A DNA stretch of 64,000 nt. Origin: an uncultured virus (IMG/VR IMGVR_UViG_3300001605_000029). Taxonomy: Duplodnaviria > Heunggongvirae > Uroviricota > Caudoviricetes. The stretch spans positions 1 to 64,000 of the IMG/VR virus record IMGVR_UViG_3300001605_000029. One strand, 5' to 3'. The notes under the pieces were generated by a model, which saw only the letters and a list, made by a program, of their open reading frames with translations, did no database searches and was not told the DNA's origin. Shown here in pieces: positions 1 through 64,000 of the stretch (positions are counted from its first letter, which is position 1; each line of letters starts with the position of its first letter). Made by a program: the position numbers and the translations under genes.

Positions 1-39
1 CTGTGCCAACCCAGACCAATTACGGGATCTAAGTTGACA

Positions 40-63
40 CTATCGTTTACCTGAACGTTTCAT
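40..63 (-). CDS. Putative leader minigene MKRSGKR(TAG)
   Basis: ATG at 63, GAGGT Shine-Dalgarno at 70-74, directly behind a consensus promoter; frame stays open past the TAG to the window edge. Confidence 0.35.
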   Translation of the reverse strand: MKRSGKR

Positions 64-91
64 GTCATTACCTCTTTTGTTTAAAAAATTA

Positions 92-120
92 ATTATACAA
101 CCTTTTGCAGTAGTTGTCAA
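92..120 (-). promoter_or_regulatory. sigma70-type promoter
   Basis: TTGACA-17 bp-TATAAT, perfect consensus. Confidence 0.8.
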
Positions 121-129
121 CTGTTTTCT

Positions 130-204
130 TGGCGCCCACATATGGAATCGAACCACAATCCCCGGCTTCGTAGACCAGTGTATTATCCATTATACTATGC
201 GGGC
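130..204 (-). tRNA. tRNA-Arg(ACG)
   Basis: Cloverleaf, loop CTACGAA, TTCGA T-loop, encoded CCA. Confidence 0.9.
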
Positions 205-209
205 AAAAT

Positions 210-280
210 TGGTTGCGGGGGAAGTATTCGAAACCTCTGGGCCGAGCTTATGAGACTGACCGATCGCCTGAATCCCCGCA
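210..280 (-). tRNA. Atypical tRNA-Met/fMet-like (CAT)
   Basis: TGCGGGG/CCCCGCA acceptor, loop CTCATAA, CCA; reduced D-arm and weak anticodon stem. Confidence 0.6.
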
Positions 281-286
281 ATACAC

Positions 287-357
287 TGGTGCACCTAACG
301 GGAATCGAACCCGTCTACTTCTGGCTTCAAATCCAGCTAGTAAACCATTCCAGCGCA
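287..357 (-). ncRNA. Degenerate tRNA-like RNA (TTG-containing loop)
   Basis: Good T-arm (ACGGG TTCGATT CCCGT) and CCA; imperfect acceptor, no clear D-arm, irregular anticodon loop. Confidence 0.5.
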
Positions 358-363
358 TAAATC

Positions 364-617
364 TGGCTTCGTTAGCAGGACTCGAACCTGCGATAAGGGC
401 TCTAAATCGCGTATGCTGGGTGCCCCCGTGTTTCCCAAAGTTACCCTCACATCCCCTCAGCGCCTTATCTCACTTTCGTCTATTGCAACCTGTTCCGCAC
501 TTCCCGGACTCACAGTGTTTGGTTTTTTACAGCCTACGCGATTGTTATTGCAATATCTTACTGGTGCCTTATCTCACCTACTCAATGCTACTCTACCTTC
601 CTCTACACTATAACGAA
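364..617 (-). ncRNA. 254-nt tRNA-like RNA with large structured insert
   Basis: 5' TTCGTTA pairs with 3' TAACGAA-G-CCA; T-arm GCAGG TTCGAGT CCTGC; insert contains AATCGCGTA/TACGCGATT and repeated GTGAGATAAGGC. Confidence 0.65.
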
Positions 618-624
618 ATAAACT

Positions 625-702
625 TGGTGGACGATAGTGGAATCGAACCACTGCCACGGCAGGGTTACTGCCGCCTGTTATCCTTTACAACAGTCATCGC
701 CC
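625..702 (-). ncRNA. tRNA-like RNA with G3.U70 acceptor and non-canonical anticodon arm
   Basis: GGGCGAT/ATCGTCC-A-CCA, T-arm, 5-bp D stem, 7-bp stem GCGGCAG/CTGCCGT around TAACC. Confidence 0.65.
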
Positions 703-788
703 ATATAGAAACACACTATGGGAGGGTCCATAGTCATACCCGAAACCTAGCGTCGGGGCACATCACCTCAATCGGCGTGCTTTTATAT
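703..788 (-). ncRNA. Structured RNA with AAAGCACGC/GTGTGTTT closing stem (copy A)
   Basis: Long terminal helix plus internal hairpins CCCGA/TCGGG and CTATGG/CCATAG. Confidence 0.5.
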
Positions 789-928
789 GGTGTAGTAAAC
801 AGGATTCGAACCTGCCTAGTCATCCGTTTTCTTCAATGGGTAACGTTACCTCCCATCGCCATATGCCCCTCGGATTAATTAGATCCTACTCACATACAGA
901 CAAACAACTTGTCAACCAAACTTACCAC
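788..928 (-). ncRNA. 141-nt tRNA-like RNA with G3.U70 acceptor
   Basis: GTGGTAA/TTACTAC-A-CCA and T-arm GCAGG TTCGAAT CCTGT; enlarged body without canonical anticodon arm. Confidence 0.65.
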
Positions 929-934
929 ATAAAT

Positions 935-1010
935 TGGTGGAAGATATCGGAATCGAACCGATCAGGCTATCTGCTTGCAAAGCAAATCCGGGTGCCCAAG
1001 CCCATCCCCC
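935..1010 (-). tRNA. tRNA-Ala(TGC)
   Basis: Loop TTTGCAA, G3.U70, CCA. Confidence 0.88.
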
Positions 1011-1026
1011 ATTTAAAAACTCTTTG

Positions 1027-1102
1027 CTCCGCATCTGGGTAACGATCCCAGCTAAACACGGATTAACAGTCCGGCCCATGCACCATGCTCGGGTTCTGCG
1101 GA
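1027..1102 (-). tRNA. tRNA-Asn(GTT), no encoded CCA
   Basis: Loop CTGTTAA, T-loop ATCGTTA, flanking inverted repeat. Confidence 0.75.
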
Positions 1103-1125
1103 GCAAAGAATTCTCTTTGCGTGTT

Positions 1126-1200
1126 TGGCGGTCCCAAGGGGTAACGATCCCCTTCTTCTAGCGTGACAGGCTAGTGTGCGTCCATGAACACTTTGAGACC
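1126..1200 (-). tRNA. tRNA-Asp(GTC)
   Basis: Loop CTGTCAC, T-loop ATCGTTA, G discriminator, CCA. Confidence 0.85.
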
Positions 1201-1298
1201 TAAATTCAGACCCTTGTTTTGATAAAGCAGACAATGGCTAGATTTTACTGCTTTTACTCTACACACTTTTCTTTGTGTAAAAACTCTTTCGAGATTCT

Positions 1299-1385
1299 TG
1301 GTGGAGACGACTGGAGTCGAACCAGTAGTGCCTTTCGGGCGGCGGATTTACAGTCCACTGGGGTTACCAATTTTCCTACATCTCC
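1299..1385 (-). tRNA. tRNA-Tyr(GTA)
   Basis: Loop CTGTAAA, long variable arm, CCA. Confidence 0.9.
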
Positions 1386-1392
1386 ATAAACT

Positions 1393-1442
1393 TGGTGGAG
1401 GTCGTTACACTTATCAAGTGTCGGTGATTAGCCTTGACCCCC
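1393..1442 (-). ncRNA. 50-nt mini-tRNA lacking a T-arm
   Basis: GGGGGTC/GACCTCC-A-CCA acceptor (G3.U70) and ACAC TTGATAA GTGT anticodon-like hairpin. Confidence 0.6.
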
Positions 1443-1449
1443 ATAAACT

Positions 1450-1525
1450 TGGCGCCGTCGACGGGAATCGAACCCGCCTAAATCTGATAGACAATCAGGT
1501 GCCCTACCCAGAGGACTACAACGGC
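1450..1525 (-). tRNA. tRNA-Asp(GTC), second copy
   Basis: Loop TTGTCTA (pyrimidine at 37), CCA. Confidence 0.85.
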
Positions 1526-1530
1526 AAAAC

Positions 1531-1629
1531 TAATAACACGAGCATAACATTAACCAGTTATGCTCGCCACTCTCATCCCAAGCCGGCGGGGAGACTGAAT
1601 GCCATCCTACAGTACGTCGAGTGTTGTTA
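1531..1629 (-). ncRNA. Structured RNA with AACAACAC/GTGTTATT closing stem (copy D)
   Basis: Terminal helix plus 9-bp hairpin GAGCATAAC/GTTATGCTC. Confidence 0.45.
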
Positions 1630-1632
1630 ACT

Positions 1633-1707
1633 TGGTACTCCGGACGGGTATCGATCCCGCTTCTCCACCTTGAAAGGGTAGCGTCCTAGCCACTAGACGA
1701 CCGGAGT
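1633..1707 (-). tRNA. tRNA-Glu(TTC)
   Basis: Loop CTTTCAA, T-loop ATCGATA, CCA. Confidence 0.87.
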
Positions 1708-1712
1708 ATAAT

Positions 1713-1825
1713 TCACTATATGCAAACACACTAAACAAATCGTGCCTCCCTAGTTTGTCGCTAAGTTCCAACATGAGGATCAAGTACGGTTCGGCGTACC
1801 ACGATAGTGTGTTTACATATAGTGA
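1713..1825 (-). ncRNA. Structured RNA with 21-bp closing stem (copy B)
   Basis: TCACTATATGTAAACACACTA/TAGTGTGTTTGCATATAGTGA with internal ATCGTG/CACGAT and GTACG/CGTAC helices. Confidence 0.55.
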
Positions 1826-1893
1826 CTGCTTCCCAGCAGTATATATGTATTTTACGTTTTTAAAGAACACAGTTAATTTCTTAACATGTGTTT

Positions 1894-1922
1894 ATTGTAG
1901 CAAAGTTTTTTGACTTTGTCAA
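1894..1922 (-). promoter_or_regulatory. sigma70-type promoter inside tRNA array
   Basis: TTGACA-17-TACAAT. Confidence 0.7.
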
Positions 1923-1960
1923 TAAGTATTTTGTTGTACTTTTACAACACTACTAACACT

Positions 1961-2034
1961 TGGTGCGGGGTAAGGGAATCGAACCCTTAACTACTGGGTG
2001 GAAGCCAGTGATCTTACCATTAAACGAACCACGC
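1961..2034 (-). tRNA. tRNA-Gly(TCC)
   Basis: Loop CTTCCAC, CCA. Confidence 0.9.
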
Positions 2035-2041
2035 ATACGTT

Positions 2042-2116
2042 TGGCCCCTGAGGTTACTGTCGAAAGTAACATTCCCAACTATTAACAAGGCTTGCGCGGG
2101 CCTGTCAAACTCAAGG
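2042..2116 (-). ncRNA. Aberrant tRNA-like RNA
   Basis: CCTTGAG/CTCAGGG-G-CCA acceptor, T-like arm GTTACT TTCGAC AGTAAC, one long hairpin replacing the D and anticodon arms. Confidence 0.5.
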
Positions 2117-2123
2117 ATAAAAT

Positions 2124-2199
2124 TGGTGCAACCTGTAGGGATCGAACCTACTTCAATGGCTCTTCAGACCACCGCTATGACCACATCAGCTAAAGTTGC
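2124..2199 (-). tRNA. tRNA-Phe(GAA)
   Basis: Loop CTGAAGA, CCA. Confidence 0.9.
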
Positions 2200-2205
2200 A
2201 TTGTT

Positions 2206-2279
2206 TGGTGCCCCATGACAGAATCGAACTGCCGTAACCTGATTACAAAACAGGTGTAATGCCATTATACTAATAGGGC
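2206..2279 (-). tRNA. tRNA-Thr(TGT)
   Basis: Loop TTTGTAA, CCA. Confidence 0.9.
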
Positions 2280-2284
2280 GAAAT

Positions 2285-2362
2285 TGGAATAGCGGGTGAG
2301 ATTCGAACTCACGGTTTTACGGATTTGCAATCCGATGCATTGGGCCTCTCTGCCACCGCTAC
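2285..2362 (-). tRNA. tRNA-Cys(GCA)
   Basis: Loop TTGCAAA, U discriminator, CCA. Confidence 0.88.
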
Positions 2363-2371
2363 ATAAAAGCT

Positions 2372-2447
2372 TGGTCTCCATACTAGGATTCGAACCTAGA
2401 CCACACGACCCCAAATCGCGGATGCAACCAGGTAACACTTTACGGAG
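2372..2447 (-). tRNA. tRNA-Pro(TGG)
   Basis: Loop TTTGGGG, CCA. Confidence 0.9.
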
Positions 2448-2457
2448 ATATAAAATT

Positions 2458-2531
2458 TGGTTCCTCCAACAAGAATCGAACTTGTAATGACCGGTTATCA
2501 GCCGATTGTTATACCATTTAACTATAGAGGA
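2458..2531 (-). tRNA. tRNA-Ile(GAT)
   Basis: Loop CTGATAA, CCA. Confidence 0.88.
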
Positions 2532-2543
2532 ATAAACTTATTA

Positions 2544-2618
2544 GGGGTGACCTACGGGTACCGACCCCGTTCTATCACTTTCACAGAGTGAGGTGCTAAA
2601 CCTTTACACTAAGGCCAC
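2544..2618 (-). tRNA. tRNA-His(GTG), atypical
   Basis: Loop CTGTGAA, C discriminator; ends CC(T), T-loop GTCGGTA, no encoded G-1. Confidence 0.75.
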
Positions 2619-2638
2619 ACCTAATAAGTCTAATAATT

Positions 2639-2712
2639 TGGCACGGGAACTAGGGCTCGAACCTAGAACGACAGAGTCAAAGTCTGTTGTGTTACCATTA
2701 CACCATTCCCGA
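2639..2712 (-). tRNA. tRNA-Gln(TTG)
   Basis: Loop CTTTGAC, CCA. Confidence 0.88.
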
Positions 2713-2720
2713 ACAAAACT

Positions 2721-2794
2721 TGGCGTACCCACTAGGACTCGAACCTAGACTGACGGTTTTGGAGACCGCGATGCTGCCATTACACTATGGATAC
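2721..2794 (-). tRNA. tRNA-Trp(CCA)
   Basis: Loop CTCCAAA, CCA. Confidence 0.9.
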
Positions 2795-2801
2795 ATTAAC
2801 T

Positions 2802-2875
2802 TGGTGCGGGGTAAGGGAATCGAACCCTTGACTGAACGTTGGCAACGTTCGGTTATACCATTTAACTAACCACGC
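2802..2875 (-). tRNA. tRNA-Gly(GCC)
   Basis: Loop TTGCCAA; acceptor/T-arm identical to Gly(TCC) copy. Confidence 0.9.
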
Positions 2876-2882
2876 ATTGAAT

Positions 2883-2972
2883 TGGCGGAGCGTGATGGAA
2901 TCGAACCATCACCGGCTACAAACCAGTGGAACAGTTTTCAAGGCTGCTTGTTCACCATGAACTCCACACTCC
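2883..2972 (-). tRNA. tRNA-Ser(TGA)
   Basis: Loop CTTGAAA, long variable arm, CCA. Confidence 0.88.
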
Positions 2973-2980
2973 ATAACTTT

Positions 2981-3058
2981 TGGTCTCCATGGCACGATTC
3001 GAACGTGCAGCCTCCTCGTTCCAAACAAGGCCGTCTACCAGATTGACATTACACAGAG
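2981..3058 (-). tRNA. tRNA-Pro(TGG), second copy
   Basis: Loop TTTGGAA (A37), CCA. Confidence 0.85.
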
Positions 3059-3066
3059 ATTAAATT

Positions 3067-3141
3067 TGGCTCCCCAGCGTGGGATCGAACCACGGACCAA
3101 TTGATTAACAGTCAACTACTCTACCGCTGAGCTACAAGGGA
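3067..3141 (-). tRNA. tRNA-Asn(GTT), second copy
   Basis: Loop CTGTTAA, CCA. Confidence 0.92.
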
Positions 3142-3148
3142 ATAAATT

Positions 3149-3223
3149 TGGTACCGGATGCGAGATTCGAACTTGCGACCAACGCCTTATCAAGGCGCTG
3201 CTCTACCACTGAGCTAACCCGGT
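3149..3223 (-). tRNA. tRNA-Ile(GAT), second copy
   Basis: Loop TTGATAA, CCA. Confidence 0.9.
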
Positions 3224-3228
3224 AAAAT

Positions 3229-3310
3229 TGGTGGATGCGGTAAGATTTGAACTTACACAGTCGAAACGGGAAGGTTACAGCTTCTTGGGCTCGCCAATGC
3301 CAGCACATCC
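3229..3310 (-). tRNA. tRNA-Tyr(GTA), second copy
   Basis: Loop CTGTAAC, long variable arm, CCA. Confidence 0.85.
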
Positions 3311-3313
3311 AAA

Positions 3314-3388
3314 TATTCTAAAACACACTATCATCTATGATGCGACACTTGATTCAGAGTCAAGCCGTTTTAAGTATGTTTTAGAATA
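3314..3388 (-). ncRNA. Structured RNA with 16-bp closing stem (copy C) carrying an anticodon-like hairpin
   Basis: TATTCTAAAACATACT/AGTGTGTTTTAGAATA enclosing CTTGA CTCTGAA TCAAG. Confidence 0.55.
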
Positions 3389-3389
3389 C

Positions 3390-3530
3390 CCTCTATTGCT
3401 AGAGGATATGTTAGGGTCAATGCCCTAACCAGGAGTCTTACTAATCGGTTATCGCCCGACGTTCATGTATCCTGTCCGCCCATTTACAGCAGTGTTTAGA
3501 GTGCGCTGTCAGGATCTCGTTCCCTGGCCA
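3390..3530 (-). ncRNA. Candidate multi-helix ncRNA at head of tRNA array
   Basis: Nested helices CCAGG/CCTGG, ATCCTG/CAGGAT, ACAGC/GCTGT, TCGG/CCGA, GTTAGGG/CCCTAAC. Confidence 0.45.
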
Positions 3531-3670
3531 TATAGGACTTATTACACACTTTTGCTTTACTTGGCAAGCTCTAAAGCCTGCCTTTCTCGCTGTTTAGCGT
3601 TTACTGAAGTGTACATTTTGTTTCTTTCAATCTTGTCAGCAATTAATTTCTTAAATGCCTCCGGACTTAA

Positions 3671-3699
3671 AGTATAACATCTTGTGTACTCTCTGTCAA
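3671..3699 (-). promoter_or_regulatory. sigma70-type promoter
   Basis: TTGACA-17-TATACT. Confidence 0.7.
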
Positions 3700-3733
3700 C
3701 TACTTTCTTTCTATCTATCATCTTTCCTTGCGG

Positions 3734-3769
3734 AAAACAAAAACCCCAGGGTGTTTAGTCCTGGGGTCC
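3734..3769 (-). terminator. Intrinsic terminator of putative attenuator
   Basis: GGACCCCAGG-loop-CCTGGGGTT followed by TTTGTTTT. Confidence 0.8.
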
Positions 3770-3795
3770 TTTTGAAGTTGCTTGCTAGTTACATT

Positions 3796-3951
3796 TTAGG
3801 CGTAACCTGCTCCTTCTTGGGACCCCTGGGTAATCTCCGGTGTGCGATCATATGATAGACTCCCACACTCAATAGATAACCAATTGGAGGCTACAAAGCC
3901 TGCCTGTTTGGGCATCGTATTAAATTGTTGATGTCTGTTAAACGATTGCAT
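3796..3951 (-). CDS. Putative attenuator leader peptide, 51 aa
   Basis: MQSFNRHQQFNTMPKQAGFVASNWLSIECGSLSYDRTPEITQGSQEGAGYA*; 3' end overlaps an antiterminator helix. Confidence 0.65.
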   Translation of the reverse strand: MQSFNRHQQFNTMPKQAGFVASNWLSIECGSLSYDRTPEITQGSQEGAGYA

Positions 3952-4007
3952 TTTGTTCTCTTTTAAAAACTTTTTACATTGACAGCACCATTGCTGCCTA
4001 TGTTTTA

Positions 4008-4121
4008 ATTGTATATTTATTTAGTCTTGTTGTCAACCACTATTTGCATTTCTGGAAAAATAATTTCTAACAATACTAAACATCATGTGCTTATTGTATG
4101 ATAGTTTTATTTAGCTGTCAA
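4008..4121 (-). promoter_or_regulatory. Tandem sigma70-type promoters upstream of leader
   Basis: TTGACA-17-TACAAT at 4008-4036 and 4093-4121, each with TAAATA in the spacer. Confidence 0.75.
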
Positions 4122-4159
4122 GCAAAAAACTACCATATAATACGGCAAAAATTGCCAAT

Positions 4160-4405
4160 TTACGATTCGCTTGAAATTAGTAAGTGTTTACCAATTTCGA
4201 ACAATCCCACACTTCCCGGAAGATCCATAGCAGCAACATGAATTTGACAAACTCCATCGTCATCCATTGAACATGCTACAAATTCCTTGATCTCACCAGA
4301 TTCGATTCCTGTCTTTATATATTCAATTACTTCAAGCATTGCTTTTTTTTGTTCTTCTTCAAATTGCTTGTCTTTACGCTTGTCGTTGATATTGATAATT
4401 TCCAT
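4160..4405 (-). CDS. Hypothetical protein
   Basis: 81-aa ORF with RBS, downstream of clpP. Confidence 0.75.
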   Translation of the reverse strand: MEIININDKRKDKQFEEEQKKAMLEVIEYIKTGIESGEIKEFVACSMDDDGVCQIHVAAMDLPGSVGLFEIGKHLLISSES

Positions 4406-4414
4406 GTTGCTTCC

Positions 4415-5011
4415 TTAACTTAGTATATAGTCTGCTGCACCTAAGTCAATCATTTCTTTGGCCGTTAAGTAAATATCGGTAGTTGTTAACAGCTTTGATT
4501 TAATTTTAGAAGTACTGAGTCCGGTCATTGTTTGTAAAATTGCCAACATCCTTGCATTACAGTGCTCGCCTTCTTTCATTTGAGCTTTGAGATCATGATG
4601 TTTACCTTCTGTGGCATCACTGTATTGATGGCACATAATTCCAGTGTTGGGTGCTATAAATCGGTTGCCCGGAGTTCCCGAAACAAAAATTAAAAAGGCA
4701 GCGCTCATAATGTTACCGATACCTATAGTTCGAATTGGTACGTGACTGGTCTGCATTATATCAATTAATGCAAACGCTTGATATAGGTCGCCGCCATGAC
4801 TATTAATATAAAGAGTCAGTTCTTTATTTTTGGAAATTTCGATATTTTCATAAGTAATCCATTTGATTGTATCTAGAATATTCTCTTCGGAAATTTCACC
4901 GACTAGAAAGTGTACAGAATTTTCTAGTAGTTTAGAATCGATTCTGTCCTTGGCGTTAAAATCCTCAATTTTTTTCAAGATTGTTCCTTTGGATTCATTA
5001 TTACTTATCAT
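4415..5011 (-). CDS. clpP: ClpP-like protease subunit
   Basis: LYINSHGG, SAAFLIF, IMCHQ motifs; true start may be downstream. Confidence 0.88.
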   Translation of the reverse strand: MISNNESKGTILKKIEDFNAKDRIDSKLLENSVHFLVGEISEENILDTIKWITYENIEISKNKELTLYINSHGGDLYQAFALIDIMQTSHVPIRTIGIGNIMSAAFLIFVSGTPGNRFIAPNTGIMCHQYSDATEGKHHDLKAQMKEGEHCNARMLAILQTMTGLSTSKIKSKLLTTTDIYLTAKEMIDLGAADYILS

Positions 5012-5031
5012 CTAGAACAACTCCGTATCAG

Positions 5032-7273
5032 TTAGTCAAAATCGGATCTCTCGGCGTATTCTTTAAACATACGCATACGACCTGACGGTCCTAGTACATG
5101 ATCGAATATTTCTCTAGTGCGTTGTAACATAGCACAAGCCATTAACAGCATATCGTGTTCGCTGTCACACATCATAATTTGTTGCTCAATAGGAACCATT
5201 AGTTCCTTCATTCTGTTTTCAATATCACTCATGATTTACCTTTGACAGCTGACACATTAATTGGAATTGATCGTATGCGTTCTTGACAGCTTCGTTCTGC
5301 ATCAGTTTGTCTGCTTCTGCTTGCATGGCCTTTATACCCGCTTCTACAATGTCATGAGTGCTGACACCCTGTAGCGTATACATGTCCTGTCCGAATGCTT
5401 TAGCGAGATTTTCCCAAGCTGTACGTTGTTCTTGAGTAATAGGTTGCTTGCTAGGCTTGAGTTCGCTAGCTGTCATCATGGCCTTGCACATGGCATCTTC
5501 AGCTACTCGCCCGGCAGCAATCATAGGTGCTAATGCCGGTTCAATATTAAAACGTCGACTAGTTCCACCAGGATACACCATTACAAGATGATTGCCTTTG
5601 TGAAAACTGTCCATTAGATCGTTGTCATATTCAGCAACAGGCACATACCTGCGACCGACTTTTTCATAATAAATTTTCTTAGTCATTTCTGTTCTATGTG
5701 TGTGTTTGCAATATCATCATAGTTGACCCAACAATCTTTTTCCATATCCCAATGACGATTGTCGTAAATGTTAAAATTAACACTATAACCAAGTAGGCCA
5801 AATTCGAGAGTTAATCCGGCATGATCTCTAAAAAGAGTGCAATCAAGTTCAATAGCAATGAGACTGGCATCTTTCATTATTTGCAGTTCCCAAAACTTAT
5901 TTTTCCAAGGTGTTTTTCCACTCCAACATTTAACGTTGTCAAAGCGGTTACGCCACAATGGATTTTGAACATTGATTCTAAAATAGATCATTTTTCGTAA
6001 ATATGGTTGTTAAATTCAGTAAATCTTGTTACGAAGCTTTCTTCGTAACAGCTAAATTCTCTAGTTGTATTTTCGTCGCTCATACGATCTAGTCGATAAT
6101 AAATCCAATTTTTACCATTTATATTGGTAATATCGATTACAACATATGTTTCGTAATTTGAATCTTTCCATCTACTACCAGGTGTTACCATTGTTTTCTC
6201 CGGTTTTGAATACGTCAGTGGCTTCGGTATCAACATTTTCAACCATATGTACCATAAAACGATATGCATTCCATGCAGTTTTTACTGACTCGTTTGTACT
6301 TAGTTCAGTAGGGAAAATATCAACCCAGATCGAACTTTCAGGCTGTTGATGACGATGCATACCTTGCAGTCTAGGCTGCAAAATACGATTGGTATTCCAT
6401 AGAGCAGTAACTACTTCTTTTGCTTTTTCAATATCACAGCCCAGCAAATATCCACTGCGATAGCTATACTCGTCGATTACACCATCCATATGATCCAAGC
6501 TGTCTACCCTAGTAGCAGTGATTAGAAATGCAACATCATCAATCGCAACATCGCCGTTGACAATATCACGAACACATCGACCGAGGCTAAATCCAATTTT
6601 CATTTTTTAAATTCCATATAGGGTGCAATATCATTATCAAAAATCTGTGCCATTTGTCGCCACAGCGCTTCTCGATCTCCGGGATGCATACCAGAACTCA
6701 ATCGGTCAAAAGCAAAAATTTCGTTAGCATTATTGCTATCAAAGTTCGTAGGCTCTTTGACTAACCCATAGTCATGCTGCATAGTATAACACATACTGGT
6801 AATAATTTCTTCTCTAGTCTTCATGCTATTCTCTTAAGTTTAATAGCTGATGCTAAACGAAAAATATAACGATCCTTGTTGGGACATATGCTGGCAATTT
6901 CGTCATTCTCATCATAGTACATAGATAGATCAGTAAGAATACGAGGCTTCATACGAGTACCCGGATTAGTGATTACTACATCCCAACTATTGGAATTCCA
7001 CATACTGCGTTTTTTGCTAATCGAAAATTCGTAAGTTTTACCCTTGGCTTCTTTAAGAATGTAGTGCTCACCTTTTTTCTTAGATTCCCAAGAAATATTT
7101 TGCATAACTTCATTAACTTTGTCTTTAAATTCTTTTTCTTTTTCTAGTGCTTTTAGTCGATTAGAAATCTGAATCATATCCGAAGTTGTCAAACCCATGA
7201 GTTGACATTGTACAATAATTCGTTCCTGCTTGTCGGTAAGTTTAGCTCGAGTGCGTGGCATAGTATTATTCAA
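5032..7273 (-). CDS. Run of seven overlapping small hypothetical phage genes (5032-5232, 5225-5686, 5683-5991, 5988-6191, 6175-6603, 6600-6824, 6821-7273)
   Basis: Tightly coupled ORFs with stop/start overlaps behind a TTGACA-17-TATTAT promoter at 7291-7319. Confidence 0.75.
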
Positions 7274-7329
7274 TAAGTTACTGATTCGTTATAATAGCAT
7301 CAAATGATTACATTGTCAATAGGCTAATA

Positions 7330-7810
7330 GGTCTAAAGACCAACACTCGCTTATTCAGCTCGTGTTATTTTTTCTTTTCGAATTATTTTAAGTTTTGCTA
7401 GATTGTGAAGCCATACGACACCCTGTAAAAGAGTGCCGTATGAGTTGTTTGCTGAGTTGCTCCGCACACACTGAGACAATAGGTATTTGTTTTCCACTGC
7501 TCTGGGCTCTGTACCTTACCCCACCTACTACGATTTTTAAGAGAACTTCGGTGTCACTGTTCTCATGGCAGTTTTGGAAATTTGCATCAACCGTATACGA
7601 TCTTGCAAACGTGAACAGTCAATGGACTGGCGTTTAAGGCATCTCAAGTCGTGGCTTGAGGTAGTGCAAGAAAGTCTTTTGCGGAGGAAAAGAATGGCTA
7701 CCCACACACATCAGATGGGATTCACCAGCAGCATTGTATCCCGGCCTGCCAACCTTATGTCACGCTAGTTTGCCTAGGTGAGCCTTAATGAGCCTAAAAG
7801 TTTGTTTTGT
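7330..7810 (-). ncRNA. Candidate large ornate ncRNA (~480 nt)
   Basis: Gene-free, GC-richer stretch dense in hairpins; strand inferred from context. Confidence 0.6.
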
Positions 7811-7903
7811 AGTAAACAGTATACAGGAGAAACCAAAATTGGTCATTCGATTTTGGCATTTTGAGTCAACAAAAAGTCCCTTAACGGGACTTCGATATTG
7901 TTG

Positions 7904-8131
7904 TTAAGAGTTTTTCCATCGCAGTTGAAAAAATACAACATCTTTTTCATTACCAAAGTTATATTCTGCAATGTTGTCCCACTGAAGTGAAACATCTGAA
8001 ACATCTTGTACATGATATCCTAAGAAGCTACTGCATTGATTTTTTGCCCAATCGGCTGCTTCTTTAAAATATTCGTCTGCCAATTCATATGGAATATTAT
8101 CGTCATTAAGATAAACTGTTTTTACGACCAT
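7904..8131 (-). CDS. Small F.LKW-family protein
   Basis: C-terminus FGNEKDVVFFQLRW. Confidence 0.75.
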   Translation of the reverse strand: MVVKTVYLNDDNIPYELADEYFKEAADWAKNQCSSFLGYHVQDVSDVSLQWDNIAEYNFGNEKDVVFFQLRWKNS

Positions 8132-8400
8132 TTCATTGCGAACATACTGGCATCTTGATCATTTTCAAAATACCAGTCCATTCCGTCTCCGTGTTTAATA
8201 TCTCTAAATTTGCTTTGACAGTGTTCTAAACACCATCCCAACATTTTATTATAGTTTCCCATGTGTGCTTCTTGATTAATATGCACTTTGTGATATGTTT
8301 CAAGAAGTTTCATAAGTTTATCGTCCTTTGATAGGTCCGAACTGTACCAAGCCCTATGAGTTTGGGTAGCAGCTCTCATCATCGGAACGCTGGTACCCAT
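8122..8400 (-). CDS. Small F.LKW-family protein
   Basis: C-terminus FENDQDASMFAMKWS. Confidence 0.75.
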   Translation of the reverse strand: MGTSVPMMRAATQTHRAWYSSDLSKDDKLMKLLETYHKVHINQEAHMGNYNKMLGWCLEHCQSKFRDIKHGDGMDWYFENDQDASMFAMKWS

Positions 8401-8756
8401 TATCCTTGATTACCTCTTAAAAGTAATTCTGTTAATGCTGGTCCCATTAGTTTGGCTCTTATTTGATATTTGTAACCAAAAGCGTACATGTCACTAATTT
8501 TATGCCACGAAGGAGTTTCCACGGCATGCTTCATAATCCACTTTCCGTTATCGCTTGTTTCCCATTCGTAGAGAAATTGAGCTGCATGTATATCTGGATC
8601 GTCCGTATCATTTACATCAAAAGTGTGTACTACAATTTCTCTAATTTCTTCCACACGCTCCCCTTCTTCGTCGTTAACTACGATATACTTATTCTTTCCT
8701 ATACTTGGTCTCATAATTTTATGAGGATTGTTTTGATGAAATGTATCGAATAACAT
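8400..8756 (-). CDS. Hypothetical protein (possibly divergent F.LKW family)
   Basis: 118-aa ORF coupled to neighbour. Confidence 0.7.
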   Translation of the reverse strand: MLFDTFHQNNPHKIMRPSIGKNKYIVVNDEEGERVEEIREIVVHTFDVNDTDDPDIHAAQFLYEWETSDNGKWIMKHAVETPSWHKISDMYAFGYKYQIRAKLMGPALTELLLRGNQG

Positions 8757-8816
8757 CTATGTTAACACAGACGCATTTTTTGAATACTTATTAATTATTG
8801 ACATTGTTGAGTTAAA

Positions 8817-9233
8817 TTATGCCCATTTTAGACTAAACATAAAAAAGTCTTCTGGATCCTTAAAGGCGGCAAAGATATAATCACCGCCACTGAGTTCATT
8901 TATGTGCCATTCCCACGCAGTACTCGGAGCATTCATAGCACGGTGAAAGTCCATCCTATGCTTGTCCTTGCAGTTCTCATCGCACCAATTGCCCACTATG
9001 CAGGCGCCGTCGATGCCTAGGTCCCAATGATAAACCACATGCCTGTGATTTTCGAAACAGTAGACATAAGGGTAGCCGTGATAAAAGTCGTTGACACGAG
9101 TAGCACGCCAGTTGATGTCCGGGTCGTATTGACGATTATACTGAACCCAGTTATCACAGCCGTGCTTCTTTAAGAAGCGACGATCTCGCCAAGTTTTAAT
9201 CTTGGTGCGAAAGTAATTCAAAAAGTGTAGCAT
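8817..9233 (-). CDS. F.LKW-family protein
   Basis: C-terminus FKDPEDFFMFSLKWA; start taken at MLHFLN. Confidence 0.75.
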   Translation of the reverse strand: MLHFLNYFRTKIKTWRDRRFLKKHGCDNWVQYNRQYDPDINWRATRVNDFYHGYPYVYCFENHRHVVYHWDLGIDGACIVGNWCDENCKDKHRMDFHRAMNAPSTAWEWHINELSGGDYIFAAFKDPEDFFMFSLKWA

Positions 9234-9920
9234 ACTGTGTTTCTGGTTCCATGTGAAAGCCTGTGCCCCAAACAACCCAAACTTTACGCCGATAAACCTT
9301 AATACCCCATGCTCGTTGACCAGTAACGGTCTTAACAGGCAACCAAGCAAAGTGTTCACACCACGGATAACATCCTGCACCGTCTGTGATAATTGTTGTT
9401 TCCATCGGGTTAAATCCTGACCCAAATTTTTCCATACCATTAAGACTCATGTTCCATCCTAGGCTGCGGCCCCAAACTATCTTCATGCAGTTCTTAAATG
9501 ATTCCACATCTTGAGTTGCTCTTTAGCATGTTCGGCTTCTTTGTAGGCTTTACGTGCTTCATCTCTAGCTTCGTTTGCGATGTGTTGTTGTGTGCGAATC
9601 TCTACAGTAAGTTCAGCAATTAGATCAGCAATAGTACGTGCCTTTTGTTCTTTCAATTCGTCATGCAATTGTTTAATTTGAAAGTCTCTGTCAGTTATCT
9701 CATCTTCCAACAATCTAATATACTGCCCAGGATGATAATCGCCGCCCCATTCACTGCGAAAGGTACACCAAGTTTCGTCCATGCCAGCATCGATCAAATC
9801 GTCAACAATAGCTCCTTCAATTCGTTCCATAGCAGTAGCCAATCGAACCTTCACAGGATCGTCGCTGAAATTAATTGTATAGTTGATTAATTCTTTATCT
9901 GTTAGACAATCTAAATTCAT
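9196..9920 (-). CDS. Two hypothetical proteins (9196-9507; 9483-9920 coiled-coil)
   Basis: Coupled ORFs in operon. Confidence 0.7.
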
Positions 9921-10159
9921 TATTGATCTCCAAACTTTAACTTAAACAAAATAGCAGGACGTTCTGTTTCGAATTGAAATACTGTAGTTTCATAATCACC
10001 GTATTGATTATAGTTCCACTGTACATAGTATCTTTGAAAATATCCCTCAGTGGGATACACGCTACACCAATTTATCATTTCGTCACTGACCTTTTTAATT
10101 TTAACACGGTAACGAAAATCTGGATTGGAACGGCCGCCTTCACTGTGATAACGTTCCAT
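9920..10159 (-). CDS. Small F.LKW-family protein
   Basis: C-terminus FETERPAILFKLKF. Confidence 0.75.
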   Translation of the reverse strand: MERYHSEGGRSNPDFRYRVKIKKVSDEMINWCSVYPTEGYFQRYYVQWNYNQYGDYETTVFQFETERPAILFKLKFGDQ

Positions 10160-10165
10160 ATAATG

Positions 10166-10411
10166 TCATGAACCCCACTTCAGCATAAACATTGTAGCAT
10201 CTTTTTCGTCCTCGAACTGCCAGTATAGGTTATATATGTGGTGACTGTGCCACAATCCAGCGCAATTTTGTTTGCACCAATTGTCCATTTGTTCTACAGT
10301 TGCTTGCGGCAACGAACCGAAGTTAATGCGATGTCTAAATACAGCCCGTGCCCGAGTTCCGAGTATTTGATTAATTGATGCTATCTTCAAGTTGTTCCTT
10401 AATACAATCAC
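10166..10411 (-). CDS. Small F.LKW-family protein
   Basis: C-terminus FEDEKDATMFMLKWGS. Confidence 0.75.
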   Translation of the reverse strand: MIVLRNNLKIASINQILGTRARAVFRHRINFGSLPQATVEQMDNWCKQNCAGLWHSHHIYNLYWQFEDEKDATMFMLKWGS

Positions 10412-10673
10412 AGTACTTTAACAAAAAGAAAGATCTATGATAGTCTGTGAAAAAATCTAAATGTATTGAAACTTTGTATCCGTATCGTCCCGCCGATCGA
10501 TCTTCGCGACTAGAGTGATCATAGTACCCTAACCAGTCGTTATGTTCTCTGGGGGTGAAACCTAGTGTTCGCCGCATTTTTTCTCTACTGAGCCATACGC
10601 TGGGCGGATAGTCTTGTTTAATTTTATTCAACACCTGCTGCCATTGTTCGGGAGTTAATACTAGAGCTTTCAT
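10371..10673 (-). CDS. F.LKW-family protein
   Basis: LDFFTDYHRSFFLLKY motif. Confidence 0.7.
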   Translation of the reverse strand: MKALVLTPEQWQQVLNKIKQDYPPSVWLSREKMRRTLGFTPREHNDWLGYYDHSSREDRSAGRYGYKVSIHLDFFTDYHRSFFLLKYCDCIKEQLEDSIN

Positions 10674-10849
10674 GACCATTTCAACAAAAAGAGTATTGCA
10701 TGTTTTTCAGATAACAGTACCATCTGCTTATCCCAATCAAGTCGCCAATCGTTTCCGTAACTACCAAATTTATAGTTGCACCAGTCAACAATGTCCACAA
10801 ATTTTTGAGGAGAGCAATCTCCAAGGTACACTTTGGTAGTTAGTTCCAT
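10670..10849 (-). CDS. Small F.LKW-family protein (59 aa, absent from ORF track)
   Basis: MELTTKVYLG...VDWCNYKFG...SEKHAILFLLKWS*. Confidence 0.75.
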   Translation of the reverse strand: MELTTKVYLGDCSPQKFVDIVDWCNYKFGSYGNDWRLDWDKQMVLLSEKHAILFLLKWS

Positions 10850-11334
10850 ATCCTATGCTTTTCTGCTACCCATTCTTTTCCGTCATACTCATCTATAGTC
10901 CAATCTACATCGGAAGGAACTTCGACAATTTTAAGGCTGGCATATTTTCCGTCAGCAGTTTCTCTCAACTTGTGTACAACTTTTACAAGATATGGATCAT
11001 CTCGAGCAATTGATTGTACGTCGAATACCTGCTGAGAATATTTTGCATTATGTGACTGTTTTTGGGACAACGACATTTTGTGCCAGTTCTTCGGTTCTGT
11101 ATCGACTCTATCGGGACCTGGGGGTACTAACCAATATGTTGGACCCATTAAAGATGAAAACTTGTCAGAATATTCCATCCATACCGGAATACCTAACATG
11201 TCGAGATAGGCCAGAACTGCTTCTTGACTAAGACTGAAGCCCCCATGCCGATTGTTAATTACAATTCGGCGAATGCCTTTAATTTCTTTAATTAATTGAT
11301 TATGGTCAGAGACCTGCAACGTGTCGTGTGTCAT
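10840..11334 (-). CDS. Conserved hypothetical phage protein
   Basis: IVINNRHGGFSLS...RDDPYLV...IDEYDGKEWVAE pattern. Confidence 0.75.
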   Translation of the reverse strand: MTHDTLQVSDHNQLIKEIKGIRRIVINNRHGGFSLSQEAVLAYLDMLGIPVWMEYSDKFSSLMGPTYWLVPPGPDRVDTEPKNWHKMSLSQKQSHNAKYSQQVFDVQSIARDDPYLVKVVHKLRETADGKYASLKIVEVPSDVDWTIDEYDGKEWVAEKHRIWN

Positions 11335-12102
11335 TTGTGTTTAAGTGTGTGTGTATAATGTCATTAACTAATTTAGCTCGATGATCTTTAGTTCGTGCTC
11401 CTAGCACAACAATAACAAATTTTTGTCCAGCACTTTCAACAGCCAGTCCAATAGTAAACCCTGCTCTGCTAGTGAACCCTGTTTTACCTGCAACAATTTC
11501 TTTAAATTGAGATAGTAATCTTTGATTGGTATTATTTAATATTACGTGGGTGTTCTTTTTTCCACGCCTTTGAGATTATCTTAGCCTTCTCCATTGTACT
11601 AACTGTTACTAATAAAAGGGTACAGAGCAGCAACCTGCATCATAGATTCCAATTTCTTCGACAGTTTGATTACGTTTTTAGCCGAAAGTCCCGACGGATC
11701 ATCGAAGAATGTATTTTTCAATCCTAAGGCTTGCGCTTTGCTATTCATAGCCAATAAGAAAGCCTCCCTACCTCCGGGGTAATCATCAGCAATAGAGTCG
11801 GCTGCTATGTTGTCGCTTTTAATCAGTAATGATGTTAGCACATTTTCTCTAGTCTGATTTCCTTTCACAAGTCTTGCACCTGGTTTGAGATGCATTAGTT
11901 TTTCCAAATCGTAATCATAATCTAAAGCGACCATTGCTGTCATAATTTTAGTTACGCTAGCAATAGGTCTCACTATTTCGTTATTTGTATTAACAATAAC
12001 TTGTCCGGTAGTTTCATTGTACATGTATACACTGGGCTTAACTGGATTAGCAAAGGACGATACTGCTATCCACAGTCCGAATAAAATAATAATTCTTTTC
12101 AT
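11306..12102 (-). CDS. D-Ala-D-Ala carboxy/endopeptidase (peptidase S11), frameshifted
   Basis: Signal peptide, ASVTK (SxxK), SDN; KTG motif (GKTGFTSRAG) in another frame near 11480. Confidence 0.85.
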
Positions 12103-12957
12103 TTAAATCTCCACATGGAAGGTGGGATCCCATCCACTTTGCTCGCTGTACCCTTCGGTTTCATAACCTCTTGGATTACACACTATTCGAGTTTCTCCAA
12201 TCATATAATCAAACGGGTGATGCGTATGGCCATGAGTCCATAGTTTAATTTGGGGATGATCAAGAATGAACTGACTCATGTCGCTACTATATCCTCCATT
12301 CATCAGGTATTGATTTGCATACTGCTGATGAGTACTTAGTTTACTAGGACTATGATGTCCTACTATTACGCACTTAGATTCTTTGTGATCGCTCAACATA
12401 AGTTTAAAGTACTCTTTAGTCAGTTTGTGTCGAAGTGCAGTATCTTCTGGACTTAATTTAGCATACGCCCGGTAATCGTTCCTGATAATCCTATAATCAT
12501 TCATCATGTCTTTAATGGCATGCATTGTAATGGGATCATGATTGTTTAGATCAGTCCATAACGTTCCACCGATAAACACAACATCGTCGATAACTTTTGT
12601 GTCTCTTTCTAAGAAATAGACGTTAGGAAATTTAGCACATTCTTCTCGTAGGTAATCAATTCCTGCAAAAAATTTACCATTATAAAATTCATGATTTCCG
12701 GCTACATAAAATGTATGAGGAAATTGAAAACTACAGCGTTTTAAAAAATCACGAAAACGTTGAACTCGTTGTTGTTTTCGACCCAATTCGGCAAATGCGC
12801 CATGTGAGTAGGGATTAAAATCAGCAGCGGCATGATCGTGAAGATCCTGGGCGATCATTATATCTCCCGAAAGAATTAAAACATCAGCGTTGACTTCATT
12901 CTTAATATTAATATCGCTGAATTCTAAATGTAGGTCTGAAACAATTTGTATCTTCAT
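12103..12957 (-). CDS. Calcineurin-like metallophosphoesterase
   Basis: SDLHLE, GD, GNHE, HGHTH motifs. Confidence 0.9.
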   Translation of the reverse strand: MKIQIVSDLHLEFSDINIKNEVNADVLILSGDIMIAQDLHDHAAADFNPYSHGAFAELGRKQQRVQRFRDFLKRCSFQFPHTFYVAGNHEFYNGKFFAGIDYLREECAKFPNVYFLERDTKVIDDVVFIGGTLWTDLNNHDPITMHAIKDMMNDYRIIRNDYRAYAKLSPEDTALRHKLTKEYFKLMLSDHKESKCVIVGHHSPSKLSTHQQYANQYLMNGGYSSDMSQFILDHPQIKLWTHGHTHHPFDYMIGETRIVCNPRGYETEGYSEQSGWDPTFHVEI

Positions 12958-12993
12958 ACAAGTATTTTAGCATACTTTGTTCTAAAGGTCAAT

Positions 12994-13016
12994 AAAAAAG
13001 CCTCCTAAGAGGCTTT
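12994..13016 (-). terminator. Intrinsic terminator
   Basis: AAAGCCTC-loop-GAGGCTTTTTT. Confidence 0.7.
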
Positions 13017-13027
13017 CTAACCTTACT

Positions 13028-13850
13028 TTATAGTTCAGGATCGGGCTCTTGCAACGGCATCGGTTTGCCTTTTGAGCTCATTAACGGTTGCATCGGTTGC
13101 TGGAAAGATTGACCAAACCCACCTTGCATCTGAGGAACTGCTCCGAATCCCGGTGATACAGACCCAAATGCTGGTCCTGAATCGAATCCACCGTTGTTTG
13201 TTGAAGAAATAGTAGAAGAACCTAATGGTCCACTAATTGTTGTTGATGAAGTTTTTGGCCCTCTATCCCATCCAGAATTTGCCGCCTTTAATGCTTCTTT
13301 CTGTGCTTCCTTATCGCCACCTGCCAGCATAATGCCACTTAGTGTACCTGTTAAGAATGTGGCAATTGGAATAATTAATTCAAAGAACTTTTGATCAATT
13401 GGGCTAATAGCATTTAGCGGCTGTGTTACAAATATCAACGAATATAATACAACAAATACAATTCCAAATAATGTCAACGATAAACAAATTCCGATAAAGA
13501 ATTTTAGTCGAGCCATTAGTTGCTCTTCAGTATAGATGTGTGTTGGGTTATTTTCCACAGTTTGCTCCTTGTGCAGTAGATCCGAAACTCGCTGTCGGAG
13601 TCGGTGTATTAAATTTTTTATTTGGGTCATCTGTTTCTGGTCCTAGTCTTGGGTCACGTTGTCCTTTAAAAATATGTTGTGGACAGGTTCTTGTTACATC
13701 ACATGTAGGCAATTGACACATTGGTTTATCCCAGTTTTCTGGGTTTTGACACGGATAGCGGAATCGCTCGCCGTCACTAAAATATGCCATTACTAATGGT
13801 AACAGTATCAATACTGCCAGCCATTTGATTAGCTTTTTATCTGAGTTCAT
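13028..13850 (-). CDS. Two coupled membrane/secreted hypothetical proteins (13548-13850 Cys-rich; 13028-~13551 two TM helices)
   Basis: Hydrophobic segments, YPCQNP...C...C...C motif. Confidence 0.75.
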
Positions 13851-13969
13851 TGTCGCTCCTGAAACTTCTACTATTATTTAACAAAAAAATCAAAAACATA
13901 GTGTATAATTATTCTCCGATATTTAAAAGTTAAGCATTAAATAAATAAGAAGTAGTAAGGAGCGAATAA

Positions 13970-14248
13970 ATGGATGAATTTTTTAAATTAGTAGCAGAAT
14001 TAGGATTTCCTATTGCAGCGGCAATGGGAGCTGGATATTTTGTGTTCTTAACATTGAAGTTTATCCTTGCTGGCGTAACTAGCAGTGTTAACGGTATGGG
14101 TGGTATCATTAAAGGTCTTGATGCACGAGTTGATACTATGACTAATCAATTGCAGCGTATTGATGTAAAAGTTAGTCATGCGCTCGGTCTTCAGCCCGAT
14201 TATGATAGAATAGCCCGTGCTGAACAATCAGATCAACGAAAGGATTAA
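13970..14248 (+). CDS. Small membrane protein, TM plus coiled coil
   Basis: GFPIAAAMGAGYFVF; RBS AAGGAG. Confidence 0.8.
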   Translation: MDEFFKLVAELGFPIAAAMGAGYFVFLTLKFILAGVTSSVNGMGGIIKGLDARVDTMTNQLQRIDVKVSHALGLQPDYDRIARAEQSDQRKD

Positions 14249-14251
14249 ATT

Positions 14252-14617
14252 GTGGATATTGCCGAACTAGTAAACAAATATGGATTTCCTATTATAAGTG
14301 CCGCTGGCATGGGCTATTTTATATACTATGTATGGACATGGGTGACTACAGAAATAAAGCCAGTGATTGGACAAGCTAACGGAACATTAATTGCATTAAT
14401 TGATCGCATACGATTAATGGATAACGATTTAATCAGATTAAATCAAAAAGTAGAAACCGTAATGGAATTGCGCGGAAAAACTATCGAAAAAGAGCGTATT
14501 GCCGCCGATGTTATTATTAATAAGGAACCAAAAGTTAATCCAGCAGAAGATATTAAGCCCATTCCCCACAGAAAATTTACACAACAAGAAATTAACGACG
14601 CAGCAGGAGACGAGTAA
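14252..14617 (+). CDS. Small membrane protein, paralog of upstream gene
   Basis: GFPIISAAGMGYFIY. Confidence 0.8.
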   Translation: MDIAELVNKYGFPIISAAGMGYFIYYVWTWVTTEIKPVIGQANGTLIALIDRIRLMDNDLIRLNQKVETVMELRGKTIEKERIAADVIINKEPKVNPAEDIKPIPHRKFTQQEINDAAGDE

Positions 14618-14710
14618 TTTCTTTAATGTTGTCGGAGTTTCCTAAAACAAAGTAAGGCCAATAATATGCCAGGACACAGAGCCTGGCATATTCATCTAGA
14701 ACATCTGCTA

Positions 14711-16780
14711 TCACTTCGATGTAGCCTTGTAAGTACCGTCCCAGTCTGCAGGAAGATCTCTTGTACGCATCTCGGCAATACGCTCTTGCCATAGTGTATA
14801 GTAGTCGTCCATCTTGCCGTCAAACTCGCCTGTAAGTTCTTGACATAGCGCAACGGCCTTATCCCACTCTTGTTTGCGATAGTATTCTAACATCAGTTCA
14901 TGATGCTCTCTGGCCGAGATCCAATCTGCGGCCACAGTAACATCTGGATTGTAGAACACTGTAAAGATATTAACGCCGACGGTCTTACCTTTAACTGCAA
15001 TGCAGTCTAAAGGAATTGTAAAGTAGTTGTCTCCTACTCGAGCTTGTGTAAATTCGCTGATGATGATTAGCACACCATAGTTCTTAGTCTGCCCTTCTAG
15101 TCGTGCTGTTAAACTAACTGAGTCGCCTAGTACGTCATATCCGAATCGATCCTTACTGCCAATGTTACCGATCAGTGTCGGACCTGTGTTAATACCCAGT
15201 CCACAACCTACTAATGGCTTGCCTTCTTTAGTAAGCTCAATGTTAAACAGTTCAACAGCGTGTAACATTTCTAGTCCAGTTCGAACAGCGGCCAATACAT
15301 GATCGGGATCTTGTTCTTCTTGAATAGGAGCACCGTGTACGTGTAATGAAGCATCACCGATGAACTTGATTAGACAACCGTTGTTGCGTAGTATAGGCTC
15401 CGCAATTGCAGTCATGTAACGATTCATAGTGTTGGTAAATGCTACAACGTCATCTCCGTAAGTTTCACCTAGTCCAGTAAAGTTGCGCATGTCGCTCATT
15501 ATGATTGATAAATCTTTCTTCTCACCGCCTAGTTTAATAAAGCTAGGATCTTTTTGTAATCGTTCAACAATAACAGGGTTTACATAAGATCCAAACTGTT
15601 TCTTAATTGCAGACTTTTGTAAGAACTCACTTACAAACTTGATACCATAGGCATGCAAAGCGACCAAAGTTGTGCCAACTGCAAAGGCAGTAGCATCGAA
15701 TAAGAATAGAAGACTGCTGTAAGCATAGATACTGCCAGCAATGCCACCGCCAATAATAACAACTGTCGCTGCCAATCCCGCATAAGTCCACCTCGTTAAA
15801 AATAAAAGCAATATGCCGGCAATTAGAATAGCCATAACTTCCAAGTCATCTGCATATCCAGGACGCTGAATACTAGTACCGGATAATAGAGTACCTAACA
15901 AGCTGGCCTGCATATCCTGCGGCCAAATCTCGCCACGAGCAGTAGCTACTGGTTGAACTAGTCCCGCTGCACTCAGACCCACAATAACAACTTCGCCGTT
16001 GAAGTCTTTGGGCAATTTAGCAAGGCTATGTTGTTTAGATTGTTGACTCCAATCGATCCATACTTGGCTTAATTGATCTACATTGATACGATTCAGCTTG
16101 GGAATACGCACTGCTTCAACGCCCATGTCTGTAATCTTAACCTGTATTTTTGTATCGCCTGCTGCTAGTCTAAGTGTTTCTAATCCGATGGCAGGATGCA
16201 CCGTTTCTCCGCTTAGTATTAACAATGGCATACGGCGAACAACACCGTCTATTTCAGGAAAGGTATTTACAACACCCACACCGGCCGCACGTTCTTCTAG
16301 CATAGGCACGTTAGCGATAATGCCTGGATATTCTACTAGACTGCCTTGTGGATCAATTCCCACAATTTGTACAGCACTTCCAAATGTCTTATTCTTACCC
16401 GCAGTATTGGCAACTTGCGGCAGCACTACTGGATATTTTTCTAATGCTTGGGCCAGTTTATTATCTTGACCAAACCTATCTGCTTCAGGCATAAGGATAT
16501 TGAGCACAACAAGGCCAGCGTTTCTGTCATATAGGTCTTTAATAATGTCAGCATATAGTCCTCGAGGAAATGGAAATTGTCCATACTTGTCCAATGCAGC
16601 TTCATCTATATTAACAGTATGTACGGGAATGTCTTGTTTGGGTTGGCTAGTAATCAGTTGATCAAAATAGCGTAGTCTAACTGATTCTACAAATGCAGGA
16701 TCTGCAAATCTAACACCGGCAATTAGTACCAAGGTAATTAATGCCAGCCAGGGGCTTAGTAATATTTTTTTCATATACAT
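14711..16780 (-). CDS. CHASE2-domain class III adenylate cyclase
   Basis: VNIDEAAL..YGQFPFPR and DGVVRR (CHASE2), three TM helices, SDMRNFT, KFIGDA, YDVLGDSVSLTARLE. Confidence 0.93.
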   Translation of the reverse strand: MYMKKILLSPWLALITLVLIAGVRFADPAFVESVRLRYFDQLITSQPKQDIPVHTVNIDEAALDKYGQFPFPRGLYADIIKDLYDRNAGLVVLNILMPEADRFGQDNKLAQALEKYPVVLPQVANTAGKNKTFGSAVQIVGIDPQGSLVEYPGIIANVPMLEERAAGVGVVNTFPEIDGVVRRMPLLILSGETVHPAIGLETLRLAAGDTKIQVKITDMGVEAVRIPKLNRINVDQLSQVWIDWSQQSKQHSLAKLPKDFNGEVVIVGLSAAGLVQPVATARGEIWPQDMQASLLGTLLSGTSIQRPGYADDLEVMAILIAGILLLFLTRWTYAGLAATVVIIGGGIAGSIYAYSSLLFLFDATAFAVGTTLVALHAYGIKFVSEFLQKSAIKKQFGSYVNPVIVERLQKDPSFIKLGGEKKDLSIIMSDMRNFTGLGETYGDDVVAFTNTMNRYMTAIAEPILRNNGCLIKFIGDASLHVHGAPIQEEQDPDHVLAAVRTGLEMLHAVELFNIELTKEGKPLVGCGLGINTGPTLIGNIGSKDRFGYDVLGDSVSLTARLEGQTKNYGVLIIISEFTQARVGDNYFTIPLDCIAVKGKTVGVNIFTVFYNPDVTVAADWISAREHHELMLEYYRKQEWDKAVALCQELTGEFDGKMDDYYTLWQERIAEMRTRDLPADWDGTYKATSK

Positions 16781-16785
16781 ATTTA

Positions 16786-17079
16786 TTATACAGCCGGTTT
16801 TAAGAAAACCTGTCGATGGTTCTCACCGGTTCCTAGTACACATGCGATATCTTTGTTAAACTGCACAAGACTCCATGTTTTGGTTTTTTCGTTTACTAGC
16901 ATTACGTATCGACTACTTTGATCATTGCCGACCCAAAACGGCAGTTCTTTATAGCCATCGCCGGTTAACGTTTCTATTACTATTTTAGGGGTATCGCAGA
17001 GTACAGGTTTGTCTACGGTTACGGGCTGTGCGTATGCCAATGCGGGTAAGAGTAGAACACCGAAGATAAATTTGTGCAT
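16786..17079 (-). CDS. Small secreted hypothetical protein
   Basis: Signal peptide, two Cys. Confidence 0.75.
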   Translation of the reverse strand: MHKFIFGVLLLPALAYAQPVTVDKPVLCDTPKIVIETLTGDGYKELPFWVGNDQSSRYVMLVNEKTKTWSLVQFNKDIACVLGTGENHRQVFLKPAV

Positions 17080-17099
17080 AGTGTTCTCCTATGCTGTAT

Positions 17100-18926
17100 T
17101 TATTGTCCTTGCGTTACACTTACACTACAGCCGGATAGAGTAGCACATTGCTGTGTGATACTGTAAATTTGAGCAGTATTACCTTGTTGTATTAGTGTAG
17201 CACTGCTAGGACCTCCAGCATTGATTAAACTGATAGTAGCTTTATGTCCGGCTGCACCGCTTTGTGTAATGTTAGCATTATTTCCGTTACCCGATAATGT
17301 TAAGTCAAGATAGTGGGAACCTGTACCGTATTGTTCTACGTTAAACACGTCTTGATTTCCTGTAACACTTATAAATGCCTGTTTCCCACTGTTATTGCTT
17401 TGTTTAACAGTTCCATTATTTTGACTGCCTTGTACTCCGACATACATAAAATGTCCGCTTGATGCGCCGTTATCGTTGCCCTGGCGTAAGAGTATTGTGT
17501 TGCTATCGCCGGTTACGTTTAACATGGTAATATGTCCACCACTTTCCAAACCATCTCTGGCTCCTGTACTTGTATTACGAGCTTGATCAATAGTTACATT
17601 ATTCCCGTTTCCTTGAACATATAACTCTACTAGATTTCTCCCAGATAGGGTATCGCCTTGATTAATAGTAACACTAGTTCCGAAACCTGCAACACGAGCA
17701 TCGCCGCCACTTAGACCTTGAATACGATTGTAGTTACCAACTTGTTCGATAGTAACTGAGTTTCCAGAACCGTCACTATATAAGTCAATCCTGTTGCCCA
17801 AGCCGTTTGCGTTTCTACGAACTTGAGCAGCATTTAATAGTGTCTGCTGTGCGGCGGTTATCTCACTACTCATACAATCGCCGCACACACTACCTGGTTG
17901 TCCGGGGTTAGCGGGAGTCGATCCTGCTGCTAAGTCTGTGCTAGTGATTCCGTCATTTAAATCATAGTAGTAGGTAACTTCAGCAATCTGCATACTGTTA
18001 CAATTTTCGCCGCAACCTTCACCGGCTTTAGTAGTAGGAAATAGTATAAAGTAATAGACGTAAGCAGTGGTATTTGCTACTTCGATCTCGGGACTGGTCC
18101 AAAATCTAGTTTCACTTAAACTCAAAGTATCCTGTTTGATCAAGGTCCAATTAACGCCATCGTTTGATCCGTACAATTTGTAACTAGTAGGATCTCGACC
18201 ACTAAAATCATTGGCAGTTGTGATGGTAAATTTTTGAACCACCCGACCTTGACTTAACCTCACCGTGACACCGGCATTCTTTTTGTCAAAGTTTAGATAC
18301 TTAGTGCTTGTATTACCGTCAAAGGCCTGTGCAGCACCTTCGCCTGGCGGGCTGTTATTGCTAGTGGGATAAATGTTATTGATAACAACTGGACTACTGT
18401 TTGTTCTGATAACTTTCCAATCAATAGTCGGTGCTGTTGGCTGCGCTGTTTCACCTGCTGCTAATGGTGTTGAACTAGCATAGGTATAGTTATTTAGGTC
18501 ACTGCTGGTAACATCGGTATCCATATTGGTAAATGTAGCACTGTCACCGTAGTTATATCCTTGTGCTGTTGTGATAACATTACCAAAGAATCCTGATCCA
18601 ATGTAGAAGATAGCACCATTACCTAGAGCAGTAATATCTCCAGTGTCGTGTACGATGCTGTGCTGTGTGCCGTTGCTGTTCATTAACTTTAATCCGTATG
18701 TTCCCGGATTAGTTGTGCTAGCAAAGAACTGAAAGTATTGTCCGCTACTAACAGTAACAGTTTGGAAGTCTTTGTTGTAAGGAGCGATGAAGTTACTAGC
18801 ATTAAGAGTGTTACCATTCCACCAGTATTGCACATCGAATATTTGATTGATGCCAAATTTGCCGTCAGTAATAGCACCAAAGGCATTGGAACATAAGAAC
18901 ATCAAGGTTAATAATATCTTTTTCAT
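17100..18926 (-). CDS. Secreted protein with discoidin/F5-8-like domain and C-terminal curlin-like repeats
   Basis: AFDGNTSTKYL...TANDFSGRDP..YKLYGSNDG; repeats GNGNNVTIDQ, GNGNNANITQ. Confidence 0.8.
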   Translation of the reverse strand: MKKILLTLMFLCSNAFGAITDGKFGINQIFDVQYWWNGNTLNASNFIAPYNKDFQTVTVSSGQYFQFFASTTNPGTYGLKLMNSNGTQHSIVHDTGDITALGNGAIFYIGSGFFGNVITTAQGYNYGDSATFTNMDTDVTSSDLNNYTYASSTPLAAGETAQPTAPTIDWKVIRTNSSPVVINNIYPTSNNSPPGEGAAQAFDGNTSTKYLNFDKKNAGVTVRLSQGRVVQKFTITTANDFSGRDPTSYKLYGSNDGVNWTLIKQDTLSLSETRFWTSPEIEVANTTAYVYYFILFPTTKAGEGCGENCNSMQIAEVTYYYDLNDGITSTDLAAGSTPANPGQPGSVCGDCMSSEITAAQQTLLNAAQVRRNANGLGNRIDLYSDGSGNSVTIEQVGNYNRIQGLSGGDARVAGFGTSVTINQGDTLSGRNLVELYVQGNGNNVTIDQARNTSTGARDGLESGGHITMLNVTGDSNTILLRQGNDNGASSGHFMYVGVQGSQNNGTVKQSNNSGKQAFISVTGNQDVFNVEQYGTGSHYLDLTLSGNGNNANITQSGAAGHKATISLINAGGPSSATLIQQGNTAQIYSITQQCATLSGCSVSVTQGQ

Positions 18927-20074
18927 CTAAAGTTCTGATTGATAACAATCTGTCCTTGTGGCTTACCCGCTGAGAAATTCCAACTATTAGTCTGCATGTC
19001 TTGTGTAACAACTACTAATGCCTGTGTGTTCAACGGCATAACAACATTGGCGTAGTTACGGCTATTAGGACTTAGACTTTCGTACATCCAGCCAATCTGT
19101 TGTGTTTCACTTTTGTCTTTGAACAGCTTCTTAACGTAGGGATTGTCAGTTTCGCCCACTGCTGCTACATCATTGATTACAGCGTCTTTGTTCTTTTGTT
19201 CTGGAATGCTGTTGGCAGAGGTTGTGGTTTTTTCTTCATCATCGTCATTTGAAGAATTTCGATTCTTTGCCTTTGCAGTAATTGAGTCGTTTTTAACAGC
19301 GACGGTCTGTTTCTCATCATCCTTTAAATCGTCTTTCTTATCTTCTCTTTTAGCATCACCGGTGGCTACTGCTGCGGCTCTGGCCGCAACTATAACATTT
19401 ACTCCTGTGGTAGTCTGTGGAGGATTGATTATTAAGTTGTTGCCAATGGCCATACCGTTAAGTGCAACTATCACCGCCGGGCTCGGAACGCCGTTAATTG
19501 TTTCGACTAGCGTAGCCTGATAAGGACGATTTAGTTGAACTATACCAGACGGTGTTTCGACATCAATAGCACCACTGCCACAAGATAGTCCGTTTTAGGT
19601 TGATGTTCTGTTCTATTTCACATGTGGGCATCAGCATGATCATACTGCTGCCGGTTTCACTCACTGCCATAACAAAGTCTGTACCACGAACAGCAATGGC
19701 CGCAGTAGGCGTGTTGAGTTTTTACATTCTTAGGATCTTTGGCAATAGCACCCGATACATACCGTACTGTTCCTGCCGCAGCTTTAAGTCCCAACTTACC
19801 GGCACCGCGTTTTAGGATCATATACAAAGTCATCGATAACTAAACTACTAGATTCAGTAACAGTGACATTAGTAGCATCCTTAAAAACAATCTTAACTCG
19901 ACCATTCTTAGTTTCAACCTTGTCGTTGATTTTGATCTCTGTACCTTTTGATACTTGTATAGTATCCTTACCGCGCTTGATGATAGACGTGCCCGTAGAT
20001 TCAGTAACGGAACCAATGTCCGCCCAAGCTGAAGTGGCTATCAACAAGCCTGCGATAAGAGCAGCAACTCTCAT
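18923..20074 (-). CDS. FecR-domain protein, frameshifted
   Basis: IGSVTES...DKVET...IVFKD...VTESSSLVIDDFVYD; TPTAAIAVRGTDF in another frame. Confidence 0.8.
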
Positions 20075-20083
20075 TGCTGCTCC

Positions 20084-20872
20084 TTAGTTCTTCTGCGTGA
20101 TATTAAATGTACCGCTGTTAGATACACTCTTAATGTTCAACACATTGTCAACAGTTCCAGTTTGTGCAATAGTTAAATTGTTACTGTTACCAGCCAAGTC
20201 GACCCATATGCTAGATCCAGCAGCACCAGTGCTACGTTGATTAATGTTGAATGTGTTTGTATCACCGACAACTTTAATAGTTTGTGTATGTTTGTCACCG
20301 ATGGTATCGATGCGGAATACGTTGCTGTTACCTGCAACATCGATTGCACTCTTAAGATCGTCCCCAGTGCCACGGAATTGTAAGTCGTTACTGTTTCCAG
20401 TAAACTTCCAATTAAGGTCAGCAGCCTTACATCCCGATAGTGCAGTAGTGCCATCGCTAGCATTACCGTAGCCGCAAGCTGCATCCACAATATTGGTATT
20501 TCCAATTTGTTGGACAGTAATGTTAACACCTTGCCCAGTACCAGTAGTGTTGTTTACTGCTTCTAAGTTAATTTCGTTAGTTGCGCCAATCTGACGAGTG
20601 ACTACAGTTTGACCAATACCACGTAGATATACTGGCCGCTGTGCAGAACCAGCTTTGTTACCACTACCATCTTGTGTCATATTGACATTAGGATTGTCGC
20701 CGCTTTGATCGATAAAAATTCGATTGGTTGTAGCAGTAGACAATGCTGCTGTTGCGTTTGGGCTAACAGTGATCATTGCAGGTATTGTTGGTGCAGCAGG
20801 GGCAGACACCGCAGTCTGGGCCATTACTGGAAATGCTGCTGCTAATAAGATTGTTATAATTGTTTTTTTCAT
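20084..20872 (-). CDS. Curlin-repeat (CsgA/CsgB-like) secreted protein
   Basis: Signal peptide, Q-x-G-x-x-N beta-solenoid repeats, next to csgG. Confidence 0.7.
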   Translation of the reverse strand: MKKTIITILLAAAFPVMAQTAVSAPAAPTIPAMITVSPNATAALSTATTNRIFIDQSGDNPNVNMTQDGSGNKAGSAQRPVYLRGIGQTVVTRQIGATNEINLEAVNNTTGTGQGVNITVQQIGNTNIVDAACGYGNASDGTTALSGCKAADLNWKFTGNSNDLQFRGTGDDLKSAIDVAGNSNVFRIDTIGDKHTQTIKVVGDTNTFNINQRSTGAAGSSIWVDLAGNSNNLTIAQTGTVDNVLNIKSVSNSGTFNITQKN

Positions 20873-20905
20873 TTTTTATCGCTCCCGGTATTATCCGATT
20901 TTACT

Positions 20906-21814
20906 TTACTTTTTGCCTGCTCCAGCATCCTTTCCGTCGCTGGGCTGTGCTGACGATGCGGAAGGTGCTTTGGCGGCTCCTTCACGTGGGGTTTCCTTTT
21001 GAACCAACTCATTTGTTCGCTCCTTGAATTTCCACAAGTTTTGACGCTCGCCTTTGTTGATTAATTCTACAACTGCGGTTTCAATCGCTGAACGCAGTGC
21101 ATAATTACCTGGCTCGTTAAATGTTTGGCTGCTGTCAAATTCAAATGCTCGTGTTGCCTGATTGAAAAATTTCAATGCCGTAGTGCCATCAGCAGTACTG
21201 AGCAAGTTCTTTTCCACGGTAACAGTGGTTAATACTTCCCCGGTTTGAACACTGACTAGGCGTAAACTGATAACCACGATATCTTGAGTGTAGGCAGTTT
21301 GCGCTCCAATACCTAACCAACGTGCTCCAGTACCACCTGTTAGTGTGTTGCTGTTGTAGTCAATAATGCCGCCTTCTAGAATAACACCGGCCATTTGCAA
21401 TGGAGGTAAAGGTTTAGCATTCGCGCCTTCGTAGATCTCACGTGTCTGTTTGATCATCTGACGCTCTTTTAACAAGTTGTCAAGACCAACACGTTCAACA
21501 ACTGTGAACCATTGACGGTTTCCGACTTCTTGCAAACTTTTCATCAAGTATGCTTCTGCACCTTGTGTAACTGCGGTCGAGAACAAACTCAATGTTGAAC
21601 TTGGCTTACGCTGTCCTGTCAGGTCTTTGAAGCCATATACTGCCACTGTTACTGCTGGACCTGCTGGGCTGGGTACGTTTGCAAAACTTTTATTGATCGT
21701 TTCACTGACTCGAGCTTCTTCTTTAATCTGTGTGCTGCCCCATGGACGTACAGTTGAGCAGCCAGCTAGGGTTACAATTGCTAGTGTGATTAAGGATAAT
21801 TTAATTGCTTTCAT
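20906..21814 (-). CDS. csgG: Curli secretion lipoprotein CsgG
   Basis: Lipobox LAGC, VAVYGFKDLTGQRK, FSTAVTQG, WFTVVERVGLDNLLKERQ. Confidence 0.93.
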   Translation of the reverse strand: MKAIKLSLITLAIVTLAGCSTVRPWGSTQIKEEARVSETINKSFANVPSPAGPAVTVAVYGFKDLTGQRKPSSTLSLFSTAVTQGAEAYLMKSLQEVGNRQWFTVVERVGLDNLLKERQMIKQTREIYEGANAKPLPPLQMAGVILEGGIIDYNSNTLTGGTGARWLGIGAQTAYTQDIVVISLRLVSVQTGEVLTTVTVEKNLLSTADGTTALKFFNQATRAFEFDSSQTFNEPGNYALRSAIETAVVELINKGERQNLWKFKERTNELVQKETPREGAAKAPSASSAQPSDGKDAGAGKK

Positions 21815-21823
21815 TTTTACTCC

Positions 21824-22314
21824 TTAAAAACTAAAACTTGCAATCGGAACTATAACTGTAGTTACAGTGCCCTTAGCATCTACTACAGTTAGTGTAACTT
21901 TGTCATCGGCCTTGCGCCAAGTAACTGTATTACCGTCTAACACAAAATTACCTGTTGCAGGATTTACACAATCTGGAATAGCTGACCCATCAGGTGCTGC
22001 ACATCGGTTAGTGAACAAGTTGTTGCTCAACTGTGTTGCTAACTGTGCATAGACCTGACTTTGGAATAGACTCATAAATCTATTCAACGGTGTGTTTAAT
22101 AGGTCAGCTTCTGCTTTGGCAATAGCTTGCTTTTTTATCAGCTTCTATTGCATCACGACGACTCTTTTCGATACTGTCGATCGTCAAGACGTGACTGCTG
22201 AATCCGATGCCGCTAAAGGCTGGTATTTTTAAATTGGTGTACTAATTCTGCATGTACATTAGTAGAAGTCATGGCCGCTACTAATATTCCTAATGATATT
22301 AGGGTTTTGGTCAT
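21824..22314 (-). CDS. csgF: Curli assembly protein CsgF-like, frameshifted
   Basis: Signal peptide then ELVHQF..PAFSG; SQVYAQLATQL; directly upstream of csgG. Confidence 0.72.
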
Positions 22315-22372
22315 CCGATTCGCTCCCGGTTACTGAGTATTTATCAGAACTCGAGATAAGATAACAATACTG

Positions 22373-22744
22373 TTAACTTAGCAAATATAGCACTATTAAC
22401 AAATAACAGGTCTGATGAGCCAATTGATCCAGCCCAAATTGATTCCAGAACATTGGATTTGTGTTATCTTTGCAACCAAATTTTACTTTAGTAAAGTCTA
22501 TGAGGTAGTGTACAATTGCTTCGGCAATAGCAATCACTATAATAAGCCACCAAATGATAGGAGTCATTATTACACTGAAAAATAACAATGCAAGCATCGA
22601 TCCCCACATATGATCAATACTATGACTAAGACCTATAGGATCTAACCATATGCCCTTCTTAACAGTTTGCATATAGGTTTGAATTTTAAAATCAGCATAC
22701 CAGTGCTTGATTTGTAAAAGGAAGAGAAGTACGATGATTTCCAT
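22373..22744 (-). CDS. DUF3307-like membrane protein
   Basis: KHWYADF, HYLIDFTK, GLDQLAH motifs. Confidence 0.75.
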   Translation of the reverse strand: MEIIVLLFLLQIKHWYADFKIQTYMQTVKKGIWLDPIGLSHSIDHMWGSMLALLFFSVIMTPIIWWLIIVIAIAEAIVHYLIDFTKVKFGCKDNTNPMFWNQFGLDQLAHQTCYLLIVLYLLS

Positions 22745-22793
22745 AAACTATTTATGTAAGTAGTTAATGAAGCTGGATGCAAATCTGAATAAA

Positions 22794-23009
22794 TTAGCTT
22801 AATTTTACAGAATTTGGACGTCCAAACGCTCGAATTGCAGTAGTTGCCTTTTGATCAAATCCGCGACCACTGCGGTCGTATTGAGGTAGATACCATCTCC
22901 CGGTTCGATCTTGTCTCATACCAAGTTCTTGAGCAAGTTGCTGATCAGTTACATTAAAGTAATGCAATACGATCAGCGTTGGGCGAGATTCTATTTCTGT
23001 GAAGCGCAT
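22794..23009 (-). CDS. Hypothetical protein
   Basis: MRFTEI N-terminus, upstream ATAAATA. Confidence 0.7.
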   Translation of the reverse strand: MRFTEIESRPTLIVLHYFNVTDQQLAQELGMRQDRTGRWYLPQYDRSGRGFDQKATTAIRAFGRPNSVKLS

Positions 23010-23019
23010 CTAATATTTA

Positions 23020-23700
23020 TTAGATTTCCGGAAACAAACACTGTTGTATAAACACTCGTACATCTTCCTCACTTAGTCCCAAGCTAACCATAACTTTCGG
23101 AGTGTGTGGATTCATTTTTTGATTTTGCGCATAATAATTCTGTGCATCAGTAGTGTTGTTAGCTGTGTTATTAGACTCGCCTACGGTATCTAGATAATGA
23201 TTGATTCCGTGTCTAGCCATAGTAGCTAACTGAGTCAATTCGTTCGGGTCACTAACATTTCCGGCAGCAATCATATTGCTACTAAAGATTCTTTCGGCCC
23301 AATCTGGCAATTTTCTCTTTTTATTCCATTCTAGTTTGTTGGCTTCGTCGGCAAAATATTCTAACATAGGATGTTCGAGATCCCCTGCAGGACTATAATC
23401 AAAGAAACATCCTGTGATTTTATTCTTCCCAGCAATTACATCAAACCCGAAAATGGGTGCTGGGTTGTGAGTATGGGGGAACACGCAGCAATGCATCATC
23501 CAAAGACCTCGAGTCTCGCGAGCATCAACTACGTCGATGTGTGCTCGGCGATATTGACTACTAGCCCATACTTTATTGACCCAGCCCGGCTGATTAAATC
23601 GATCCATTCCCGGCTCGTGTATGATACTACCGGTAGCATAAAATTTACTCTCAAAATACTGTTCGATTTCGATTAGAGTATTCCAAACATTACTTTCCAT
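23020..23700 (-). CDS. pcyX: Ferredoxin-dependent bilin reductase (PcyA/PcyX-like)
   Basis: MHCCVFP...PIFGFDVIAG...DYSP, RKLPDWAERIFS, QKMNPHT. Confidence 0.85.
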   Translation of the reverse strand: MESNVWNTLIEIEQYFESKFYATGSIIHEPGMDRFNQPGWVNKVWASSQYRRAHIDVVDARETRGLWMMHCCVFPHTHNPAPIFGFDVIAGKNKITGCFFDYSPAGDLEHPMLEYFADEANKLEWNKKRKLPDWAERIFSSNMIAAGNVSDPNELTQLATMARHGINHYLDTVGESNNTANNTTDAQNYYAQNQKMNPHTPKVMVSLGLSEEDVRVFIQQCLFPEI

Positions 23701-24235
23701 TATATAAATCTCGCATCATTTTAATAGCGTACTCAAAAGCTACACGAGCTTCGTCGCCGAGATCGTCTGTAAGAGTATCTCTAATGGCTAATTTCATTGC
23801 ATTGGCATTTTCAAAATCATAAAACTTGCCGCTACTAATGTGCGCTACCTGTTTCTTAATAATTTGCCCACCGAACAAATCTCCCATATGTCGGCAATAC
23901 AAATGAGCTTTAACTAGTTGTTTGCGGTTGGGATCGTTTCCTAGCAAATGTAGATATGTTTGATATTCTAATGTTGCTGGTGTTAGATAACAATATGATC
24001 CGTCGTCTAATTCTAAAAAATCAGCAAGGATACCTTTTAGTCTAGGGAGGTCAGGCATAGTATCAAGAAACCCTTGACGCTTGCAGTACCATTCAATTGG
24101 ATCATAAATCGCCAGCAAGTTATATAGATAATTTCTATAATCTTCTTTGCTTATTTTTCCACTAAGTAACATTTTGGCAAACGTAGTAGTTTCTGCTTCG
24201 TGATGTAGATCACTAGTTATTTCTCTTAAACTCAT
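23690..24235 (-). CDS. hemO: Heme oxygenase
   Basis: LREITSDLHHEAE, AHLYCRHMGDLFGGQII, EARVAF. Confidence 0.92.
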   Translation of the reverse strand: MSLREITSDLHHEAETTTFAKMLLSGKISKEDYRNYLYNLLAIYDPIEWYCKRQGFLDTMPDLPRLKGILADFLELDDGSYCYLTPATLEYQTYLHLLGNDPNRKQLVKAHLYCRHMGDLFGGQIIKKQVAHISSGKFYDFENANAMKLAIRDTLTDDLGDEARVAFEYAIKMMRDLYNGK

Positions 24236-24261
24236 TATAGTTTCTTTCTTAATAAGAGTAT

Positions 24262-24525
24262 TTAACGGCGATTAAATTTTAGTAGGAAAAATAAGAGATC
24301 GCGTTCGTCGTCTAATTTAAGAATATATTCGTAATCGGAAGATTGTTGAAATTGCCATCGTATGCCCAATGGCCCAAATAAATTTTCTACTTCTTTAATG
24401 AAGAGCCTTCTTCCCTTGCGCCCTCCACGGACGACATCTGATCGCATATCCAAGAATACGATCCAGTTGCCGTACCGACTGCTTAGATTATTATAATACT
24501 TAACAATCCTGAACGCATCTTTCAT
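24262..24525 (-). CDS. F.LKW-family protein
   Basis: C-terminus LDDERDLLFFLLKF. Confidence 0.65.
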   Translation of the reverse strand: MKDAFRIVKYYNNLSSRYGNWIVFLDMRSDVVRGGRKGRRLFIKEVENLFGPLGIRWQFQQSSDYEYILKLDDERDLLFFLLKFNRR

Positions 24526-24821
24526 TCTTCTTCAATAGTGACCTGTAACGGATGGCCGTTGAGTCTTGCCGATTGTGTGGCATCAATACCTCGTTGTTCG
24601 GCAATTTCATGACTGTACACACCCACTACAGCACTACCAGTATTATGAATTTCTAATGTAATATCTTTCGCCGAAGATTCGGTATGCTTAAAGATGGTGG
24701 TTAACAATTCCATAACAAACTCCATAGGTGTGTGGTCATCGTTAAGGAACAGCACTTTCCACATACCGGGGGGTTTAATAGCAATTGCAATTTTTTCGTC
24801 AATCTTTACTTCTGTAGTCAT
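24522..24821 (-). CDS. clpS: Clp protease adaptor ClpS
   Basis: WKVLFLNDDHTPMEFV, EIHNTG, HPLQ. Confidence 0.95.
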   Translation of the reverse strand: MTTEVKIDEKIAIAIKPPGMWKVLFLNDDHTPMEFVMELLTTIFKHTESSAKDITLEIHNTGSAVVGVYSHEIAEQRGIDATQSARLNGHPLQVTIEEE

Positions 24822-24865
24822 CTTTTTCTCCGTTTACGTAGAGGGGATTGCTCCCCTCTAATTAT

Positions 24866-25303
24866 TTACTTGACTTCGACCACGTCGATAATGCGAGGTT
24901 TTGCCGATTCTGGAATTTCGCGTTCAATGCGAATAGACAGAACACCGTTTTTAATCTCGGCCGAAACTATTTTCATATGTTCAGCAAGAGTAAATGTGCG
25001 CTCAAAGTCTCTCAATGCTAGACCTCTATGCAAGAATTCAGCCGTAGTGTCCTCGTCCTTGTTGCGTTGTCCAACAATGTTCAACTTATCTTGTTCTACA
25101 GTTACAGTAATCTCATTTTTTTCAAATCCAGTAACTGCAATTTCAATCTCGTAGAGATTTTCTTGCAGTCTGCAGATATTGTATGGAGGGTAGTTATTTG
25201 TAACTTGGCTAGCAAACCTACGTTCCATATCGTCAAAAATTCGATCAAAACCTACTAATGCCCTATTTAGAGCCTGTGTGTCAAAACGTTGTAATTGTGT
25301 CAT
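24866..25303 (-). CDS. Small heat-shock protein (Hsp20/IbpA-like)
   Basis: NYPPYNI, FLHRGLALRDFERTFTL, NGVLSI; start MTQLQ after AAGGAG. Confidence 0.93.
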   Translation of the reverse strand: MTQLQRFDTQALNRALVGFDRIFDDMERRFASQVTNNYPPYNICRLQENLYEIEIAVTGFEKNEITVTVEQDKLNIVGQRNKDEDTTAEFLHRGLALRDFERTFTLAEHMKIVSAEIKNGVLSIRIEREIPESAKPRIIDVVEVK

Positions 25304-25309
25304 TTGTTT

Positions 25310-25328
25310 TCTCCTTATAAAGTAAGAT
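25310..25328 (-). promoter_or_regulatory. ROSE-like RBS hairpin of hsp20
   Basis: ATCTTACTTTATAAGGAGA; TCTTACTT pairs with AAGGAGA. Confidence 0.55.
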
Positions 25329-25364
25329 GACATAGGGGCCCTATAAGGTACCCCTGATTGATAA

Positions 25365-27265
25365 TTAGTCTTTCTTTTCAGTGAAAGTAGCATCGACTAC
25401 ATTATCATCCTGTGCAGCTTCGGGCTGAGCTTGTGCTTGTTCCTTAGCTTGCTTTTTATCCAACAACACTTTCATGGCTGGATAAACCTTGTTAAGCTCT
25501 TCTGTAATTTTTTCTTTGTCGTTGCCTTTGACAGCGTCGTCAACAGCTGAAATTACAGTTTCAAGCTCATTAATCTCGGACTCGGTCATTTCGGATCTAA
25601 ACTCTTCTAGATCTTTTTTAACTTCGTGCATTTGTGCTTCAGCGCTGTTGCGGGTTTCAATTAGCTCTCGAGCTTTTTTATCACTCTCGGCATTGGCCTC
25701 GGCCTCTTGAACCATACGCTCAATTTCTTCCTTACTTAGACCACTATCACTCTTAATGGTGATTTTGTTTTCTTTTCCGGTGTTCTTGTCTTTGGCACTG
25801 ATATTCATAATGCCGTTGGCATCTATATCGAACGTAACTTCAATTTGTGGCATACCTCGACGTGCCGGTGCAATACCTTCTAGATTGAATTCCCCCAATG
25901 CCTTGTTATATTGGAAAAGTTCTCTCTCACCTTGACCGACCTTGATTGTAACTGCTAATTGGTTGTCTTCGGCAGTACTAAAGGTTTGACTGGCTTTGGT
26001 GGGAATGGTTGTATTCTTTTGAACCAACTTGGTAAAGACTCCGCCCATTGTTTCAATGCCGAGGCTTAGAGGAGTAACGTCAAGCAATAGTACGTCATTT
26101 CGATCGCCGCCTAACACTGCACCTTGGATAGCGGCACCAGCTGCAACTGCTTCGTCTGGGTTAACATCCTTGCGCGGAGCTTTGCCGAACATTTTCTCAA
26201 CGGCTTCTTGTACTTTAGGCATACGTGTTTGGCCACCGACGAGAATAACTTCGTCAATGTCGTTGGCAGTTACCCCAGCATCTCGCAATGCAATACGGCA
26301 AGGTTCCAAACTGCGTTGTACAAGATCGTCTACTAATGCTTCGAGTTTAGATCGACTTAGTTTAACAACTAGATGTTTTGGACCCNNTTGCGTCAGCAGT
26401 AACATAAGGCTAAGTTAACTTCTGTCTGAGCCGAACTTGAAAAGTTCAATTTTTTGCTTTTTACAGTCAGCTATCTTTAANACGTTGTAACGCCAACACA
26501 TCGTTCTTAAGATCGACACCAGACTCTTTCTTGAATTCGTCTACCAAGTAATCCATGATGCGTTGGTCAAAGTCTTCACCACCCAAGAACGTGTCACCGT
26601 TAGTGCTTAATACTTCGATTTGTTTATCGCCGTCGACATCCGCAATTTCAATGATCGATACGTCGAAAGTACCGCCACCAAGGTCGTAAACAGCAATCTT
26701 GCGATCGCCTTTACTAGACTTATCGACGCCATAGCTAAGAGCTGCCGCAGTAGGCTCGTTAATAATACGCAGTACTTCCAGCCCGGCGATTTGACCAGCA
26801 TCTTTAGTCGCCTGTCTTTGGCTGTCGTTAAAGTATGCCGGAACTGTAATAACTGCTTGGGTAACTTCATGTCCTAAATAGTCCTCTGCGGTTTTCTTCA
26901 TTTTTCGAAGAACTTCTGCTGACACTTGTGGAGGAGCCAATTCTTTATCTTGTGCCCGAATCCATGCATCGCCATTCTTTGCTTCCATAATAGTATATGG
27001 CATCAAGTCGATGTCTTTTTGCACAGCCTGTTCTTTAAACTTACGACCGATTAATCGCTTGCTGGCGTAGATTGTGTTTTTGGGATTTGTTACTGCTTGA
27101 CGCTTTGCACTTGCGCCAACAAGAATGTCAGAATCTGTGTATGCTACAATACTTGGTGTAGTACGAGCACCTTCTGAATTTTCAATAACTTTGGGGATTC
27201 CGTTTTCTACAACGGTCTACACATGAGTTTGTGGTACCTAAGTCGATACCGATGATCTTTGACAT
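25365..27265 (-). CDS. dnaK: DnaK (Hsp70), broken by Ns/frameshifts
   Basis: [35 protein letters not shown]. Confidence 0.96.
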
Positions 27266-27269
27266 ATCG

Positions 27270-27288
27270 TCTCCTTATAAAGTAAGAT
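27270..27288 (-). promoter_or_regulatory. ROSE-like RBS hairpin of dnaK
   Basis: Identical 19-mer to hsp20 leader. Confidence 0.55.
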
Positions 27289-27347
27289 CTATTTTTGAGC
27301 ACTATGCTCTTTGTTAACCCGTTAAGGTGCTAACAAAATTATTTATA

Positions 27348-27662
27348 TCAGATATTCTCTAAATTAGGAATATTTGACCATTTTTTGAGCTTTTCAATTT
27401 TAGCCCGTTTTGCTACAGCTAAGTTGCCCCAGCTGACAATTCCTGTGTGCATTAGAATATCAATCATAGCTAGCATATCGCCTAATTCTTCTTCTAAGTG
27501 TTCGAGGTTAGTTTTGCCTTCGGATCCGGGCTTTTTATTATCTTCACCAAATCTTCGAATTTTGCTAACCGCTTGAATTACTTCGGCAGCTTCTTCTTGA
27601 AGAATGTCCATAACTTCATTAGTTTGAGTTACGGTGTCCTTGATAATTTTTCTCGGTGGCAT
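27348..27662 (-). CDS. MazG-like NTP pyrophosphohydrolase
   Basis: EEAAEVIQA...LEEELGDML. Confidence 0.8.
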   Translation of the reverse strand: MPPRKIIKDTVTQTNEVMDILQEEAAEVIQAVSKIRRFGEDNKKPGSEGKTNLEHLEEELGDMLAMIDILMHTGIVSWGNLAVAKRAKIEKLKKWSNIPNLENI

Positions 27663-27663
27663 A

Positions 27664-28248
27664 TTAATTTGTTTTTGTAAACGGTGAAATATAAGAACCG
27701 TTAGTACTGCTAGCGGTCTTTAGTGTGTTAAGAACATTTTGAACCCCTACTGCCTGATTCCATGCATCTTCTAATGCATGATGCTTCAGCACCGGCGGCC
27801 TGTTAGGATTAATACCAAGATCAAATAATGTTCGAGTGCATCTCACTTCCCAGAACTGCCAAGGAATTGCTTTACCAATTTTACGAAAAACGTGTTCGCA
27901 AATAGGAACATCGAATGCTGCTCCATGACTCCATATCCGTTTACACCCCCAGCTAAATTTATACAACTGATTCATTGCTTCGGTAATATCAATCCGTCCT
28001 GTCGGATCAAACGCTTCCTCTTGGGCTTTGGGATCTTGCTGTCCCCACCATTCGATAGTCTGCGGGCTTACTGTTAGTCCTAGCGCATCGCAGCTATCGA
28101 GATCCACTCTTACGTAAAACTTTTCACATTTTGGATTATTAATATCATCACCGAACGGATCAAACTTCACAGCGCCAATAGTTAAAATAGTAGAAGTTGG
28201 TGTCGTATCTAGTGTTTCGAGATCGATCATTAGATCGGTATTTGCCAT
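27664..28248 (-). CDS. DEDDh 3'-5' exonuclease
   Basis: MIDLETL, WSHGAAFD, HHALEDA. Confidence 0.88.
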   Translation of the reverse strand: MANTDLMIDLETLDTTPTSTILTIGAVKFDPFGDDINNPKCEKFYVRVDLDSCDALGLTVSPQTIEWWGQQDPKAQEEAFDPTGRIDITEAMNQLYKFSWGCKRIWSHGAAFDVPICEHVFRKIGKAIPWQFWEVRCTRTLFDLGINPNRPPVLKHHALEDAWNQAVGVQNVLNTLKTASSTNGSYISPFTKTN

Positions 28249-28305
28249 TTGTTATTGTTCTTTCTCTATATTAAAAGTATATGTTAACATAGAAATGTGT
28301 TGCAG

Positions 28306-28548
28306 TCAATACAATTTTTTAGGCAACTGTTGATCTCTTAAAACTTTTTGCCATCGAGCTTTGGCAGCACCCTTGGCTTTCTTTCGAGCAGTGGTAGGCT
28401 TGACATAAAACTCTCTGTCGCGAAGTTCTTCAAGTACACTGCTGTCGTCTACTTTCTTTTTAAATCGTCTAAGCGCCTGATTAATATTCTCGTAATCTTT
28501 AACAATTACTGATCTACCTTTTGGTTTTTTATTTTCCATATCTATCAA
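28306..28548 (-). CDS. rpsU: Ribosomal protein bS21
   Basis: ENINQALRRFKKKV...REFYVKPTTARK. Confidence 0.9.
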   Translation of the reverse strand: MIDMENKKPKGRSVIVKDYENINQALRRFKKKVDDSSVLEELRDREFYVKPTTARKKAKGAAKARWQKVLRDQQLPKKLY

Positions 28549-28900
28549 ATATATTGGTTAAAATAGTTTTACAATGATCAACATCATATATAACTGAGTT
28601 ATTTACTTGATTTAACGATTTCAAGGTGCCAAAATAATAAGAATTCATTTTGCCTGCAACATAACCAATTAAAGTTTGATTTATAGAATCGGCATTAAAA
28701 ATTATAATTTGGCTTTTTTGAATCTTATCCAATACCCACGCTACATCGTCATATTCTGACCAAACATATGTAACGATACATGGTATAGTATCTATCTCAG
28801 TTAAATGCTGCCGATACCAATGCTGCTTGATCGGCAGTAAGGTCGACTACAGTTATTCCTCCCGCCGTTAGCTATAGTATCATCGGGAGCTGTAACCATT
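28529..28900 (-). CDS. Hypothetical protein, probably frameshifted
   Basis: 67-aa C-terminal ORF with coding-like upstream sequence. Confidence 0.45.
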
Positions 28901-28913
28901 ATTAATTTATCGG

Positions 28914-30332
28914 TCATTTCTTGATCCCTTTTACTCTTTGCCAAAGTGTAGATTTACTCTGTTCGGCATTTTGAATATAACCGTCACTTACTCTTCCTTG
29001 GTTCTCTTGATTTGCTGATTCCCTACCCTCTCCATCCACGTCGTTATCTTTTTTTTTAGAAGGATCGTTTTTGTCGAGCTGTTCTTGAGCCCACTTGGCG
29101 GCTTCTACTGCTGCTTCGTGTTCCTCGTCCGCCACTGGCGAAAGATAATCGTCCCAAGGTAGTTTTTTAATTATTCCGCGCTGCAACAACAATCTCTGAT
29201 GTTTTAGGCTATCGTTCGGATGATCTGCTTTCCATTGCGACATCGCAACTCGAACATCATCGGTCACTTCGTCTAATATGCTGTCATCTGTAACAACATC
29301 TTCTGTTGTAGATAAGTAATCCCCGGGCCGTTCAACGTCTGGTATATTGGTTGCAAGGACCTCGTCTACTTGAGCAGGCAATGGTACAGCGACTGGTTGT
29401 GCTGCGTACATCCATCCGACTGGATGTGGATCGATTGTAGGTTTTAATTCTTCAACAACGGTAGTTACTGGATTCTCTACAGTAGATTCTTTAACTATCT
29501 CTAAATTATCAAGTTTTGATTCCGGCCGAGTTTCTAAATTTTCTAGAGACTCTTTTAGAAGACGATCTTGTTTTTCTTTTCGGGCCCACTGGAAACTCAT
29601 TTGGCTAGCCAATAGCAACAATACGGCCAATGGATCAAACACTAATACGATTAGTATGATAACCCAAGTAACAGCTTTCTCTAACAAGTTGGTATCGGTG
29701 CTGTCTCCATAGATCAACTTGGCAATATACTTGAGAGGACCGACTTCAGCTTCTACTTTGCGGACCTCGGCAGCAATTGGCGCACGTTCCGCACTAATGC
29801 GACTTATTGTTTTTTGTTCGGTTGCAATCTCTGTTTGTAATCTATTACGTTCTCTTGCCTGTGCTCGACGAAGTGCTACAGCCTTGTCGGCACCCTTTTC
29901 ATCGATACTGCGCCCCATAACTTGATCAACGGCCTCGTCCATCTGCTTGAGTGCTTTGCGATTGGCGTCGATGTTATCTCTGGCGGTCTGAATCTGTTCG
30001 TCATAAACCGCTATTTTACTCTGCACATCTCCAGAAACTAATCCTTGATCACTATGCGCCTTAGATAGGAATCCAAAGATGCCCATGCTGGTTATTAGCA
30101 TCAGTGCAATGACCGCAATAAGCATATAGGCCTTTAACAGAATCGGCGCACGATGCCAATTGGCCTTTAACCACCAGGCAGTAACTAATTTACTCAGTTC
30201 TAAAATTGTACCCATTACATAGATAGGTATTACGGCTGCTGCAAATATTGCAGCAAGTCCGATAACACTGTAATAGATCGCTACAGCGGATATTAAGATC
30301 CCTGTAAAAAAAGTTAAGATGGCTAATGGCAT
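28914..30332 (-). CDS. Membrane protein with long coiled coil
   Basis: N-terminal TMs, TSMGIFGFLSKAH, EVGPLKY, VFDPLA. Confidence 0.8.
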   Translation of the reverse strand: MPLAILTFFTGILISAVAIYYSVIGLAAIFAAAVIPIYVMGTILELSKLVTAWWLKANWHRAPILLKAYMLIAVIALMLITSMGIFGFLSKAHSDQGLVSGDVQSKIAVYDEQIQTARDNIDANRKALKQMDEAVDQVMGRSIDEKGADKAVALRRAQARERNRLQTEIATEQKTISRISAERAPIAAEVRKVEAEVGPLKYIAKLIYGDSTDTNLLEKAVTWVIILIVLVFDPLAVLLLLASQMSFQWARKEKQDRLLKESLENLETRPESKLDNLEIVKESTVENPVTTVVEELKPTIDPHPVGWMYAAQPVAVPLPAQVDEVLATNIPDVERPGDYLSTTEDVVTDDSILDEVTDDVRVAMSQWKADHPNDSLKHQRLLLQRGIIKKLPWDDYLSPVADEEHEAAVEAAKWAQEQLDKNDPSKKKDNDVDGEGRESANQENQGRVSDGYIQNAEQSKSTLWQRVKGIKK

Positions 30333-30383
30333 AAGTTAGTATTTATCGGCCTATAATAGGTCAACATAATACATTATAACTGG

Positions 30384-30743
30384 TTATTTAAAAAATATCA
30401 ACGCCATCATCACAGCTTGGACGATAAATCCAACCCCGATAGTTACTACATTTAGCATGTCTTTTTGTACGGCTGCTTTGACAAACAGCAGTGAAAGACC
30501 GGCCCATACCAACATGACAAGATCTACTGACGGCATCTTGTCAGTTAGTCCACTCATTACTGCTAACAAACTGGGAATTGTAGCGGCATGTAACACTATG
30601 ATTGCAAGCCATCCGAATGTCTCTGCACTGATATGACTGATTTTCTTAAAGAACCAATCTTTAAACTGATCAATATTTTCGAAATGAGGAAGTGTAATAA
30701 ACTTCTTTTTGACTGTGTCAACTTGTGTAGACTGTTCGGACAT
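30384..30743 (-). CDS. Membrane protein
   Basis: Three hydrophobic helices. Confidence 0.75.
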   Translation of the reverse strand: MSEQSTQVDTVKKKFITLPHFENIDQFKDWFFKKISHISAETFGWLAIIVLHAATIPSLLAVMSGLTDKMPSVDLVMLVWAGLSLLFVKAAVQKDMLNVVTIGVGFIVQAVMMALIFFK

Positions 30744-31288
30744 TAACGTTTTCCCTTGTAAAAGATATGATTACCAATTGATCCAATTTTTTCTAAGTTC
30801 CATTGCGGATTGACATAATTTGCATGATAGTACAATGCATCTTTCATTGTGTCAAGACGAAACCCTTCGAGCAACACTTTCTTTGCCACAGCCATACTTT
30901 CAGTGTAGGCTGCTTTGTTTATAGGTCTTGCTTTGGTAGCAGTTTCGCAGTACCAAGAGAACTGGCATACTACTTTGCCTACAAAGACTGATTTTTGATA
31001 TACTACTCCGCATACGTCTTTTGGAAACAGAGGATGGTCGGCTCTATTCATAGTGACCTGTGCAACTGCTACCTTTCCCTCGAAGCTTTCGTGACCAGCT
31101 TCTCTATAAATGTTCATTGCTAAACACTCTAATTGATTTTCACGCACCTTGACAGTTACTACATCTTGTGATACTAGTAGTTGACTTTCTTTAAGTTTTG
31201 TAAACTTAGAAATAGTAACCTGTTGGATTAACATAATAGCTGCAATAAGGCCAGCGATCAGAAATCCTGCTCTAAATATTTTTTCCAT
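30743..31288 (-). CDS. SleB/CwlJ-like cell wall hydrolase
   Basis: CLAMNIYREA, VAVAQVTMNR, CQFSWYC, YYHANYV, IGNHIFY. Confidence 0.92.
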   Translation of the reverse strand: MEKIFRAGFLIAGLIAAIMLIQQVTISKFTKLKESQLLVSQDVVTVKVRENQLECLAMNIYREAGHESFEGKVAVAQVTMNRADHPLFPKDVCGVVYQKSVFVGKVVCQFSWYCETATKARPINKAAYTESMAVAKKVLLEGFRLDTMKDALYYHANYVNPQWNLEKIGSIGNHIFYKGKR

Positions 31289-31334
31289 AAGTCCTCCTTT
31301 GACTTGGTGTGCTCTTTCAAACACATTACATAAA

Positions 31335-31535
31335 GGGAGTTAACTTCACGAGGCTCTAACAGAACCCTACTTTCGTGTAGTTGTCTCCATTGGACGCACA
31401 AGCTCATAACATTGTGTGCCTTTGGCGACCCTTGGCTTCCCGAAAATACGGGTTTCTCATTGGCCAAGACCCGCAGACATAATTTTGACGAATCTCTATC
31501 ATGTCGACTATCTTAGTTTCTTTGCGAAACGTTTA
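31335..31535 (-). ncRNA. Candidate structured 5' leader of cell wall hydrolase
   Basis: Six hairpins including CTTGGC/GCCAAG, CCCG/CGGG, GCACA/TGTGC, CTAC/GTAG, GGTTCT/AGAGCC. Confidence 0.5.
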
Positions 31536-31577
31536 ATATATATTCTATTTTCTTAAAATATGTACTGAAACAGGCAG

Positions 31578-31967
31578 TTACCGTCTCATTTTGGAAATAT
31601 CAATAGCTTCTTCGTCGCTAAAGACTGGTACCGCATTGCTCTTGTGCATTGTGGCAATTCCCTTAACTTTTGTGCCTGTATAGATTTTTTGTGGTGCAAG
31701 GCCCGCATTACCTCCTGCGGTATTAAGACTGGGAATTCGAGGATCGGTAGCTCCTCGATAAGAGTTGGCTTCGGGTTTCCAGACATCGGCAATTGCTGCT
31801 CGAGACCTAGCTCGATTTTCTTTGTCAATACCCCATTGTTTTTGAAGAGCATTCCACGATTCGTCCAGTTCTCGAGCAGTCTTTGCTTCTTGAGCGTTAC
31901 GAAATTTCTGTTTACCTTTTTTCTTACCAATGGTACTAAGCCATGGTCCTTCTAAATGCATACTCAA
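31578..31967 (-). CDS. Conserved myophage hypothetical protein
   Basis: YTGTKVKGIATMHKSNAVPV motif. Confidence 0.8.
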   Translation of the reverse strand: MSMHLEGPWLSTIGKKKGKQKFRNAQEAKTARELDESWNALQKQWGIDKENRARSRAAIADVWKPEANSYRGATDPRIPSLNTAGGNAGLAPQKIYTGTKVKGIATMHKSNAVPVFSDEEAIDISKMRR

Positions 31968-32021
31968 AATAATCTCCTAACTGTTGACATAGAGCTAGTG
32001 TAGCATCTAAATTACAGTATG

Positions 32022-32507
32022 TCAAGATTCAACAAGCCCGATAAAATGAAGTCTGGGCTTTTCAGAGCAATTTATAAAGGTATGAGCTTTTCTGGTATCT
32101 ACCCAATATAGGAATCCAGCAGGCATATGTTCCGGTGGTGCATTTTCAAAAAGAAAATAACAATTTTTATTGGTTATTAACGGAATATGTATTCGAGGAC
32201 TACCGTCGATGTGCATACTATAACAGGAAAACGGTCCTGACCACATTAGTCTAGCTCGTTTGATATTATATTCATTTATGATAGATTCAAAAATACTTCC
32301 TTTAAAGAATGGATTTAATTGAGTACAATCTAACTCGTGGCCTTTATTCTTTCCTACAGCACTGGACCAAGGGTCTTCACTCTCCCTATACTGTATTCCA
32401 CACTGTTTACCTTTGTGCCCATAATTGGTCCAAACGATATTTCTCTCCATTTTAAGATATTCTATCAAGATTGGAATAAACGATATTTCTTTGACTTGTT
32501 TTATCAT
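32022..32507 (-). CDS. 2OG-Fe(II)/Asp-hydroxylase-like oxygenase
   Basis: YSMHID..PRIHIPL...HTFIN...RLH. Confidence 0.75.
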   Translation of the reverse strand: MIKQVKEISFIPILIEYLKMERNIVWTNYGHKGKQCGIQYRESEDPWSSAVGKNKGHELDCTQLNPFFKGSIFESIINEYNIKRARLMWSGPFSCYSMHIDGSPRIHIPLITNKNCYFLFENAPPEHMPAGFLYWVDTRKAHTFINCSEKPRLHFIGLVES

Positions 32508-32992
32508 AATAGTATTATATCTACAGCCTGATCTTCGGTGATATAATCGGATTCGGTAAAATGGGGATATTTTTTTAATATCTTCTCTGTGCCGACATAT
32601 GCAAACCACTTGTATTTAACTTTACAACGACCAACTACTCTACTGCTCATTTCTTTTAAAATAAGTTTTTCTGCTTGATATTTTAATAATTCTTGTTTAT
32701 CTCCGGGTAACACTTTTATTTCTGCTATCCTACTACCTACATTGATTATTGTCTTATCTTGATCTTTCCATTCAGTAAACAATTCCAAAAATAATAATGT
32801 TTGAGCAAATTCTGCTGTTGCATTATTAATGAACACATCGCAATCTTTCGATTCTTCAATAATCCGGTATCTATCAACTGGATTAGTTATATCGTAACCG
32901 GTTGATAAGCTAAATCCTATTGCATTTGGAAATAGCCGTTCATATAACTTTCTTCCTATTCCAACAGTATGTCCTGTAATTGAATATTTCAT
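32504..32992 (-). CDS. Short-chain dehydrogenase-like protein
   Basis: ITGHTVGIG, DVFINNA, IINVGS, YxxxK. Confidence 0.75.
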   Translation of the reverse strand: MKYSITGHTVGIGRKLYERLFPNAIGFSLSTGYDITNPVDRYRIIEESKDCDVFINNATAEFAQTLLFLELFTEWKDQDKTIINVGSRIAEIKVLPGDKQELLKYQAEKLILKEMSSRVVGRCKVKYKWFAYVGTEKILKKYPHFTESDYITEDQAVDIILL

Positions 32993-33600
32993 TGTTTAAA
33001 TCTCAAACTAATTCCTAATTTCTCACCATCCATCTTGCTTGTGCAGTGAATGTGTCTATTATCAAAAACTATTATGCTACCTGGTTCAAACGGATATGCA
33101 GTACCTGATAATCCAAACAAGCACTGTTTAGGATAATTCGATAAATGTTGTGTATAAAATGTATGGTCAATTTCCATTTCAGTTAACCCGTTAACTGGAT
33201 ATTCATAAGGGCATCCTTTTACTCCTATATTGTAGGTAAAATGATGAACCGGGTAGTGCATACACCAAGTAACACTATCTTGTTCCCATGTTTGATCAAA
33301 TATAATAAGACTAGCCCGTTCGCCGGAATATGACAACGGTATAACAATATTTAGATAATTACCTTCGAATGTTTTAAAATCAGTATGTGGAAGATAAGGA
33401 GTAGTATGTTTATAAAAATTACCAGTTACGAACTCTAATTTTCTTTTTAATGTATTTTCTAATATTTCTTGAATAATATATCGAGAGTTGCCTGGACTAG
33501 TTTTGTTCATCGTATCAGTATCGTACATCTTTCTAGAATTATAATCTGAAATAATATCAGATATAATATCATTCTTTATTATGTTAAAATACTGTATCAT
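32989..33600 (-). CDS. 2OG-Fe(II) oxygenase-like protein
   Basis: PHTD...IVFDNRHIHCT. Confidence 0.65.
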   Translation of the reverse strand: MIQYFNIIKNDIISDIISDYNSRKMYDTDTMNKTSPGNSRYIIQEILENTLKRKLEFVTGNFYKHTTPYLPHTDFKTFEGNYLNIVIPLSYSGERASLIIFDQTWEQDSVTWCMHYPVHHFTYNIGVKGCPYEYPVNGLTEMEIDHTFYTQHLSNYPKQCLFGLSGTAYPFEPGSIIVFDNRHIHCTSKMDGEKLGISLRFKQ

Positions 33601-34300
33601 TTTTTATTATACTAGTTAATCTATCTGAAATATTTCGATGTGTTTCTGGTCCAGGATGTTGACCATCGATACCTCTATCGATTGTATCAAATGTTGTCGA
33701 TTCGATAAAACTATAGTCGTCTAGCATTATTTCTATATAATTAATTTGATTAGTATTTAAAAAATCTAATAAAGATTTTCTACTTACTAAGCTGATATTA
33801 TAAATGTTATCGATGTTATCATTATAACATTTTTGTAATTCGAATTCTTTTTTCCATAAATTATGTCGAAAATTTTTATCAACAATCCACGGTCCTAAAA
33901 GATAAGGGGATCCGTCTTTAAAATGCAACATTCTACTATGTGGAAAACTCCATTGTACAATTACTAATTTAGGTTTTATTGAAAAATTTGTAATCCAGTT
34001 TTTAATATTTAATTCGATGAAGTCGCACCCGCTACCACTTAAACTGAGATTATACACCGGTACCGATAAATTTTCACTGAGAAGATGTGAATAAGTTTCT
34101 GTGTTAGCAATACCTTCTCCCATACTGAAGCTACAACCACAGACCAATATATATTGAGAAGTTATATCTTCTGGTTGTATAGTTCTATGCAATTCTCGAT
34201 TCATTTCGTGCTTCTTTATTCCGTTATATTCAGGTAAAATCAAATATCTAGAATCACCGTATGCAAATCGTCCCATAGTTGGAGGTAATATTTTATTCAT
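33584..34300 (-). CDS. SGNH-hydrolase-like protein
   Basis: GCSFSMG, NLSLSG, DGQHPG. Confidence 0.7.
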   Translation of the reverse strand: MNKILPPTMGRFAYGDSRYLILPEYNGIKKHEMNRELHRTIQPEDITSQYILVCGCSFSMGEGIANTETYSHLLSENLSVPVYNLSLSGSGCDFIELNIKNWITNFSIKPKLVIVQWSFPHSRMLHFKDGSPYLLGPWIVDKNFRHNLWKKEFELQKCYNDNIDNIYNISLVSRKSLLDFLNTNQINYIEIMLDDYSFIESTTFDTIDRGIDGQHPGPETHRNISDRLTSIIKNDTVF

Positions 34301-34305
34301 ATATG

Positions 34306-34860
34306 TTATGGTGTTGCATAGTATTGTTCGGCATGTTTTAAAATTGTTGAGAAATCATTTTGCTTAAATCGTAAACTTATACAATATCTATGTCTATTGC
34401 TCAAGTTAATTACTCGATGTGCTACGCCTACTTGCACTATAAAAGGATAAATCGATTTAAAAGTATATTTCAATGAGCATTGATTATCAGTTAATAGAAT
34501 GTAATTGGTATTACCAGATGACGTTAATTTTTTAACTTCTTCAAAATTATCTACAGTGAACCATTGCATTTCCCAATCGTTGTTATTGTTTACTACACAA
34601 TTAATTGCAGCAGCATCCATATCTAAACGATGCCCATCTATGTGTATTTTCCCCGCGGAATAAGGCGGAGATATAAACAGTTGTACTTCTCTAAGGCCCA
34701 TGCCTAAATTTTCTAACTCTTTTATAAAATTAAGTTCTAATATATCGGATATCGGATATCGGATAATTGTGTAATTCGAAGGAGTCGGATATACTATACC
34801 TTCTTTTAATTTTATATCGAGTAAGGGAAGTTCTTTTGCTAGTAACATTAATTCATCCAA
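34306..34860 (-). CDS. Cupin/2OG-Fe(II)-like protein
   Basis: IHID...AHRVIN...RYCISLR. Confidence 0.65.
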   Translation of the reverse strand: MDELMLLAKELPLLDIKLKEGIVYPTPSNYTIIRYPISDILELNFIKELENLGMGLREVQLFISPPYSAGKIHIDGHRLDMDAAAINCVVNNNNDWEMQWFTVDNFEEVKKLTSSGNTNYILLTDNQCSLKYTFKSIYPFIVQVGVAHRVINLSNRHRYCISLRFKQNDFSTILKHAEQYYATP

Positions 34861-35846
34861 TCAAATAATTGATTCGACCACCCCGGGGTGTTCCATCGGT
34901 TATCCCACAATGATGCCCAATTCTGATAAAATTTAATATTCCCTACATCAGCTGCTGATGAATAAAATGGATCAGTTTCTTTTAGTAAGTGTTTAGGAAA
35001 TTCGAATAGACTGCTAGATTTAGGATAGACTACAAGATAGTTATCTATTTTATATTTCCAAAATTCATTAGCAGCATTCCAGGATTGTATAGTGTAGGGA
35101 GTTATTGCATAGTTAATGGTAACATTGCTATGATTTTCTAATTCTGTTACACTGTGTACTAACTCCTGCCAACTAGCACCGCGCCTAAACCATTCAAATG
35201 TTTCTCTAAATCCATCGGCGCTTACAGAACATTCGATTGATCCCCATCCTTCCCATAGATCATATCTAGGGTTTACAAGTCCGTTAGTTATGTACTGTAA
35301 TTTGCAATGTTTCCTATTAAAGTTTTTTAAATAATCTAATATTTTCCAGTGATTAGGATCCAGGAAAGGTTCGCCACCTGTAAATTTCAACACTTCTAAG
35401 TTAGGTAATACTTCTACAAGTTCTTCTAAAAATGTATCAGTTACTTCAAATGCATCCAGTACCCTCGGCTGAATGTTTAACAATTTTCTCCAAGTACTGC
35501 TACGATCCGGACCACAATGAGCACATGCCAATTGACATTTATTACTCATTTTAAATTGGAGAACTTTTAATTCTCTTGTGGAGGATCGAAGGCCTGTTGT
35601 TGTACGCATACTAGGCTGTCCACGAGATTCCAGCTGTTCACATCTATTACAAGCATCTCTGGTTTGTTCGGAATATCCATTTTTAAGATTATCTCTTAAC
35701 TCTAGCAAAGTTGAATTATTAAATGCATTTAATATTCCGTCTTGTATAGGAGATATTCTTGCAGATTCAGAAGTTTCTAAGCAGCATGGCCGAGTCCAAC
35801 CATCTGTCTCTATGCTCATCATATTTTCAATCCACGCACATTTCAT
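34848..35846 (-). CDS. Radical SAM protein with N-terminal SPASM/twitch-like Cys cluster
   Basis: CQLACAHC, FTGGEPF, RPCC, CNRC. Confidence 0.88.
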   Translation of the reverse strand: MKCAWIENMMSIETDGWTRPCCLETSESARISPIQDGILNAFNNSTLLELRDNLKNGYSEQTRDACNRCEQLESRGQPSMRTTTGLRSSTRELKVLQFKMSNKCQLACAHCGPDRSSTWRKLLNIQPRVLDAFEVTDTFLEELVEVLPNLEVLKFTGGEPFLDPNHWKILDYLKNFNRKHCKLQYITNGLVNPRYDLWEGWGSIECSVSADGFRETFEWFRRGASWQELVHSVTELENHSNVTINYAITPYTIQSWNAANEFWKYKIDNYLVVYPKSSSLFEFPKHLLKETDPFYSSAADVGNIKFYQNWASLWDNRWNTPGWSNQLFDWMN

Positions 35847-36337
35847 AAATTACAGCCTACACAAGTTTTTAATATTGCTCGGTAAGTAAATGGACTGTTA
35901 AACCCTATACTCAATGCATATCGAGTTTCGGAAAAATTTAATACGGCATGTTTCATTTGAGTATTTAACAAGTAATATCTGTTTGGTTCGTATGTTAATT
36001 CAGTTAACCGAACAATGTCTCGATTTTCTCTATCTCCAAAAAAACAATGACTGTTGAATCCAGAAAGCAACAAATTTATTGCACACTGCCTAGTCGAATC
36101 AATATGCCAATCATACCAAGTCATTGGGTTTACTTTAAATATCAACGGAGTTGCATTGAATTGGTCAATGACCGGAAACAACTTAGATTCTTTAAAAAAA
36201 CTCTTATCTATTTTTAAAATATCAAAGCCGTTACTTGAGAACCAATCTTGACGAGTAGTTGCTTGATTCATTAATTGATCAGTAAATGTATCAACTAAAG
36301 TAAGTTTATAGTAAAGATCTAAAGTATTCTGTAGCAT
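35843..36337 (-). CDS. Cupin/2OG-Fe(II)-like protein
   Basis: WHID...KHAVLN...RYALSI. Confidence 0.65.
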   Translation of the reverse strand: MLQNTLDLYYKLTLVDTFTDQLMNQATTRQDWFSSNGFDILKIDKSFFKESKLFPVIDQFNATPLIFKVNPMTWYDWHIDSTRQCAINLLLSGFNSHCFFGDRENRDIVRLTELTYEPNRYYLLNTQMKHAVLNFSETRYALSIGFNSPFTYRAILKTCVGCNL

Positions 36338-36863
36338 TAAAATTCTCTAAATCGGTAGGACTTAAACATATGGAAATAATAGATCGCAGTTTACCAAGCT
36401 TAATGCCAGTAACTCCGTGCCAAGTAGGATTGACCTTTAACACATGCCATCGACGTTCTTCGATCTTAACTTCCTCTATTACAGTAGTGTTATCGTCGCC
36501 GGTCCAGAATGTCTTTACATTATCTCCTCCAGTTTCGATAATATAATTAATGGCATAATTTCTACCATAGTCAATATGTGTAGGGTGAACTCCTGTACCT
36601 TCTGTGTGTTTGATATAATGACTAACATGCAGCATAGTTTTTGTTAGCATTTCTTGCGGTATAGGATTAAAATTCGGTTGTAAAATGTTAACTAAGATCC
36701 ATTCTTTAACCAATTGAGGTATATAGGTTATGCTATGCCCTATTCCTTCTTTTTTATTAAGTTCGTTTAATCTAGGATCAACATCGATTAGATCTATATT
36801 TTTTAGGCATAGTTGTTCGAGTTCTAGGGGTAGTTTTGGAAGTTGTAGGTAAGAAAAATTCAT
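36306..36863 (-). CDS. Cupin/2OG-Fe(II)-like protein
   Basis: THID...WHGV...RSIISI. Confidence 0.65.
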   Translation of the reverse strand: MNFSYLQLPKLPLELEQLCLKNIDLIDVDPRLNELNKKEGIGHSITYIPQLVKEWILVNILQPNFNPIPQEMLTKTMLHVSHYIKHTEGTGVHPTHIDYGRNYAINYIIETGGDNVKTFWTGDDNTTVIEEVKIEERRWHVLKVNPTWHGVTGIKLGKLRSIISICLSPTDLENFNATEYFRSLL

Positions 36864-36866
36864 AAT

Positions 36867-36887
36867 AAAAGGGACCGAAGTCCCTTT
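36867..36887 (-). terminator. Intrinsic terminator after ahpF
   Basis: AAAGGGAC TTCG GTCCCTTTT. Confidence 0.8.
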
Positions 36888-36899
36888 ATTTATTTGAAG

Positions 36900-38408
36900 T
36901 TAATTACGTATCAAGTAATCAAATGCGCCTAACGCTGCTGTAGCACCTAACCCCATTGAGATGATGATCTGCTTGTAAGGATTATTAGTACAGTCGCCAG
37001 CGGCAAACACTCCCGGCAAATCAGTAGCACCGTGACTGTCCACAACGATCTCACCGAAACGAGTTCGTTCTAAACTGTCGCCGATCCAATCTGTGTTGGG
37101 TACAAGACCAATTTGAATAAACACACCTTCTAGTTCAATGTGCTGATCGTGACCGGTGTCTCGTTCTGTGTATGTAATCCCAGATACTTTTTCAGTACCA
37201 GTGATAGCTTTGACTTGTACGTTGGTATGAATACTAACATTAGACAAACTACGTAGGCGCTTTTGCAGCACAGCATCGGCTTTCATTTCCGGCATGAATT
37301 CGAACACAGTTACATGCCCAACAATGCCAGCTAGGTCAATAGCAGCTTCAACACCACTGTTGCCACCACCTACCACTGCCACATGCTTGCCTTTGAACAA
37401 CGGACCGTCACAATGCGGGCAGTAAGCAACACCCTTGTTCTTAAATTCTGCTTCACCCGGCACTCCAAGATTACGCCAACGAGCACCAGTCGAGATAATA
37501 ACAGTCTTGCTCTTTAACTTAGCACCAGACTCTAGTTCAACTTCAACCATGTCTTTACGTGTGATGCTTTTTGCTCGTTGTAAGTTCATTACATCCACAG
37601 CATACTCTTTGACATGTTCTTCCAATTGTGCGACTAGTTTAGGACCTTCTGTGTATTTTGTGCCGATAAGGTTTTCAATACCCATGGTGTCCATAACCTG
37701 TCCGCCAAAGCGTTCAGCTACAATACCTGTGCGAATACCTTTCCGTGCCGCATACACTGCCGCACTGGCTCCTGCTGGGCCACCGCCGATAACAAGAACA
37801 TCATACTCTTTGCCGTCAATGTCCGAGACATCTGCTTGGCTACCCATCTTGGCTAGAATTTCTTCCAATGTCATACGGCCTGATCCAAATGCAGCGCCGT
37901 CGAGCTCTACATAAGGAACAGCTAAAATATTCTTAGCAGTTACTTCATCTTGAAATACAGCGCCGTCAACCATAGTATGCTTAATGCCAGGATTCAGCAC
38001 ACTCATGATGTTAAGTGCCTGAACAACATCTGGACAGTTGTGACAGCTCAAACTAATGTAAGTAGTGAAGTTATGTTCACCACGAATGTTCTTGATCTGA
38101 TCAATGACTTTGTCGTCTACTTTTGGTTTGCGTCCGCTAACCTGTAGAAGAGCCATAATCAAGCTGGTAAATTCATGTCCCATAGGAACACCGGCAAAGG
38201 TCACGCGGTCACCGATAGAGAAACTGGGTGTGCGTTCAAGAGTTACATGCTTAGTATTAATGTGACGAGAAATAACTGCTAGCTCTTTGACCAGTTCAGC
38301 AATTTCCAGACTAACAGCATCAGTACCTAGACTGAGTTTGATAGTCACAGGACCCTCCATCAATGCAAGGTATTGTTCTAATTGTTGTTTAATTTGTGTG
38401 TCTAACAT
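36900..38408 (-). CDS. ahpF: Alkyl hydroperoxide reductase subunit F
   Basis: CHNCPDVVQA, GGGPAG, YCPHCDG, AFDYLIR. Confidence 0.97.
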   Translation of the reverse strand: MLDTQIKQQLEQYLALMEGPVTIKLSLGTDAVSLEIAELVKELAVISRHINTKHVTLERTPSFSIGDRVTFAGVPMGHEFTSLIMALLQVSGRKPKVDDKVIDQIKNIRGEHNFTTYISLSCHNCPDVVQALNIMSVLNPGIKHTMVDGAVFQDEVTAKNILAVPYVELDGAAFGSGRMTLEEILAKMGSQADVSDIDGKEYDVLVIGGGPAGASAAVYAARKGIRTGIVAERFGGQVMDTMGIENLIGTKYTEGPKLVAQLEEHVKEYAVDVMNLQRAKSITRKDMVEVELESGAKLKSKTVIISTGARWRNLGVPGEAEFKNKGVAYCPHCDGPLFKGKHVAVVGGGNSGVEAAIDLAGIVGHVTVFEFMPEMKADAVLQKRLRSLSNVSIHTNVQVKAITGTEKVSGITYTERDTGHDQHIELEGVFIQIGLVPNTDWIGDSLERTRFGEIVVDSHGATDLPGVFAAGDCTNNPYKQIIISMGLGATAALGAFDYLIRN

Positions 38409-38806
38409 TATCGTGTTCTTTCCGCTAATTGTTCATAACCTGCCCAACTTGGATGTACGCCATCCTTTTGTAAGCGGGTAATAGGCAGTACAGTATCTCC
38501 GTACTCTTCTGCCATGCCTCTAACTATTGCTTGAATCTCGGGCTTGATTGCAGGCAAGATCCAAAACACTCGAGCAGTAGTTCCTACCTTCTCACGAATG
38601 CGTTGTAACTCTGCCTTGGTCCTGACGCCTTTGTGATCATTGCTGCCTAAACTGATAATAACAGTTTGAGCAGACAGATCATTTTTCAAGTAGGCACGAT
38701 TCCATTGTGACGTATTCCAGCCGCCTCTGGCATAGGCGACACATTCAGATCTAGCCTGATGTGTGCCCACTGCAATGCTATCACCAAGGATCAAGCATTC
38801 AAGCAT
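38408..38806 (-). CDS. Small SGNH/GDSL hydrolase
   Basis: GDSIA, SLGSND, DGVHP. Confidence 0.82.
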   Translation of the reverse strand: MLECLILGDSIAVGTHQARSECVAYARGGWNTSQWNRAYLKNDLSAQTVIISLGSNDHKGVRTKAELQRIREKVGTTARVFWILPAIKPEIQAIVRGMAEEYGDTVLPITRLQKDGVHPSWAGYEQLAERTR

Positions 38807-39369
38807 TAGATCTTACCAACCAAGTCAAGACTTGGAGCGATAGTGGCTGCACCTTCTTTCCACTTGGCAGGGCAAACTTGACCTGGGTTAGCGGCTGTGT
38901 ATTGTGCTGCCTTCAACTTACGAAGTGTTTCACTCACGTCACGAGCAATTTCGTTTGAGTGAACTTCAGCAGTTTTAACAACACCTTCTGGGTTGATGAT
39001 GAAGGTGCCGCGAAGTGCAAGACCTTCAGCATCAATGTGTACACCAAATCCACGTGTCAGTGTATGAGTAGGATCGCCTACGATTGGGAAACGTGCCTTG
39101 CCAACTGCTGGACTTGTTTCGTGCCATACCTTGTGGCTGAAATGAGTATCAGTTGTAACGATGTAAACCTCTGCACCCATCTTTTCAAATTCAGCATAGT
39201 TGTCTGCGGCGTCTTCGATTTCAGTTGGGCAGTTAAATGTAAATGCTGCCGGCATGAAAATAAAGACATTCCATTTGCCTTTTACTGACTCGTCGGAAAC
39301 TTCAACGAACTTACCATTGTGGTATGCTTGTGTTTTGAAAGTGGGAATTGTTTGATTGATGATTGACAT
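38806..39369 (-). CDS. ahpC: Peroxiredoxin AhpC
   Basis: FTFNCPTE, TDTHFSHK, VCPAKW. Confidence 0.97.
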   Translation of the reverse strand: MSIINQTIPTFKTQAYHNGKFVEVSDESVKGKWNVFIFMPAAFTFNCPTEIEDAADNYAEFEKMGAEVYIVTTDTHFSHKVWHETSPAVGKARFPIVGDPTHTLTRGFGVHIDAEGLALRGTFIINPEGVVKTAEVHSNEIARDVSETLRKLKAAQYTAANPGQVCPAKWKEGAATIAPSLDLVGKI

Positions 39370-39420
39370 ATATTTCTCCTTGTGTGTTAATGTCTGCGGA
39401 ACACTGTGTTCCTTGTTTAT

Positions 39421-39506
39421 ATTGTATGTTTATTTACGCTATAGATCAATGGTTTTCCATAGGTTTTAACTAATATATTTTTATTGACGTTATAGGTTTT
39501 ATTAAT
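39421..39506 (-). promoter_or_regulatory. ahpC promoter with OxyR-like box
   Basis: ATTA-N7-CTAT-N7-ATAA-N7-TTAG-N7-CTAT just upstream of TTGATC-17-TACAAT. Confidence 0.6.
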
Positions 39507-39513
39507 AACATCA

Positions 39514-39540
39514 AAAGAAAAGCACCCAAAGGTGCTTTCT
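39514..39540 (-). terminator. Terminator after tmRNA
   Basis: AAAGCACC TTTG GGTGCTTTT. Confidence 0.8.
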
Positions 39541-39544
39541 ATTA

Positions 39545-39810
39545 TTTTCTGTTACGAGGTATAATTACCCTAAGCAGTGTTTAGGCTGCTAATGCGAACT
39601 GTGAGTCGTTTGCGTTTACTTTGTTGTGCTTCTGCGACCGGGTTACCCCAATCCTAACGGCTTCTACATTGCCGGACTGTCCATTTCCGTACTCTTGACC
39701 CAATCGATAGCCTGGTCATCCCCACCTAAATATACATTATACACTTAGGTGGAGATGGTGGGAGTCGAACCCACGTCTTGAATCCTTTTCTGTCTACTTC
39801 ATACAGTCTT
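39545..39810 (-). ncRNA. ssrA: Circularly permuted (two-piece) tmRNA
   Basis: T-arm/3' acceptor CATCTCC-A-CC precedes 5' GGGGATG (G3.U70); tag frame ANDSQFALAA* at 39581-39613; outer ends approximate. Confidence 0.92.
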
Positions 39811-39884
39811 AACTTACATATAAAAATGTATCCACACAAACGTCACAATTAGAATTGCTACAATAAGGTGGTACAGTTTCATAA

Positions 39885-40088
39885 TTAAGCAGGTTGAATA
39901 TTACTGGCTTGTTTGCCCTTCATACCCATTGTTACCTCAAAGCGCACTTCTTGCCCTTCTTGCAGAGTTTTAAATCCACCTCCCTGAATTTGTGTGTAGT
40001 GAGCAAATAAATCCTCACCGCCCTGATCCGGAGTAATAAATCCAAAACCTTTAGTTTCGTTAAACCATTTTACTTTACCTGTTGCCAT
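39885..40088 (-). CDS. cspA: Cold-shock protein
   Basis: GKVKWFN..KGFGFI, LFAHY. Confidence 0.95.
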
Positions 40089-40214
40089 TTTAATTTTTCC
40101 TTTGTGTTAATACTACTGATCTGCCAATTTCATTTTGCGGTACTAACACAAAGGTTACTGCCTACTTCAACTACTCTAACCAACAAACTTTTCATATATC
40201 TTATTTAAACATCT

Positions 40215-40752
40215 TTACGCGAAGATGTCAATTTTTTCTTTCTCTTTTTCTACTGTTTTTTCTGGACGGATTGGTTCGAGCCAACTGTCGGGAATGTAGG
40301 CTTTGGGAGTATCGCCTAGCATGTTTTGTAATCCATAGTCTGTAGCTATCCACCAATAGTGATCAGTAATCATAGCTTTACAAGATACTCCGCGAAAGTT
40401 AAATTCTTCACCCTGTTGCAAATAGCCAATATATTCGTCAACTAATACAGTCTTGCCAATATTAGCGGGACGTAGACTCATAATAATTTTGGCAAGATCA
40501 CCCTTTTCACATTTCATTTTTAGAATTCCCCATTAACTTTGTATGCAATATCATGTTTTCCACAATTAGCTTAGTAATAGTGGCCAACATAATAATTCGA
40601 TCGGCATCGTTATTTAGATCTTTATCAAATTGCTCAAGAACACTAGTGGCGATCATTTTGAGTGCTTGTTCTTTACCCTGTTTAAAGACATCCCAATCAA
40701 TCGGGTCTCCTTCTTCTACAGCAAATGCAATATCAATTAATTGGTCGAGGTT
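40215..40752 (-). CDS. Two hypothetical proteins (40215-40517; 40507-~40752)
   Basis: Coupled ORFs. Confidence 0.7.
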
Positions 40753-41162
40753 TATTTTAGCCATCCGATTTTTTCTCCGTTGTGTTTTCTGCGATCGTGT
40801 TCTTCAACGCTGCCGGGAAAACGCCAAGCCCATACAGCCACAATAGCCATAAAAATAGCAGTACTAATAATGCCAATTGTTTTTACTCCGGTAAAATACA
40901 TAATAATTAAACTGGTACTCATCATAAACAACATAAAGTATTTCATCTTTGTTGGGAACACACGTTTTTGTCCCCAATTGGTAAGGAAAGGTCCGAATAG
41001 TCGATGATTCATAATCCAACGATGCATACGTTCGCTACCTTTGCTAAAGCAATAGGCAGCAAAAACTACGAATATACTATAGGGTAATCCGGGTGTGATA
41101 ATGCCTACATAGGCCATACCTAAACTTAAAAAACCCAACGTATTCCAAAATAACTTTTTCAT
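40752..41162 (-). CDS. DUF454/YbaN-like membrane protein
   Basis: GIITPGLP...AAYCFSKGSERMHRW...FGP. Confidence 0.85.
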   Translation of the reverse strand: MKKLFWNTLGFLSLGMAYVGIITPGLPYSIFVVFAAYCFSKGSERMHRWIMNHRLFGPFLTNWGQKRVFPTKMKYFMLFMMSTSLIIMYFTGVKTIGIISTAIFMAIVAVWAWRFPGSVEEHDRRKHNGEKIGWLK

Positions 41163-42214
41163 TTTTTAACTGGTCTCCAGATGCTAACTAGTGAACCGTT
41201 ACCAGGTGGATTGTATCCGCTAGGCCAAGATTGCGTTGCCGATCCACCGCTAGGATTGTTTGCGTTTTTTGCTTTATCACTTTGATTACCGCCCACAAAT
41301 GTATACTTACCTGCCGAACCGGTGTAAATGAAATTAACATGGCTATAACTCCATAAGCAAATGTCACCGGGTTGTCCTTGATCCAACGGAATCTGTTGTG
41401 CTTTGTATTCCGATGCCCTATCTCTAATATCACGTGCTCTTGCTGTTTGAACAAATCGATATCCTGTATTTTTTAGTACATAGTTAACAAATCCCATACA
41501 CCAAGCAGTCTGGTCGCTGCCCCATGCACCGTTGTTACCAAATCCCAACTCTTTCCAAATATTTAAAATCTTTGGGTTGCTGGAACCGCCGCCCATACCA
41601 GTTTCACTCCATTGACCTTTTGCTGCTTCATCTAATACCGACCTAAGAAATGTTGGAATGTCTCCAGCAGGGGGAGTTGGATCTATTAAGCTTTCTCCCG
41701 AAGATCTAGGCTGCTCGGGAGTTCCGGCATAATTTTCTTTGATCTGGTCATTAGTCACTGCTGATTTTTGTTTGTATTTTTCGGGAGCAGCGACATAGTC
41801 GTTAGTTTTCTTATCGATCTTTGCTTGAGCAGCAGGTGATATTACAACAGGCGGCACTACTAATCTTTTAGGAGGTGAATTTGGGGGCGGTGTTGACGCC
41901 TCGGGCTGAACTGGTGCTGAACCAACAACCTCTCCGGCAAATACATTTGGAGATCCTTCTGCTACAATCGAACCACATATAACAGGATCTCCGATTCTGC
42001 AGACATCCAAAAAGTTAGCAAATACTGTTGGACTTCCAGCTTCAAGATTTGAATCATGACAGGCAGCGCCGCAACAATGAACCGGCCAATGATCAGTTTT
42101 TCTATGCACAGCTATATCATTTGCATAGACATCTGGGCTTGCCTGGTCGTTACCTCTTGGGGGCCAACATCCGTGTCCGGTACATATGTCTCCTAATCTT
42201 GTTACTGGTGGCAT
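41159..42214 (-). CDS. PAAR spike-tip domain fused to CHAP/NlpC-like (TIGR02594-type) amidase
   Basis: MPPVTRLGD..GHGCWPP...CRIGD..CG; C-terminal TAWCMGFV, SHVNF, GGNQS. Confidence 0.8.
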   Translation of the reverse strand: MPPVTRLGDICTGHGCWPPRGNDQASPDVYANDIAVHRKTDHWPVHCCGAACHDSNLEAGSPTVFANFLDVCRIGDPVICGSIVAEGSPNVFAGEVVGSAPVQPEASTPPPNSPPKRLVVPPVVISPAAQAKIDKKTNDYVAAPEKYKQKSAVTNDQIKENYAGTPEQPRSSGESLIDPTPPAGDIPTFLRSVLDEAAKGQWSETGMGGGSSNPKILNIWKELGFGNNGAWGSDQTAWCMGFVNYVLKNTGYRFVQTARARDIRDRASEYKAQQIPLDQGQPGDICLWSYSHVNFIYTGSAGKYTFVGGNQSDKAKNANNPSGGSATQSWPSGYNPPGNGSLVSIWRPVKK

Positions 42215-42215
42215 A

Positions 42216-42958
42216 CTATCTCCTGTCGTTTACTGCTGCTGCTAGTAGAGCTTTACTAGCATCATAATCAGCAAATATTATTATAGTAAAAATAGTGGTA
42301 TAACTGCCTTCGAAATCCTCTGAAAATACTGTCAGCGTATATTCAATTAGATCTTTAGTGTCTTCTCTTACTTTTACTATATGCGGTGCAACAACAGGGC
42401 CCGGAAAGTCAGTCCACGCATCAAACCCCGATACTCTAACAACCTCACCTGCCACATTCAGATATTCTATATATTGTAACGGAAATATTGTAGGATCTAT
42501 GATATATGTAGCTGTAACAGAACCAGAAGATCCAGTAACAACAATCGGGGCCGGGTTCGGAGAAATTGCATAACTGACGTACTCACCGGGGATGCCCGCA
42601 GTACCCGAAGCGCTGACTGTTTCTCGAGTACTCAGGATTAAAGACATTAGCTGATAATACTACCGGCACTTACTGGTTGAATCCCAGTAGTTTGATATAC
42701 ATACTGATCTGCAATTTCTTTGTAACATGCTGCTGTTACAATAATTGTCGATTTGTTAAACGTGAGACTAGCGTCGGGATTAACAGTCATCATAACTGGG
42801 GCCATTGCCGGACCTTTTGGAGTCATTGCTATCATTAGCGGTTTTTCTAATGTAATAGCCATCATGTCGTCTTTAACAAACCGACCGATAATTTCTTCGC
42901 CACCTGTAGTTTTTAAACTAACAACATCACCTTCGCTGAACTTTTTCTCAAATAGCAT
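42216..42958 (-). CDS. Two hypothetical proteins (42216-42647; 42647-42958)
   Basis: Coupled ORFs; second has Sm-like VSLKTTGGEEIIGR start. Confidence 0.7.
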
Positions 42959-43191
42959 TACGCACTCTCTTTCTCTAAGTAATTTTTTAATTCTGTAAAA
43001 CCGCCGATTAAGTCTTCACCTAAAAAAACTTGCGGTACACTTCTTGCGGTGGGCACAGCTTCTAATAAATCTTCTTTGGTATACCCGTCGCCAATTTTGC
43101 GTTCTTCGAATACAATGCCTTTCCGTGTCAGCAATGCCTTTGCTTGATCACAATACGGGCAATGATATTTTGACCATACTACTGCTTTCAT
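42958..43191 (-). CDS. Glutaredoxin
   Basis: CPYC, SVPQVF, IGGF. Confidence 0.95.
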   Translation of the reverse strand: MKAVVWSKYHCPYCDQAKALLTRKGIVFEERKIGDGYTKEDLLEAVPTARSVPQVFLGEDLIGGFTELKNYLEKESA

Positions 43192-43550
43192 TTTACTTCC
43201 TTAAGGTTTTTCTATTTCTACAATAACAGTTTCACCAACAAGTTCTTGAACAATAGCTTCTAGATTTGTCGAAAACTCGTCGTTAGTTAATGGGGTACTA
43301 TCTTCTGTTACTTCTTTAATTAGCTTACTCAGCTTTACTAAGATAATTTCTTCTTGAATTTTTGCCATGATTTATCCAGTATATACTACGTTGCCCGATT
43401 TACCTACAACTCGTACTAAAATTGCACCTGCTCTCTTTTTAGTTAATGCTGCACTAATAGCTTGAGATTCAGTTCCGTAAGAACCTAGGGTAGTCCATTT
43501 TTCAAATGGTGTACGAGTTTTAAATTGAGCTTTGAACATACTAATACTTA

Positions 43551-44651
43551 TCACAAATCGGGCAAAGCATCGTAGTCGAGCGTTTCGCTCATGATTCCGA
43601 TAACATAGTTAGTCGATTCATTTTCTTGCAAGGCAGTTTGTTTCTTGCTAGTATCCACATGTTTGTTAAACCACGGAATGGGTGTTGACTTAGGAGCATT
43701 AGCAAGATACTTAATACCGATGTCTTTCAAAGCACCTACTGCTGTATAGTCCACGAAGTCTTTTAGAATGTTGGCGTTAAGACCTATAACTGGGCCCATC
43801 TTAAACAAATAATTGGCCCACTCTTTTTCTTCACGGATAACATCCATGTACATTTGATAAACTTCTTGTTCACATTCTATTTTGGCCTGTGCAAATCTAG
43901 GATCTTCCTTGACTACTTGATTAATTAAGTAGGCTGTCCACCCTTTATGCAACAATTCGTCTTGTAAAATCAAACTGATAATATTGCCATTGCCGATAAA
44001 GATCTTATTCTCTACCATTGCTAGGCTTGTAGCAAAGCTAACCATAAAGCGGAATGCTTCTAGTGCATAGCTGGCATTGAGTGCCAGCCAGATCGCCTTA
44101 ATGTGTTCGCCTTCTTTGACTTCACCGCCGATCTCTTTTAAGCAGTTAATTTTGTGCAGTGCATCGTAATACAAACCAACGCTGGATGCCATGTCTACAA
44201 TTTCTTTAGTATCGTGGATTGTGTTAAACACTTCCTTGGGCACATTGTAGATGTTGCGAATAATGTGCGAGTATGACTTGCTGTGAATGTTAGTTTCGAA
44301 AAATCCCCAGTTATACATTAGAGCTTCGACTTCTGGCAAGCTGCACACAGGCGTGAATACCTGCGTTGGGCCTCGACCTTGAAGACTGTCCAACGCAGTT
44401 TGGCGAAGTAAGTTGCTGGTAAAAATATGCTTAACTGCATCACTAGCTTCTTTAAAATCGTTGGCGTCTTTGGTAAGACTAATCTCTTCTGGTTGCCAGA
44501 AGAAGCCACGAGCAGTGGCATCAAAGTCTGCAATTTTTTTATATTTTACTTCTTCGAATCTTTGTATAGTAACTGGCCCAGCAGGATCCAGAAACATTTT
44601 ACGACCTAAGTAGTCTGTTTTTGTTGTTAAGTTATATTGTTGTTTTGACAT
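43551..44651 (-). CDS. nrdB: Ribonucleotide reductase class Ia beta subunit
   Basis: FFWQPEE, ETNIHSKSY, DELLH, LQENESTNY. Confidence 0.95.
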   Translation of the reverse strand: MSKQQYNLTTKTDYLGRKMFLDPAGPVTIQRFEEVKYKKIADFDATARGFFWQPEEISLTKDANDFKEASDAVKHIFTSNLLRQTALDSLQGRGPTQVFTPVCSLPEVEALMYNWGFFETNIHSKSYSHIIRNIYNVPKEVFNTIHDTKEIVDMASSVGLYYDALHKINCLKEIGGEVKEGEHIKAIWLALNASYALEAFRFMVSFATSLAMVENKIFIGNGNIISLILQDELLHKGWTAYLINQVVKEDPRFAQAKIECEQEVYQMYMDVIREEKEWANYLFKMGPVIGLNANILKDFVDYTAVGALKDIGIKYLANAPKSTPIPWFNKHVDTSKKQTALQENESTNYVIGIMSETLDYDALPDL

Positions 44652-44655
44652 AGTT

Positions 44656-45672
44656 TTATAGTTTACAGGATTCGCATGACTCTTCGTCGTCGAAGTCAAT
44701 AGGCTCTAACATTGTGGGTGATTCTTCTGCCGCTGCTTTACTTCCTGCTTTATTAATCAGACTGTAATAAAAAGTCTTTAATCCCCACATGTGAGCCTGC
44801 ATTAGATTTTTAGCAATTAGTGTAGTGGGTACTTTACGATCTGGAAAATGTGCTGGATTGTAGAAAGTGTTAGTACTAATACTCTGATCTGTGTAGGCTG
44901 CAATAACAGCCGCAGTCTTAATATAGCCTTCGCAATCTTTCTGTTCCCACATTAACTGATACTTGTTCTTTAACTTGTGATACTCTGGGACAACTTGTAC
45001 GAAAGATCCTGCTTTTGATTCTTTAGTACTAATCAAGCTCATAGGCATCTCAATACCGTTGGTACTGTTGATAACAACACTACTACTTTCAACAGGAGCA
45101 ACTGCACCGTTAGTGGCATTACGAACTCCGTACAGTTTCATTTCAGCACGTAGCGTTTCCCAATCCAGTTCAGGAGCAAAGTCAGTGAGTTCATTCACGC
45201 CAGCGGCACGTAGTTCCCAAGGAAACACACCTTGGCCGTAACGTGTTTTATCTGATCCCAAGCATCGGCCACGCTCTCGAGCCAGTTCCACACTCATCTC
45301 TGTCAAGTAAAAGCTCTGATGTTCCTGCCAGGTTTTGACTTCGGCCAGTGCATCGGCTTCTCCGTATTTCAAACCACGCTTGGCGTGCCAGTAGGCCAAA
45401 TTGGTGATACCAATACCTAGTGGGCGGATCTCGTCGTTGCTTAGTTTAGATTGAATACTAAGAAAATCTTGGTAATCGAGAATATTATTAAGACTACGAT
45501 GAAGAATCCGACAAGCACGGCGCATGTCTTCTGGATTACGGAACGCACCCCAATTGATTGAACCCAATGTGCAAAGGGCAATACGTCCCTCTGCTTCGTC
45601 AATTTCATAGTATTCATATTCTTCATCTAACTCTTCGGGTAGACATTCTATTTCTTCGTATAATTTATTCAT
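44656..45672 (-). CDS. nrdA: Ribonucleotide reductase alpha subunit, C-terminal fragment
   Basis: IALCTL, APVESSS, LKTFYY, terminal CESCKL. Confidence 0.93.
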   Translation of the reverse strand: MNKLYEEIECLPEELDEEYEYYEIDEAEGRIALCTLGSINWGAFRNPEDMRRACRILHRSLNNILDYQDFLSIQSKLSNDEIRPLGIGITNLAYWHAKRGLKYGEADALAEVKTWQEHQSFYLTEMSVELARERGRCLGSDKTRYGQGVFPWELRAAGVNELTDFAPELDWETLRAEMKLYGVRNATNGAVAPVESSSVVINSTNGIEMPMSLISTKESKAGSFVQVVPEYHKLKNKYQLMWEQKDCEGYIKTAAVIAAYTDQSISTNTFYNPAHFPDRKVPTTLIAKNLMQAHMWGLKTFYYSLINKAGSKAAAEESPTMLEPIDFDDEESCESCKL

Positions 45673-46311
45673 TCTTCAACCTTTTGTTTTGTTTCTTCCG
45701 ATTTCCATGCTCTTGGATCAACTGTTTCACCTGTAAGTTCATATCTGAAGTCTGGATCGNAAACCATATAGCCCAGTTTGTTCCATTTGATTACACCATC
45801 GTCAAACAAAAAGATACAGCCACGACACATGCAGAAACTGGCACCATTGTCACTCATCACATTACCGTTGACTGTGCCCACATACTTGACTACATTGCCT
45901 TTATACATTTCTCTCAATGCTTCGTAGTAGTCAATCATTCTTCAACTCTAGCAGGTTTGAAGAACGGTGTAGACCCCATCATACGGAGGAACACCAATCC
46001 GTTGGGCAAGGTGTCTAAACTACCTCGGTGTCGTTCGATCCTGACCTCACCGTTGTGTTCTGTGCCGTAGAAAAACTGATCCGTAGCACCACCGTCTATT
46101 TGTTGTTTAAAATATTCGTTCATTCTTCAACTCCGAAATCTTGTTTAGTTTTCCAAATAGCAAAATCTAAATCGCCATCACAATTTTCCATATTGTGTAG
46201 ACATTCCCGCACAATCAACTCGGCGAACTTTTCCTTACTGAAGATTAACTCGCCATCATACTCAACAAGACTCTGTGCGGCAAACTTTTCTAACATTGGT
46301 ATCTTACTCAT
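45669..46311 (-). CDS. Three small hypothetical genes inside split nrdA (45669-45938, 45935-46123, 46120-46311)
   Basis: ATGA-coupled; all end in VEE*. Confidence 0.65.
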
Positions 46312-47132
46312 ACATTTCCCAATCCTACTCTACTATAACCTAACTTTGATTTAATTTCTTTACGGTCTGCTCTATTTTTCAATGTTCTACCTTGTGTGTA
46401 TGTTGGGTTTTCTTTAAGAAACTTATCTAATTCATCTGCTTGAAGTTTTACATTATCAACACCATTTGTCGCCCAACGATGACTCGAAGTAGCAGACGAT
46501 GCTTGCTTACGCTGTTCTTCACTCCTATGATAGGGATCATACTTAACTGGGGTAGATAACTTCTTATTGACTTCACTAATCAGTTGTTTCAACCCACTAT
46601 CGATTCTATTCTTCAACGTCATTTGACTAACACCGAGTTGTTCTTTGAGGACAGATTCAATCTCTTTTCTCAACAAATAATTTCCTTGTTTGTCGTTAGC
46701 AATACAAAACTGGACTACCGCATCAATTATCATATCCTTAGTAATGCTAGGTTTAGCGTTACTATTTTTCATACCTACTTGTAAATCTGATCGTAGTTTA
46801 CTAAGTTTTTTCATTCTTTTAGTTGAATATTTTTCAGTGGTGTTCCCACCGTCTCCGCCCTGAGTCATATTGTATCCATTTTTAAATGTATCAAACTGCT
46901 CAACATAAAAACACTCTTTCAGTTTTGCTTGTTCCTTTGTCTCTACTTCGCATAACTGTTCAGAAACAATATTTTCAGCACCATACTTGCGAATAGCACG
47001 ATGAAAATGTCGATCAGAACTATTTTGAGAATCTTCAATGTGCTCTAATAATCTGTCAGACATAGTTTTCTTTGTGTATCCTATATATTTCTTGCTGTTT
47101 AAAGTATGGCAGTAAACAATGTATTTCGTCAT
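46308..47132 (-). mobile_element. GIY-YIG homing endonuclease
   Basis: YIVY...KYIGYT, R..EH, GYNMTQGGDG. Confidence 0.88.
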
Positions 47133-47169
47133 AGTAATCTCCTACACTTATTTATGACTGAGATACTAT
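47131..47169 (-). promoter_or_regulatory. RBS-sequestering hairpin with late-promoter-like motif in loop
   Basis: ATAGTATCTC...ATAAATA...GAGATTACTAT covering GGAG and ATG. Confidence 0.65.
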
Positions 47170-47175
47170 TGCCTA

Positions 47176-48648
47176 CTATTTTATCTTCCTAATGTTGACA
47201 ATATCATTTGATTTTGTTTTCATAAACTCATCTACATTGGACTTTTTAACTCTAATCAACTTGCGTTCAGGATTCATTCGCTTGAAAGATTTTGTCGGAA
47301 GCAAAATTTCCAAACACAAATTTGACTGGTAAATTGTATGGTACTCAGGATCAAAAGGTCCTTGGTTCATTACATTATCAATGAATACGAGATATATTCG
47401 ACCCGTATCTGTGCGTTCCTTCAGTATACCACCCTTGAAAACTTCTTCGGCGCTCATGGTCTTTTTGCGTAGACCTTTTTGCCGTTCGTATTTTACGTAG
47501 AGTTGTTCAAACAATTCGGTATTGCTATAGAATGCTTCGTATAGATCGGGCACTTCATTGGGATCAAAGAATGTTATTTGTTCTTTGTTCTTGAATCGTC
47601 TCCAGAAGAAGGCGGATAAGACCACACCGTAGTCCATGTGTCGGACTCTAGTTTCGTCTGTACCTTGATTGTTCTTAAGCACAATAAGGTCATCAAACTG
47701 GTGATGCCAGATTGGATAAAAGACTGTAGCACTTGCATTACGGATACCACCTTGTGAACATGAACGTAGGTCACCGAACCATTTCTTTAAGAAGGGAATC
47801 ATGCCGGTGTGCATAATCTCACCTCCCCTAATAGGGGATCCCAATGGGCGTAGGCGTCCAATCTCTAAGCCAATACCAGCACGTTTGCTAGCATACTTTG
47901 CCATCATTTCACCAGATGCAAAGATACTATCCAAATCATCATCTGAACGTATAAGGACACAAGAGGAAAACTGTTTAGTAGGAGTACCGAGCCCAGCAAG
48001 TACAGGAGTAGCAAGAGTGAATAGCCCATCACTGGCAGCATTGTAATATTCCTTGATGTATTTCATTCGAGCACCATTAGGCTCTTCTTTATTCATAACA
48101 GTGGCCGCAGCTACCATATATCTAATTTGCGGTGTTTCGTAAGTTTGTTTAGTACTACGATTCTTAACTAGATATTTTTCAATCAATTGCTCAATAGCAG
48201 CATATGAGTATTCTTCATCTTTAGAATGATCCAACATATCATTCATCTTACTCCAATCGTCTTCGGTATACCATTCTAGTAGTTCACCAGTATACAATCC
48301 TGTAGCTACATTCTTTTTTACAATATCATATAGACTAGGCGGCGCATAATCACCATATACATCTTTGCGTAGCATACTCAATCTTTGCTTGCCGGCAACG
48401 TATTGATAATTAACATGTCCAATATCGGGATTGGATTCTACATCTATAAGGTCTACAATTGCTCTTAAAGTAATTTCATCTACTTCTCTAGTAGTAATAC
48501 CGTCATAAAAATGCGGCTGTGCTTTAATCTCAATCATCGACTGGCTAACGTCGGCAATTCCTTTGCAGACTTTGGCAATTTGCGCTTGCCATTTTTCAAT
48601 CATTAACGGTTCTTTTTTTCCCGATCTTTTTGTTACAACAATGGACAT
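47176..48648 (-). CDS. nrdA: Ribonucleotide reductase alpha subunit, N-terminal fragment
   Basis: ATP cone VTKRSG, QFSSCVL, QSNLCLEI. Confidence 0.95.
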   Translation of the reverse strand: MSIVVTKRSGKKEPLMIEKWQAQIAKVCKGIADVSQSMIEIKAQPHFYDGITTREVDEITLRAIVDLIDVESNPDIGHVNYQYVAGKQRLSMLRKDVYGDYAPPSLYDIVKKNVATGLYTGELLEWYTEDDWSKMNDMLDHSKDEEYSYAAIEQLIEKYLVKNRSTKQTYETPQIRYMVAAATVMNKEEPNGARMKYIKEYYNAASDGLFTLATPVLAGLGTPTKQFSSCVLIRSDDDLDSIFASGEMMAKYASKRAGIGLEIGRLRPLGSPIRGGEIMHTGMIPFLKKWFGDLRSCSQGGIRNASATVFYPIWHHQFDDLIVLKNNQGTDETRVRHMDYGVVLSAFFWRRFKNKEQITFFDPNEVPDLYEAFYSNTELFEQLYVKYERQKGLRKKTMSAEEVFKGGILKERTDTGRIYLVFIDNVMNQGPFDPEYHTIYQSNLCLEILLPTKSFKRMNPERKLIRVKKSNVDEFMKTKSNDIVNIRKIK

Positions 48649-48908
48649 CTATTCTCTCTATTATGTTTAGTTTGATATTTATTTTGTAGCGTCAGTAGCA
48701 TATATTTTGTTGAATTTGAGCGAAAGAAGGCGATTGCGGCCTAATGCAGCAGCATATTCTAAAATTAAATTATAACTATTGGACACCGAACGATATAAGT
48801 CTTTATTGTTCTTTTTGTTATTAGATGTCATATATATCTCGAAACTGTCCTCTATAAACCGACTAGTTAACTGTTAAGTATATAACATTGCTAATCTAAT
48901 TGCAAGAA

Positions 48909-50895
48909 TTAGACGCCGTAACTTACTGAATAAGAGATAGTACCATTTGCACCGCTTAGTGCAGGATTTCTATATTTTAGTATAATAGTTTCAACATTAC
49001 TATCATCGTCGAAATCAGCAACATCGGCTGAAAACTCAAAATTAGACATTAATGATCCTCCCGTTGATGTTGGTGTCGGTGATGAATATACGTAGTTGTC
49101 GGAAACCGCCACCGGTGATACATTATCGGCGCCGGCTAAGTCATCACCTACCGTAAGAGTTAGTTGTCCGGTCCTAGAATGTTTGTTCAACGGATCATTT
49201 CCTAAGTTTAAGAAATAATCAATTATTATAAATCTACTGTTTAAAGAAAATACAGATAATGCCCTTGGGGCATCACTGACTACTATTTCGGTATAGTTTC
49301 TATCTATAAGATTTGCATAACTAGCACCTTCAAATTCAACTATTCCGGGAGTAGTCGGATTCGAAATTTTAGCAATAGCCGACAATTGGTGTCGATTACT
49401 AAAACAATCGATTAACACGTTGTTGAATGATTCTCCAAATTTTACAATGGAAGTAATTGGATTAGCGGCATTGCCAGTACCGTTACCACAGTCTTTAAAC
49501 TGTGTTCTCAAAAATTTTGTACCAATACCGTAAGTGGAAATAAATGCTTGGCCAGCCAATTGTTCGAATTTACTGTCAACTATTAACCAATTGTTTCCTT
49601 GTCGTTTTCCGGTGAATTGATCTGGCTGCACGCCGCCTATGTAGATTCCTGTATCGGCTATAAAGAAATCGGAATTAATAATTTTAACTTCGGTATCAAA
49701 TACTAAAGATTGTTGACATTCAATGGCCAATCGAGTTTCGACAAATTTACAACTATCAAAAGTTAAATCTGAGGTTCTAGTTCCAAAAGATAGATTATTC
49801 CAAAATACCGATGCTTCAACATTCTCCGAACCGTCTGACAATTCGGCAGTAATTGGACTTATTGTTTCCGGACCCGTTAAGTTATCTACTTGGCTAATAA
49901 TTGTAAAGTTAGAAACGATGTCATTTGCAGTATCTTCTGTATAAATTGTGATAATTTTTAACGATACCTCATTAAAAGCCACTGCTCTAAAATTTGATTG
50001 AAATGTTGAATCAGCATTTAACTTACCGACTAGAGAAGCTAGTGTAGAAACAAATGTTCCCGAGAATGTTTCAGTAATCGATGCGGATATTCCCGAACCA
50101 GTGACTTGTATATTACCACCAGTAGTGACTACTGGATTAAAGTTATAAACTGCATTAGCATTTTCGGTTACAAAAACAGTATCACCGAGTTTATAATTAG
50201 ATCTCCAAGTTACCTGTCGGAAAGTGCAACCTCTACTGGCAGTGATTTCAGTTTGTCCAGTACTGTGATCTATTGTTAAATTTGAAATTTCTATATTGAA
50301 TGGAAAATCAGAGTCTGTAAAACTTTCATCTGTTCCGTTTTCGGATACAAAAACTATTTTATTGGTACCTATATCTAATATAGTTTCGAGTTGATTCTCA
50401 CCTCTAATGATAGCTCGACTTGGGATTCTTAAAGTTGATCGAATATTATAATTTCCGTTAGGAACAACTAATACTTTTTTAAACTGATCTTCAACACTAA
50501 CAAACAGATTATCTAGGGCTGCATTGAAGTATGGGGTCAAAATCTATATGCCCACTGCTGTCATCAGGTCTAATGTCGCGAGGAAGAAAATCAACCAGAC
50601 TAACCTGTATTTCGTCAATCTTGGATTGCAATGATCTGGGTATGCTTGAGAAGATACTAGGATTATTGGCAGCAAATTTATAACTGCTGGCTAAATCTAA
50701 AATATTATCATGTTCTGTTAATATTTTAGTATTGCCAACATAAGGAGCACCTTCGGTAATTGAGCCGTTACCAATAAACAGTTCTTGAGTATCAACTGCC
50801 CATGCAAATTCTGCTGAGCTCAATTGGGGGATATTACCAATAAGTAATTTTTGACCCCTTCTTACTTGTATTTTAGAAATTTGAATAACCGACAT
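48909..50895 (-). CDS. Virion structural protein with beta-helix (tail/baseplate-like), frameshifted near 50540
   Basis: KIQVRRG...PQLSSAEFAWAVDTQELFIGNG N-terminus; pectate-lyase-like repeats. Confidence 0.7.
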
Positions 50896-50931
50896 AGATT
50901 TACCCTTGTATAAGGTATTTATCTACTTTGG

Positions 50932-51661
50932 TTATTGTGTAAGTAGTTGCTTATAGCCCTGCAGACCGGTTGTATAGTATTCCTCTACCTTAGACAACCA
51001 TGCATCTTGCCATTTATTAAAATCTTTAGGTTCTAAAGTAAATTGTTGATATTCAAAATCTCTACTGCACATAAAGATAACACCTTTACGAATATCAGTG
51101 CCGTAAACTTCATTATGTGCTAATATATAGGCCATCAACTGTAGATAATAGTCTTCTACCCATTCTGCCTTCTTGGGCTTATTGGTCTGTTTATAGTCCA
51201 TTACTGCCGGCTCGCCTTCGTGTACACCCACAAGGTCAGTAGTACCAGAAAATAATCCCGGAAAATAAAGACTTTGTTCCATGGCCCATATTTCGTTTAC
51301 TCGATTTAGACCGTTTTCGATAATGACATCGGCCATTTTATGTGCTTGAACTTGAACAGGATGTTGTCCCGGCAATCTTTCTAAACCAGCACAGAATCTC
51401 TCTAAATTACCGTGCATGGCGGTTCCGATCCCGGCGGCTTCTGTAGTAATTTGTTGAGCCTTTTGTTCACCTACTACGTTTTTTCCATTCGTTCAAATGG
51501 GTCATGTCTTTGGTAGCACTAAGAATAGTGGTAACACTGGGCAAGCATTCGCCGTCGGGCGTTTGATAAACTCTTTTGCGTGTAATTGGGTCGTTGATTT
51601 GTTTGCAGCCTTTGTATTGAAATCTTTCAATAAAAGGAGGAGGTGTAAAAATAGTTGTCAT
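50932..51661 (-). CDS. PD-(D/E)XK exonuclease, frameshifted near 51475
   Basis: LPSVTTIL, GTAMH, GTTDLVG, DYKQ, QLMAY. Confidence 0.85.
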
Positions 51662-51711
51662 TCTGTATATATTACAGAATAAAAAAACCGGTGTCAACCC
51701 TGAACCGGTTT

Positions 51712-52317
51712 TTATTGTTGTGCCAGTTGTTGAGGTGCTGCTGATGCAGCTATCTGATCAACTTTTTCTTGACTGGTCTGTCCGTCTTGTGTAGCTTCTG
51801 GTTCTGTACCCGGAACATTTAGTTCAATACCATCCTGATTAAAATCTCTAACCAATGATTGGATCACTGGATTGCTGTCATAAAGAGATTTAAATGTTTC
51901 GTAATCGGCAGCAACTCCGGCACCAGTTCTAGTTAAGATTTGATTTAACGCATTCCAATTTAACCTAATGGGAGCTTTTGCACCGGCTTGGCGACCTATA
52001 TAGTTCTTAAGAACTATAATGACCTTGTCCATATTTTCTTTGCCGGAAAATTCAAAAAATCTCATAAGTTATTTTTGTTGTAGTGTTACTTTAGTGCCAG
52101 GTTTAATGTTGGCAGGTTTTGGCGGAGTGCCAGGGGCCGGAGCCTGTAGTGTATACTTACCGGCCGCATCTTGTCCTAGCTTCGGACTCTTGGGATTTTT
52201 CTTATCAATGGTAGTTCTAACACCGGTAGTTTTATCTACCAGTGTTGTCATCTTATCATCATCTTTTTCAATATCCAAGACAGCCTCAGCTTCTCTTAGA
52301 ATTTCATAGATTTTCAT
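51712..52317 (-). CDS. Two hypothetical, probably virion, proteins (51712-52065; 52069-52317)
   Basis: MRFFEF and MKIYEIL N-termini. Confidence 0.7.
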
Positions 52318-53708
52318 CCTGCCAATACCTTGAGTAGTCTGTTTTGATATTGAATGCTTTCGCGTTGCTCTCGACCGGCAGCTTCAGCACCGCCGGCTGC
52401 TGCATCGGCTGCTGCAAATTCGTCACCAAAGTCATCGGCTGCATCCATTTCTGGGGCTGCGGCATTCATCGCATCCGGTTCAGCAGCCATATCTGGTGCT
52501 GCGGCAGTAGGATCTGCACCCAACATCTCGGCACCTTGTTCCTCACCTGTTAGTGTACGAACTCCAGTAGCCAATGTTTCTCTAGTGTCTTTTAGATTCT
52601 GTAGAGCTTGTTGAATTGCGGGAGCAACAGTACTAATAAAAGTCTTTGCCAATTCCGAACTCATTTCGTCACGGATACTATCACCTAACTGTAATAGAGT
52701 GTCGTTCTCCATGCCAGAAAGTTCTTCAATCCAACGACCGACTCTGTCCACCATTGTTTTTGCGGTTACAATCGCAGACGCTTGCTGGATTTCGCCTTCT
52801 CTTAGTTTAGTCATGTTTTCTCCTGTTTCATTTGACTCTGATGTTTTTTTAGATATTCCTGTAACAGGTCGTCCTTGGGTATTTGCCCCAAGACCTGTTC
52901 TACTAGCTTTCATTCTGTCTCCACTACCGCCAATGTGCCTACTGGCCATGCTTGTTCCTGATCTACGAGGGCCTTTTTGTGGCTTTCCATATTGTATCTC
53001 ACCGCCCCTCTTTTGAAAATCAGCTACAGTTTCGGCGTCTTGCTCAGTTTGAACGGATTCGTTTTTTTCTTTGTTGTGTTGCTTCCATGCTGTGGCATAG
53101 GCAATACCTTTTTCTTTGTCTGTAACTTTGCCGTCATCTGCATATCCTTGCTTGATATGCTTGACCATACGCTCGCCTTTGGCTGTAGGTGGTGCTTCTT
53201 CCTCTACTGAATCTTCGGGTAGTTTACCTTTGGGACCTTTGATTTTGTAAGCATCGCCGTACTTGTCTTTTTCTTTATAGTCGCGGGCATCTTTGGCTAA
53301 TCCGCCCTTACCCATGGTTTTTTCTCTACGAGCCAACTCGTCGTGTCCTTGATCTCTAGGACCACGATCTTTCTTTGGTTCTGTATCATATTGGAAATAC
53401 TCGTTTTTTTGATCGGCTTCATCGTCGTCTTCTGTTACTTCAGCAACGAATTCTTCTCGTTCCATAATTTCGGCGTTGAGTGTATCTAACATGAACTGAG
53501 CTTTATGATAAGCATCGTTTTCTAAGTTTTCGTTAAATCCAGAATCTGATTTAATTTGACTTAATTGTGTTCTAATTTTGTTTCTTGCATCCTGTAACTG
53601 ATGTAGATCAAAATTTTCCAAGTTTAGCTTTTGTCCAAACGTTTTACTGAGACTTTCGTTTAGTCTGCTGGCTTGTTTATTAATTTTAAAAAGGTCTGTA
53701 GTTTTCAT
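52314..53708 (-). CDS. Acidic/charged probable head or scaffold protein
   Basis: Glu-rich low-complexity, GIAYATAWK motif, upstream ATAAATA. Confidence 0.65.
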   Translation of the reverse strand: MKTTDLFKINKQASRLNESLSKTFGQKLNLENFDLHQLQDARNKIRTQLSQIKSDSGFNENLENDAYHKAQFMLDTLNAEIMEREEFVAEVTEDDDEADQKNEYFQYDTEPKKDRGPRDQGHDELARREKTMGKGGLAKDARDYKEKDKYGDAYKIKGPKGKLPEDSVEEEAPPTAKGERMVKHIKQGYADDGKVTDKEKGIAYATAWKQHNKEKNESVQTEQDAETVADFQKRGGEIQYGKPQKGPRRSGTSMASRHIGGSGDRMKASRTGLGANTQGRPVTGISKKTSESNETGENMTKLREGEIQQASAIVTAKTMVDRVGRWIEELSGMENDTLLQLGDSIRDEMSSELAKTFISTVAPAIQQALQNLKDTRETLATGVRTLTGEEQGAEMLGADPTAAAPDMAAEPDAMNAAAPEMDAADDFGDEFAAADAAAGGAEAAGREQRESIQYQNRLLKVLAG

Positions 53709-53739
53709 AAATCGATTCCGACGAGTAATGTAGTATTTA

Positions 53740-55019
53740 TTAAGATTGAATCAATATGGTTACTGTTCGTTTGGCAATATCCGTTCTATTTTTACTTTCT
53801 TCGTATTTGGCCAGCAATATATCAGCTCGATTATAGTTGCCCATGTTTAATGCCTTATGATACTGCTGTTTTAGAAATTGCCAATCAGCAAACCATTGTC
53901 CGTACTCCTGATCAGCTTTATATATCCTATCGCATAGACCGCTGTTTTTATTCTTTGCCATGAGATTTGCCAACTTAATAGCAGCATCATTTAAACTAAC
54001 TTCACTGTAGACTAATCTATCTCGTTTCCATAGATTTTTTAAGTTTCCCTTGCTTTCGATTAGTACATCACCTACCAGAATTCCTCTTTCAACCTTAACT
54101 GGGAGAATTTGATCACGATCTGCTAATTTTCGTTGATGTGCGGTAACAAGCTGTTCAAAGCGTTTTGAAATTTCTGTCATTAAAAAAGGAACCTATGGTT
54201 CCTTATTTAAGTAAGGGTAGTTTACAGACCAAAGAACTTGATAATCATGGGGAAGTTTATTGCACCACTCCACCCAGCCCCCGCTACAAATGCTGCACCT
54301 ACAGCACTATACAGCATAAGCTTTTCTTTACTTTTTTCTATATCGGCCATCTTTTTAGCCAATTCATTGTGTTGAGTATTGGCTTCTTTCCTCATAGACG
54401 ATAGAGTTGCTTCGAGGCCGTCTCGTGTGCGGTCCAGGCAATCATGCATATCTTTAACACCGTCTTTTAATTCGTCAATCTTTTCGTCTACGTGATGTAC
54501 TTTAATTTCAAGTACACCTACTCTTTCTGCTACTGTTGGCATTTGGCCAGCTCCTTGATTAAGTTAAATTCCGTTAGAGAATGGCCTGAGAAAAATGCCT
54601 TGTTTGCCTGTATGATTTATTTATTCAAGTTACTTTAATTCGTTAACCCAAATATTGATGTTTGTTCCTTGAGTTTGAATTGCTGGTGGCACAATTTCTA
54701 CAGAATTGTCTAGATTATCAACGATGGGGACTCCGTGTAGATCTTCAATTAATAGTCCTACAGGATTGTTGTCGGAAAGAAATAGATCTTCTCGTTCGAC
54801 TTCAAATTCCCACAGCCAGTGGGTTGCTTTACTGTTATCAGGAAGTCGTCCATTTGATTTTATAGGATCTCGAGACCAAGTTACATTAGATCTCAATTCG
54901 ATAGCTTGTCGTAGGCTGTTGAAGTTGCTTTGTTGTTTTTGTTCATGTGCAGTGCCCGTTGATTTTGTGGCACCGGTTCTGGTAATGTCGATTAACGTGG
55001 TAATTTGATATCTTGGCAT
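53740..55019 (-). CDS. Three hypothetical proteins (53740-54180; 54222-54542 coiled coil plus C-terminal TM; 54630-55019)
   Basis: ORFs each preceded by TAAATA-like motif. Confidence 0.7.
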
Positions 55020-55090
55020 AATATGCTACTATTTATAGCCAATAAAAAAGGCGGAATAAATCCGCCTTAGTCTTCCCATCTCGAGAAAGA

Positions 55091-55480
55091 TTATAGTGCT
55101 GGTGTAAACACTGCAACAGTCGCGAATGTAGTATCGCCAAGTGTTGTTAAGTTTGGTGTACCTGTACCTTGTAGGCGGAAGTAAACAACGTCAGTTGTAC
55201 CGCTTACAAATGCTGTGCCATTGGCTGTTCCGATTGCGGCTACTGTGAAAGCATCTGGACCATTACTATCCGAACCAGTACCGTCACCACCAGCCAATGT
55301 TAGCTGATTACGAGCTGCGGTTAATTCAGCATCAGTCATGTCTGTGTTAGATACGCTAACGATCAACTCACGACCTACGTCGGCTTGGTTGATAACGTGC
55401 TTACCAAAGTTAGTAGTCAATGTTGCAACTGTTGAACCAGCGTTGCTTACTGTTTGTGCGAATGAACTTAGATCTGCCAT
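55091..55480 (-). CDS. Probable abundant virion structural protein
   Basis: Ala/Thr/Gly-rich, strong RBS AAGGAG, own promoter motif and terminator (55044-55068). Confidence 0.65.
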   Translation of the reverse strand: MADLSSFAQTVSNAGSTVATLTTNFGKHVINQADVGRELIVSVSNTDMTDAELTAARNQLTLAGGDGTGSDSNGPDAFTVAAIGTANGTAFVSGTTDVVYFRLQGTGTPNLTTLGDTTFATVAVFTPAL

Positions 55481-55564
55481 GATATTTTCTCCTTAATCAT
55501 ATGGTCTCGCTCAGAGACCGGCATAGTATTTATTCAATTTGAAAAAAATTAGTCTAATACTGCA

Positions 55565-56682
55565 TTAATCAGGTCGAAATGGAGTCCAACGATCGCGGGG
55601 TACTAACTTCACTGAATCTCGGCCCTTAACATAACCTTCGCCGCCGGGCTTGCCGTCAGTAGTGGCAGTTATATCGCCTATAGCAGCGTCTAATTCACGG
55701 ATAATTTCATCTTTAGCTTTCATCAACTCTACTACTAGGGCAAACATAGCATCCATAGTTCCCTGATAGGTATCGTTTAAACCCGCAATCTTTTGTTGCT
55801 GTCCGGTACTGACTTTGCTACCGGGTAACCATTCAAAGAACGTTTGACTATTAATTTTGTCCAAAGCTTTGGCCTTGCTTTGATTGTTGACAAAAGTGTA
55901 AATGATGTTTCGCAACCCGCTAAGACCCGGTATCGGGCTTAGAAGTTTATCTATGTTGGCAGTGTGTTGATTAGCTAACTTTTCAATGACTGCTAAATTG
56001 TCTGCATCAACAGCAGGTTTGGTACTGACATAGGTTAACCCAAATACTGCTAGTTCTGGGTTAGCTGCAAATGTTTCGGGATTTTCAAACGGCTCACCAC
56101 GTCCATCACCAAAGTATTCATATGCTTGAATTGCTGCCACAGCAATCTTGGCCTTGGCCAATTTACGACCAACTTCACTACTGCCCCTTACAGAATAAGT
56201 AGTTTGATTTGGAGTGAACGTTATTCTTCCATCAGCGCCTTGATAGGGCTTGCCCGGATGAAATAAAATATCACCATAAACATATCCACGAAAGTCTTGG
56301 GGTGTTGCTTTTTCAAATATGGGCCACATTGATGCCATGTCAGAAGCAAACTTCTCACGCCAATCTTCTCCCTTGCCCCGACTCATGATGAATTGTTTAA
56401 GATCTTCTGGACTGCTGCTCTTGCCTTCTTCACGCCCCCTAGTTGTTCTTGCCCACCATACGGAAGGTACCGTCTTCGTCAACGACCCCAATAGACTGTA
56501 GGGTTACCATCCCACTTGATAGTAACATCGCTGGCATCTTGGCTTATATTCTTTAGAACGTTTACAGNCCGCATTGCACCTTTAGGTTCTGTAAACACTA
56601 GATCTTCGAGGTGGTTAAATTCTCTACCTACTTTTTTAGGAGCAGGTGCCTCGGCCTCTGTAAGAAATTCAAATGCTCTCAT
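55565..56682 (-). CDS. Ligase-like nucleotidyltransferase (DUF6267-like), frameshifted
   Basis: NHLEDL, TIKWDG (KxDG), GEGYV, VKLV motifs. Confidence 0.65.
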
Positions 56683-57131
56683 GCTTCTTTTTTTAATCTA
56701 GAAATAAAATTCTTTTGACGGTTAATGTTTTGTGGTTGTCCGATGCCAATGTCGTCGTGGCTGAATACTCCGTAGAGTTTGATCGTTGTAGGATTACGAC
56801 CTTCTATGGTGTAGAATAGGCTTAGGTCTGAATTCAGATGAGTGTAGCGCATTTTAGAAAATGCCTTTCCAATAGGACCATTTCCACCAAATGGTTTATC
56901 TTTACCACCAAATGGCTGCATAGGATCGCGAGATTTGGTTGTTACAAAGTCTTCGAGCTTGTTCTGTAGATTAGGCATCATTGCTGTTCTTTTCTGTACA
57001 GTTTCATCAAAGATACTGCTTTTTAAAAATTGAACACTGTCTCCAGCTTCAACAATAGACCATTTTCCCTGTTCTGCAATCTGAAGTTGCTCTAGAACAG
57101 TGTCGGCGGCGACAAACTCAAAAGCTCTCAT
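56679..57131 (-). CDS. YafQ/RelE-like RNase
   Basis: KDKPF.G...RYTHLNSDLSLFY...LYGVFSHDD. Confidence 0.62.
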   Translation of the reverse strand: MRAFEFVAADTVLEQLQIAEQGKWSIVEAGDSVQFLKSSIFDETVQKRTAMMPNLQNKLEDFVTTKSRDPMQPFGGKDKPFGGNGPIGKAFSKMRYTHLNSDLSLFYTIEGRNPTTIKLYGVFSHDDIGIGQPQNINRQKNFISRLKKEA

Positions 57132-57898
57132 TTTGTAATTTCAATCATCTTTCGGAACCAAGCACCTGTTCCGGGAGTATAACTTTCCAGTTGATTTGCT
57201 ATGGGCAATTCAACTCCTTCTTTTTTCAAGGTTTCTCTAGCATCGGCCACTAGATCATCGTAGTTGGGCAATCTAATAACATAGTCAATAATAGATTCGG
57301 GATCTTCTAGATTTTTAGCAGTGGCCGATTGCCCCAATAATTTTTTGGCAATTTCGTTAGGGTCTTTAGTAATGATTTCGTTTGTTTCACGATTCATTAA
57401 TCCATTCTGGAAACTCCATTTCATTCCCCGTGCTTTGGCAATACTGGCTAGGATAATGTGTCTATGACTGCCTTTTAGTTCACTACCTTCTCGTCCCCCG
57501 GTCATACTCCACTTCATCCAGTCTCGTTCACCAAACATAAAGTCAGCTTGAACATAACCATTAACGGCATCGCCGCCTATGGGTGTTTTGAAGTGTACAC
57601 TAATTCCAGATTTTTTAATCCAATCTTTAGGATCACCGCCCTGCTTTTCAATATAGCTGGCCAACTTGTTTGCAAATTCGTTCTTATCAACTTCATTGGC
57701 ATCGATAGCCAGATCCAAGTCACCACTGGATGATTTCTTTCCAGTTGTGCCCAGCATAAAATCTGTTAGCTCTAGCCCTGTAATATTCTCTAACCACTGT
57801 ACTGTGGGCAGTACATCGGCCTTGTTTATTCTTTTAGTTAAGATAGTTCCGGCTTCATCTTTAAATGCATTGCCGCCTTCTTTTAACAGTTTATTCAT
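57128..57898 (-). CDS. Pol-beta-like nucleotidyltransferase
   Basis: LGTTGKK..SGDLDLAID, VQADFM. Confidence 0.7.
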   Translation of the reverse strand: MNKLLKEGGNAFKDEAGTILTKRINKADVLPTVQWLENITGLELTDFMLGTTGKKSSSGDLDLAIDANEVDKNEFANKLASYIEKQGGDPKDWIKKSGISVHFKTPIGGDAVNGYVQADFMFGERDWMKWSMTGGREGSELKGSHRHIILASIAKARGMKWSFQNGLMNRETNEIITKDPNEIAKKLLGQSATAKNLEDPESIIDYVIRLPNYDDLVADARETLKKEGVELPIANQLESYTPGTGAWFRKMIEITK

Positions 57899-58175
57899 TT
57901 TTGTCTTCGTCCAGTTTGCGCTTTTGTTTACGAGATTCGGCTATTTTTCGAATACCCCGAGTAAACTTAGCTGTGTCCTGCCCCTTAATGGCATTGATGA
58001 AACGGCGCTCCAATTCGTCTGCTTCCTCTGGAGTATAACTGCTGTGTATACTTTCCAAAAGATTGATAGCCGAATTAATGATGTTAGTAGCTCTACTTTC
58101 GTATAGACTGTCTTTATTGCGAACATCAGCAATTTCGTTTAATTCTTGTAATATTGATCTAGTACGTAGTTTCAT
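57891..58175 (-). CDS. Hypothetical protein
   Basis: 94-aa helical ORF. Confidence 0.75.
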   Translation of the reverse strand: MKLRTRSILQELNEIADVRNKDSLYESRATNIINSAINLLESIHSSYTPEEADELERRFINAIKGQDTAKFTRGIRKIAESRKQKRKLDEDKNE

Positions 58176-58302
58176 TTAATCGTTCCGATTGTGTATTTAC
58201 CGGTTTTATAGCTAATAACTTTTCTAGTGTAATGTGCGATTGCAGCATAAATATATGTATCAGTAGAAACCATGAGTACTACGGACACATAAAGGACACA
58301 CA

Positions 58303-58602
58303 ATGTTAATATCGACTATTATAGCATACTTTGCTGAATTGTTCAAGCGGGTTGATAAGCCCGGAACATACGGCAGCGAATTGGAACAGTACATTGTTTC
58401 AAAAAATCCCGGCAGCGTAGCGGAAATCGAATTCTGGACTACACAATACGACAGAAATACAACAAAAAGAGGATGGCCACTATGAAAAAGTTTTTTAATT
58501 TAATTTACCAAATATGTCTAAGCATAGGTCAGGCAAGAGCTGCTGCCGAGTTAAGTCGTCATGGTCTTCATGAAGAAGCCAAAGCCTTGTTATTGAAATA
58601 AC
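58303..58602 (+). CDS. Two small proteins (58303-58485 DUF3563-like; 58482-58602)
   Basis: RBS AAGGA, ATGA coupling. Confidence 0.6.
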
Positions 58603-59175
58603 ATGCATTTAGTCTATAGACTTCGTCCGGACGAGTACAGTAGATATCGCAAGCATCTATTAGCATTGGATGCTGACAGTAGATACACTCGTTTTGGCTA
58701 CATGATCAAAGACGAAGTTATAGAGCAACTATGCGATCGATTCGAAGCTGATCCCAAAAACCATAAAATCTTTGTTATTGAAAACGAACAGTTGGAAGTG
58801 GTAGCAGCAGGACACATAGCATTAGAAGATGAGACTACCGAATTGGCGTTTTCAGTATTAAAAGAGTATCGCAAGCAAGGCATGGGCGATGCACTGATGA
58901 GACGCACTATTGAGTGGTGTCAGAATCGCAACATTAAAGGTGGCTGCATGGTCTGCCTTAGTACTAATGCTGCTATCAAAGCACTGGCCAAAAAGCACGG
59001 GGTGCTGATCAATCAAGGTGGCGAGACTATGGCAAATATTGAAATACCTCACAGCACGGCGGCCAGTATAATGAACGAAGCAGTTGATAGTAATCTTGCT
59101 AGACTGGATCACTTGGGCAAACTGCATCGCAATTTTGTCAAAACAATCACATTGCCTTTGCTTTTTACAAAATAA
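58603..59175 (+). CDS. GNAT acetyltransferase
   Basis: ELAFSV..EYRKQGMG..LM, N.AIKALAKK. Confidence 0.88.
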   Translation: MHLVYRLRPDEYSRYRKHLLALDADSRYTRFGYMIKDEVIEQLCDRFEADPKNHKIFVIENEQLEVVAAGHIALEDETTELAFSVLKEYRKQGMGDALMRRTIEWCQNRNIKGGCMVCLSTNAAIKALAKKHGVLINQGGETMANIEIPHSTAASIMNEAVDSNLARLDHLGKLHRNFVKTITLPLLFTK

Positions 59176-59243
59176 AGATATATACTAATACAAGCAGCAG
59201 ATATTGTTGCTTGTAGTAACATACACAAACACAGGAGAAAAAT

Positions 59244-59468
59244 ATGTTTACACCAGACGCTATCATCGACTCTATCCAGAGCAGCAAAAAACAATTTGTC
59301 AATACATTCGTTACTGACAAAAAGTTCCAAACAGAATTGCATAAACTCATTGACGCTCAAGCCGAAGCTGCAAAAACTTCAGTCAAGGCATCTACAGCTA
59401 TTGCTCAAGCATTTACCTCGCAAGCAACAACTACAATGAAGCAGTTCGTTCCTACCTACACTAAGTAA
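59244..59468 (+). CDS. Small helical, possibly phasin-like protein
   Basis: Strong RBS, amphipathic Ala/Gln-rich helix. Confidence 0.55.
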   Translation: MFTPDAIIDSIQSSKKQFVNTFVTDKKFQTELHKLIDAQAEAAKTSVKASTAIAQAFTSQATTTMKQFVPTYTK

Positions 59469-59496
59469 TCATAAACATACACACAGGAAAAATATT

Positions 59497-59766
59497 ATGT
59501 CAGATTTTAATACACCCAAGCTACCAGAAGTAAAATTCAATAAGAACGGATACGAAATCCGCACAGACATTCTAGCAATGGCCAAAGACATGGTACAACA
59601 AGACTTCCAAGTTAAGTTTGCCGGTTGGGAAATGACTGCCGAACGAGATGAGAAGACTGGGCAAATCGTTAGCAAGGTCAATATGCCAGAGTTTCCGGGA
59701 CTTGAGAAAGTCTTAGAAACCGCTGAAAAGATGTACAGTTTTGTAAATAGTGGTACTAAGAAGTAA
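59497..59766 (+). CDS. Conserved phage hypothetical protein
   Basis: KNGYEIRTDILAMAK...AEKMYSFV. Confidence 0.78.
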   Translation: MSDFNTPKLPEVKFNKNGYEIRTDILAMAKDMVQQDFQVKFAGWEMTAERDEKTGQIVSKVNMPEFPGLEKVLETAEKMYSFVNSGTKK

Positions 59767-59836
59767 TTATATTAATTCCCGTGAGGGATGAAGAATTTAT
59801 TATATCGGTGCATAGCACATTATTATACTAGTAAAG

Positions 59837-59862
59837 AAAAAGGGCCCCGAAGGGCCCTTTTT
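59837..59862. terminator. Bidirectional terminator
   Basis: AAAAAGGGCCC CGAA GGGCCCTTTTT between convergent genes. Confidence 0.85.
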
Positions 59863-60566
59863 CATGATCTAACTTTGGCTAATTTAAAAAATTCAAATAT
59901 TTTAAACCACATCCAGCCAATATCAAACTCAAACCATCGACGACTTAGTTTAGGGTTTGCAGGTTCCAAGTGGTGGTTATTGTGCAACTCTTCCCCACCG
60001 ATTAGTATACCCCAAGGGCTGACATTCCTACTGTGATCCTTAGTTTCGCCATTGCGATATCCCCACCAGTGGCCAATACCGTTAATAAATCCGGCGGCCC
60101 AGAATGGGATCCAAATAAGTTGTACACCCCACACCAGGAATCCCCATGGCCCAAATAATAAAACGTCTATGACCAACATTAAGAGAATACCATAGCGGTG
60201 ATATGGTGTGTACACATTGCGTTCAATCCAATCTTTGGGGGTGCCGGCACCATACTTGACAATCATTGTGGCGTCTTTACCTGCAAGTTTATAATACTTG
60301 ACTCCCCCGAATACTAGATTCCAAATTCCGAATACGTGTGGACTATGAGGATCGCCCTCGACGTCTGTGTTTTGATGATGTTTACGATGTATTGCTACCC
60401 ATTGTTTGGTAGTCATTCCTGTAGTCATCCAAAGCCAGAAACGCATAAAATGACTTAATATTGGATGAAATTCAATTCCTCGATGTGCTTGATTTCTGTG
60501 TAGGTATAGTGTAACGCAGATAATAGTGATGTGTGTCACCATCAGTGTATATATTAGTTGTATCAT
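59862..60566 (-). CDS. Fatty acid (acyl-CoA delta-9-like) desaturase
   Basis: His boxes HRNQAH, HRKHH, HNNHH. Confidence 0.92.
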   Translation of the reverse strand: MIQLIYTLMVTHITIICVTLYLHRNQAHRGIEFHPILSHFMRFWLWMTTGMTTKQWVAIHRKHHQNTDVEGDPHSPHVFGIWNLVFGGVKYYKLAGKDATMIVKYGAGTPKDWIERNVYTPYHRYGILLMLVIDVLLFGPWGFLVWGVQLIWIPFWAAGFINGIGHWWGYRNGETKDHSRNVSPWGILIGGEELHNNHHLEPANPKLSRRWFEFDIGWMWFKIFEFFKLAKVRS

Positions 60567-60625
60567 CTAGTATTTACCCGGATTTAGCGGTTGACAAGTT
60601 AAATGCTAGATTTTATAATAAAAAG

Positions 60626-60856
60626 ATGCAGAAAACAAACGAAATCATACAATGGCTAGGTGCTGGTTTAATCATCCTAGGACATATGTTTAATAGTATC
60701 GGACCATCAACATATCCTTGGAACATTGTAGTGTTTTCTCTAGGTGCTCTAATGTTTTTAATCTGGTCCATTAGAGTTTCAAACAAACCTCAATTTGCTG
60801 TTAACGCTGTTTCGTTAACAATTATCTTCATTGGACTTTATAAGGCTTTTTCATGA
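60626..60856 (+). CDS. Small membrane protein
   Basis: Three hydrophobic segments; start MQKTN after TTGACA-17-TATAAT. Confidence 0.7.
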   Translation: MQKTNEIIQWLGAGLIILGHMFNSIGPSTYPWNIVVFSLGALMFLIWSIRVSNKPQFAVNAVSLTIIFIGLYKAFS

Positions 60857-61440
60857 AAAACAAAATTATCCTCACGGACATCGACGGTGTGGCACTCGAC
60901 TGGGAATATGCATTCGATGTGTGGATGCTACAACACGGATTTAACAAAGTAGAGGGCGGCAATCTAAAGTATGATATTGGCAAACGCTATGGCATCGATA
61001 AGGATCAGGCAAAAAAGTTAATTCGCATGTTTAACGAAAGTGCAGCCATTGGGTTCCTGCCGCCTTTGCGTGATGCTATGTATTATATTAAACGACTTCA
61101 CGAAGAACACGGTTTTGTATTTCATGCAATTACAAGTTTGAGTAAGGATGAGAATGCTCAAGCACTTCGCTGTATGAATTTAAAGAAATTGTTCGGAGAA
61201 ACTGCGTTTGAAAAGTTTGTATTTCTGGACACCGGAGCCGACAAGGATGACGCATTGGAACCTTATCGAGACAGTGGATTATTTTGGATTGAAGACAAGA
61301 CAGTCAATTGTGAACTTGGACATCGTCTGGGATTAAAAAGTATATTGATGCTGCATGGACACAGTTTGGATTATGTAAATCCCGACATTCCTGTGGTTAA
61401 GAATTGGAAAGAGATCTACAACAATATTGTAGGAACGTAA
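60853..61440 (+). CDS. HAD-superfamily phosphatase/5'-nucleotidase-like protein
   Basis: ILTDIDGV, ITS, K, WIEDK. Confidence 0.85.
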   Translation: MKNKIILTDIDGVALDWEYAFDVWMLQHGFNKVEGGNLKYDIGKRYGIDKDQAKKLIRMFNESAAIGFLPPLRDAMYYIKRLHEEHGFVFHAITSLSKDENAQALRCMNLKKLFGETAFEKFVFLDTGADKDDALEPYRDSGLFWIEDKTVNCELGHRLGLKSILMLHGHSLDYVNPDIPVVKNWKEIYNNIVGT

Positions 61441-61462
61441 AAAAAGCCCCGGAAGGGGCTTT
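61439..61462. terminator. Bidirectional terminator
   Basis: AAAAAAAGCCCC GGAA GGGGCTTT. Confidence 0.85.
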
Positions 61463-61469
61463 CTTGTAT

Positions 61470-61570
61470 TAGTGGTCACTTAGAACGCCATTCCCGGGCA
61501 CGACTCCGATAACGTTCTGCCCAGCACCCGGGCCACACTTGTAACGCAAAGCGTTCCTAAGGTAGTGTGA
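61470..61570 (-). ncRNA. Candidate small structured RNA in 3' UTR
   Basis: CACACT/AGTGTG, AACGC/GCGTT, GCCC/GGGC, AGAACGTTAT/ATGGCGTTCT. Confidence 0.5.
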
Positions 61571-61572
61571 TC

Positions 61573-62715
61573 TTAATAAAGCAGGTCTTCCTGTTGATCA
61601 GGTTCTCTTTCAAATGTAAACTCGTCTAGATTAACATTTGGATGACGGGCTTGTAACTTATCTTTTACATCTTGTTTGTTATCTCCATTGATTCGAGCAG
61701 TACGACCGCTGACTGTATGAGTTACTAGATAAGTTCCCGGGCCGTCTGTTACATCTTCGGCTTCATCGGCCTTGGAAGCATAGGACTGCGGATATTTTCT
61801 CTGTAGATCATTTACAGCCTTGTCAATGTCATAGCCTTCGCCAGTGCCGGTAATTTCAACACTGGCTTCTTTTATTTCTTCAGCTTTGGCCTGTATTGCA
61901 CCGGCAATTTTTTTCATCAACCCCGGAAATAAGTTAGCAAATCTATCGTCATTCCATTGGACATCATGTCTGCGAGTCTGATCACTGTCAACGATCTGAT
62001 TTGTTGCAGCATGAATTTGCCACTTGCCTTCGTTGGTTCCCATGTTACTTTTGTCAGTGACAGAAATAATAGGTCCCCCTGGGGCATAATTCTTAAACCA
62101 ACTTAGACCAGAACTGGACCCTGTACAGAAGTTACTTTGATAACCTGCTGCATTATTAAAAGTATAACAAGCACCGTAGTTTAGTGGTATTACAACATTA
62201 TATCTTTCGTTGTCGATCAGTACGATTTCTTTTTTATCTCGCTTGTGCTTTTCGATTATTTCAGCATCCTTGATACGAGCAAGGTCGCTTCGATAATCTG
62301 AGCTGCGTACAATTTTTTGAATCTGTGCAAGATTTTTAAATTTATTAAAATCTTGATGTGCTGGCTGTAATCTGCCTCGAGTGCTTAGGGCTTTCCATGC
62401 ACCCAGAGCATCACCACCTTCTCCGTTGATATCTTCGTAATCAACGGCACCATTCATGTATAAACGTGTTAACCAATCATCAAACTTACCGTCGGCACTT
62501 ATGTCCCCGTAGTCAGTTGTTCTCAAGCTGGCGTCTAAAATATCACTCCATAGCTTTAGTATTTGTTGATCTTCAGGCTTTGGTCCAAGCGAGGCAATCT
62601 TGCTTCTTGGCAAAGTACCGTCGTGACGCATAGCAATTCCCAACATTTTTATAACCTTGGGATCTTTAATCTTAGCCGCAACGTTGGCTTCTGTAAAAAC
62701 TTTAGTGATTCTCAT
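61573..62715 (-). CDS. Hypothetical protein
   Basis: 380-aa ORF, FCTG and KWQIH motifs. Confidence 0.78.
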   Translation of the reverse strand: MRITKVFTEANVAAKIKDPKVIKMLGIAMRHDGTLPRSKIASLGPKPEDQQILKLWSDILDASLRTTDYGDISADGKFDDWLTRLYMNGAVDYEDINGEGGDALGAWKALSTRGRLQPAHQDFNKFKNLAQIQKIVRSSDYRSDLARIKDAEIIEKHKRDKKEIVLIDNERYNVVIPLNYGACYTFNNAAGYQSNFCTGSSSGLSWFKNYAPGGPIISVTDKSNMGTNEGKWQIHAATNQIVDSDQTRRHDVQWNDDRFANLFPGLMKKIAGAIQAKAEEIKEASVEITGTGEGYDIDKAVNDLQRKYPQSYASKADEAEDVTDGPGTYLVTHTVSGRTARINGDNKQDVKDKLQARHPNVNLDEFTFEREPDQQEDLLY

Positions 62716-63575
62716 CCTGATATCAACGTCCTTTTAAAGAATGACAAAATAGTGCCTAATTTTTTTGTATCGCCTTCGGAAATATCTTGTAATATCTGCT
62801 GTGGGCCACGAGAGAATTCAGAAGTCATTCCTCTGTAGTCTTTACTAATTTCACCAGTTGTCTCTGGATAATAATGACTTGCGGTCATTAATACTGCGGT
62901 ACTAACTGCGTCCACTATAATACTGGGAGTATCTCCGGACTCAATACCGTCGAGAGCAATATCAAGCGATTCGAGATAAATTAATTTCTTTTTTGCTTTT
63001 GTAAACGCATCGTTCTTGATCATGTTAGCGATCATTCCTTTGATGTCTGCTTGGGCAGCAACAATTCCCTTAACCCATAACGGTTTAAATTTATTAACGA
63101 TTGCTTGTTTTGTTAGCTGTTGCGGACCTGTAGTGGCGGTATTTTTTTCACGTTGTCTTTGCTTTCGGCTAACTTCACCGGTATCTGTACCAACGAAAAT
63201 TCTAGTAACATTGCCAATAGTTCTTTTAAAAAAATCTAAAATATTGCCACCGCGATCGTTGTTAAATGCTTCGGGGGTTCCGCCGGTGCTGGCCACAGCC
63301 CTGTAAGCTCCGCTCTCGGCTCGAATAGCTCCCACGCCTCGCTTACCGTGGACAATTACCCACGCACCTTTGGCAGCATCTTTTAAAACGCTCCAACTGA
63401 TTTTTTCAATTTCTTTATAGTCTTGGTCGTGTGCCAAGTTCCTAGCATGTAGGTATTGTATTACCTGTTTTCCGCCGGGTTTTGATTGTACGAGTCCCAT
63501 AGAGGAACTGGCCTCTGGTAGGACGCTTTCGCACATTATTGCAAATAATTTATAAGATTCTGGACTCATGTTCAT
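62712..63575 (-). CDS. Hypothetical protein
   Basis: 287-aa ORF. Confidence 0.78.
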   Translation of the reverse strand: MNMSPESYKLFAIMCESVLPEASSSMGLVQSKPGGKQVIQYLHARNLAHDQDYKEIEKISWSVLKDAAKGAWVIVHGKRGVGAIRAESGAYRAVASTGGTPEAFNNDRGGNILDFFKRTIGNVTRIFVGTDTGEVSRKQRQREKNTATTGPQQLTKQAIVNKFKPLWVKGIVAAQADIKGMIANMIKNDAFTKAKKKLIYLESLDIALDGIESGDTPSIIVDAVSTAVLMTASHYYPETTGEISKDYRGMTSEFSRGPQQILQDISEGDTKKLGTILSFFKRTLISG

Positions 63576-63577
63576 AT

Positions 63578-64000
63578 TTATCTATCTAGTCTTCGAGGCT
63601 GTTCTCTACGTGGAGCATCTAACTGTGCAGTATTTTCGGCATCTAAACTGTCCGACTCGGGCCAAGAGTAAATGTAAGTTCCAAATTCATCTCGGACCAA
63701 GAACCAACGAATTCCGCCTGCTCGATATTGTTTAATTTCAGCACTGTACCCGGGAATGGTAGTATCGAAATCGATATCACCTGTACTAACTTCTTCGCCG
63801 TTTTCTCTAGCCCAATTGGCTACAGCATTAACTTCAGCTGTGCTGTTAGGTCCACGACCGCCTAAATTTCCCAACATCCAAATGTTTTCAGTTGGTGTGT
63901 TGGTAAAGCTACGGAACAGAGCCTTACCTAGTGTGCGAATAGCACGACTCATATTGCCCGGAAGATTAGCAACTTTGTGAAAGTCTGGTTCTTGAACTCC
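63578..64000 (-). CDS. Hypothetical protein, 5' truncated by window
   Basis: Frame appears open to window edge. Confidence 0.7.
   Translation of the reverse strand, partial: GVQEPDFHKVANLPGNMSRAIRTLGKALFRSFTNTPTENIWMLGNLGGRGPNSTAEVNAVANWARENGEEVSTGDIDFDTTIPGYSAEIKQYRAGGIRWFLVRDEFGTYIYSWPESDSLDAENTAQLDAPRREQPRRLDR

Follow-up and report, generated by a model that had tools for sequence, protein, structure and literature searches.

Alanyl-tRNA synthetase (AlaRS) ignores the anticodon, and alanine minihelices and microhelices could be charged by this enzyme in published minihelix work. The tmRNA (SsrA) is alanylated via the same G3.U70 route. Because AlaRS is blind to the anticodon, G3.U70 offers the only simple way in which an anticodon-less RNA can be aminoacylated. 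A tRNA kept for purposes other than translation is also known, namely the staphylococcal tRNA-Gly for cell-wall bridges, a non-proteinogenic aminoacyl donor which has a normal anticodon arm and known transferases. Phage tRNA arrays are usually seen as devices for codon supply or against nucleases. To our knowledge, besides tmRNA there is no natural bacterial or phage RNA known with selection for charging without decoding, and the function of the species 1 and species 2 RNAs of T4 has never been explained. In PMC9976931, which also cites work on minihelix charging, the bacterial alanine identity set is given as A73, G2-C71, G3.U70, G4-C69 and G20.

The window, i.e. the whole stretch of 64,000 nucleotides that was analyzed, comes from a large uncultured phage, which also encodes a permuted tmRNA at 39516–39860, ClpP and ClpS. 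Three unusual RNAs, here called C1, C2 and C3, were located on the minus strand within a tRNA array running from 3310 to 130 (Table 1). A promoter, predicted from its consensus match, lies upstream of the array half that contains every odd unit. Long-stem, highly structured spacers (1115–1015, ∼1830–1710 and 787–703) alternate with the odd units, and the spacers flanking C1 and C2 are of the same short type as those around the real tRNAs; AGUUUAU, the usual spacer of the array, was found on both sides of C3. A canonical tRNA-Ala is lacking from the window, as is any tRNA-Val besides the ARAGORN call of C1. Introns in the array were considered and rejected: the intron options of ARAGORN fused adjacent units into implausible genes, and no Rfam intron family was matched up to E = 5.

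Table 1. Odd units, the decoding tRNA-Ala and the predicted promoter of the tRNA array.
Feature	Coordinates	Strand	Description	Basis
C1	702–625	minus	78 nt	ARAGORN, fold, acceptor table
C2	928–788	minus	141 nt	fold, acceptor table
C3	1442–1393	minus	50 nt	array sequence, fold, acceptor table
tRNA-Ala(UGC)	1010–935	minus	the array's sole decoding tRNA-Ala, situated among odd units	ARAGORN
Fourth odd unit	356–287	minus	70 nt	manual re-registering of array sequence
Predicted sigma-70-like promoter	1894..1922	minus	TTGACA, 17 nt, TG-TACAAT	11/12 consensus matches

As the original prediction had stated, each of the three RNAs has a tRNA-like acceptor with 7/7 pairs, G3.U70, A73 and an encoded CCA. 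The acceptor stems are GGGCGAU/AUCGUCC in C1, GUGGUAA/UUACUAC in C2 and GGGGGUC/GACCUCC in C3. Among the units in the acceptor table, this signature with correct boundaries was otherwise found only at tRNA-Ala(UGC). In the window and 76 related loci, G3.U70 was carried by 19 of 452 distinct ARAGORN tRNAs, which were 16 tRNA-Ala, C1, one tRNA-Gln and one tRNA-His (the last being a register artefact of G-1); outside tRNA-Ala and C1, the count was 2/435. Because G3.U70 is so rare outside tRNA-Ala, a chance origin of the signature could be excluded. The tRNA model RF00005 gave no match up to E = 5 at C1, C2 or C3, and matched 17 other array members. The minor determinants differ among the three RNAs: C3 has both G2-C71 and G4-C69, C2 has U2-A71 with G4-C69, and C1 has G2-C71 but C4-G69 and no G20. 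By E. coli rules, C1 (with C4-G69 in most of its family and no G20) and C2 (lacking G2-C71) would be sub-optimal AlaRS substrates.

The tRNA-Ala(UGC) shares G3.U70, A73 and CCA with the odd units and is a remodelled tRNA whose D arm is unusual; no Rfam tRNA match was obtained for it, and its sole match up to E = 5 was to tRNA-Sec (17.9 bits, E = 4.9). The fourth odd unit, which the original description did not include, has in its manual register the acceptor GCGCUGG/UAGGUGC (6/7 pairs) with G3.U70, A73 and CCA, a T arm of normal form and a long hairpin whose 8-nt loop includes UUG, and it lacks a D arm; its acceptor stem is absent from the minimum-free-energy fold. In homologues of this unit from loci L143–L146, both the T stem and the long stem have changed in a compensatory way, and one homologue has G73; the unit is possibly a remodelled tRNA-Gln. 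In relatives, further units of minimal or unusual form that carry G3.U70, A73 and CCA adjoin the C1 homologues (L100 1440–1496, 57 nt; L099 1586–1694, 109 nt). An acceptor-stem scan of the inter-tRNA gaps in the 76 ClpP-linked loci gave 40 forward versus 53 reverse-strand matches, which was regarded as noise.

C1 folds into a cloverleaf including a D arm. In the minimum-free-energy fold, its 'anticodon' stem has 7 bp and encloses a 5-nt loop, UAACC; when the loop was forced open to 7 nt it read GUAACCC with AAC at the anticodon position, in agreement with the 7-bp stem and the AAC reading first proposed. ARAGORN labels C1 tRNA-Val(aac) but places its anticodon unusually, at position 37, and leaves C2 and C3 uncalled. 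The C1 family consists of 31 distinct sequences, 30 of them with a 7/7 acceptor, and 24 sequences were retrieved by patterns that left the acceptor unconstrained. In the complete members, G3.U70 and A73 were each present in 30/30 and CCA in 29/30, across six acceptor-stem haplotypes with compensatory change at pairs 2:71, 4:69, 5:68, 6:67 and 7:66. Most members have C4-G69; G4-C69 occurs in 3/30 and U2-A71 in 1/30. Over the family structure, 99.6% of cells are paired and 11 of 23 pairs are altered on both sides, with a covariation score matched by 0/500 shuffles.

In the C1 family, the 32:38 pair is G-C in 8/10 and 26:44 covaries, which gives the 7-bp stem. Loops are 3–6 nt and vary in sequence and length, one member having a GAAA tetraloop; U, C or A may stand at position 33 and a pyrimidine stands at position 37, instead of the canonical U33 and purine 37. 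By a hand count of the loops, AAC stands at the anticodon position in 22 of the 31 distinct sequences, and members with 4-, 5- and 6-nt loops without AAC occur. This retention of AAC in most members counts against the view that C1 is kept for charging, as a loop with no task of its own would have no use for AAC, and A35, C36 and A73 are valine identity elements. With a 7-bp stem and a loop of 3–6 nt, decoding would be impossible, and the comparison of the members supports the C1 family being non-decoding, as had been predicted; the label tRNA-Val(AAC) is very probably wrong across the whole family.

With covariance model R1, members of the C1 family scored 69–102 bits, and the next scores, 45–49 bits, were those of tRNA-Ala genes. 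By this model the nearest relatives of C1 are tRNA-Ala genes, so the original description of unrelated bodies needs correcting in that the C1 body is akin to tRNA-Ala. A fragment of a tmRNA model (16.7 bits) was also found over the T arm and acceptor of C1. Across 27 further relatives' records, in three large ones of which 150 of 168, 277 and 306 candidates were scored, R1 found nothing above the tRNA-Ala level of ∼50 bits.

C2 combines a tRNA-like acceptor and T arm with a 3-bp mini D arm bearing an invariant GG, and the site of the anticodon arm is taken by a long helix that forks into two hairpins. The RNA had been described as having no anticodon arm; it does contain an anticodon-arm-shaped hairpin, GGAU-CUAAUUA-AUCC, though this is poorly conserved, with loop length and sequence varying among homologues. 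All 8/8 distinct sequences of the C2 family have G1-C72, U2-A71, G3.U70, G4-C69, A73 and CCA. In a divergent member found via the covariance model (54 bits), the pairs 5:68, 6:67 and 7:66 were all exchanged, and in the family the T stem and the internal hairpin covary. For model R2 of this family, 95.1% of cells are paired and 15 of 39 pairs are altered on both sides (0/500 shuffles as high). The branched body of C2 is supported by covariation. A coding or mini-tmRNA tag function, suggested by an SD-like GAGGGG and a 9-codon ORF, was rejected: neither L110 nor L112 retains the AUG, and covariation shows that the region forms a hairpin. Kinship with T4 species 1 RNA, or with the promoter-driven 110–113-nt acceptor plus T-arm RNAs upstream of ClpP in loci L021, L023, L024 and L006, was likewise rejected, R2 scoring these at only 17–27 bits, the generic tRNA level. 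An RNA-library contig covering 857–928 of C2 extends into an upstream spacer resembling one in another phage, terminates in adapter sequence and is indistinguishable from DNA carry-over.

C3 carries G1-C72, G2-C71, G3.U70, G4-C69, A73 and CCA, that is, the full bacterial alanine acceptor set, around an unrelated core of 32 nt that forms a single small hairpin; it has neither T arm nor anticodon-type arm. Because its acceptor equals the canonical tRNA-Ala acceptor of relatives at 6/7 pairs, C3 would be either a minimized tRNA-Ala or a relic. An identical copy was found in a contig from another run. One contig each from runs X6 and X9 appears to join 1383 to 1441, i.e. tRNA-Asp to tRNA-Tyr without C3; the shorter side is 25–26 nt, so the junctions are weak and may belong to other phages. 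Two pattern scans of viral contigs for C3 gave 0 and 15 matches, none of the 15 in a tRNA-array setting, and the core had no match in any of the compared loci. Conservation of G3.U70 in homologues, the lack of which had been named with the original prediction as a refutation, was thus found for the C1 and C2 families; for C3 no homologue was detected.

The C1 and C2 families are present on many contigs and in one bacterial genome array. By blastn, no homologue of C1, C2 or C3 was found in 76 ClpP-linked loci, and a 'distant' mode blastn of 560–1460 against cultured phages matched only neighbouring tRNAs and the long-stem element. No gene for AlaRS, a CCA-adding enzyme, SmpB, a FemAB-type transferase or a tRNA_SAD/AlaX-type domain was detected in five relatives' records (one rated complete, four incomplete); the lack of AlaRS, CCA-adding enzyme and SmpB fits a reliance on host enzymes and on the encoded CCA, but that no FemAB-type, SmpB or AlaX-type partner turned up in these records counts against the charging reading. 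In the literature searched, outside which lay subscription-journal papers including the old T4 stable-RNA papers, no prior description of such RNAs was found.

Comparison within the families shows selection to keep exactly the features that AlaRS reads, namely G3.U70, A73, an intact acceptor/T-arm helix and the D-loop GG for the elbow. The reading we prefer, with a probability of roughly 0.55, is that C1 and C2 represent two conserved phage RNA families derived from or modelled on tRNA-Ala and presumably charged by host AlaRS, C3 being a lineage-specific minimal form. C1 and C2 would be co-transcribed with the other units of the array's second half and presumably released as tRNAs are, RNase P cutting at the 5' end and the 3' end being trimmed to the encoded CCA. 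The anticodon end is blunted in C1 (7-bp stem, 3–6-nt loop) and swapped for a branched helix in C2. Host AlaRS would load alanine onto both, and neither would decode. The Ala-charged acceptor half might then be a ligand for readers of charged ends, such as EF-Tu or enzymes acting on aminoacyl ends, and the role that we tentatively favour is that of a charged decoy or sink made beside the remodelled tRNAs of the phage. C3, in which a canonical tRNA-Ala-type acceptor surrounds an unrelated core, could be charged as a microhelix and may equally be a relic.

A broader version is doubtful. It supposes that large freshwater phages carry a toolkit of anticodon-less, Ala-charged RNAs (C1, C2 and C3-like), which would act on the translation apparatus as effectors of a new kind. 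Without decoding, they would load EF-Tu or go into ribosomes together with SmpB, and would serve either to absorb host immune enzymes whose targets are ternary complexes or charged tRNA ends, or to alter ribosome rescue in infected cells.

It is unlikely that the RNAs are processing or structural modules, at which RNase P, brought in by the tRNA-like acceptor and T arm, would cut the long transcript at intervals and free the neighbours, with charging irrelevant. Such a function would suit the alternation of odd units with long-stem spacers inside one promoter-driven unit, and RNase P makes use of the acceptor, T arm, elbow GG and CCA. RNase P needs neither G3.U70 nor A73, however, which leaves the invariance of both unexplained, and the real tRNAs of the array already give cleavage sites every ∼80 nt.

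Decay, by which the RNAs would be functionless tRNA-Ala duplicates with a merely inherited G3.U70, appears quite unlikely for C1 and C2. An unconstrained G.U is one transition from G-C, yet it was retained in 30/30 and 8/8 members as neighbouring pairs turned over; all stems of C1 and C2 stay paired through many compensatory changes, and both families are widespread, including the bacterial genome array. Decay would agree with the kinship of C1 to tRNA-Ala genes, with the acceptor of C3 and its lack of homologues, with a window devoid of canonical tRNA-Ala, and with the shuffling of phage tRNA array units at repeated CCA-spacer junctions.

We regard as similarly improbable that C2, perhaps with C1, acts in ribosome rescue as a tRNA-like domain on a tmRNA-type long helix that lacks a tag reading frame, entering stalled ribosomes with host SmpB and adding one alanine or blocking host trans-translation. 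The phage does invest in this pathway through its permuted tmRNA, ClpP and ClpS, and the layout of C2, in which a G3.U70 acceptor, a mini D loop, a long helix off the elbow and a T arm succeed one another, parallels the tRNA-like domain and helix 2 of tmRNA. But C2 was unmatched by tmRNA models, no pseudoknot was predicted in it, the relatives' records have no SmpB gene, and its mini-ORF is not conserved, as described above.

That the G.U pair is read by a phage or host factor other than AlaRS, the alanine likeness being a by-product of descent from tRNA-Ala, is very unlikely. G.U pairs are often recognition sites for proteins or metals, and the minor alanine determinants are partly lost (C4-G69 in most C1 members, U2-A71 in C2), but A73 and CCA are retained along with G3.U70 in both families, whose bodies differ, and this combination is specific to AlaRS.

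Least tenable is a decoding C1 with anticodon AAC (or IAC), charged with Val or Ala, reading GUN and possibly recoding Val to Ala: the ARAGORN call, the AAC of most members, its standing as the window's only tRNA-Val and the occurrence of A34 tRNAs in related phages all favour it, but those A34 tRNAs have canonical loops, relatives with C1 also carry a normal tRNA-Val, Watson-Crick 32:38 shrinks the loop to 5 nt, and positions 33 and 37, the loops lacking AAC and the lack of any hit to the Rfam tRNA model at E values up to 5 are all contrary to decoding.

Returning to the preferred reading, C1 and C2 as AlaRS-charged RNAs can be compared with the known systems. They resemble tmRNA in being apparently non-decoding and in bearing an acceptor with G3.U70 and A73-CCA and a T arm, and the phage itself has a permuted tmRNA; C2 further has a long helix in the place of the anticodon arm. 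They differ from tmRNA in having no tag reading frame or predicted pseudoknots and in size (78–141 nt versus ∼350 nt); C1 retains the whole cloverleaf, D arm included, and tmRNA calls by ARAGORN and Rfam were made only at 39.5 kb, apart from the 16.7-bit fragment in C1. With tRNA-Ala and the alanine mini- and microhelices the three RNAs share G3.U70 and A73 on a 7-bp acceptor, to which C3 adds the complete acceptor set. Unlike tRNA-Ala, they have no alanine anticodon or canonical anticodon loop, and C1 (C4-G69, no G20) and C2 (U2-A71) deviate at minor determinants; unlike the synthetic minihelices, which are laboratory constructs, C1 and C2 are natural, conserved and phage-encoded.

The remodelled tRNAs of T5-like phages and mycobacteriophages, for which evasion of host tRNA nucleases has been proposed, keep their anticodons and still decode, unlike C1 and C2, in which the charging signature alone is kept; remodelled tRNAs with odd T loops and odd D arms, duplicating canonical genes, are located in the same promoter-driven tier as C1 and C2. 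Like the non-proteinogenic donor tRNAs, C1 and C2 would be tRNA-derived RNAs kept for charging rather than for translation, but they differ in that no FemAB-type gene occurs in the five related phage records. As the C1 and C2 families seem to have given up decoding and kept the alanine signal through compensatory evolution, charging, and not codon reading, appears to be selected, which suggests a function of phage tRNA arrays beyond translation. The T4 cluster RNAs (species 1, or rnaC, 139 nt; species 2, or rnaD, 119 nt) likewise lie within a phage tRNA cluster without being tRNAs and are comparable in size, and rnaC has a canonical T arm adjoining its 3' end. Homology with rnaC was not observed, as R2 over the T4 locus L001 gave 19 bits (E = 0.12), the generic tRNA level; its annotated end has no encoded CCA, and no G3.U70 could be placed. 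If charging of C1 and C2 were confirmed, it may nevertheless bear on the unexplained stable RNAs of the T4 tRNA cluster.

C1 (78 nt) and C2 (141 nt) each represent a family of structured RNAs that either descends from tRNA-Ala or is modelled on it. Purifying selection acts on the acceptor/T-arm half, the elbow GG, G3.U70, A73 and CCA, and the anticodon end holds no decoding loop. In C1, C2 and the 50-nt unit C3, the 7-bp acceptor with G3.U70, A73 and encoded CCA was read as originally predicted, with 7/7 pairs each on the minus strand. All three were flanked by short A/U spacers (AGUUUAU, AUUUAU), as are genuine tRNAs. The Rfam tRNA model matched 17 array members and none of C1-C3 up to E=5, and no Rfam family matched them. 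ARAGORN called 452 distinct tRNAs in the window plus 76 related loci; those with G3.U70 were 16 tRNA-Ala, C1, one tRNA-Gln and one tRNA-His, the last being a register artefact. The acceptor of a fourth odd unit (356-287) was weak, with 6/7 pairs, and was absent from the minimum-free-energy fold; one homologue had G73. Because remodelled tRNA-Gln genes of relatives also combine G3.U70 with G73, this unit may be a remodelled tRNA-Gln.

Features of the window and of related phage loci (L-numbers)
Feature	Position	Strand	Details
tRNA array	3310-130	-	
Promoter	1922-1894	-	consensus match, 11/12; extended -10 TG
C1	702-625	-	acceptor GGGCGAU/AUCGUCC; cloverleaf, 7-bp anticodon stem, 5-nt loop; -32.6 kcal/mol; z-score -3.2
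C2	928-788	-	acceptor GUGGUAA/UUACUAC; branched body within acceptor + T arm; z-score -0.9, single sequence not unusually stable
C3	1442-1393	-	acceptor GGGGGUC/GACCUCC; one small hairpin within acceptor; z-score -2.8
Fourth odd unit	356-287	-	G3.U70/A73/CCA by manual register
tRNA-Asn(GUU)-like cloverleaf	1015-1115	-	T loop AUCGUUA; CAA end instead of CCA
Second tRNA-Asp(GUC)	1126-1200	-	T loop AUCGUUA
254-nt RNA-like unit	364-617	-	tRNA-type acceptor UUCGUUA/UAACGAA, G73, CCA, T arm
Long-stem structured spacers	703-787, ~1710-1830, 1015-1115	-	12-19-bp terminal stems, small hairpins inside
75-nt unit	2042-2116	-	CCUUGAG/CUCAGGG, G73, CCA; without normal T loop
71-nt tRNA	210-280	-	anticodon CAU, A73, odd T arm
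ClpP	4415-5011	-	
ClpS	24522-24821	-	
Ribosomal protein S21	28306-28548	-	
tmRNA	39516-39860	-	permuted, betaproteobacterial-type, tag ANDSQFALAA
57-nt minimal unit	L100 1440-1496		G3.U70/A73/CCA; adjoins C1 homologue
109-nt odd unit	L099 1586-1694		G3.U70/A73/CCA; adjoins C1 homologue
110-113-nt acceptor-plus-T-arm RNAs	L021 9477-9586, L023, L024, L006 12-124		upstream of ClpP
tRNA-Leu-AAG	L110 2108-2184		A34, well-formed
tRNA-Ser-AGA	L094 1698-1787		A34, well-formed
tRNA-Thr-AGU	L103 2829-2904		A34, well-formed

No homologues of C1, C2 or C3 were found by blastn in 76 loci collected via the neighbouring ClpP gene, in which large tRNA arrays were present. The first C1 homologue was located in a contig retrieved via C2, and this homologue has the unusual D arm of C1. 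A D-arm pattern with GGGC fixed at positions 1-4 matched 13 viral loci, and a D arm plus T loop pattern with unconstrained acceptor matched 27 metagenome loci (23 distinct sequences). A sister pattern gave one family member, located within a tRNA array on a contig from a Mesorhizobium genome; the majority pattern had zero matches among 185,579 prokaryote genomes. The pooled family comprised 31 distinct sequences, 30 with an intact acceptor and one ending past the T arm. Loss of the wobble pair among homologues had been named as refuting the prediction; G3.U70 and A73 were each retained in 30/30 intact members, with CCA in 29 and CAA in the remaining one. Six acceptor haplotypes were observed (GGGCUGU/ACAGUCC, GGGCGAU/AUCGUCC, GGGCCUU/AAGGUCC, GGGGUGU/ACACUCC, GUGCCGU/ACGGUAC and GGGCUGA/UCAGUCC), which demonstrated compensatory exchange at 2:71, 4:69, 5:68, 6:67 and 7:66 around a constant G.U. 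In an alignment of 10 family sequences, 99.6% of cells were paired and 11/23 pairs had changes on both sides; the covariation score was reached by 0/500 shuffles, and pairing fell to 37-54% when the 3' partners were slid. Under the covariance model of this family, members scored 69-102 bits and tRNA-Ala(UGC) genes came next (45-49 bits), which indicates descent of the family from tRNA-Ala.

In line with the original proposal, C1 does not decode: its family carries loops of 3-6 nt on a 7-bp stem, with atypical positions 33 (U, C or A) and 37 (a pyrimidine). Two features extend the stem to 7 bp: covariation at 26:44 (G.U or C-G) and a G-C pair at 32:38 in 8/10 sequences. The loops were UAACU, UAACC, CAACC and AAACY, 6-nt CGCAAA or CACAAA, 5-nt GAAUA or AGAUC, and in one case a GAAA tetraloop, the stem there being shortened. 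By contrast, related phages have genuine A34 tRNAs (Leu-AAG, Ser-AGA, Thr-AGU) whose loops are canonical; bacteria seldom use such anticodons, which hint at decoding of the inosine type. Ordinary tRNA-Val genes coexist with C1 in relatives. The anticodon is unread by AlaRS. AAC was kept in most C1 members, and since AAC with A73 matches valine identity elements, dual recognition is conceivable.

For C2, six more viral contigs were obtained with two patterns and L099 by a scan of the loci. Its covariance model, run over 18 records, added one divergent member (54 bits) with the acceptor GUGGCGU/ACGCUAC, in which 5:68, 6:67 and 7:66 were all swapped and G1-C72, U2-A71, G3.U70, G4-C69, A73 and CCA were intact. 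In the alignment of 8 sequences, 95.1% of cells were paired and both-side changes occurred in 15/39 pairs; its covariation score was reached by 0/500 shuffles, in an alignment fitted to the model and thus biased toward structure. Plain MAFFT alignments also showed covariation in the T stem (GCAGG/CCUGU vs UUGGG/CCCAA) and the internal hairpin. The architecture consists of the acceptor, a mini D arm of 3 bp with an invariant loop GG, an 8-bp helix off the elbow, a second 8-bp helix that carries a small variable hairpin as its cap, another hairpin that covaries, a single-stranded A-rich stretch and the T arm. The cap-hairpin loop mimics anticodons that differ by member (AAU, GAU, GCA). An apparent Shine-Dalgarno sequence with a 9-codon ORF, seen in the window copy, was unconserved. 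C2 did not significantly resemble T4 species 1 RNA (19 bits), and the same held for the 110-nt acceptor-plus-T-arm RNAs that some relatives have upstream of ClpP. The latter type (110-113 nt) has an acceptor stem, T arm and A73-CCA with G3-C70 or A3-U70, each copy immediately preceded by its own TTGACA/TATAAT promoter. C1 and C2 occurred together in the window and three other records; one record rated complete had C2 without detected C1 (150/306 candidates scored there).

Conservation of the wobble pair thus held for the C1 and C2 families; for C3, no homologue was found. Its core was unmatched by blastn in every collected locus, and two viral pattern scans gave 0 and 15 matches, none of the 15 in array context. 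The C3 acceptor (GGGGGU-/-ACCUCC + ACCA) equals that of canonical tRNA-Ala(UGC) of relatives at 6/7 pairs; the window lacks canonical tRNA-Ala and has only a remodelled one at 1010-935. The 32-nt core has nothing in common with tRNA-Ala, so C3 is no simple internal deletion. An identical copy was found in a contig of sequencing run X5 (1129-1479, 0 differences). One contig each of runs X6 and X9 appears to fuse tRNA-Asp to tRNA-Tyr without C3, weakly given the short sides, at a junction crossing the 12-nt repeat CCAAGUUUAUGG; L097 has the same direct arrangement. These observations mark C3 as a lineage-specific cassette. Because its acceptor holds the complete AlaRS set (G1-C72, G2-C71, G3.U70, G4-C69, A73, CCA) and other minimal or odd units bearing G3.U70, A73 and CCA adjoin C1 homologues in relatives, the odds that C3 is functional rather than a relic are about even.

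Protein similarity relates the phage to two others, Methylophilales phage Melnitz (41.5% aa identity for the 689-aa CHASE2-cyclase) and Pelagibacter phage HTVC008M (36.2%). The source IMG/VR record has 72,073 bases (~20% complete by rating), and the window covers its first 64 kb; complete relatives are ~350 kb. All window genes are on the minus strand. Host-like genes include ClpP, ClpS, Hsp20, DnaK pieces, ribosomal protein S21, cold-shock protein, CsgG/CsgF, heme oxygenase and bilin reductase; ClpP, ClpS, S21 and the tmRNA represent a marked outlay on protein quality control and translation. DnaK is in two separate ORFs (25365-27024, minus strand; Hsp70 profile positions 78-258 and 284-590), and the ribonucleotide reductase large subunit (44656-48648, minus strand) is split by a GIY-YIG endonuclease ORF (46308-47132). 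The predicted promoter divides the array into two transcription units, with canonical tRNAs upstream and all aberrant units, including C1-C3, downstream; remodelled duplicates include the second tRNA-Asp and tRNA-Ala.

In the Asn-like unit the acceptor is lengthened to a ~19-bp stem. Its core (1023-1109) shared 93-95% identity with an unannotated element, ending in GCCA, of 24 Acinetobacter T4-like phage records, and 86% with a Synechococcus phage; the unit resembles a remodelled tRNA that has spread horizontally. The second tRNA-Asp, with T-loop positions 54 and 58 exchanged (U/A to A/U), had 88-97% identity in 6 related loci and 84% in Ralstonia phage RSP15; its T-loop type recurs in the Asn-like unit and, in similar form, in tRNA-Glu 1633-1707 and a relative's tRNA-His. 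The 254-nt unit, unmatched in Rfam, has a ~180-nt body with the GUGAGAUAAGGC motif present twice, 93% identity to a 257-nt unit of L107/L109, and an RNA-library contig spanning 429-547 within it. The long-stem spacers may be RNase III-type processing sites; the one after C2 keeps its position and stem in contig G002. The 75-nt and 71-nt units were overlooked by ARAGORN default settings.

Bacterial alanine identity is given as A73, G2-C71, G3.U70, G4-C69 and G20 in PMC9976931, where charging of minihelices by AlaRS is also cited. RNAs of the C1/C2 type would be excised by RNase P, trimmed to CCA and charged with alanine by the host AlaRS; genes for AlaRS, CCA-adding enzyme and SmpB were not found in five relatives' records. 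They would then act through the charged acceptor half. Our preferred reading is that they are charged decoys or sinks for factors reading aminoacyl ends or EF-Tu complexes, co-produced in an operon of remodelled, presumably nuclease-evading, tRNAs. Alternatively, C2 might be an ORF-less tmRNA-like factor for rescue or blocking. The units might also serve as RNase P punctuation, be plain relics, or supply alanine as donors to some transferase. FemAB-type and AlaX-type genes were not found in relatives' records. A literature search mostly outside subscription journals gave no earlier account of non-decoding RNAs that are encoded by phages and carry alanine identity. C1 and C2 fall in the same class as the tRNA-like domain of tmRNA, the archetype of tRNA-like, non-decoding RNAs with alanine identity.

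Follow-up and report, generated by a model that had tools for sequence, protein, structure and literature searches.

An armless, 50-nt tRNA-like unit in a phage tRNA array combines an alanine-type acceptor with an isoleucine-type anticodon arm and may act as a non-decoding tRNA mimic

Introduction

Armless mitochondrial tRNAs have been described in Romanomermis culicivorax, where, according to the parts of PMC6158502 that deal with them, they are 42 and 47 nt long, with a 4-bp anticodon stem in tRNA-Arg and connectors of 5 + 9 and 8 + 5 nt. Alanine identity offers a second point of comparison: recognition by alanyl-tRNA synthetase (AlaRS) rests on the acceptor end, and the bacterial determinants given in the section on alanine identity (section 22) and in Table 1 of PMC9976931 are A73, G2-C71, G3.U70, and G4-C69. 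For the anticodon branch of tRNA-Ile, the same Table 1 (PMC9976931) gives C29-G41, G34, A35, U36, A37, and A38. A third comes from the conflict between phages and their hosts, in which tRNA anticodon arms are cleaved by anti-phage nucleases, against which phages deploy tRNAs of their own, as set out in the pertinent sections of PMC13056530. Counters based on tRNA are treated in parts of PMC10264068, PMC11464382, and PMC11555353, and include a T5 tRNA-Lys that counters PARIS (PMC11464382), a phage tRNA-Tyr that counters a retron (PMC11555353), and anticodon-loop variants of phage tRNAs directed against tRNA-cutting defence (PMC10264068). No armless or minihelix-like phage tRNA gene is described in the literature that we searched.

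We analyzed a stretch of 64,000 nt (hereafter, the window) of an IMG/VR virus record that is 72 kb long and rated ~20% complete, near-complete relatives being 349-367 kb. ARAGORN found 21 tRNAs and 1 tmRNA in the window. The first 3.3 kb consist of a minus-strand tRNA array, which contains the 21 ARAGORN tRNAs, 20 of them with an encoded CCA, together with several tRNA-like units missed by the scanner. One of these units, only 50 nt long, is the subject of this report.

Anatomy of the 50-nt unit

An earlier note on this DNA had singled out positions 1393-1442 as a T-armless mini-tRNA with an alanine acceptor and an isoleucine-like anticodon loop. The sequence given there was reproduced exactly by reverse complementation and reads, on the minus strand, GGGGGTC AAGGCTAATCACC GACAC-TTGATAA-GTGTA AC GACCTCC A CCA, with element position p corresponding to window position 1443-p. 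The features of the unit and its surroundings are as follows.

1393..1442, minus strand: armless tRNA-like unit, 50 nt (sequence; the single short stem-base-CCA unit of the array; 47/50 copy in contigs L152, L189, L195, and L211)
1436..1442, minus strand: acceptor 5' strand GGGGGTC, positions 1-7 (7/7 paired with 1397-1403, G3:T70; pair probability 1.0)
1423..1435, minus strand: 5' connector, 13 nt, AAGGCTAATCACC, positions 8-20 (possible remnant of a D-arm 5' half)
1406..1422, minus strand: tRNA-Ile(GAU)-like anticodon arm GACAC-TTGATAA-GTGTA, positions 21-37 (4 Watson-Crick pairs and G.A)
1404..1405, minus strand: 3' connector AC, 2 nt (AAC, 3 nt, if A37 is unpaired), standing where the variable loop and T arm would be (same in the second lineage)
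1397..1403, minus strand: acceptor 3' strand GACCTCC, positions 40-46 (sequence and pairing)
1393..1396, minus strand: discriminator A73 and encoded CCA (sequence)
1443..1449, minus strand: upstream spacer AGTTTAT (sequence)
1386..1392, minus strand: downstream spacer AGTTTAT, the same as upstream (sequence)
1441..1452, minus strand: 12-nt direct repeat CCAAGTTTATGG, upstream copy (bounds the 57-nt presence/absence difference)
1384..1395, minus strand: 12-nt direct repeat CCAAGTTTATGG, downstream copy (bounds the 57-nt presence/absence difference)
1450..1525, minus strand: tRNA-Asp(GTC), upstream neighbour (ARAGORN and Rfam)
1299..1385, minus strand: tRNA-Tyr(GTA), downstream neighbour (ARAGORN and Rfam)
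1894..1922, minus strand: promoter-like site upstream of this part of the array (11/12 consensus with TG; called from the consensus match alone)

The order along the minus strand is tRNA-Asp-CCA, AGTTTAT, the 50-nt unit, AGTTTAT, and tRNA-Tyr, so that the spacing typical of a tRNA gene, as claimed in the earlier note, was found in the form of an exact array register with identical 7-nt spacers. The acceptor features of a canonical tRNA are present, namely a 7-bp stem (7/7 pairs in both lineages described below), a discriminator, and CCA. The remainder departs from the canonical cloverleaf (RF00005), the D arm being replaced by 13 nt and the variable loop and T arm by 2-3 nt. The label 'T-armless' was hence right as to the T arm and incomplete as a description, inasmuch as the D arm is missing too; 'armless' is the term used here. 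The 7-nt loop TTGATAA fits an anticodon loop, with U33 and a purine at 37, and is indeed the same as that of the tRNA-Ile at 3149-3223; its stem has four Watson-Crick pairs and G.A, compared with the canonical 5 bp. Taken together, the architecture is that of an armless tRNA (stem-bulge-stem, ~42-50 nt), found in a phage array and not in the metazoan mitochondrial context of the known examples. An antisense open reading frame at 1298..1630 (110 aa), which crosses three RNA genes, was rejected as spurious.

Chance occurrence and tRNA scanners

The minus strand of positions 1-3400 was scanned for stretches of 20-99 nt having a 7-bp stem (at most 2 G-T pairs per stem), one base, and CCA, and 21 were found. 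Nineteen were tRNA-sized (71-90 nt) and one of 65 nt (386-322) spanned two units, which leaves 1393-1442 as the sole short unit. Among 144 sources containing 1349 ARAGORN tRNAs, 96 such stretches of 40-66 nt lay outside tRNAs, and only 1393-1442 had a same-strand tRNA no more than 20 nt away on both sides. The 50-nt unit is a genuine gene-like unit in array register, beyond what chance would produce. Standard tRNA scanners had been expected to miss it, and this was borne out: ARAGORN made no call at 1393-1442 in default mode or in mitochondrial mode with default settings, and none of the 31 Rfam matches (E<=10) in window positions 1-4200 fell there, whether to the tRNA or to the tmRNA family.

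Other unusual units in the array and the window

Several further units of the array, all on the minus strand, are worth recording. The unit at 625-702, a tRNA-Val(AAC) according to ARAGORN, joins an Ala-type acceptor (G1:C72, G2:C71, G3:T70, A73) to normal D and T arms, and is thus a second Ala-type acceptor on a non-Ala body within the array; its anticodon region is odd, with a loop GTAACCC or, in the predicted fold, a 7-bp stem and 5-nt loop, and it is 96% conserved in the related locus L080 and, at E<=10, is not matched by the Rfam tRNA model. A cloverleaf resembling tRNA-Asn(GTT) at 1023-1109, with T loop ATCGTTA and without CCA, lies inside a unit at 1011-1125 in which its acceptor stem is extended into a long helix. 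Stretches 93-95% identical to 1023-1109 occur in 24 records of Acinetobacter T4-like phages, where they are unannotated or annotated as 'hypothetical protein'. The units at 361-624 and 703-934 have tRNA-like ends (acceptor strands, T arm) and ~150-190 nt of extra structured interior, which matched no Rfam intron or other family at E<=10, barring a weak partial match to the tmRNA family at 594-652. Three units (2042-2116, 210-280, and 3229-3310) are tRNA-sized, with a 7-bp acceptor stem and CCA and no ARAGORN call; 3232-3310 scores 27 bits, under the Rfam threshold. The conserved unit at 288-360, also found in L023 and L028, has a T arm, CCA, and a hairpin with the loop ATTTGAAG; it is without a D arm, its acceptor is poorly paired, and the hairpin stem shows a C-G to T-A change relative to the copy in relatives. 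Unusual T loops (ATCGTTA, ATCGATA, and GTCGGTA, not of the TTCGA type) occur in otherwise good tRNAs for Asp, Glu, and His (1126-1200, 1633-1707, and 2544-2618).

Array gene order is strongly shuffled among relatives. Related arrays (L032, L051, L064, L066, and many others) recurrently carry structured non-tRNA inserts directly upstream of tRNA-Tyr, one example being a unit of ~60 nt closed by GAGTTAC...GTAACTC and without CCA. Elsewhere in the window, a permuted (two-piece) tmRNA gene lies at 39490-39839 on the minus strand, with tag peptide ANDSQFALAA and acceptor GGGGATG/CATCTCC containing G3:T70. Auxiliary genes unusual for a phage are located at 23023-24235, 25368-27024, 44659-48648, 14714-16780, and 20909-21814; the set comprises a heme oxygenase adjoining a ferredoxin-dependent bilin reductase, an Hsp70 as two open reading frames, a ribonucleotide reductase large subunit split around a GIY-YIG gene, a CHASE2-cyclase, and a CsgG-like protein.

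Origin of the two halves

The acceptor of the unit was compared with those of array tRNAs. Eighteen distinct tRNAs matched it at >=11/15 positions, and 17 of the 18 were tRNA-Ala; the best reached 13/15, with a swapped 7:66 pair as the sole difference, whereas the tRNA-Ile(gat) acceptors of the arrays matched at <=6/15 positions. The pair G3:U70 was present in 32/32 distinct tRNA-Ala genes compared with 6/905 other tRNAs of these arrays. All four of the bacterial alanine acceptor determinants listed above are found both in the unit and in its copy from a second lineage; G20 of the alanine core is absent, as it is from minihelices. For the hairpin, the nearest of 540 distinct anticodon arms were tRNA-Ile(GAU) arms; the second-lineage hairpin is 16/17 identical to its nearest arm, and all 8 of its nearest arms are tRNA-Ile(gat). 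Every isoleucine determinant of the anticodon branch is present, with C-G at positions 23:35 and the loop U-U-G-A-U-A-A. The other isoleucine determinants are lacking: the acceptor pair C4-G69 is replaced by G-C at 4:69, and the core elements U12-A23, G16, U20, and U21 are absent with the D arm. The 'Ala acceptor' and the 'Ile-like anticodon loop' of the earlier note are therefore both strengthened, the former by the predominance of tRNA-Ala among the best matches and the near-exclusive G3:U70, the latter by the identity of the nearest arms. By these resemblances, the unit is a chimera of a tRNA-Ala-type acceptor and a 17-nt hairpin of tRNA-Ile(GAU) type.

The full set of alanine acceptor determinants is what would be expected if the unit were directed at AlaRS itself, that is, if it were an alanine minihelix active as a sink for host AlaRS or EF-Tu or as a translation-independent donor of activated alanine, with the Ile-like hairpin a mere structural cap. 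To go by the title of reference 119 of PMC9976931, minihelices can reportedly inhibit cell growth; the window also contains other Ala-type acceptors on unusual bodies (the unit at 625-702 and the permuted tmRNA). Such a role, however, leaves the copying of the tRNA-Ile arm (C29-G41, A37/A38) unexplained, no alanyl-transferase gene was recognized among the 47 open reading frames scanned, and the unit is dispensable in relatives, so we regard this explanation as unlikely. A search of the 72-kb record for AlaRS (PF01411) found none, which is uninformative for a record that is ~20% complete.

As for the 13-nt connector, its positions 9-16 fit the array-tRNA consensus at 9-16, a profile score reached by 817 of 20000 shuffles, and it is without a complementary 3' strand for a D stem. 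The connector is probably the remnant of a D-arm 5' half. A full-length parent tRNA with an Ala acceptor and GAU anticodon was found neither by pattern scans of IMG/VR and species genomes nor by covariance model in 94 sources and five related records. Derivation from a known tRNA by one large deletion found no support: against the distinct array tRNAs, the highest-scoring gapped alignment reached 28.4, below 26 of 30 controls with shuffled interiors, and because the score was below most controls, the colinear resemblance to one tRNA-Ala family was set aside as unproven.

Presence and absence in relatives

Assembly collapse and the presence of a full-length tRNA in relatives had both been named as grounds on which the unit might be dismissed, and the data speak against each. 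In a run from another study, a contig covers 1129-1479 with 0 differences, the unit included; because this independent run has it letter for letter, an assembly artefact of the source sample is excluded. In relatives, no full-length tRNA occupies the slot, which is empty: in the closest syntenic relatives (L022/L067 and L079/L080), tRNA-Asp is followed by a spacer alone and then by tRNA-Tyr. The unit is also absent from related records that are 100% and 97% complete. Contigs from three of the four runs examined pass directly from 1383 to 1441, omitting 57 nt, and 12 letters at the joint fit either side. An RNA run (X15) gave 4 contigs on the stretch, with a contig representing the relative's form without the unit and the same Asp-Tyr junction; this run is therefore uninformative as to expression of the unit. 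Since relatives and runs thus join tRNA-Asp to tRNA-Tyr without it, the unit plus one spacer constitutes a presence/absence difference bounded by the 12-nt CCAAGTTTATGG. Its absence from the closest relatives, including the 100% and 97% complete records, makes the unit an accessory cassette and, on the evidence of these genomes, a dispensable one.

This dispensability bears on the idea that the CCA-ended hairpin is a processing mark, giving RNase P or RNase E one more place to enter or cut and so aiding maturation of the neighbouring tRNAs. The layout is that of a minimal RNase P substrate in array register, as such a mark would require. Nevertheless, relatives and the RNA-library contig have the Asp-Tyr junction without the unit, so that the neighbours do not need it, and a cutting mark would require neither G3:U70 nor an Ile anticodon arm. 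We consider a processing mark quite improbable.

A second lineage

One metagenome pattern scan returned 86 stretches, of which 82 were chance occurrences and four were true copies of the unit (L152, L189, L195, and L211). The four are mutually identical over ~420 nt on each side and, for this reason, count as one lineage. The neighbours there are an Asn-like unit and tRNA-Ala, with the spacer ATTTTAT on both sides. Because a second phage lineage carries the unit between different neighbours, the unit, so far as these two arrays allow it to be judged, is not a fresh deletion product; the comparison likewise shows it to be mobile between array slots.

The window and second-lineage copies are identical at 47/50 positions (94%), differing by A8C, A24G, and T34C; between the two arrays, 15 pairs of tRNAs with a common anticodon have identities of 59-89%, all below the 94% of the unit. 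The connector is conserved at 12/13 positions, and the acceptor is paired at 7/7. Two of the three differences, A24G and T34C, change the inner-stem pair 24:34 from A-U in the window to G-C in the second lineage with pairing kept; among 3 random substitutions, a double change of this pair-preserving kind would arise with a probability of 0.004-0.016 on the structure drawn in the earlier note. A shuffle control for covariation, in which 258/500 shuffles reached the observed score, is uninformative because only two distinct sequences are available. Since the unit has clearly moved, the 94% identity could also reflect recent cassette transfer and not purifying selection.

The search in other phage arrays that the earlier note had recommended met with partial success: four metagenome contigs carry the unit, and none was found in IMG/VR or species genomes. 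Within IMG/VR, the exact acceptor with free interior gave 15 stretches, 0 of them homologous; the patterns of hairpin plus 3' end and of connector plus hairpin gave 0 each; Ala-type ends with the CTTGATAAG loop, at gaps of 10-30 and 5-35 nt, gave 13 stretches, 0 tRNA-like; and a search for Ala-type minis, whatever their interior, that precede an A-N-TTTAT spacer returned 16 stretches, in 0 of which the acceptor was 7/7 paired. Pattern scans of species genomes found 0 copies. Blastn in distant mode against INPHARED phages returned 20 records, none covering the unit, and blastn-short of the 50-mer against 142 loci gave no match longer than 14 nt. A covariance model (R1) searched against 94 sources (467,228 bases) gave good scores for the two known copies only, followed by two tRNA-Ala genes matched through the acceptor (E 0.12 and 0.87); in five related records searched in full, its one hit was a tRNA-Ile arm (E 0.9).

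These results can be weighed against the explanation that the unit is a neutral relic, namely a chimeric tRNA gene that decayed by two internal deletions, has lost its use, and persists and spreads only as it is small and flanked by recombination-prone CCA-spacer-GG junctions. Consistent with such an origin, the presence/absence difference is bounded by the 12-nt direct repeat and the form without the unit is common; the unit is absent from syntenic relatives and from the 100% and 97% complete records; the connector resembles a D-arm 5' half; and the other degenerate tRNA-like units of the array raise the prior for decay products. A relic would not be expected, however, to keep its acceptor 7/7 paired in both lineages together with full sets of alanine and isoleucine determinants, to show a compensatory change in its hairpin stem, or to be 94% conserved, above every one of the 15 bona fide tRNA pairs, a comparison that involves two lineages only. 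Nor was a full-length parent found by pattern scans and covariance model. Neutral decay is, in our estimation, possible but doubtful.

Predicted folding

The unit as a whole folds better than shuffled sequences (z = -2.84; 3/200 shuffles as good). The predicted optimum is a long irregular hairpin of -17.2 kcal/mol, in which the connector pairs with the loop and the hairpin 3' strand and the 'anticodon' is paired; the tRNA-like fold scores -12.0, the probability of the anticodon-like stem being 0.04-0.07 and that of the acceptor stem 1.0. When the connector was shuffled 2000 times, 20% of the sequences folded as well or better, and 67% left the anticodon-like hairpin in the optimum. Because one in five shuffled connectors does as well, the competing long hairpin is without support of its own; as a selected feature it is unsupported, if still conceivable. 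The compensatory change and the homology to tRNA-Ile arms lead us to favour the anticodon-arm fold over the long hairpin. A pseudoknot (15-18 with 27-30, plus a 22-25/33-36 stem) is compatible with both sequences, which offer no variation that would test it.

Folding is also relevant to the proposal that the unit is a true decoder, an armless adaptor charged with alanine (or isoleucine) and reading AUC/AUU on the ribosome. In its favour, the stem-bulge-stem shape and the length of 47 nt without CCA lie within the range that the pertinent part of PMC6158502 gives for armless R. culicivorax mitochondrial tRNAs, and the loop has U33, GAU, and A37. Armless tRNAs, however, depend on an EF-Tu extended at its C terminus and on a CCA-adding enzyme adapted to them, according to the sections of PMC12221289 on these factors. 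The 72-kb record contains no EF-Tu gene (PF00009), which says little at ~20% completeness. Moreover, the connectors are very lopsided (13-14 versus 2-3 nt), the predicted minimum-energy fold ties up the anticodon, and the unit lacks the IleRS determinant C4-G69 as well as the D-arm ones. A decoding role is very improbable on these grounds. An adaptor that mistranslates isoleucine codons as alanine in a bacterium, as suggested in the earlier note, is likewise unlikely, and we give scarcely any credence to the specific form in which the unit would be the first armless tRNA active in translation outside animal mitochondria, alanylated via G3:U70 and reading AUC/AUU with GAU. If a translation-active reading were true, a share of isoleucine codons would be read as alanine during infection, or special messages would be recoded.

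Proposed function as a tRNA mimic

The reading that we prefer is that the unit is a processed, probably alanylated, non-decoding tRNA mimic or decoy, carried as a horizontally shuffled small-RNA cassette; we suspect a working mimic in that the second lineage keeps the unit almost unchanged, and our confidence in the reading as a whole stops a little short of even. Counting against it are the predicted optimum fold, in which the 'anticodon' is paired, the dispensability of the unit, the chance that its 94% identity reflects recent transfer, and the presence of other degenerate tRNA-like units in the array. The unit would be co-transcribed within the polycistronic tRNA array and excised by the maturation enzymes of its neighbours, with RNase P cutting at G1 and 3' trimming proceeding to the encoded CCA. 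Host AlaRS may then charge it with alanine, since this enzyme reads the acceptor end alone; to go by the titles of references 110 and 119 of PMC9976931, minihelices are reportedly alanylated, and sequence-specific ones reportedly inhibit cell growth. Alanine identity would, for the same reason of being specified by the acceptor stem alone, be the natural choice for a minimal charged-looking RNA. With no D or T arm, and hence no elbow, the unit would be unfit as an adaptor for bacterial EF-Tu and the ribosome, and because armless tRNAs need adapted factors, decoding is not expected. A molecule of this kind that does not decode would therefore be a mimic that offers an isoleucine anticodon arm to a host factor: a stable, tRNA-looking RNA displaying that arm. 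Its likeliest role would be to serve, in phage-host conflict over tRNA, as decoy or sponge for some host factor by which the Ile arm is bound or cut. The decoy idea, which the earlier note had also raised, is plausible.

If the unit does act as a mimic, it would point to a host factor that recognizes the anticodon arm of tRNA-Ile(GAU). Evasion of anticodon nucleases by full-length replacement tRNAs has precedent, and to these the unit would add purpose-built tRNA mimics. More generally, as this unit shows, cassette-like exchange between phage tRNA arrays takes place at CCA-spacer junctions, and units of such a kind are overlooked by standard tRNA finders.

Comparison with known systems

The tRNA-like domain of tmRNA resembles the unit in its Ala-type acceptor with G3:U70, and the window also encodes a permuted tmRNA. 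That domain has a T arm and no anticodon arm, whereas the unit is the inverse, and the acceptor sequence differs from that of the tmRNA of the window. Anti-defence phage tRNAs are similar in being array genes with a likely value in conflict over host tRNA cleavage, but those described in the relevant parts of the sources cited above are full-length, decode, and replace the cut host tRNA, whereas the unit is an implausible decoder and would be a decoy.

In its acceptor helix with G3.U70, A73, and CCA, the features that AlaRS reads according to Table 1 and the section on alanine identity in PMC9976931, the unit is like the synthetic minihelix-Ala and microhelix-Ala substrates of references 110, 111, and 119 of that review. 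Those substrates are laboratory constructs capped by a T stem-loop, whereas in the unit, a natural gene, the cap is an Ile-type anticodon arm and charging is putative; if made and charged, it would be the natural counterpart of the synthetic alanine minihelix.

The closest likeness in shape is to the armless mitochondrial tRNAs of enoplean nematodes, such as tRNA-Arg and tRNA-Ile of R. culicivorax, which, as portrayed in parts of PMC6158502, PMC12221289, and PMC3579883, consist of an acceptor, a connector, a short anticodon stem with a 7-nt loop, and a second connector. Like the unit, they have no D or T arm, and at 42-47 nt without CCA they are close to its 47 nt. The armless mitochondrial tRNAs in those accounts are AU-rich animal decoders, with co-adapted EF-Tu and CCA-adding enzymes, whereas the unit belongs to the array of a bacterial phage and has an encoded CCA and a GC-rich 7-bp acceptor; its connectors are also very asymmetric and its identity elements mixed from two amino acids. 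For all its likeness to them, the unit belongs neither to the armless mitochondrial tRNAs nor to the synthetic alanine minihelices. If it is made and charged, reports of armless tRNA-shaped genes, so far confined to metazoan mitochondria, would for the first time extend beyond them.

What the first reader, a model, noticed from the sequence alone, without database searches (positions are those of the whole stretch)
3734..4121. Candidate pan-tRNA-sensing transcription attenuator controlling the phage tRNA array
Seen: tandem promoters (4008-4121) drive a 51-codon ORF (3951-3796). All 20 amino acids appear by codon 35, and I count 37 distinct codons, including five Ser and all four Gly codons. 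Its 3' end (CCAGGGGTCC..GAAG..GGTTAC) can pair with downstream GTAACT..CTTC..GGACCCCAGG, putting the stop codon in the hairpin loop. GGACCCCAGG is also the 5' arm of a strong terminator (3734-3769), so the two folds are mutually exclusive. Established: trp/his-type attenuators use leader-ribosome position to choose between folds, but sense one amino acid through codon runs. Inference: here stalling at almost any codon (e.g. host anticodon nuclease attack or starvation) would free the antiterminator and raise read-through into the tRNA array. Caveat: promoter-like sites at 3671-3699 and 1894-1922 lie downstream and could bypass it.
Basis: partly seen in the sequence, partly recalled or inferred. 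Interest (0 to 1): 0.88.

Follow-up and report, generated by a model that had tools for sequence, protein, structure and literature searches.

The report
All-amino-acid leader before phage tRNA genes
A family of giant phages puts a short, translated leader that contains every one of the 20 amino acids, wired to an on/off RNA switch, in front of their tRNA gene clusters, which looks like a built-in gauge of the cell's translation supply that decides when the phage makes its own tRNAs.

Summary
The window is a fragment of a roughly 350-kb phage.

- **Family.** The same module stands in at least 138 related loci: two promoters, a 5' hairpin, a 44-51-codon ORF, a long hairpin holding the stop codon, and an overlapping intrinsic terminator.
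- **Link to tRNA genes.** 86 of 87 loci with enough downstream DNA have a same-strand tRNA array 187-1181 nt further on.
- **Composition.** 73 of 94 distinct leader peptides contain all 20 amino acids. Chance gives about 2-3%. Rare residues keep one copy but change position.
- **Drop-outs.** Of 13 cases where a leader lacks an amino acid, 12 stand before an array with no tRNA for it.
- **RNA structure.** Both helices are kept. The shared strand covaries with its antiterminator partner, and the 5' arm is read in two different frames.

I read it as a ribosome-dependent transcription attenuator. Smooth translation to the stop codon lets the terminator form. A ribosome delayed at any codon leaves the antiterminator and allows read-through.

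Nothing was tested experimentally. 19 of 65 loci, this window included, carry a promoter-like site downstream that could bypass the switch. Three literature searches found no description of it.

The parts
4093..4121 (-). Upstream promoter P1 (TTGACA-17-TACAAT)
   Evidence: 11 of 12 matches. In relatives, 53 of 65 loci have two or more sites of at least 10 of 12 within 260 nt upstream of the leader ORF. One class ends 140-159 nt before the ATG.
4008..4036 (-). Proximal promoter P2 (TTGACA-17-TACAAT)
   Evidence: 11 of 12 matches. The commonest class in relatives ends 50-59 nt before the ATG. 65 of 65 loci have at least one strong site upstream.
3981..3998 (-). Hairpin at the 5' end of the P2 transcript (GGCAGCA..UGCUGUC)
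   Evidence: Present in the minimum-energy fold of the whole leader. Relatives have a hairpin of different sequence at the same place; this was read by eye and not quantified.
3796..3951 (-). Leader ORF: 51 codons plus stop, all 20 amino acids, 37 distinct codons
   Evidence: It is conserved as a 44-51-codon ORF in relatives. 73 of 94 distinct peptides have all 20 amino acids. No Pfam or PHROG family matches.
3802..3826 (-). 5' strand of the antiterminator (GGGGUCC, GAAG, GGUUAC), inside the last 10 codons of the ORF
   Evidence: The GGGUCC arm is invariant or wobble-compatible in 86 sequences. It lies in two reading phases, 27 in phase 0 and 59 in phase 2.
3763..3792 (-). 3' strand of the antiterminator (GUAAC, CUUC, GGACCCC); GGACCCC is also the 5' arm of the terminator
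   Evidence: The base helix is paired in 98.8% of 602 cells. Pair 31:102 is A-U in 59, G-C in 18, G-U in 3 and broken in 6.
3734..3769 (-). Intrinsic terminator (GGACCCCAGG, 9-nt loop, CCUGGGGU, U-tract)
   Evidence: The helix is paired in 98.1% of 680 cells, with 11 cells changed on both sides against 1.2 in shuffles. It forms when the 5' strand is masked as by a ribosome at the stop codon, in the nine sequences printed (not tallied for all 86).
3557..3721 (-). Small ORF (54 aa) whose Shine-Dalgarno sequence and ATG follow the U-tract directly; the first gene under the switch
   Evidence: 52 of 67 distinct downstream regions in relatives have an ORF of at least 40 codons starting within 50 nt after the terminator match. 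Most are of this family, 49-60 aa with a KLIQDKF-like motif. No Pfam, PHROG or Atlas match.
3671..3699 (-). Promoter-like site (TTGACA-17-TATACT with a TG extension) inside the 54-aa ORF; a possible bypass of the switch
   Evidence: 11 of 12 matches. 19 of 65 related loci have a site of at least 10 of 12 between the terminator and the first tRNA. 46 have none.
130..3223 (-). tRNA array, 21 genes, cut by the end of the contig
   Evidence: All 18 distinct anticodons held have a cognate codon in the leader, against 13.6 expected in equal windows of other genes.

Best explanation
This is a ribosome-dependent (leader-peptide) transcription attenuator at the head of the phage's tRNA operon.

**Proposed mechanism**
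1. Host RNA polymerase starts at two sigma-70-type promoters and transcribes a roughly 47-51-codon leader ORF.
2. The last 7-10 codons of the ORF are the 5' strand of a roughly 20-bp hairpin, the antiterminator. Its 3' strand ends in GGACCC(Y).
3. Those same bases are the 5' arm of an intrinsic terminator.
4. If a ribosome follows the polymerase closely and reaches the stop codon inside the hairpin, the antiterminator cannot form. The terminator then folds and transcription stops.
5. If the ribosome is absent or delayed anywhere in the first 38 or so codons, the antiterminator forms first. The polymerase then reads through into a small protein gene, a conserved non-coding stretch and the tRNA genes.

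The leader holds every amino acid, and in particular a codon for nearly every tRNA species encoded behind it. A shortage of any one charged tRNA should therefore delay the ribosome. The result would be demand-driven feedback on phage tRNA synthesis.

**Shown here:** the anatomy, its conservation, the covariation, the composition, and the link to tRNA arrays.
**Inferred:** translation of the ORF, the direction of the switch, and what it senses.
For: **Conservation of the module**
Together with the first set of loci, that makes 138 elements.
- The ORF keeps its start, frame and stop.

**Link to tRNA genes**
- 86 of 87 elements with at least 1500 nt held downstream are followed by a same-strand tRNA array 187-1181 nt after the terminator. 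The exception is L082.
- Where the array lies 3 kb further from the neighbouring ClpP gene, the ORF has moved with it.

**Switch**
- In 86 of 86 distinct sequences the stretch from GGGUCC to GGACCC folds as one hairpin. It has 20.5 bp on average and -24 kcal/mol. Its z-score is -3.5 against shuffles of its interior.
- The stop codon lies 14-27 nt after the 5' arm.
- The minimum-energy fold holds the antiterminator in 67 of 86. In the nine sequences printed, masking the 5' strand gives the full terminator; this was not tallied for all 86.
- RNAalifold picks the antiterminator base helix.
- The base shared by both helices (column 102) covaries with its antiterminator partner: A-U 59, G-C 18. 18 cells are changed on both sides, against 4.9 +/- 1.8 in shuffles (0 of 500). 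Pairing falls to about 60% when the partner is slid by one column.
- The terminator helix likewise has 11 such cells against 1.2.
- GGGUCC is read in two phases, as Gly-Ser or as Arg-Val-Arg, so the constraint is on the RNA.

**Composition**
- 73 of 94 distinct peptides have all 20 amino acids.
- Controls: 2.0% of 47-residue windows of this phage's proteins, 3.2% for random draws from the family's own composition, 11% for a uniform composition.
- Further controls: 15 of 544 mechanical ORFs of equal length in the same loci, and 0 of 51 peptides of the neighbouring small-ORF family.
- Shuffling residues within alignment columns gives 13.7 +/- 3.1 all-20 peptides against 70 of 83 observed (maximum 23 in 1000 shuffles).
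- Cys is single-copy in 87% of peptides but sits at 8 or more different columns. Tyr is at column 45 or column 30.
- Among representatives under 50% identical, 12 of 19 have all 20, against a conditional expectation of 0.066.
- An independent protein search gave 53 of 64 clusters with all 20.
- Peptide constraint is weak: median dN/dS 0.73, and equal entropy at the three codon positions.

**Match to the array**
- In 25 leader/array pairs taken as complete, amino acids absent from the leader lack a downstream tRNA in 12 of 13 cases. Amino acids present lack one in 136 of 462 (Fisher p 6e-6).
- An internal leader lacking Asp, Leu and Tyr precedes 16 tRNAs with none for these, and all 16 have a cognate codon in it. 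No further tRNA follows in that contig.
- A 35-codon leader with 8 Ser and 7 Leu precedes Ser, Arg, Leu, Leu, Leu, Cys, Gly and Ser tRNAs.
- A leader covers its own array's anticodons better than other leaders do: 0.936 against 0.903, higher in 21 of 25, pairing permutation p 0.001.
- Synonymous codon diversity is above expectation: window 37 against 33.2 +/- 1.9, family mean z +1.3.

**RNA libraries**
- Contigs of relatives in three metatranscriptome runs of three studies cover the leader, and two bridge the terminator.
Against: - No experiment was done. Translation, termination and read-through are all inferred.
- 19 of 65 loci, this window included (3699-3671), have a strong promoter-like site between the terminator and the first tRNA. 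Several are perfect 12 of 12 matches about 35 nt before the first tRNA. The array need not depend on read-through there.
- The window's array also has internal promoter-like and terminator-like sites.
- 21 of 94 peptides lack one to several amino acids. At least 4 of these are cut by locus ends, but close relatives of the window lack Val.
- Two leaders break the drop-out rule. L137 lacks Val, and it is the single exception among the 13 cases counted. L157 lacks Cys and Trp and was outside that count. All three tRNAs are encoded downstream.
- Leader codons are not enriched for codons read by the array's tRNAs: 0.66 against 0.67. tRNAs with C at position 34 (Leu-CAA, Lys-CUU, Arg-UCG) are usually not represented.
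- Most amino acids appear once or twice. Classical attenuators need runs of regulatory codons to be sensitive, so mild shortage of one tRNA may not be sensed.
- A conserved peptide motif (W..., S-L-S-Y/N-D-R-T-P-E) is not explained by a pure composition rule.
- Counts across relatives are not phylogenetically independent.
- For one leader (L101), Cys and Leu tRNAs do exist 2.4-3.5 kb further on, behind three protein-sized ORFs.
- No upstream partner for the 5' strand was established. The design therefore predicts read-through without translation, unlike trp.
Confidence: 0.7

Rival explanations
1. The same switch, but the signal lies in the nascent peptide. The conserved W...SLS(Y/N)DRTPE segment, just before the antiterminator's 5' strand, would arrest or pause the ribosome in response to a small molecule or factor. 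The all-amino-acid content would be secondary.
For: - Trp24, Asp35, Arg36 and Pro38 are invariant in the first 13 sequences and nearly so in 84.
- There is synonymous variation at the Arg, Pro and Glu codons. That points to constraint on the peptide or the codon rather than on the nucleotides.
- A ribosome with Pro in its P site would end just before GGGUCC. This is geometry inferred.
Against: - The motif is absent in divergent members that keep the switch and the all-20 content (for example L097, L100, L184).
- This reading explains neither the relocation of rare residues nor the match between dropped amino acids and missing tRNAs.
- Part of the conservation may come from single-copy residues (Trp, Asp) that the composition rule itself protects.
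- Part may come from a possible RNA helix between the Trp codon region and the NDRTPE codons.
Confidence: 0.1
2. The ORF encodes a small protein with a function of its own, for example acting on tRNA or on defence. The hairpin and terminator would be an ordinary 3' end, and the tRNA array would be transcribed from its own promoters.
For: - The ORF is conserved and gene callers predict it in 64 protein clusters.
- Promoter-like sites lie downstream of the terminator in 19 of 65 loci.
- A conserved peptide motif exists.
Against: - Median dN/dS is 0.73 and entropy is equal at all codon positions.
- The C-terminal part is read in two frames over a conserved RNA arm.
- All-20 content with relocating residues is not expected of a folded 47-residue protein.
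- The strand shared between hairpin and terminator covaries with the hairpin partner.
- 46 of 65 loci have no strong promoter before the tRNAs.
Confidence: 0.08
3. The conserved hairpins are processing or stability signals of the tRNA precursor, such as nuclease sites or a 5' cap-like structure. The ORF would not be translated.
For: The whole leader is strongly structured (z -3.84). A further conserved non-coding element lies before the first tRNA in 68 of 70 intervals.
Against: - An untranslated region would not keep an ATG, an open frame of 44-51 codons and a stop at a fixed place in the hairpin in 86 of 86 sequences.
- Nor would it keep all 20 amino acids.
Confidence: 0.04

Closest known systems
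Leader-peptide transcription attenuators of amino-acid operons (trpL, hisL, pheL, thrL, leuL, ilvL). Their general features are recalled. The abstracts of PMC1183508 and PMC3082878 were seen in search listings.
   Same: A short translated leader ORF. An intrinsic terminator. An alternative antiterminator that shares a strand with the terminator. A stop codon placed so that a ribosome finishing the leader blocks the antiterminator. Ribosome delay gives read-through.
   Different: There is no run of codons for one amino acid; instead all 20 are present, mostly once or twice. No anti-antiterminator (segment 1) was established, so the untranslated state should read through. The genes controlled are tRNA genes and a small protein, not biosynthetic enzymes. 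It is carried by a phage.
pheM leader of the pheST (phenylalanyl-tRNA synthetase) operon (recalled, no call)
   Same: Leader-peptide attenuation applied to a gene of the translation apparatus rather than to biosynthesis.
   Different: It senses one amino acid through Phe codons and controls a synthetase, not tRNA genes.
Ribosome-mediated attenuators that sense general inhibition of translation, such as the bmrB leader of bmrCD in Bacillus subtilis (PMC4191407; abstract seen in the listing)
   Same: The leader ORF reports ribosome progress in general rather than one amino acid. Stalling favours the antiterminator.
   Different: Those respond to ribosome-targeting antibiotics and control resistance genes. 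I do not recall, and found no report of, a requirement for all amino acids in their leaders.
T-box riboswitches
   Same: Transcription antitermination that responds to the state of tRNA.
   Different: T-box RNAs bind one uncharged tRNA directly through a specifier codon and need no ribosome. No Rfam family other than tRNA matched in 1-6000 at a meaningful score.
Phage tRNA sets as a counter to tRNA-cleaving defences (PMC10264068 and PMC11555353; titles and starts of abstracts seen)
   Same: They give the likely biological reason for making phage tRNAs on demand.
   Different: As far as their titles and the start of their abstracts show, these papers concern the tRNAs themselves. I read no more of them and saw no mention of a regulatory leader.

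Membership tests
Leader-peptide (ribosome-dependent) transcription attenuator | Short leader ORF with a start codon, upstream of the regulated genes and conserved as an ORF | tested here: met
   51 codons in the window. 44-51 codons with conserved start, frame and stop in relatives. Translation itself was not tested.
Leader-peptide (ribosome-dependent) transcription attenuator | Intrinsic terminator between the leader and the regulated genes | tested here: met
   Located at 3769-3734. The helix is 98.1% paired in 86 sequences, with compensatory changes.
Leader-peptide (ribosome-dependent) transcription attenuator | Antiterminator helix mutually exclusive with the terminator | tested here: met
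   GGACCC(Y) is shared by both helices. The base helix is 98.8% paired, with 18 cells changed on both sides against 4.9 in shuffles. In the nine sequences printed, the full terminator forms when the 5' strand is masked (not tallied for all 86).
Leader-peptide (ribosome-dependent) transcription attenuator | Leader ORF overlaps the antiterminator so that ribosome position selects the fold | tested here: met
   The 5' strand lies within the last codons. The stop codon lies 14-27 nt after the arm and inside the hairpin in 86 of 86.
Leader-peptide (ribosome-dependent) transcription attenuator | Clustered regulatory codons for the sensed amino acid | tested here: not met
   No runs. All 20 amino acids are present, and most rare ones occur once. 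One divergent 35-codon member is rich in Ser (8) and Leu (7) before Ser and Leu tRNAs.
Leader-peptide (ribosome-dependent) transcription attenuator | Upstream segment that pairs with the antiterminator's 5' strand (pause or anti-antiterminator hairpin) | tested here: inconclusive
   RNAalifold on 84 ORFs proposes a helix between the Trp-codon region and the NDRTPE codons. It shows hardly any covariation and does not involve the 5' strand.
Leader-peptide (ribosome-dependent) transcription attenuator | Read-through responds to translation of the leader | not testable with these tools
   Needs reporter, Term-seq or in vitro assays.
T-box riboswitch | Match to the T-box leader model (specifier loop, T-box sequence) | tested here: not met
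   An Rfam scan of 1-6000 at E up to 1 gave only tRNA and chance-level hits.

The most novel reading that the evidence does not exclude
The leader is a per-species gauge of the tRNA pool that co-evolves with the operon it controls. Every tRNA gene in the array is represented by at least one codon in the leader. Loss or cleavage of any single tRNA, for instance by a host anticodon nuclease, or exhaustion of the host pool late in infection, would stall the ribosome and switch on synthesis of the phage's replacement tRNAs. Recovery would switch it off again. Split arrays carry separate leaders tuned to their own tRNA subsets.
Probability: 0.4. Interest if true: 0.92.

Novelty: new variant of a known kind. 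Interest (0 to 1): 0.86.

Why it matters
- Known leader-peptide attenuators sense one, or at most a few, amino acids and control biosynthetic or charging enzymes.
- A leader selected to contain all 20 amino acids, placed before tRNA genes and losing an amino acid almost only where the array lacks that tRNA, would be the first attenuator built to monitor the whole decoding supply.
- It would also be the first known regulator of a phage tRNA array.
- It bears on why large phages carry near-complete tRNA sets, because it suggests they are made on demand.
- It offers a compact natural sensor of translational stress that could be tested directly in laboratory strains, because its promoters and terminator are of the ordinary bacterial type.
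- It gives a simple, searchable signature for finding similar sensors elsewhere: a short ORF with all 20 amino acids, with its stop codon inside a hairpin that overlaps a terminator.

Tried and rejected
- **GenBank phage records.** blastn of 3200-4500 and tblastn of the leader peptide found nothing. The neighbouring ClpP-like protein has only relatives under 41% identical. No cultured relative could therefore be used.
- **Related loci from the peptide alignment.** This failed for lack of a conserved stretch. I used a DNA motif of the terminator region instead.
- **RNA contig depth.** In metatranscriptome run X18, summed contig depth is 130-370 over 3715-3960 and 0-2 over 3551-3714. That would fit an abundant terminated leader RNA. 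However, contig depth cannot rank parts of a stretch, an uncovered part proves nothing, and DNA may be present in RNA libraries. I do not count this as evidence.
- **Enrichment for array-read codons.** I tested whether leader codons are enriched for codons read by the array's tRNAs. They are not: 0.66 against 0.67.
- **Other all-20 ORFs.** The 15 other all-20 ORFs of similar length in the loci are not further leaders. None has the terminator motif behind it, and many lie antisense to tRNA genes.
- **The 54-aa ORF.** Pfam, PHROGs and the protein Atlas gave nothing.
- **The conserved non-coding element before the first tRNA.** It does not fold better than shuffles in the window (z +0.41).
- **A conserved hairpin inside the ORF.** One was predicted, but with almost no covariation.
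Full report
**What the window is**

The window is the first 64 kb of a 72-kb IMG/VR virus record estimated at about 20% complete. Related contigs reach 364 kb, and one is rated complete. This is therefore a fragment of a roughly 350-kb phage.

All genes near the finding lie on the minus strand. In order of transcription they are:
- a ClpP-like protease gene (4415-5011; Pfam CLP_protease, E 1e-31);
- an 81-aa ORF;
- the region of the finding;
- a 54-aa ORF;
- 21 tRNA genes (3223-130), which run into the contig end.

**The observation**

- Two TTGACA-17-TACAAT sites lie at 4121-4093 and 4036-4008.
- The ORF 3951-3796 has 51 codons. All 20 amino acids are reached by codon 35. It uses 37 distinct codons, including five Ser and four Gly codons.
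- Its 3' end (GGGGUCC 3826-3820, GAAG 3816-3813, GGUUAC 3807-3802) pairs with GUAAC 3792-3788, CUUC 3777-3774 and GGACCCC 3769-3763. The stop codon 3798-3796 lies in the loop.
- GGACCCC is also the 5' arm of a terminator that ends in a U-tract at 3734.

Taken alone, the window is suggestive but not compelling.
- All-20 content is found in 3.3% of 51-residue windows of the phage's own proteins.
- 37 or more distinct codons occur in 0.2% of 50-codon windows.
- The switch segment folds no better than shuffles (z -1.18), although the whole leader does (z -3.84).

**Relatives**

No GenBank phage record resembles the region.

The ClpP-like protein brought in 76 IMG/VR loci. A tblastn run in a script found the leader ORF in 18 of them. 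All 18 have a same-strand tRNA array behind it. In two loci where the array lies further from ClpP, the ORF has moved with it.

The sequences showed a constant terminator region. I scanned IMG/VR for that DNA motif, which says nothing about the peptide.

Together, 138 elements were found in the 196 records held. They give 94 distinct peptides under a fixed rule: the longest ATG ORF whose stop lies within 60 nt upstream of the motif.

**Link to tRNA genes**

- Of 87 elements with at least 1500 nt held downstream, 86 are followed by a same-strand tRNA array starting 187-1181 nt after the terminator. L082 is the exception.
- Some contigs have two elements, the second inside the array.

**The RNA switch**

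For 86 distinct sequences I examined the stretch from 42 nt before the stop codon to the U-tract. Elements with no ORF, with an ORF under 40 codons, or cut by a locus end were dropped, and duplicates were collapsed. I did not count each class separately.

- In 86 of 86, the part from GGGUCC to GGACCC folds as one hairpin of 17-25 bp. The mean energy is -24 kcal/mol, and the mean z is -3.5 against shuffles of its interior.
- The distal stem differs in sequence between subfamilies but stays paired.
- The stop codon lies 14-27 nt after the 5' arm, within the distal stem or loop.
- The minimum-energy fold of the whole segment contains the antiterminator base helix in 67 of 86. In the other 19 it does not, and in the two of those that were printed the terminator forms instead. 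The two states are therefore close in energy.
- In the nine sequences printed, the full terminator forms when everything up to 12 nt past the stop codon is held single-stranded, as under a terminating ribosome; this was not tallied for all 86.
- RNAalifold on the alignment chooses the antiterminator base helix.

Counting pairs on the alignment gave the following.

| Helix | Cells paired | Cells changed on both sides | Same in shuffles |
|---|---|---|---|
| Antiterminator base | 98.8% of 602 | 18 | 4.9 +/- 1.8 (0 of 500 reach it) |
| Terminator | 98.1% of 680 | 11 | 1.2 +/- 1.0 (0 of 500 reach it) |

Pairing of the antiterminator helix falls to about 60% when the partner is slid by one column.

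The informative position is the base after GGACCC.
- In the terminator it pairs with G or A whether it is U or C.
- In the antiterminator it changes together with its partner: A-U in 59, G-C in 18.
- The antiterminator pairing is therefore selected in its own right.

GGGUCC is decoded as Gly-Ser in 27 sequences and as part of Arg-Val-Arg in 59. It is therefore conserved as RNA, not as peptide.

**The peptide**

*Weak constraint on sequence*
- Over 84 distinct ORFs of 43-52 codons, the three codon positions vary equally (entropy 1.06, 1.00, 1.10).
- Median dN/dS up to the conserved Pro is 0.73.
- The sequence of the peptide is therefore only weakly constrained, apart from Trp24 and a segment S-L-S-Y/N-D-R-T-P-E.

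*Strong constraint on composition*
- 73 of 94 distinct peptides contain all 20 amino acids.
- Of the 21 that do not, at least 4 are cut by a locus end. Most of the rest have 18 or 19 kinds.

*Controls*

| Control | All-20 share |
|---|---|
| 47-residue windows of this phage's proteins | 2.0% |
| Random draws from the family's own composition | 3.2% |
| Uniform composition | 11% |
| Mechanical ORFs of 43-52 codons in the same loci | 15 of 544 (none of them a further leader) |
| Neighbouring small-ORF family | 0 of 51 |

*Relocation of rare residues*
- The property does not come from conserved columns. Shuffling residues within alignment columns leaves 13.7 +/- 3.1 all-20 peptides, against 70 of 83 observed (maximum 23 in 1000 shuffles).
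- Cys is present exactly once in 87% of peptides but at eight or more different columns.
- Tyr sits at one of two columns, and two near-identical peptides differ by just that swap.
- His occupies eight or more columns.

*Independence*
- Among representatives less than 50% identical to each other, 12 of 19 have all 20 and the rest have 18 or 19.
- I kept the residues each shares with the window and redrew the others. The mean expectation of all-20 is then 0.066.
- A search of the large protein collection gave 64 clusters. 62 of them were not in the first set, none has any name beyond 'hypothetical protein', and 53 have all 20. Some carry N-terminal extensions from the gene caller. Close relatives of the window that lack Val are among the misses.

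**Leader and array vary together**

- In 19 loci with 20 or more tRNAs, the leader holds a cognate codon for 90% of the array's anticodons, against 73% for equal windows of other genes.
- The share of leader codons readable by the array's tRNAs is not raised (0.66 against 0.67).
- The anticodons left out are nearly always those with C at position 34: Leu-CAA, Lys-CUU, Arg-UCG.
- Among 25 leader/array pairs with at least 400 nt held after the last tRNA, a leader covers its own array better than other leaders do. The figures are 0.936 against 0.903, higher in 21 of 25, with a pairing permutation p of 0.001. Shared ancestry of codon usage could contribute to this.

The clearest signal comes from the leaders that lack an amino acid. 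In those 25 pairs, 12 of 13 absent amino acids have no tRNA in the array behind. Of amino acids present in the leader, 136 of 462 lack one (odds ratio 29, Fisher p 6e-6).

*Examples*
- An internal leader that follows Ser, Glu, Tyr, Asp, Met, Ile and Asn tRNAs lacks Asp, Leu and Tyr. It precedes 16 tRNAs with none for these. All 16 have a codon in its 43 codons, and a whole-contig scan shows no tRNA beyond.
- Its relative lacks Asp and Tyr but has Leu. Its array has a Leu tRNA and none for Asp or Tyr, including the two further tRNAs found beyond the held locus.
- In the same contig as the first example, a 35-codon leader with 8 Ser and 7 Leu precedes Ser, Arg, Leu, Leu, Leu, Cys, Gly and Ser tRNAs.

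*Against*
- Two leaders break the rule. L137 lacks Val, and it is the single exception among the 13 cases. L157 lacks Cys and Trp and was outside that count. All three tRNAs are encoded downstream.
- For L101 (lacking Cys and Leu), such tRNAs exist 2.4-3.5 kb further on, behind three protein-sized ORFs.
- The related leaders among these cases are not independent events. The 13 cases come from five unrelated kinds of leader.

**Codon level**

Given its peptide, the window's ORF uses more different codons than the phage's codon usage predicts (37 against 33.2 +/- 1.9, p 0.035). 94% of 84 family members lie above expectation, with mean z +1.3. The effect is consistent but small.

**Promoters and bypass**

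- In 65 distinct loci, all have at least one site of 10 of 12 or better within 260 nt upstream of the ORF.
- 53 of them have two or more, at stereotyped distances. The density is 7.4 per kb against 0.49 in the background.
- Between the terminator and the first tRNA, 46 loci have none and 19 have one or two.
- Several of these are perfect consensus sites about 35 nt before the first tRNA.
- The window's own site is at 3699-3671, inside the 54-aa ORF.

In about three loci in ten, the array could therefore be transcribed without passing the switch.

What lies directly behind the terminator is an ORF of at least 40 codons in 52 of 67 distinct loci, starting within 50 nt of the terminator match. 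Most are a 49-60-residue ORF of one family, with a good Shine-Dalgarno sequence directly after the U-tract. After it comes a conserved non-coding element, present in 68 of 70 intervals.

**Expression**

Four metatranscriptome runs of four studies held small shares of the stretch.
- In three of them, contigs 85-99% alike (relatives) cover the leader ORF.
- Two of those contigs bridge the terminator: X17 covers 3673-3858 and X19 covers 3710-4036.
- This shows that such sequence occurs in RNA libraries, no more.

**Mechanism proposed**

*Shown:* the promoters, the ORF, the two competing helices, their geometry and their conservation.

*Inferred:*
- The antiterminator's 3' strand is made before the terminator's 3' arm. 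An unoccupied leader therefore folds into the antiterminator and the polymerase reads through.
- A ribosome that keeps pace with the polymerase occupies the 5' strand and the distal stem while it finishes the last codons and sits at the stop. GGACCC is then left free for the terminator.
- The time the ribosome needs for the first 38 or so codons therefore decides the outcome.
- A leader that samples every amino acid, and nearly every tRNA species of the operon, makes that time depend on the scarcest charged tRNA.
- With mostly single codons, the device should respond best to severe loss of a tRNA, or to a general slowing of elongation, rather than to mild shortage of one amino acid.
- Severe loss of a single tRNA is what tRNA-cleaving defences would cause. 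Phage tRNAs have been proposed or shown to counter such defences (PMC10264068 and PMC11555353; titles and starts of abstracts seen).
- The phage also encodes a betaproteobacterial-type tmRNA and a ClpP-like protease. This fits a genome that invests in keeping translation running.

**Comparison and novelty**

- The module meets the structural criteria of a leader-peptide attenuator.
- It lacks the run of regulatory codons, and an upstream partner for the 5' strand was not established.
- It is not a T-box.
- Three full-text searches found no description of such a leader. Their term sets were: leader peptide, all 20 amino acids, attenuation, tRNA; phage, tRNA array, leader, terminator; and leader peptide, all twenty amino acids, transcription attenuation, phage-encoded tRNA.
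- The library lacks most subscription journals, so this is not proof of absence.
- I class the module as a new variant of a known kind of regulator, with an unusual and clearly selected design.

Noticed in passing
window 39516-39860 (-): The phage fragment carries a tmRNA gene. Rfam beta_tmRNA scores 115.6 bits (gathering score 84), and ARAGORN gives the tag peptide ANDSQFALAA. This suggests a betaproteobacterial host and, together with the tRNA array and the ClpP-like gene, a set of genes devoted to translation.
   Followed up: partly
window 4415-5011 (-): A ClpP-like protease gene (Pfam CLP_protease, E 1e-31) lies two genes upstream of the leader. It is conserved at 38-67% identity in 76 IMG/VR loci. 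Many of these have no tRNA array next to it.
   Followed up: partly
window 3557-3721 (-): A 54-aa ORF starts directly after the terminator's U-tract. An ORF of at least 40 codons starts there in 52 of 67 distinct related loci. Most belong to one charged family of 49-60 residues with a KLIQDKF-like motif. It has no Pfam, PHROG or Atlas match. It is the first gene that read-through would express.
   Followed up: partly
window about 3470-3545 (-): A conserved non-coding element lies between the small ORF and the first tRNA. It is an AACGAG loop closed by a 3-bp helix that covaries (for example C-G, G-C, U-G, U-A), flanked by AAAGUG...GCACU and AAACGGGCGG. It is present in 68 of 70 distinct intervals. 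It has no Rfam match, and the window copy does not fold better than shuffles.
   Followed up: partly
window 3232-3310 (-): A weak tRNA-like match (Rfam tRNA 27 bits, just under the gathering score of 29) lies directly upstream of the first called tRNA. ARAGORN does not call it.
   Followed up: no
L125 and L090 (one contig, G001 85.4-96.3 kb): The array is split into sections, each with its own leader and terminator. A 35-codon leader rich in Ser and Leu precedes Ser, Arg, Leu x3, Cys, Gly and Ser tRNAs. A plain terminator-like hairpin follows. Six more tRNAs come next. Then a 43-codon leader lacking Asp, Leu and Tyr precedes 16 tRNAs.
   Followed up: yes
window 1894-1922, 92-120 (-); 1538-1567, 715-734 (-): There are promoter-like sites (11 and 12 of 12) and terminator-like hairpins inside the window's tRNA array. 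The array is therefore probably transcribed in more than one unit. The 250-nt gap at 1708-1960 has a promoter-like site (1922-1894). I read it by eye and noticed no leader ORF of this kind; it was not scanned for one.
   Followed up: partly
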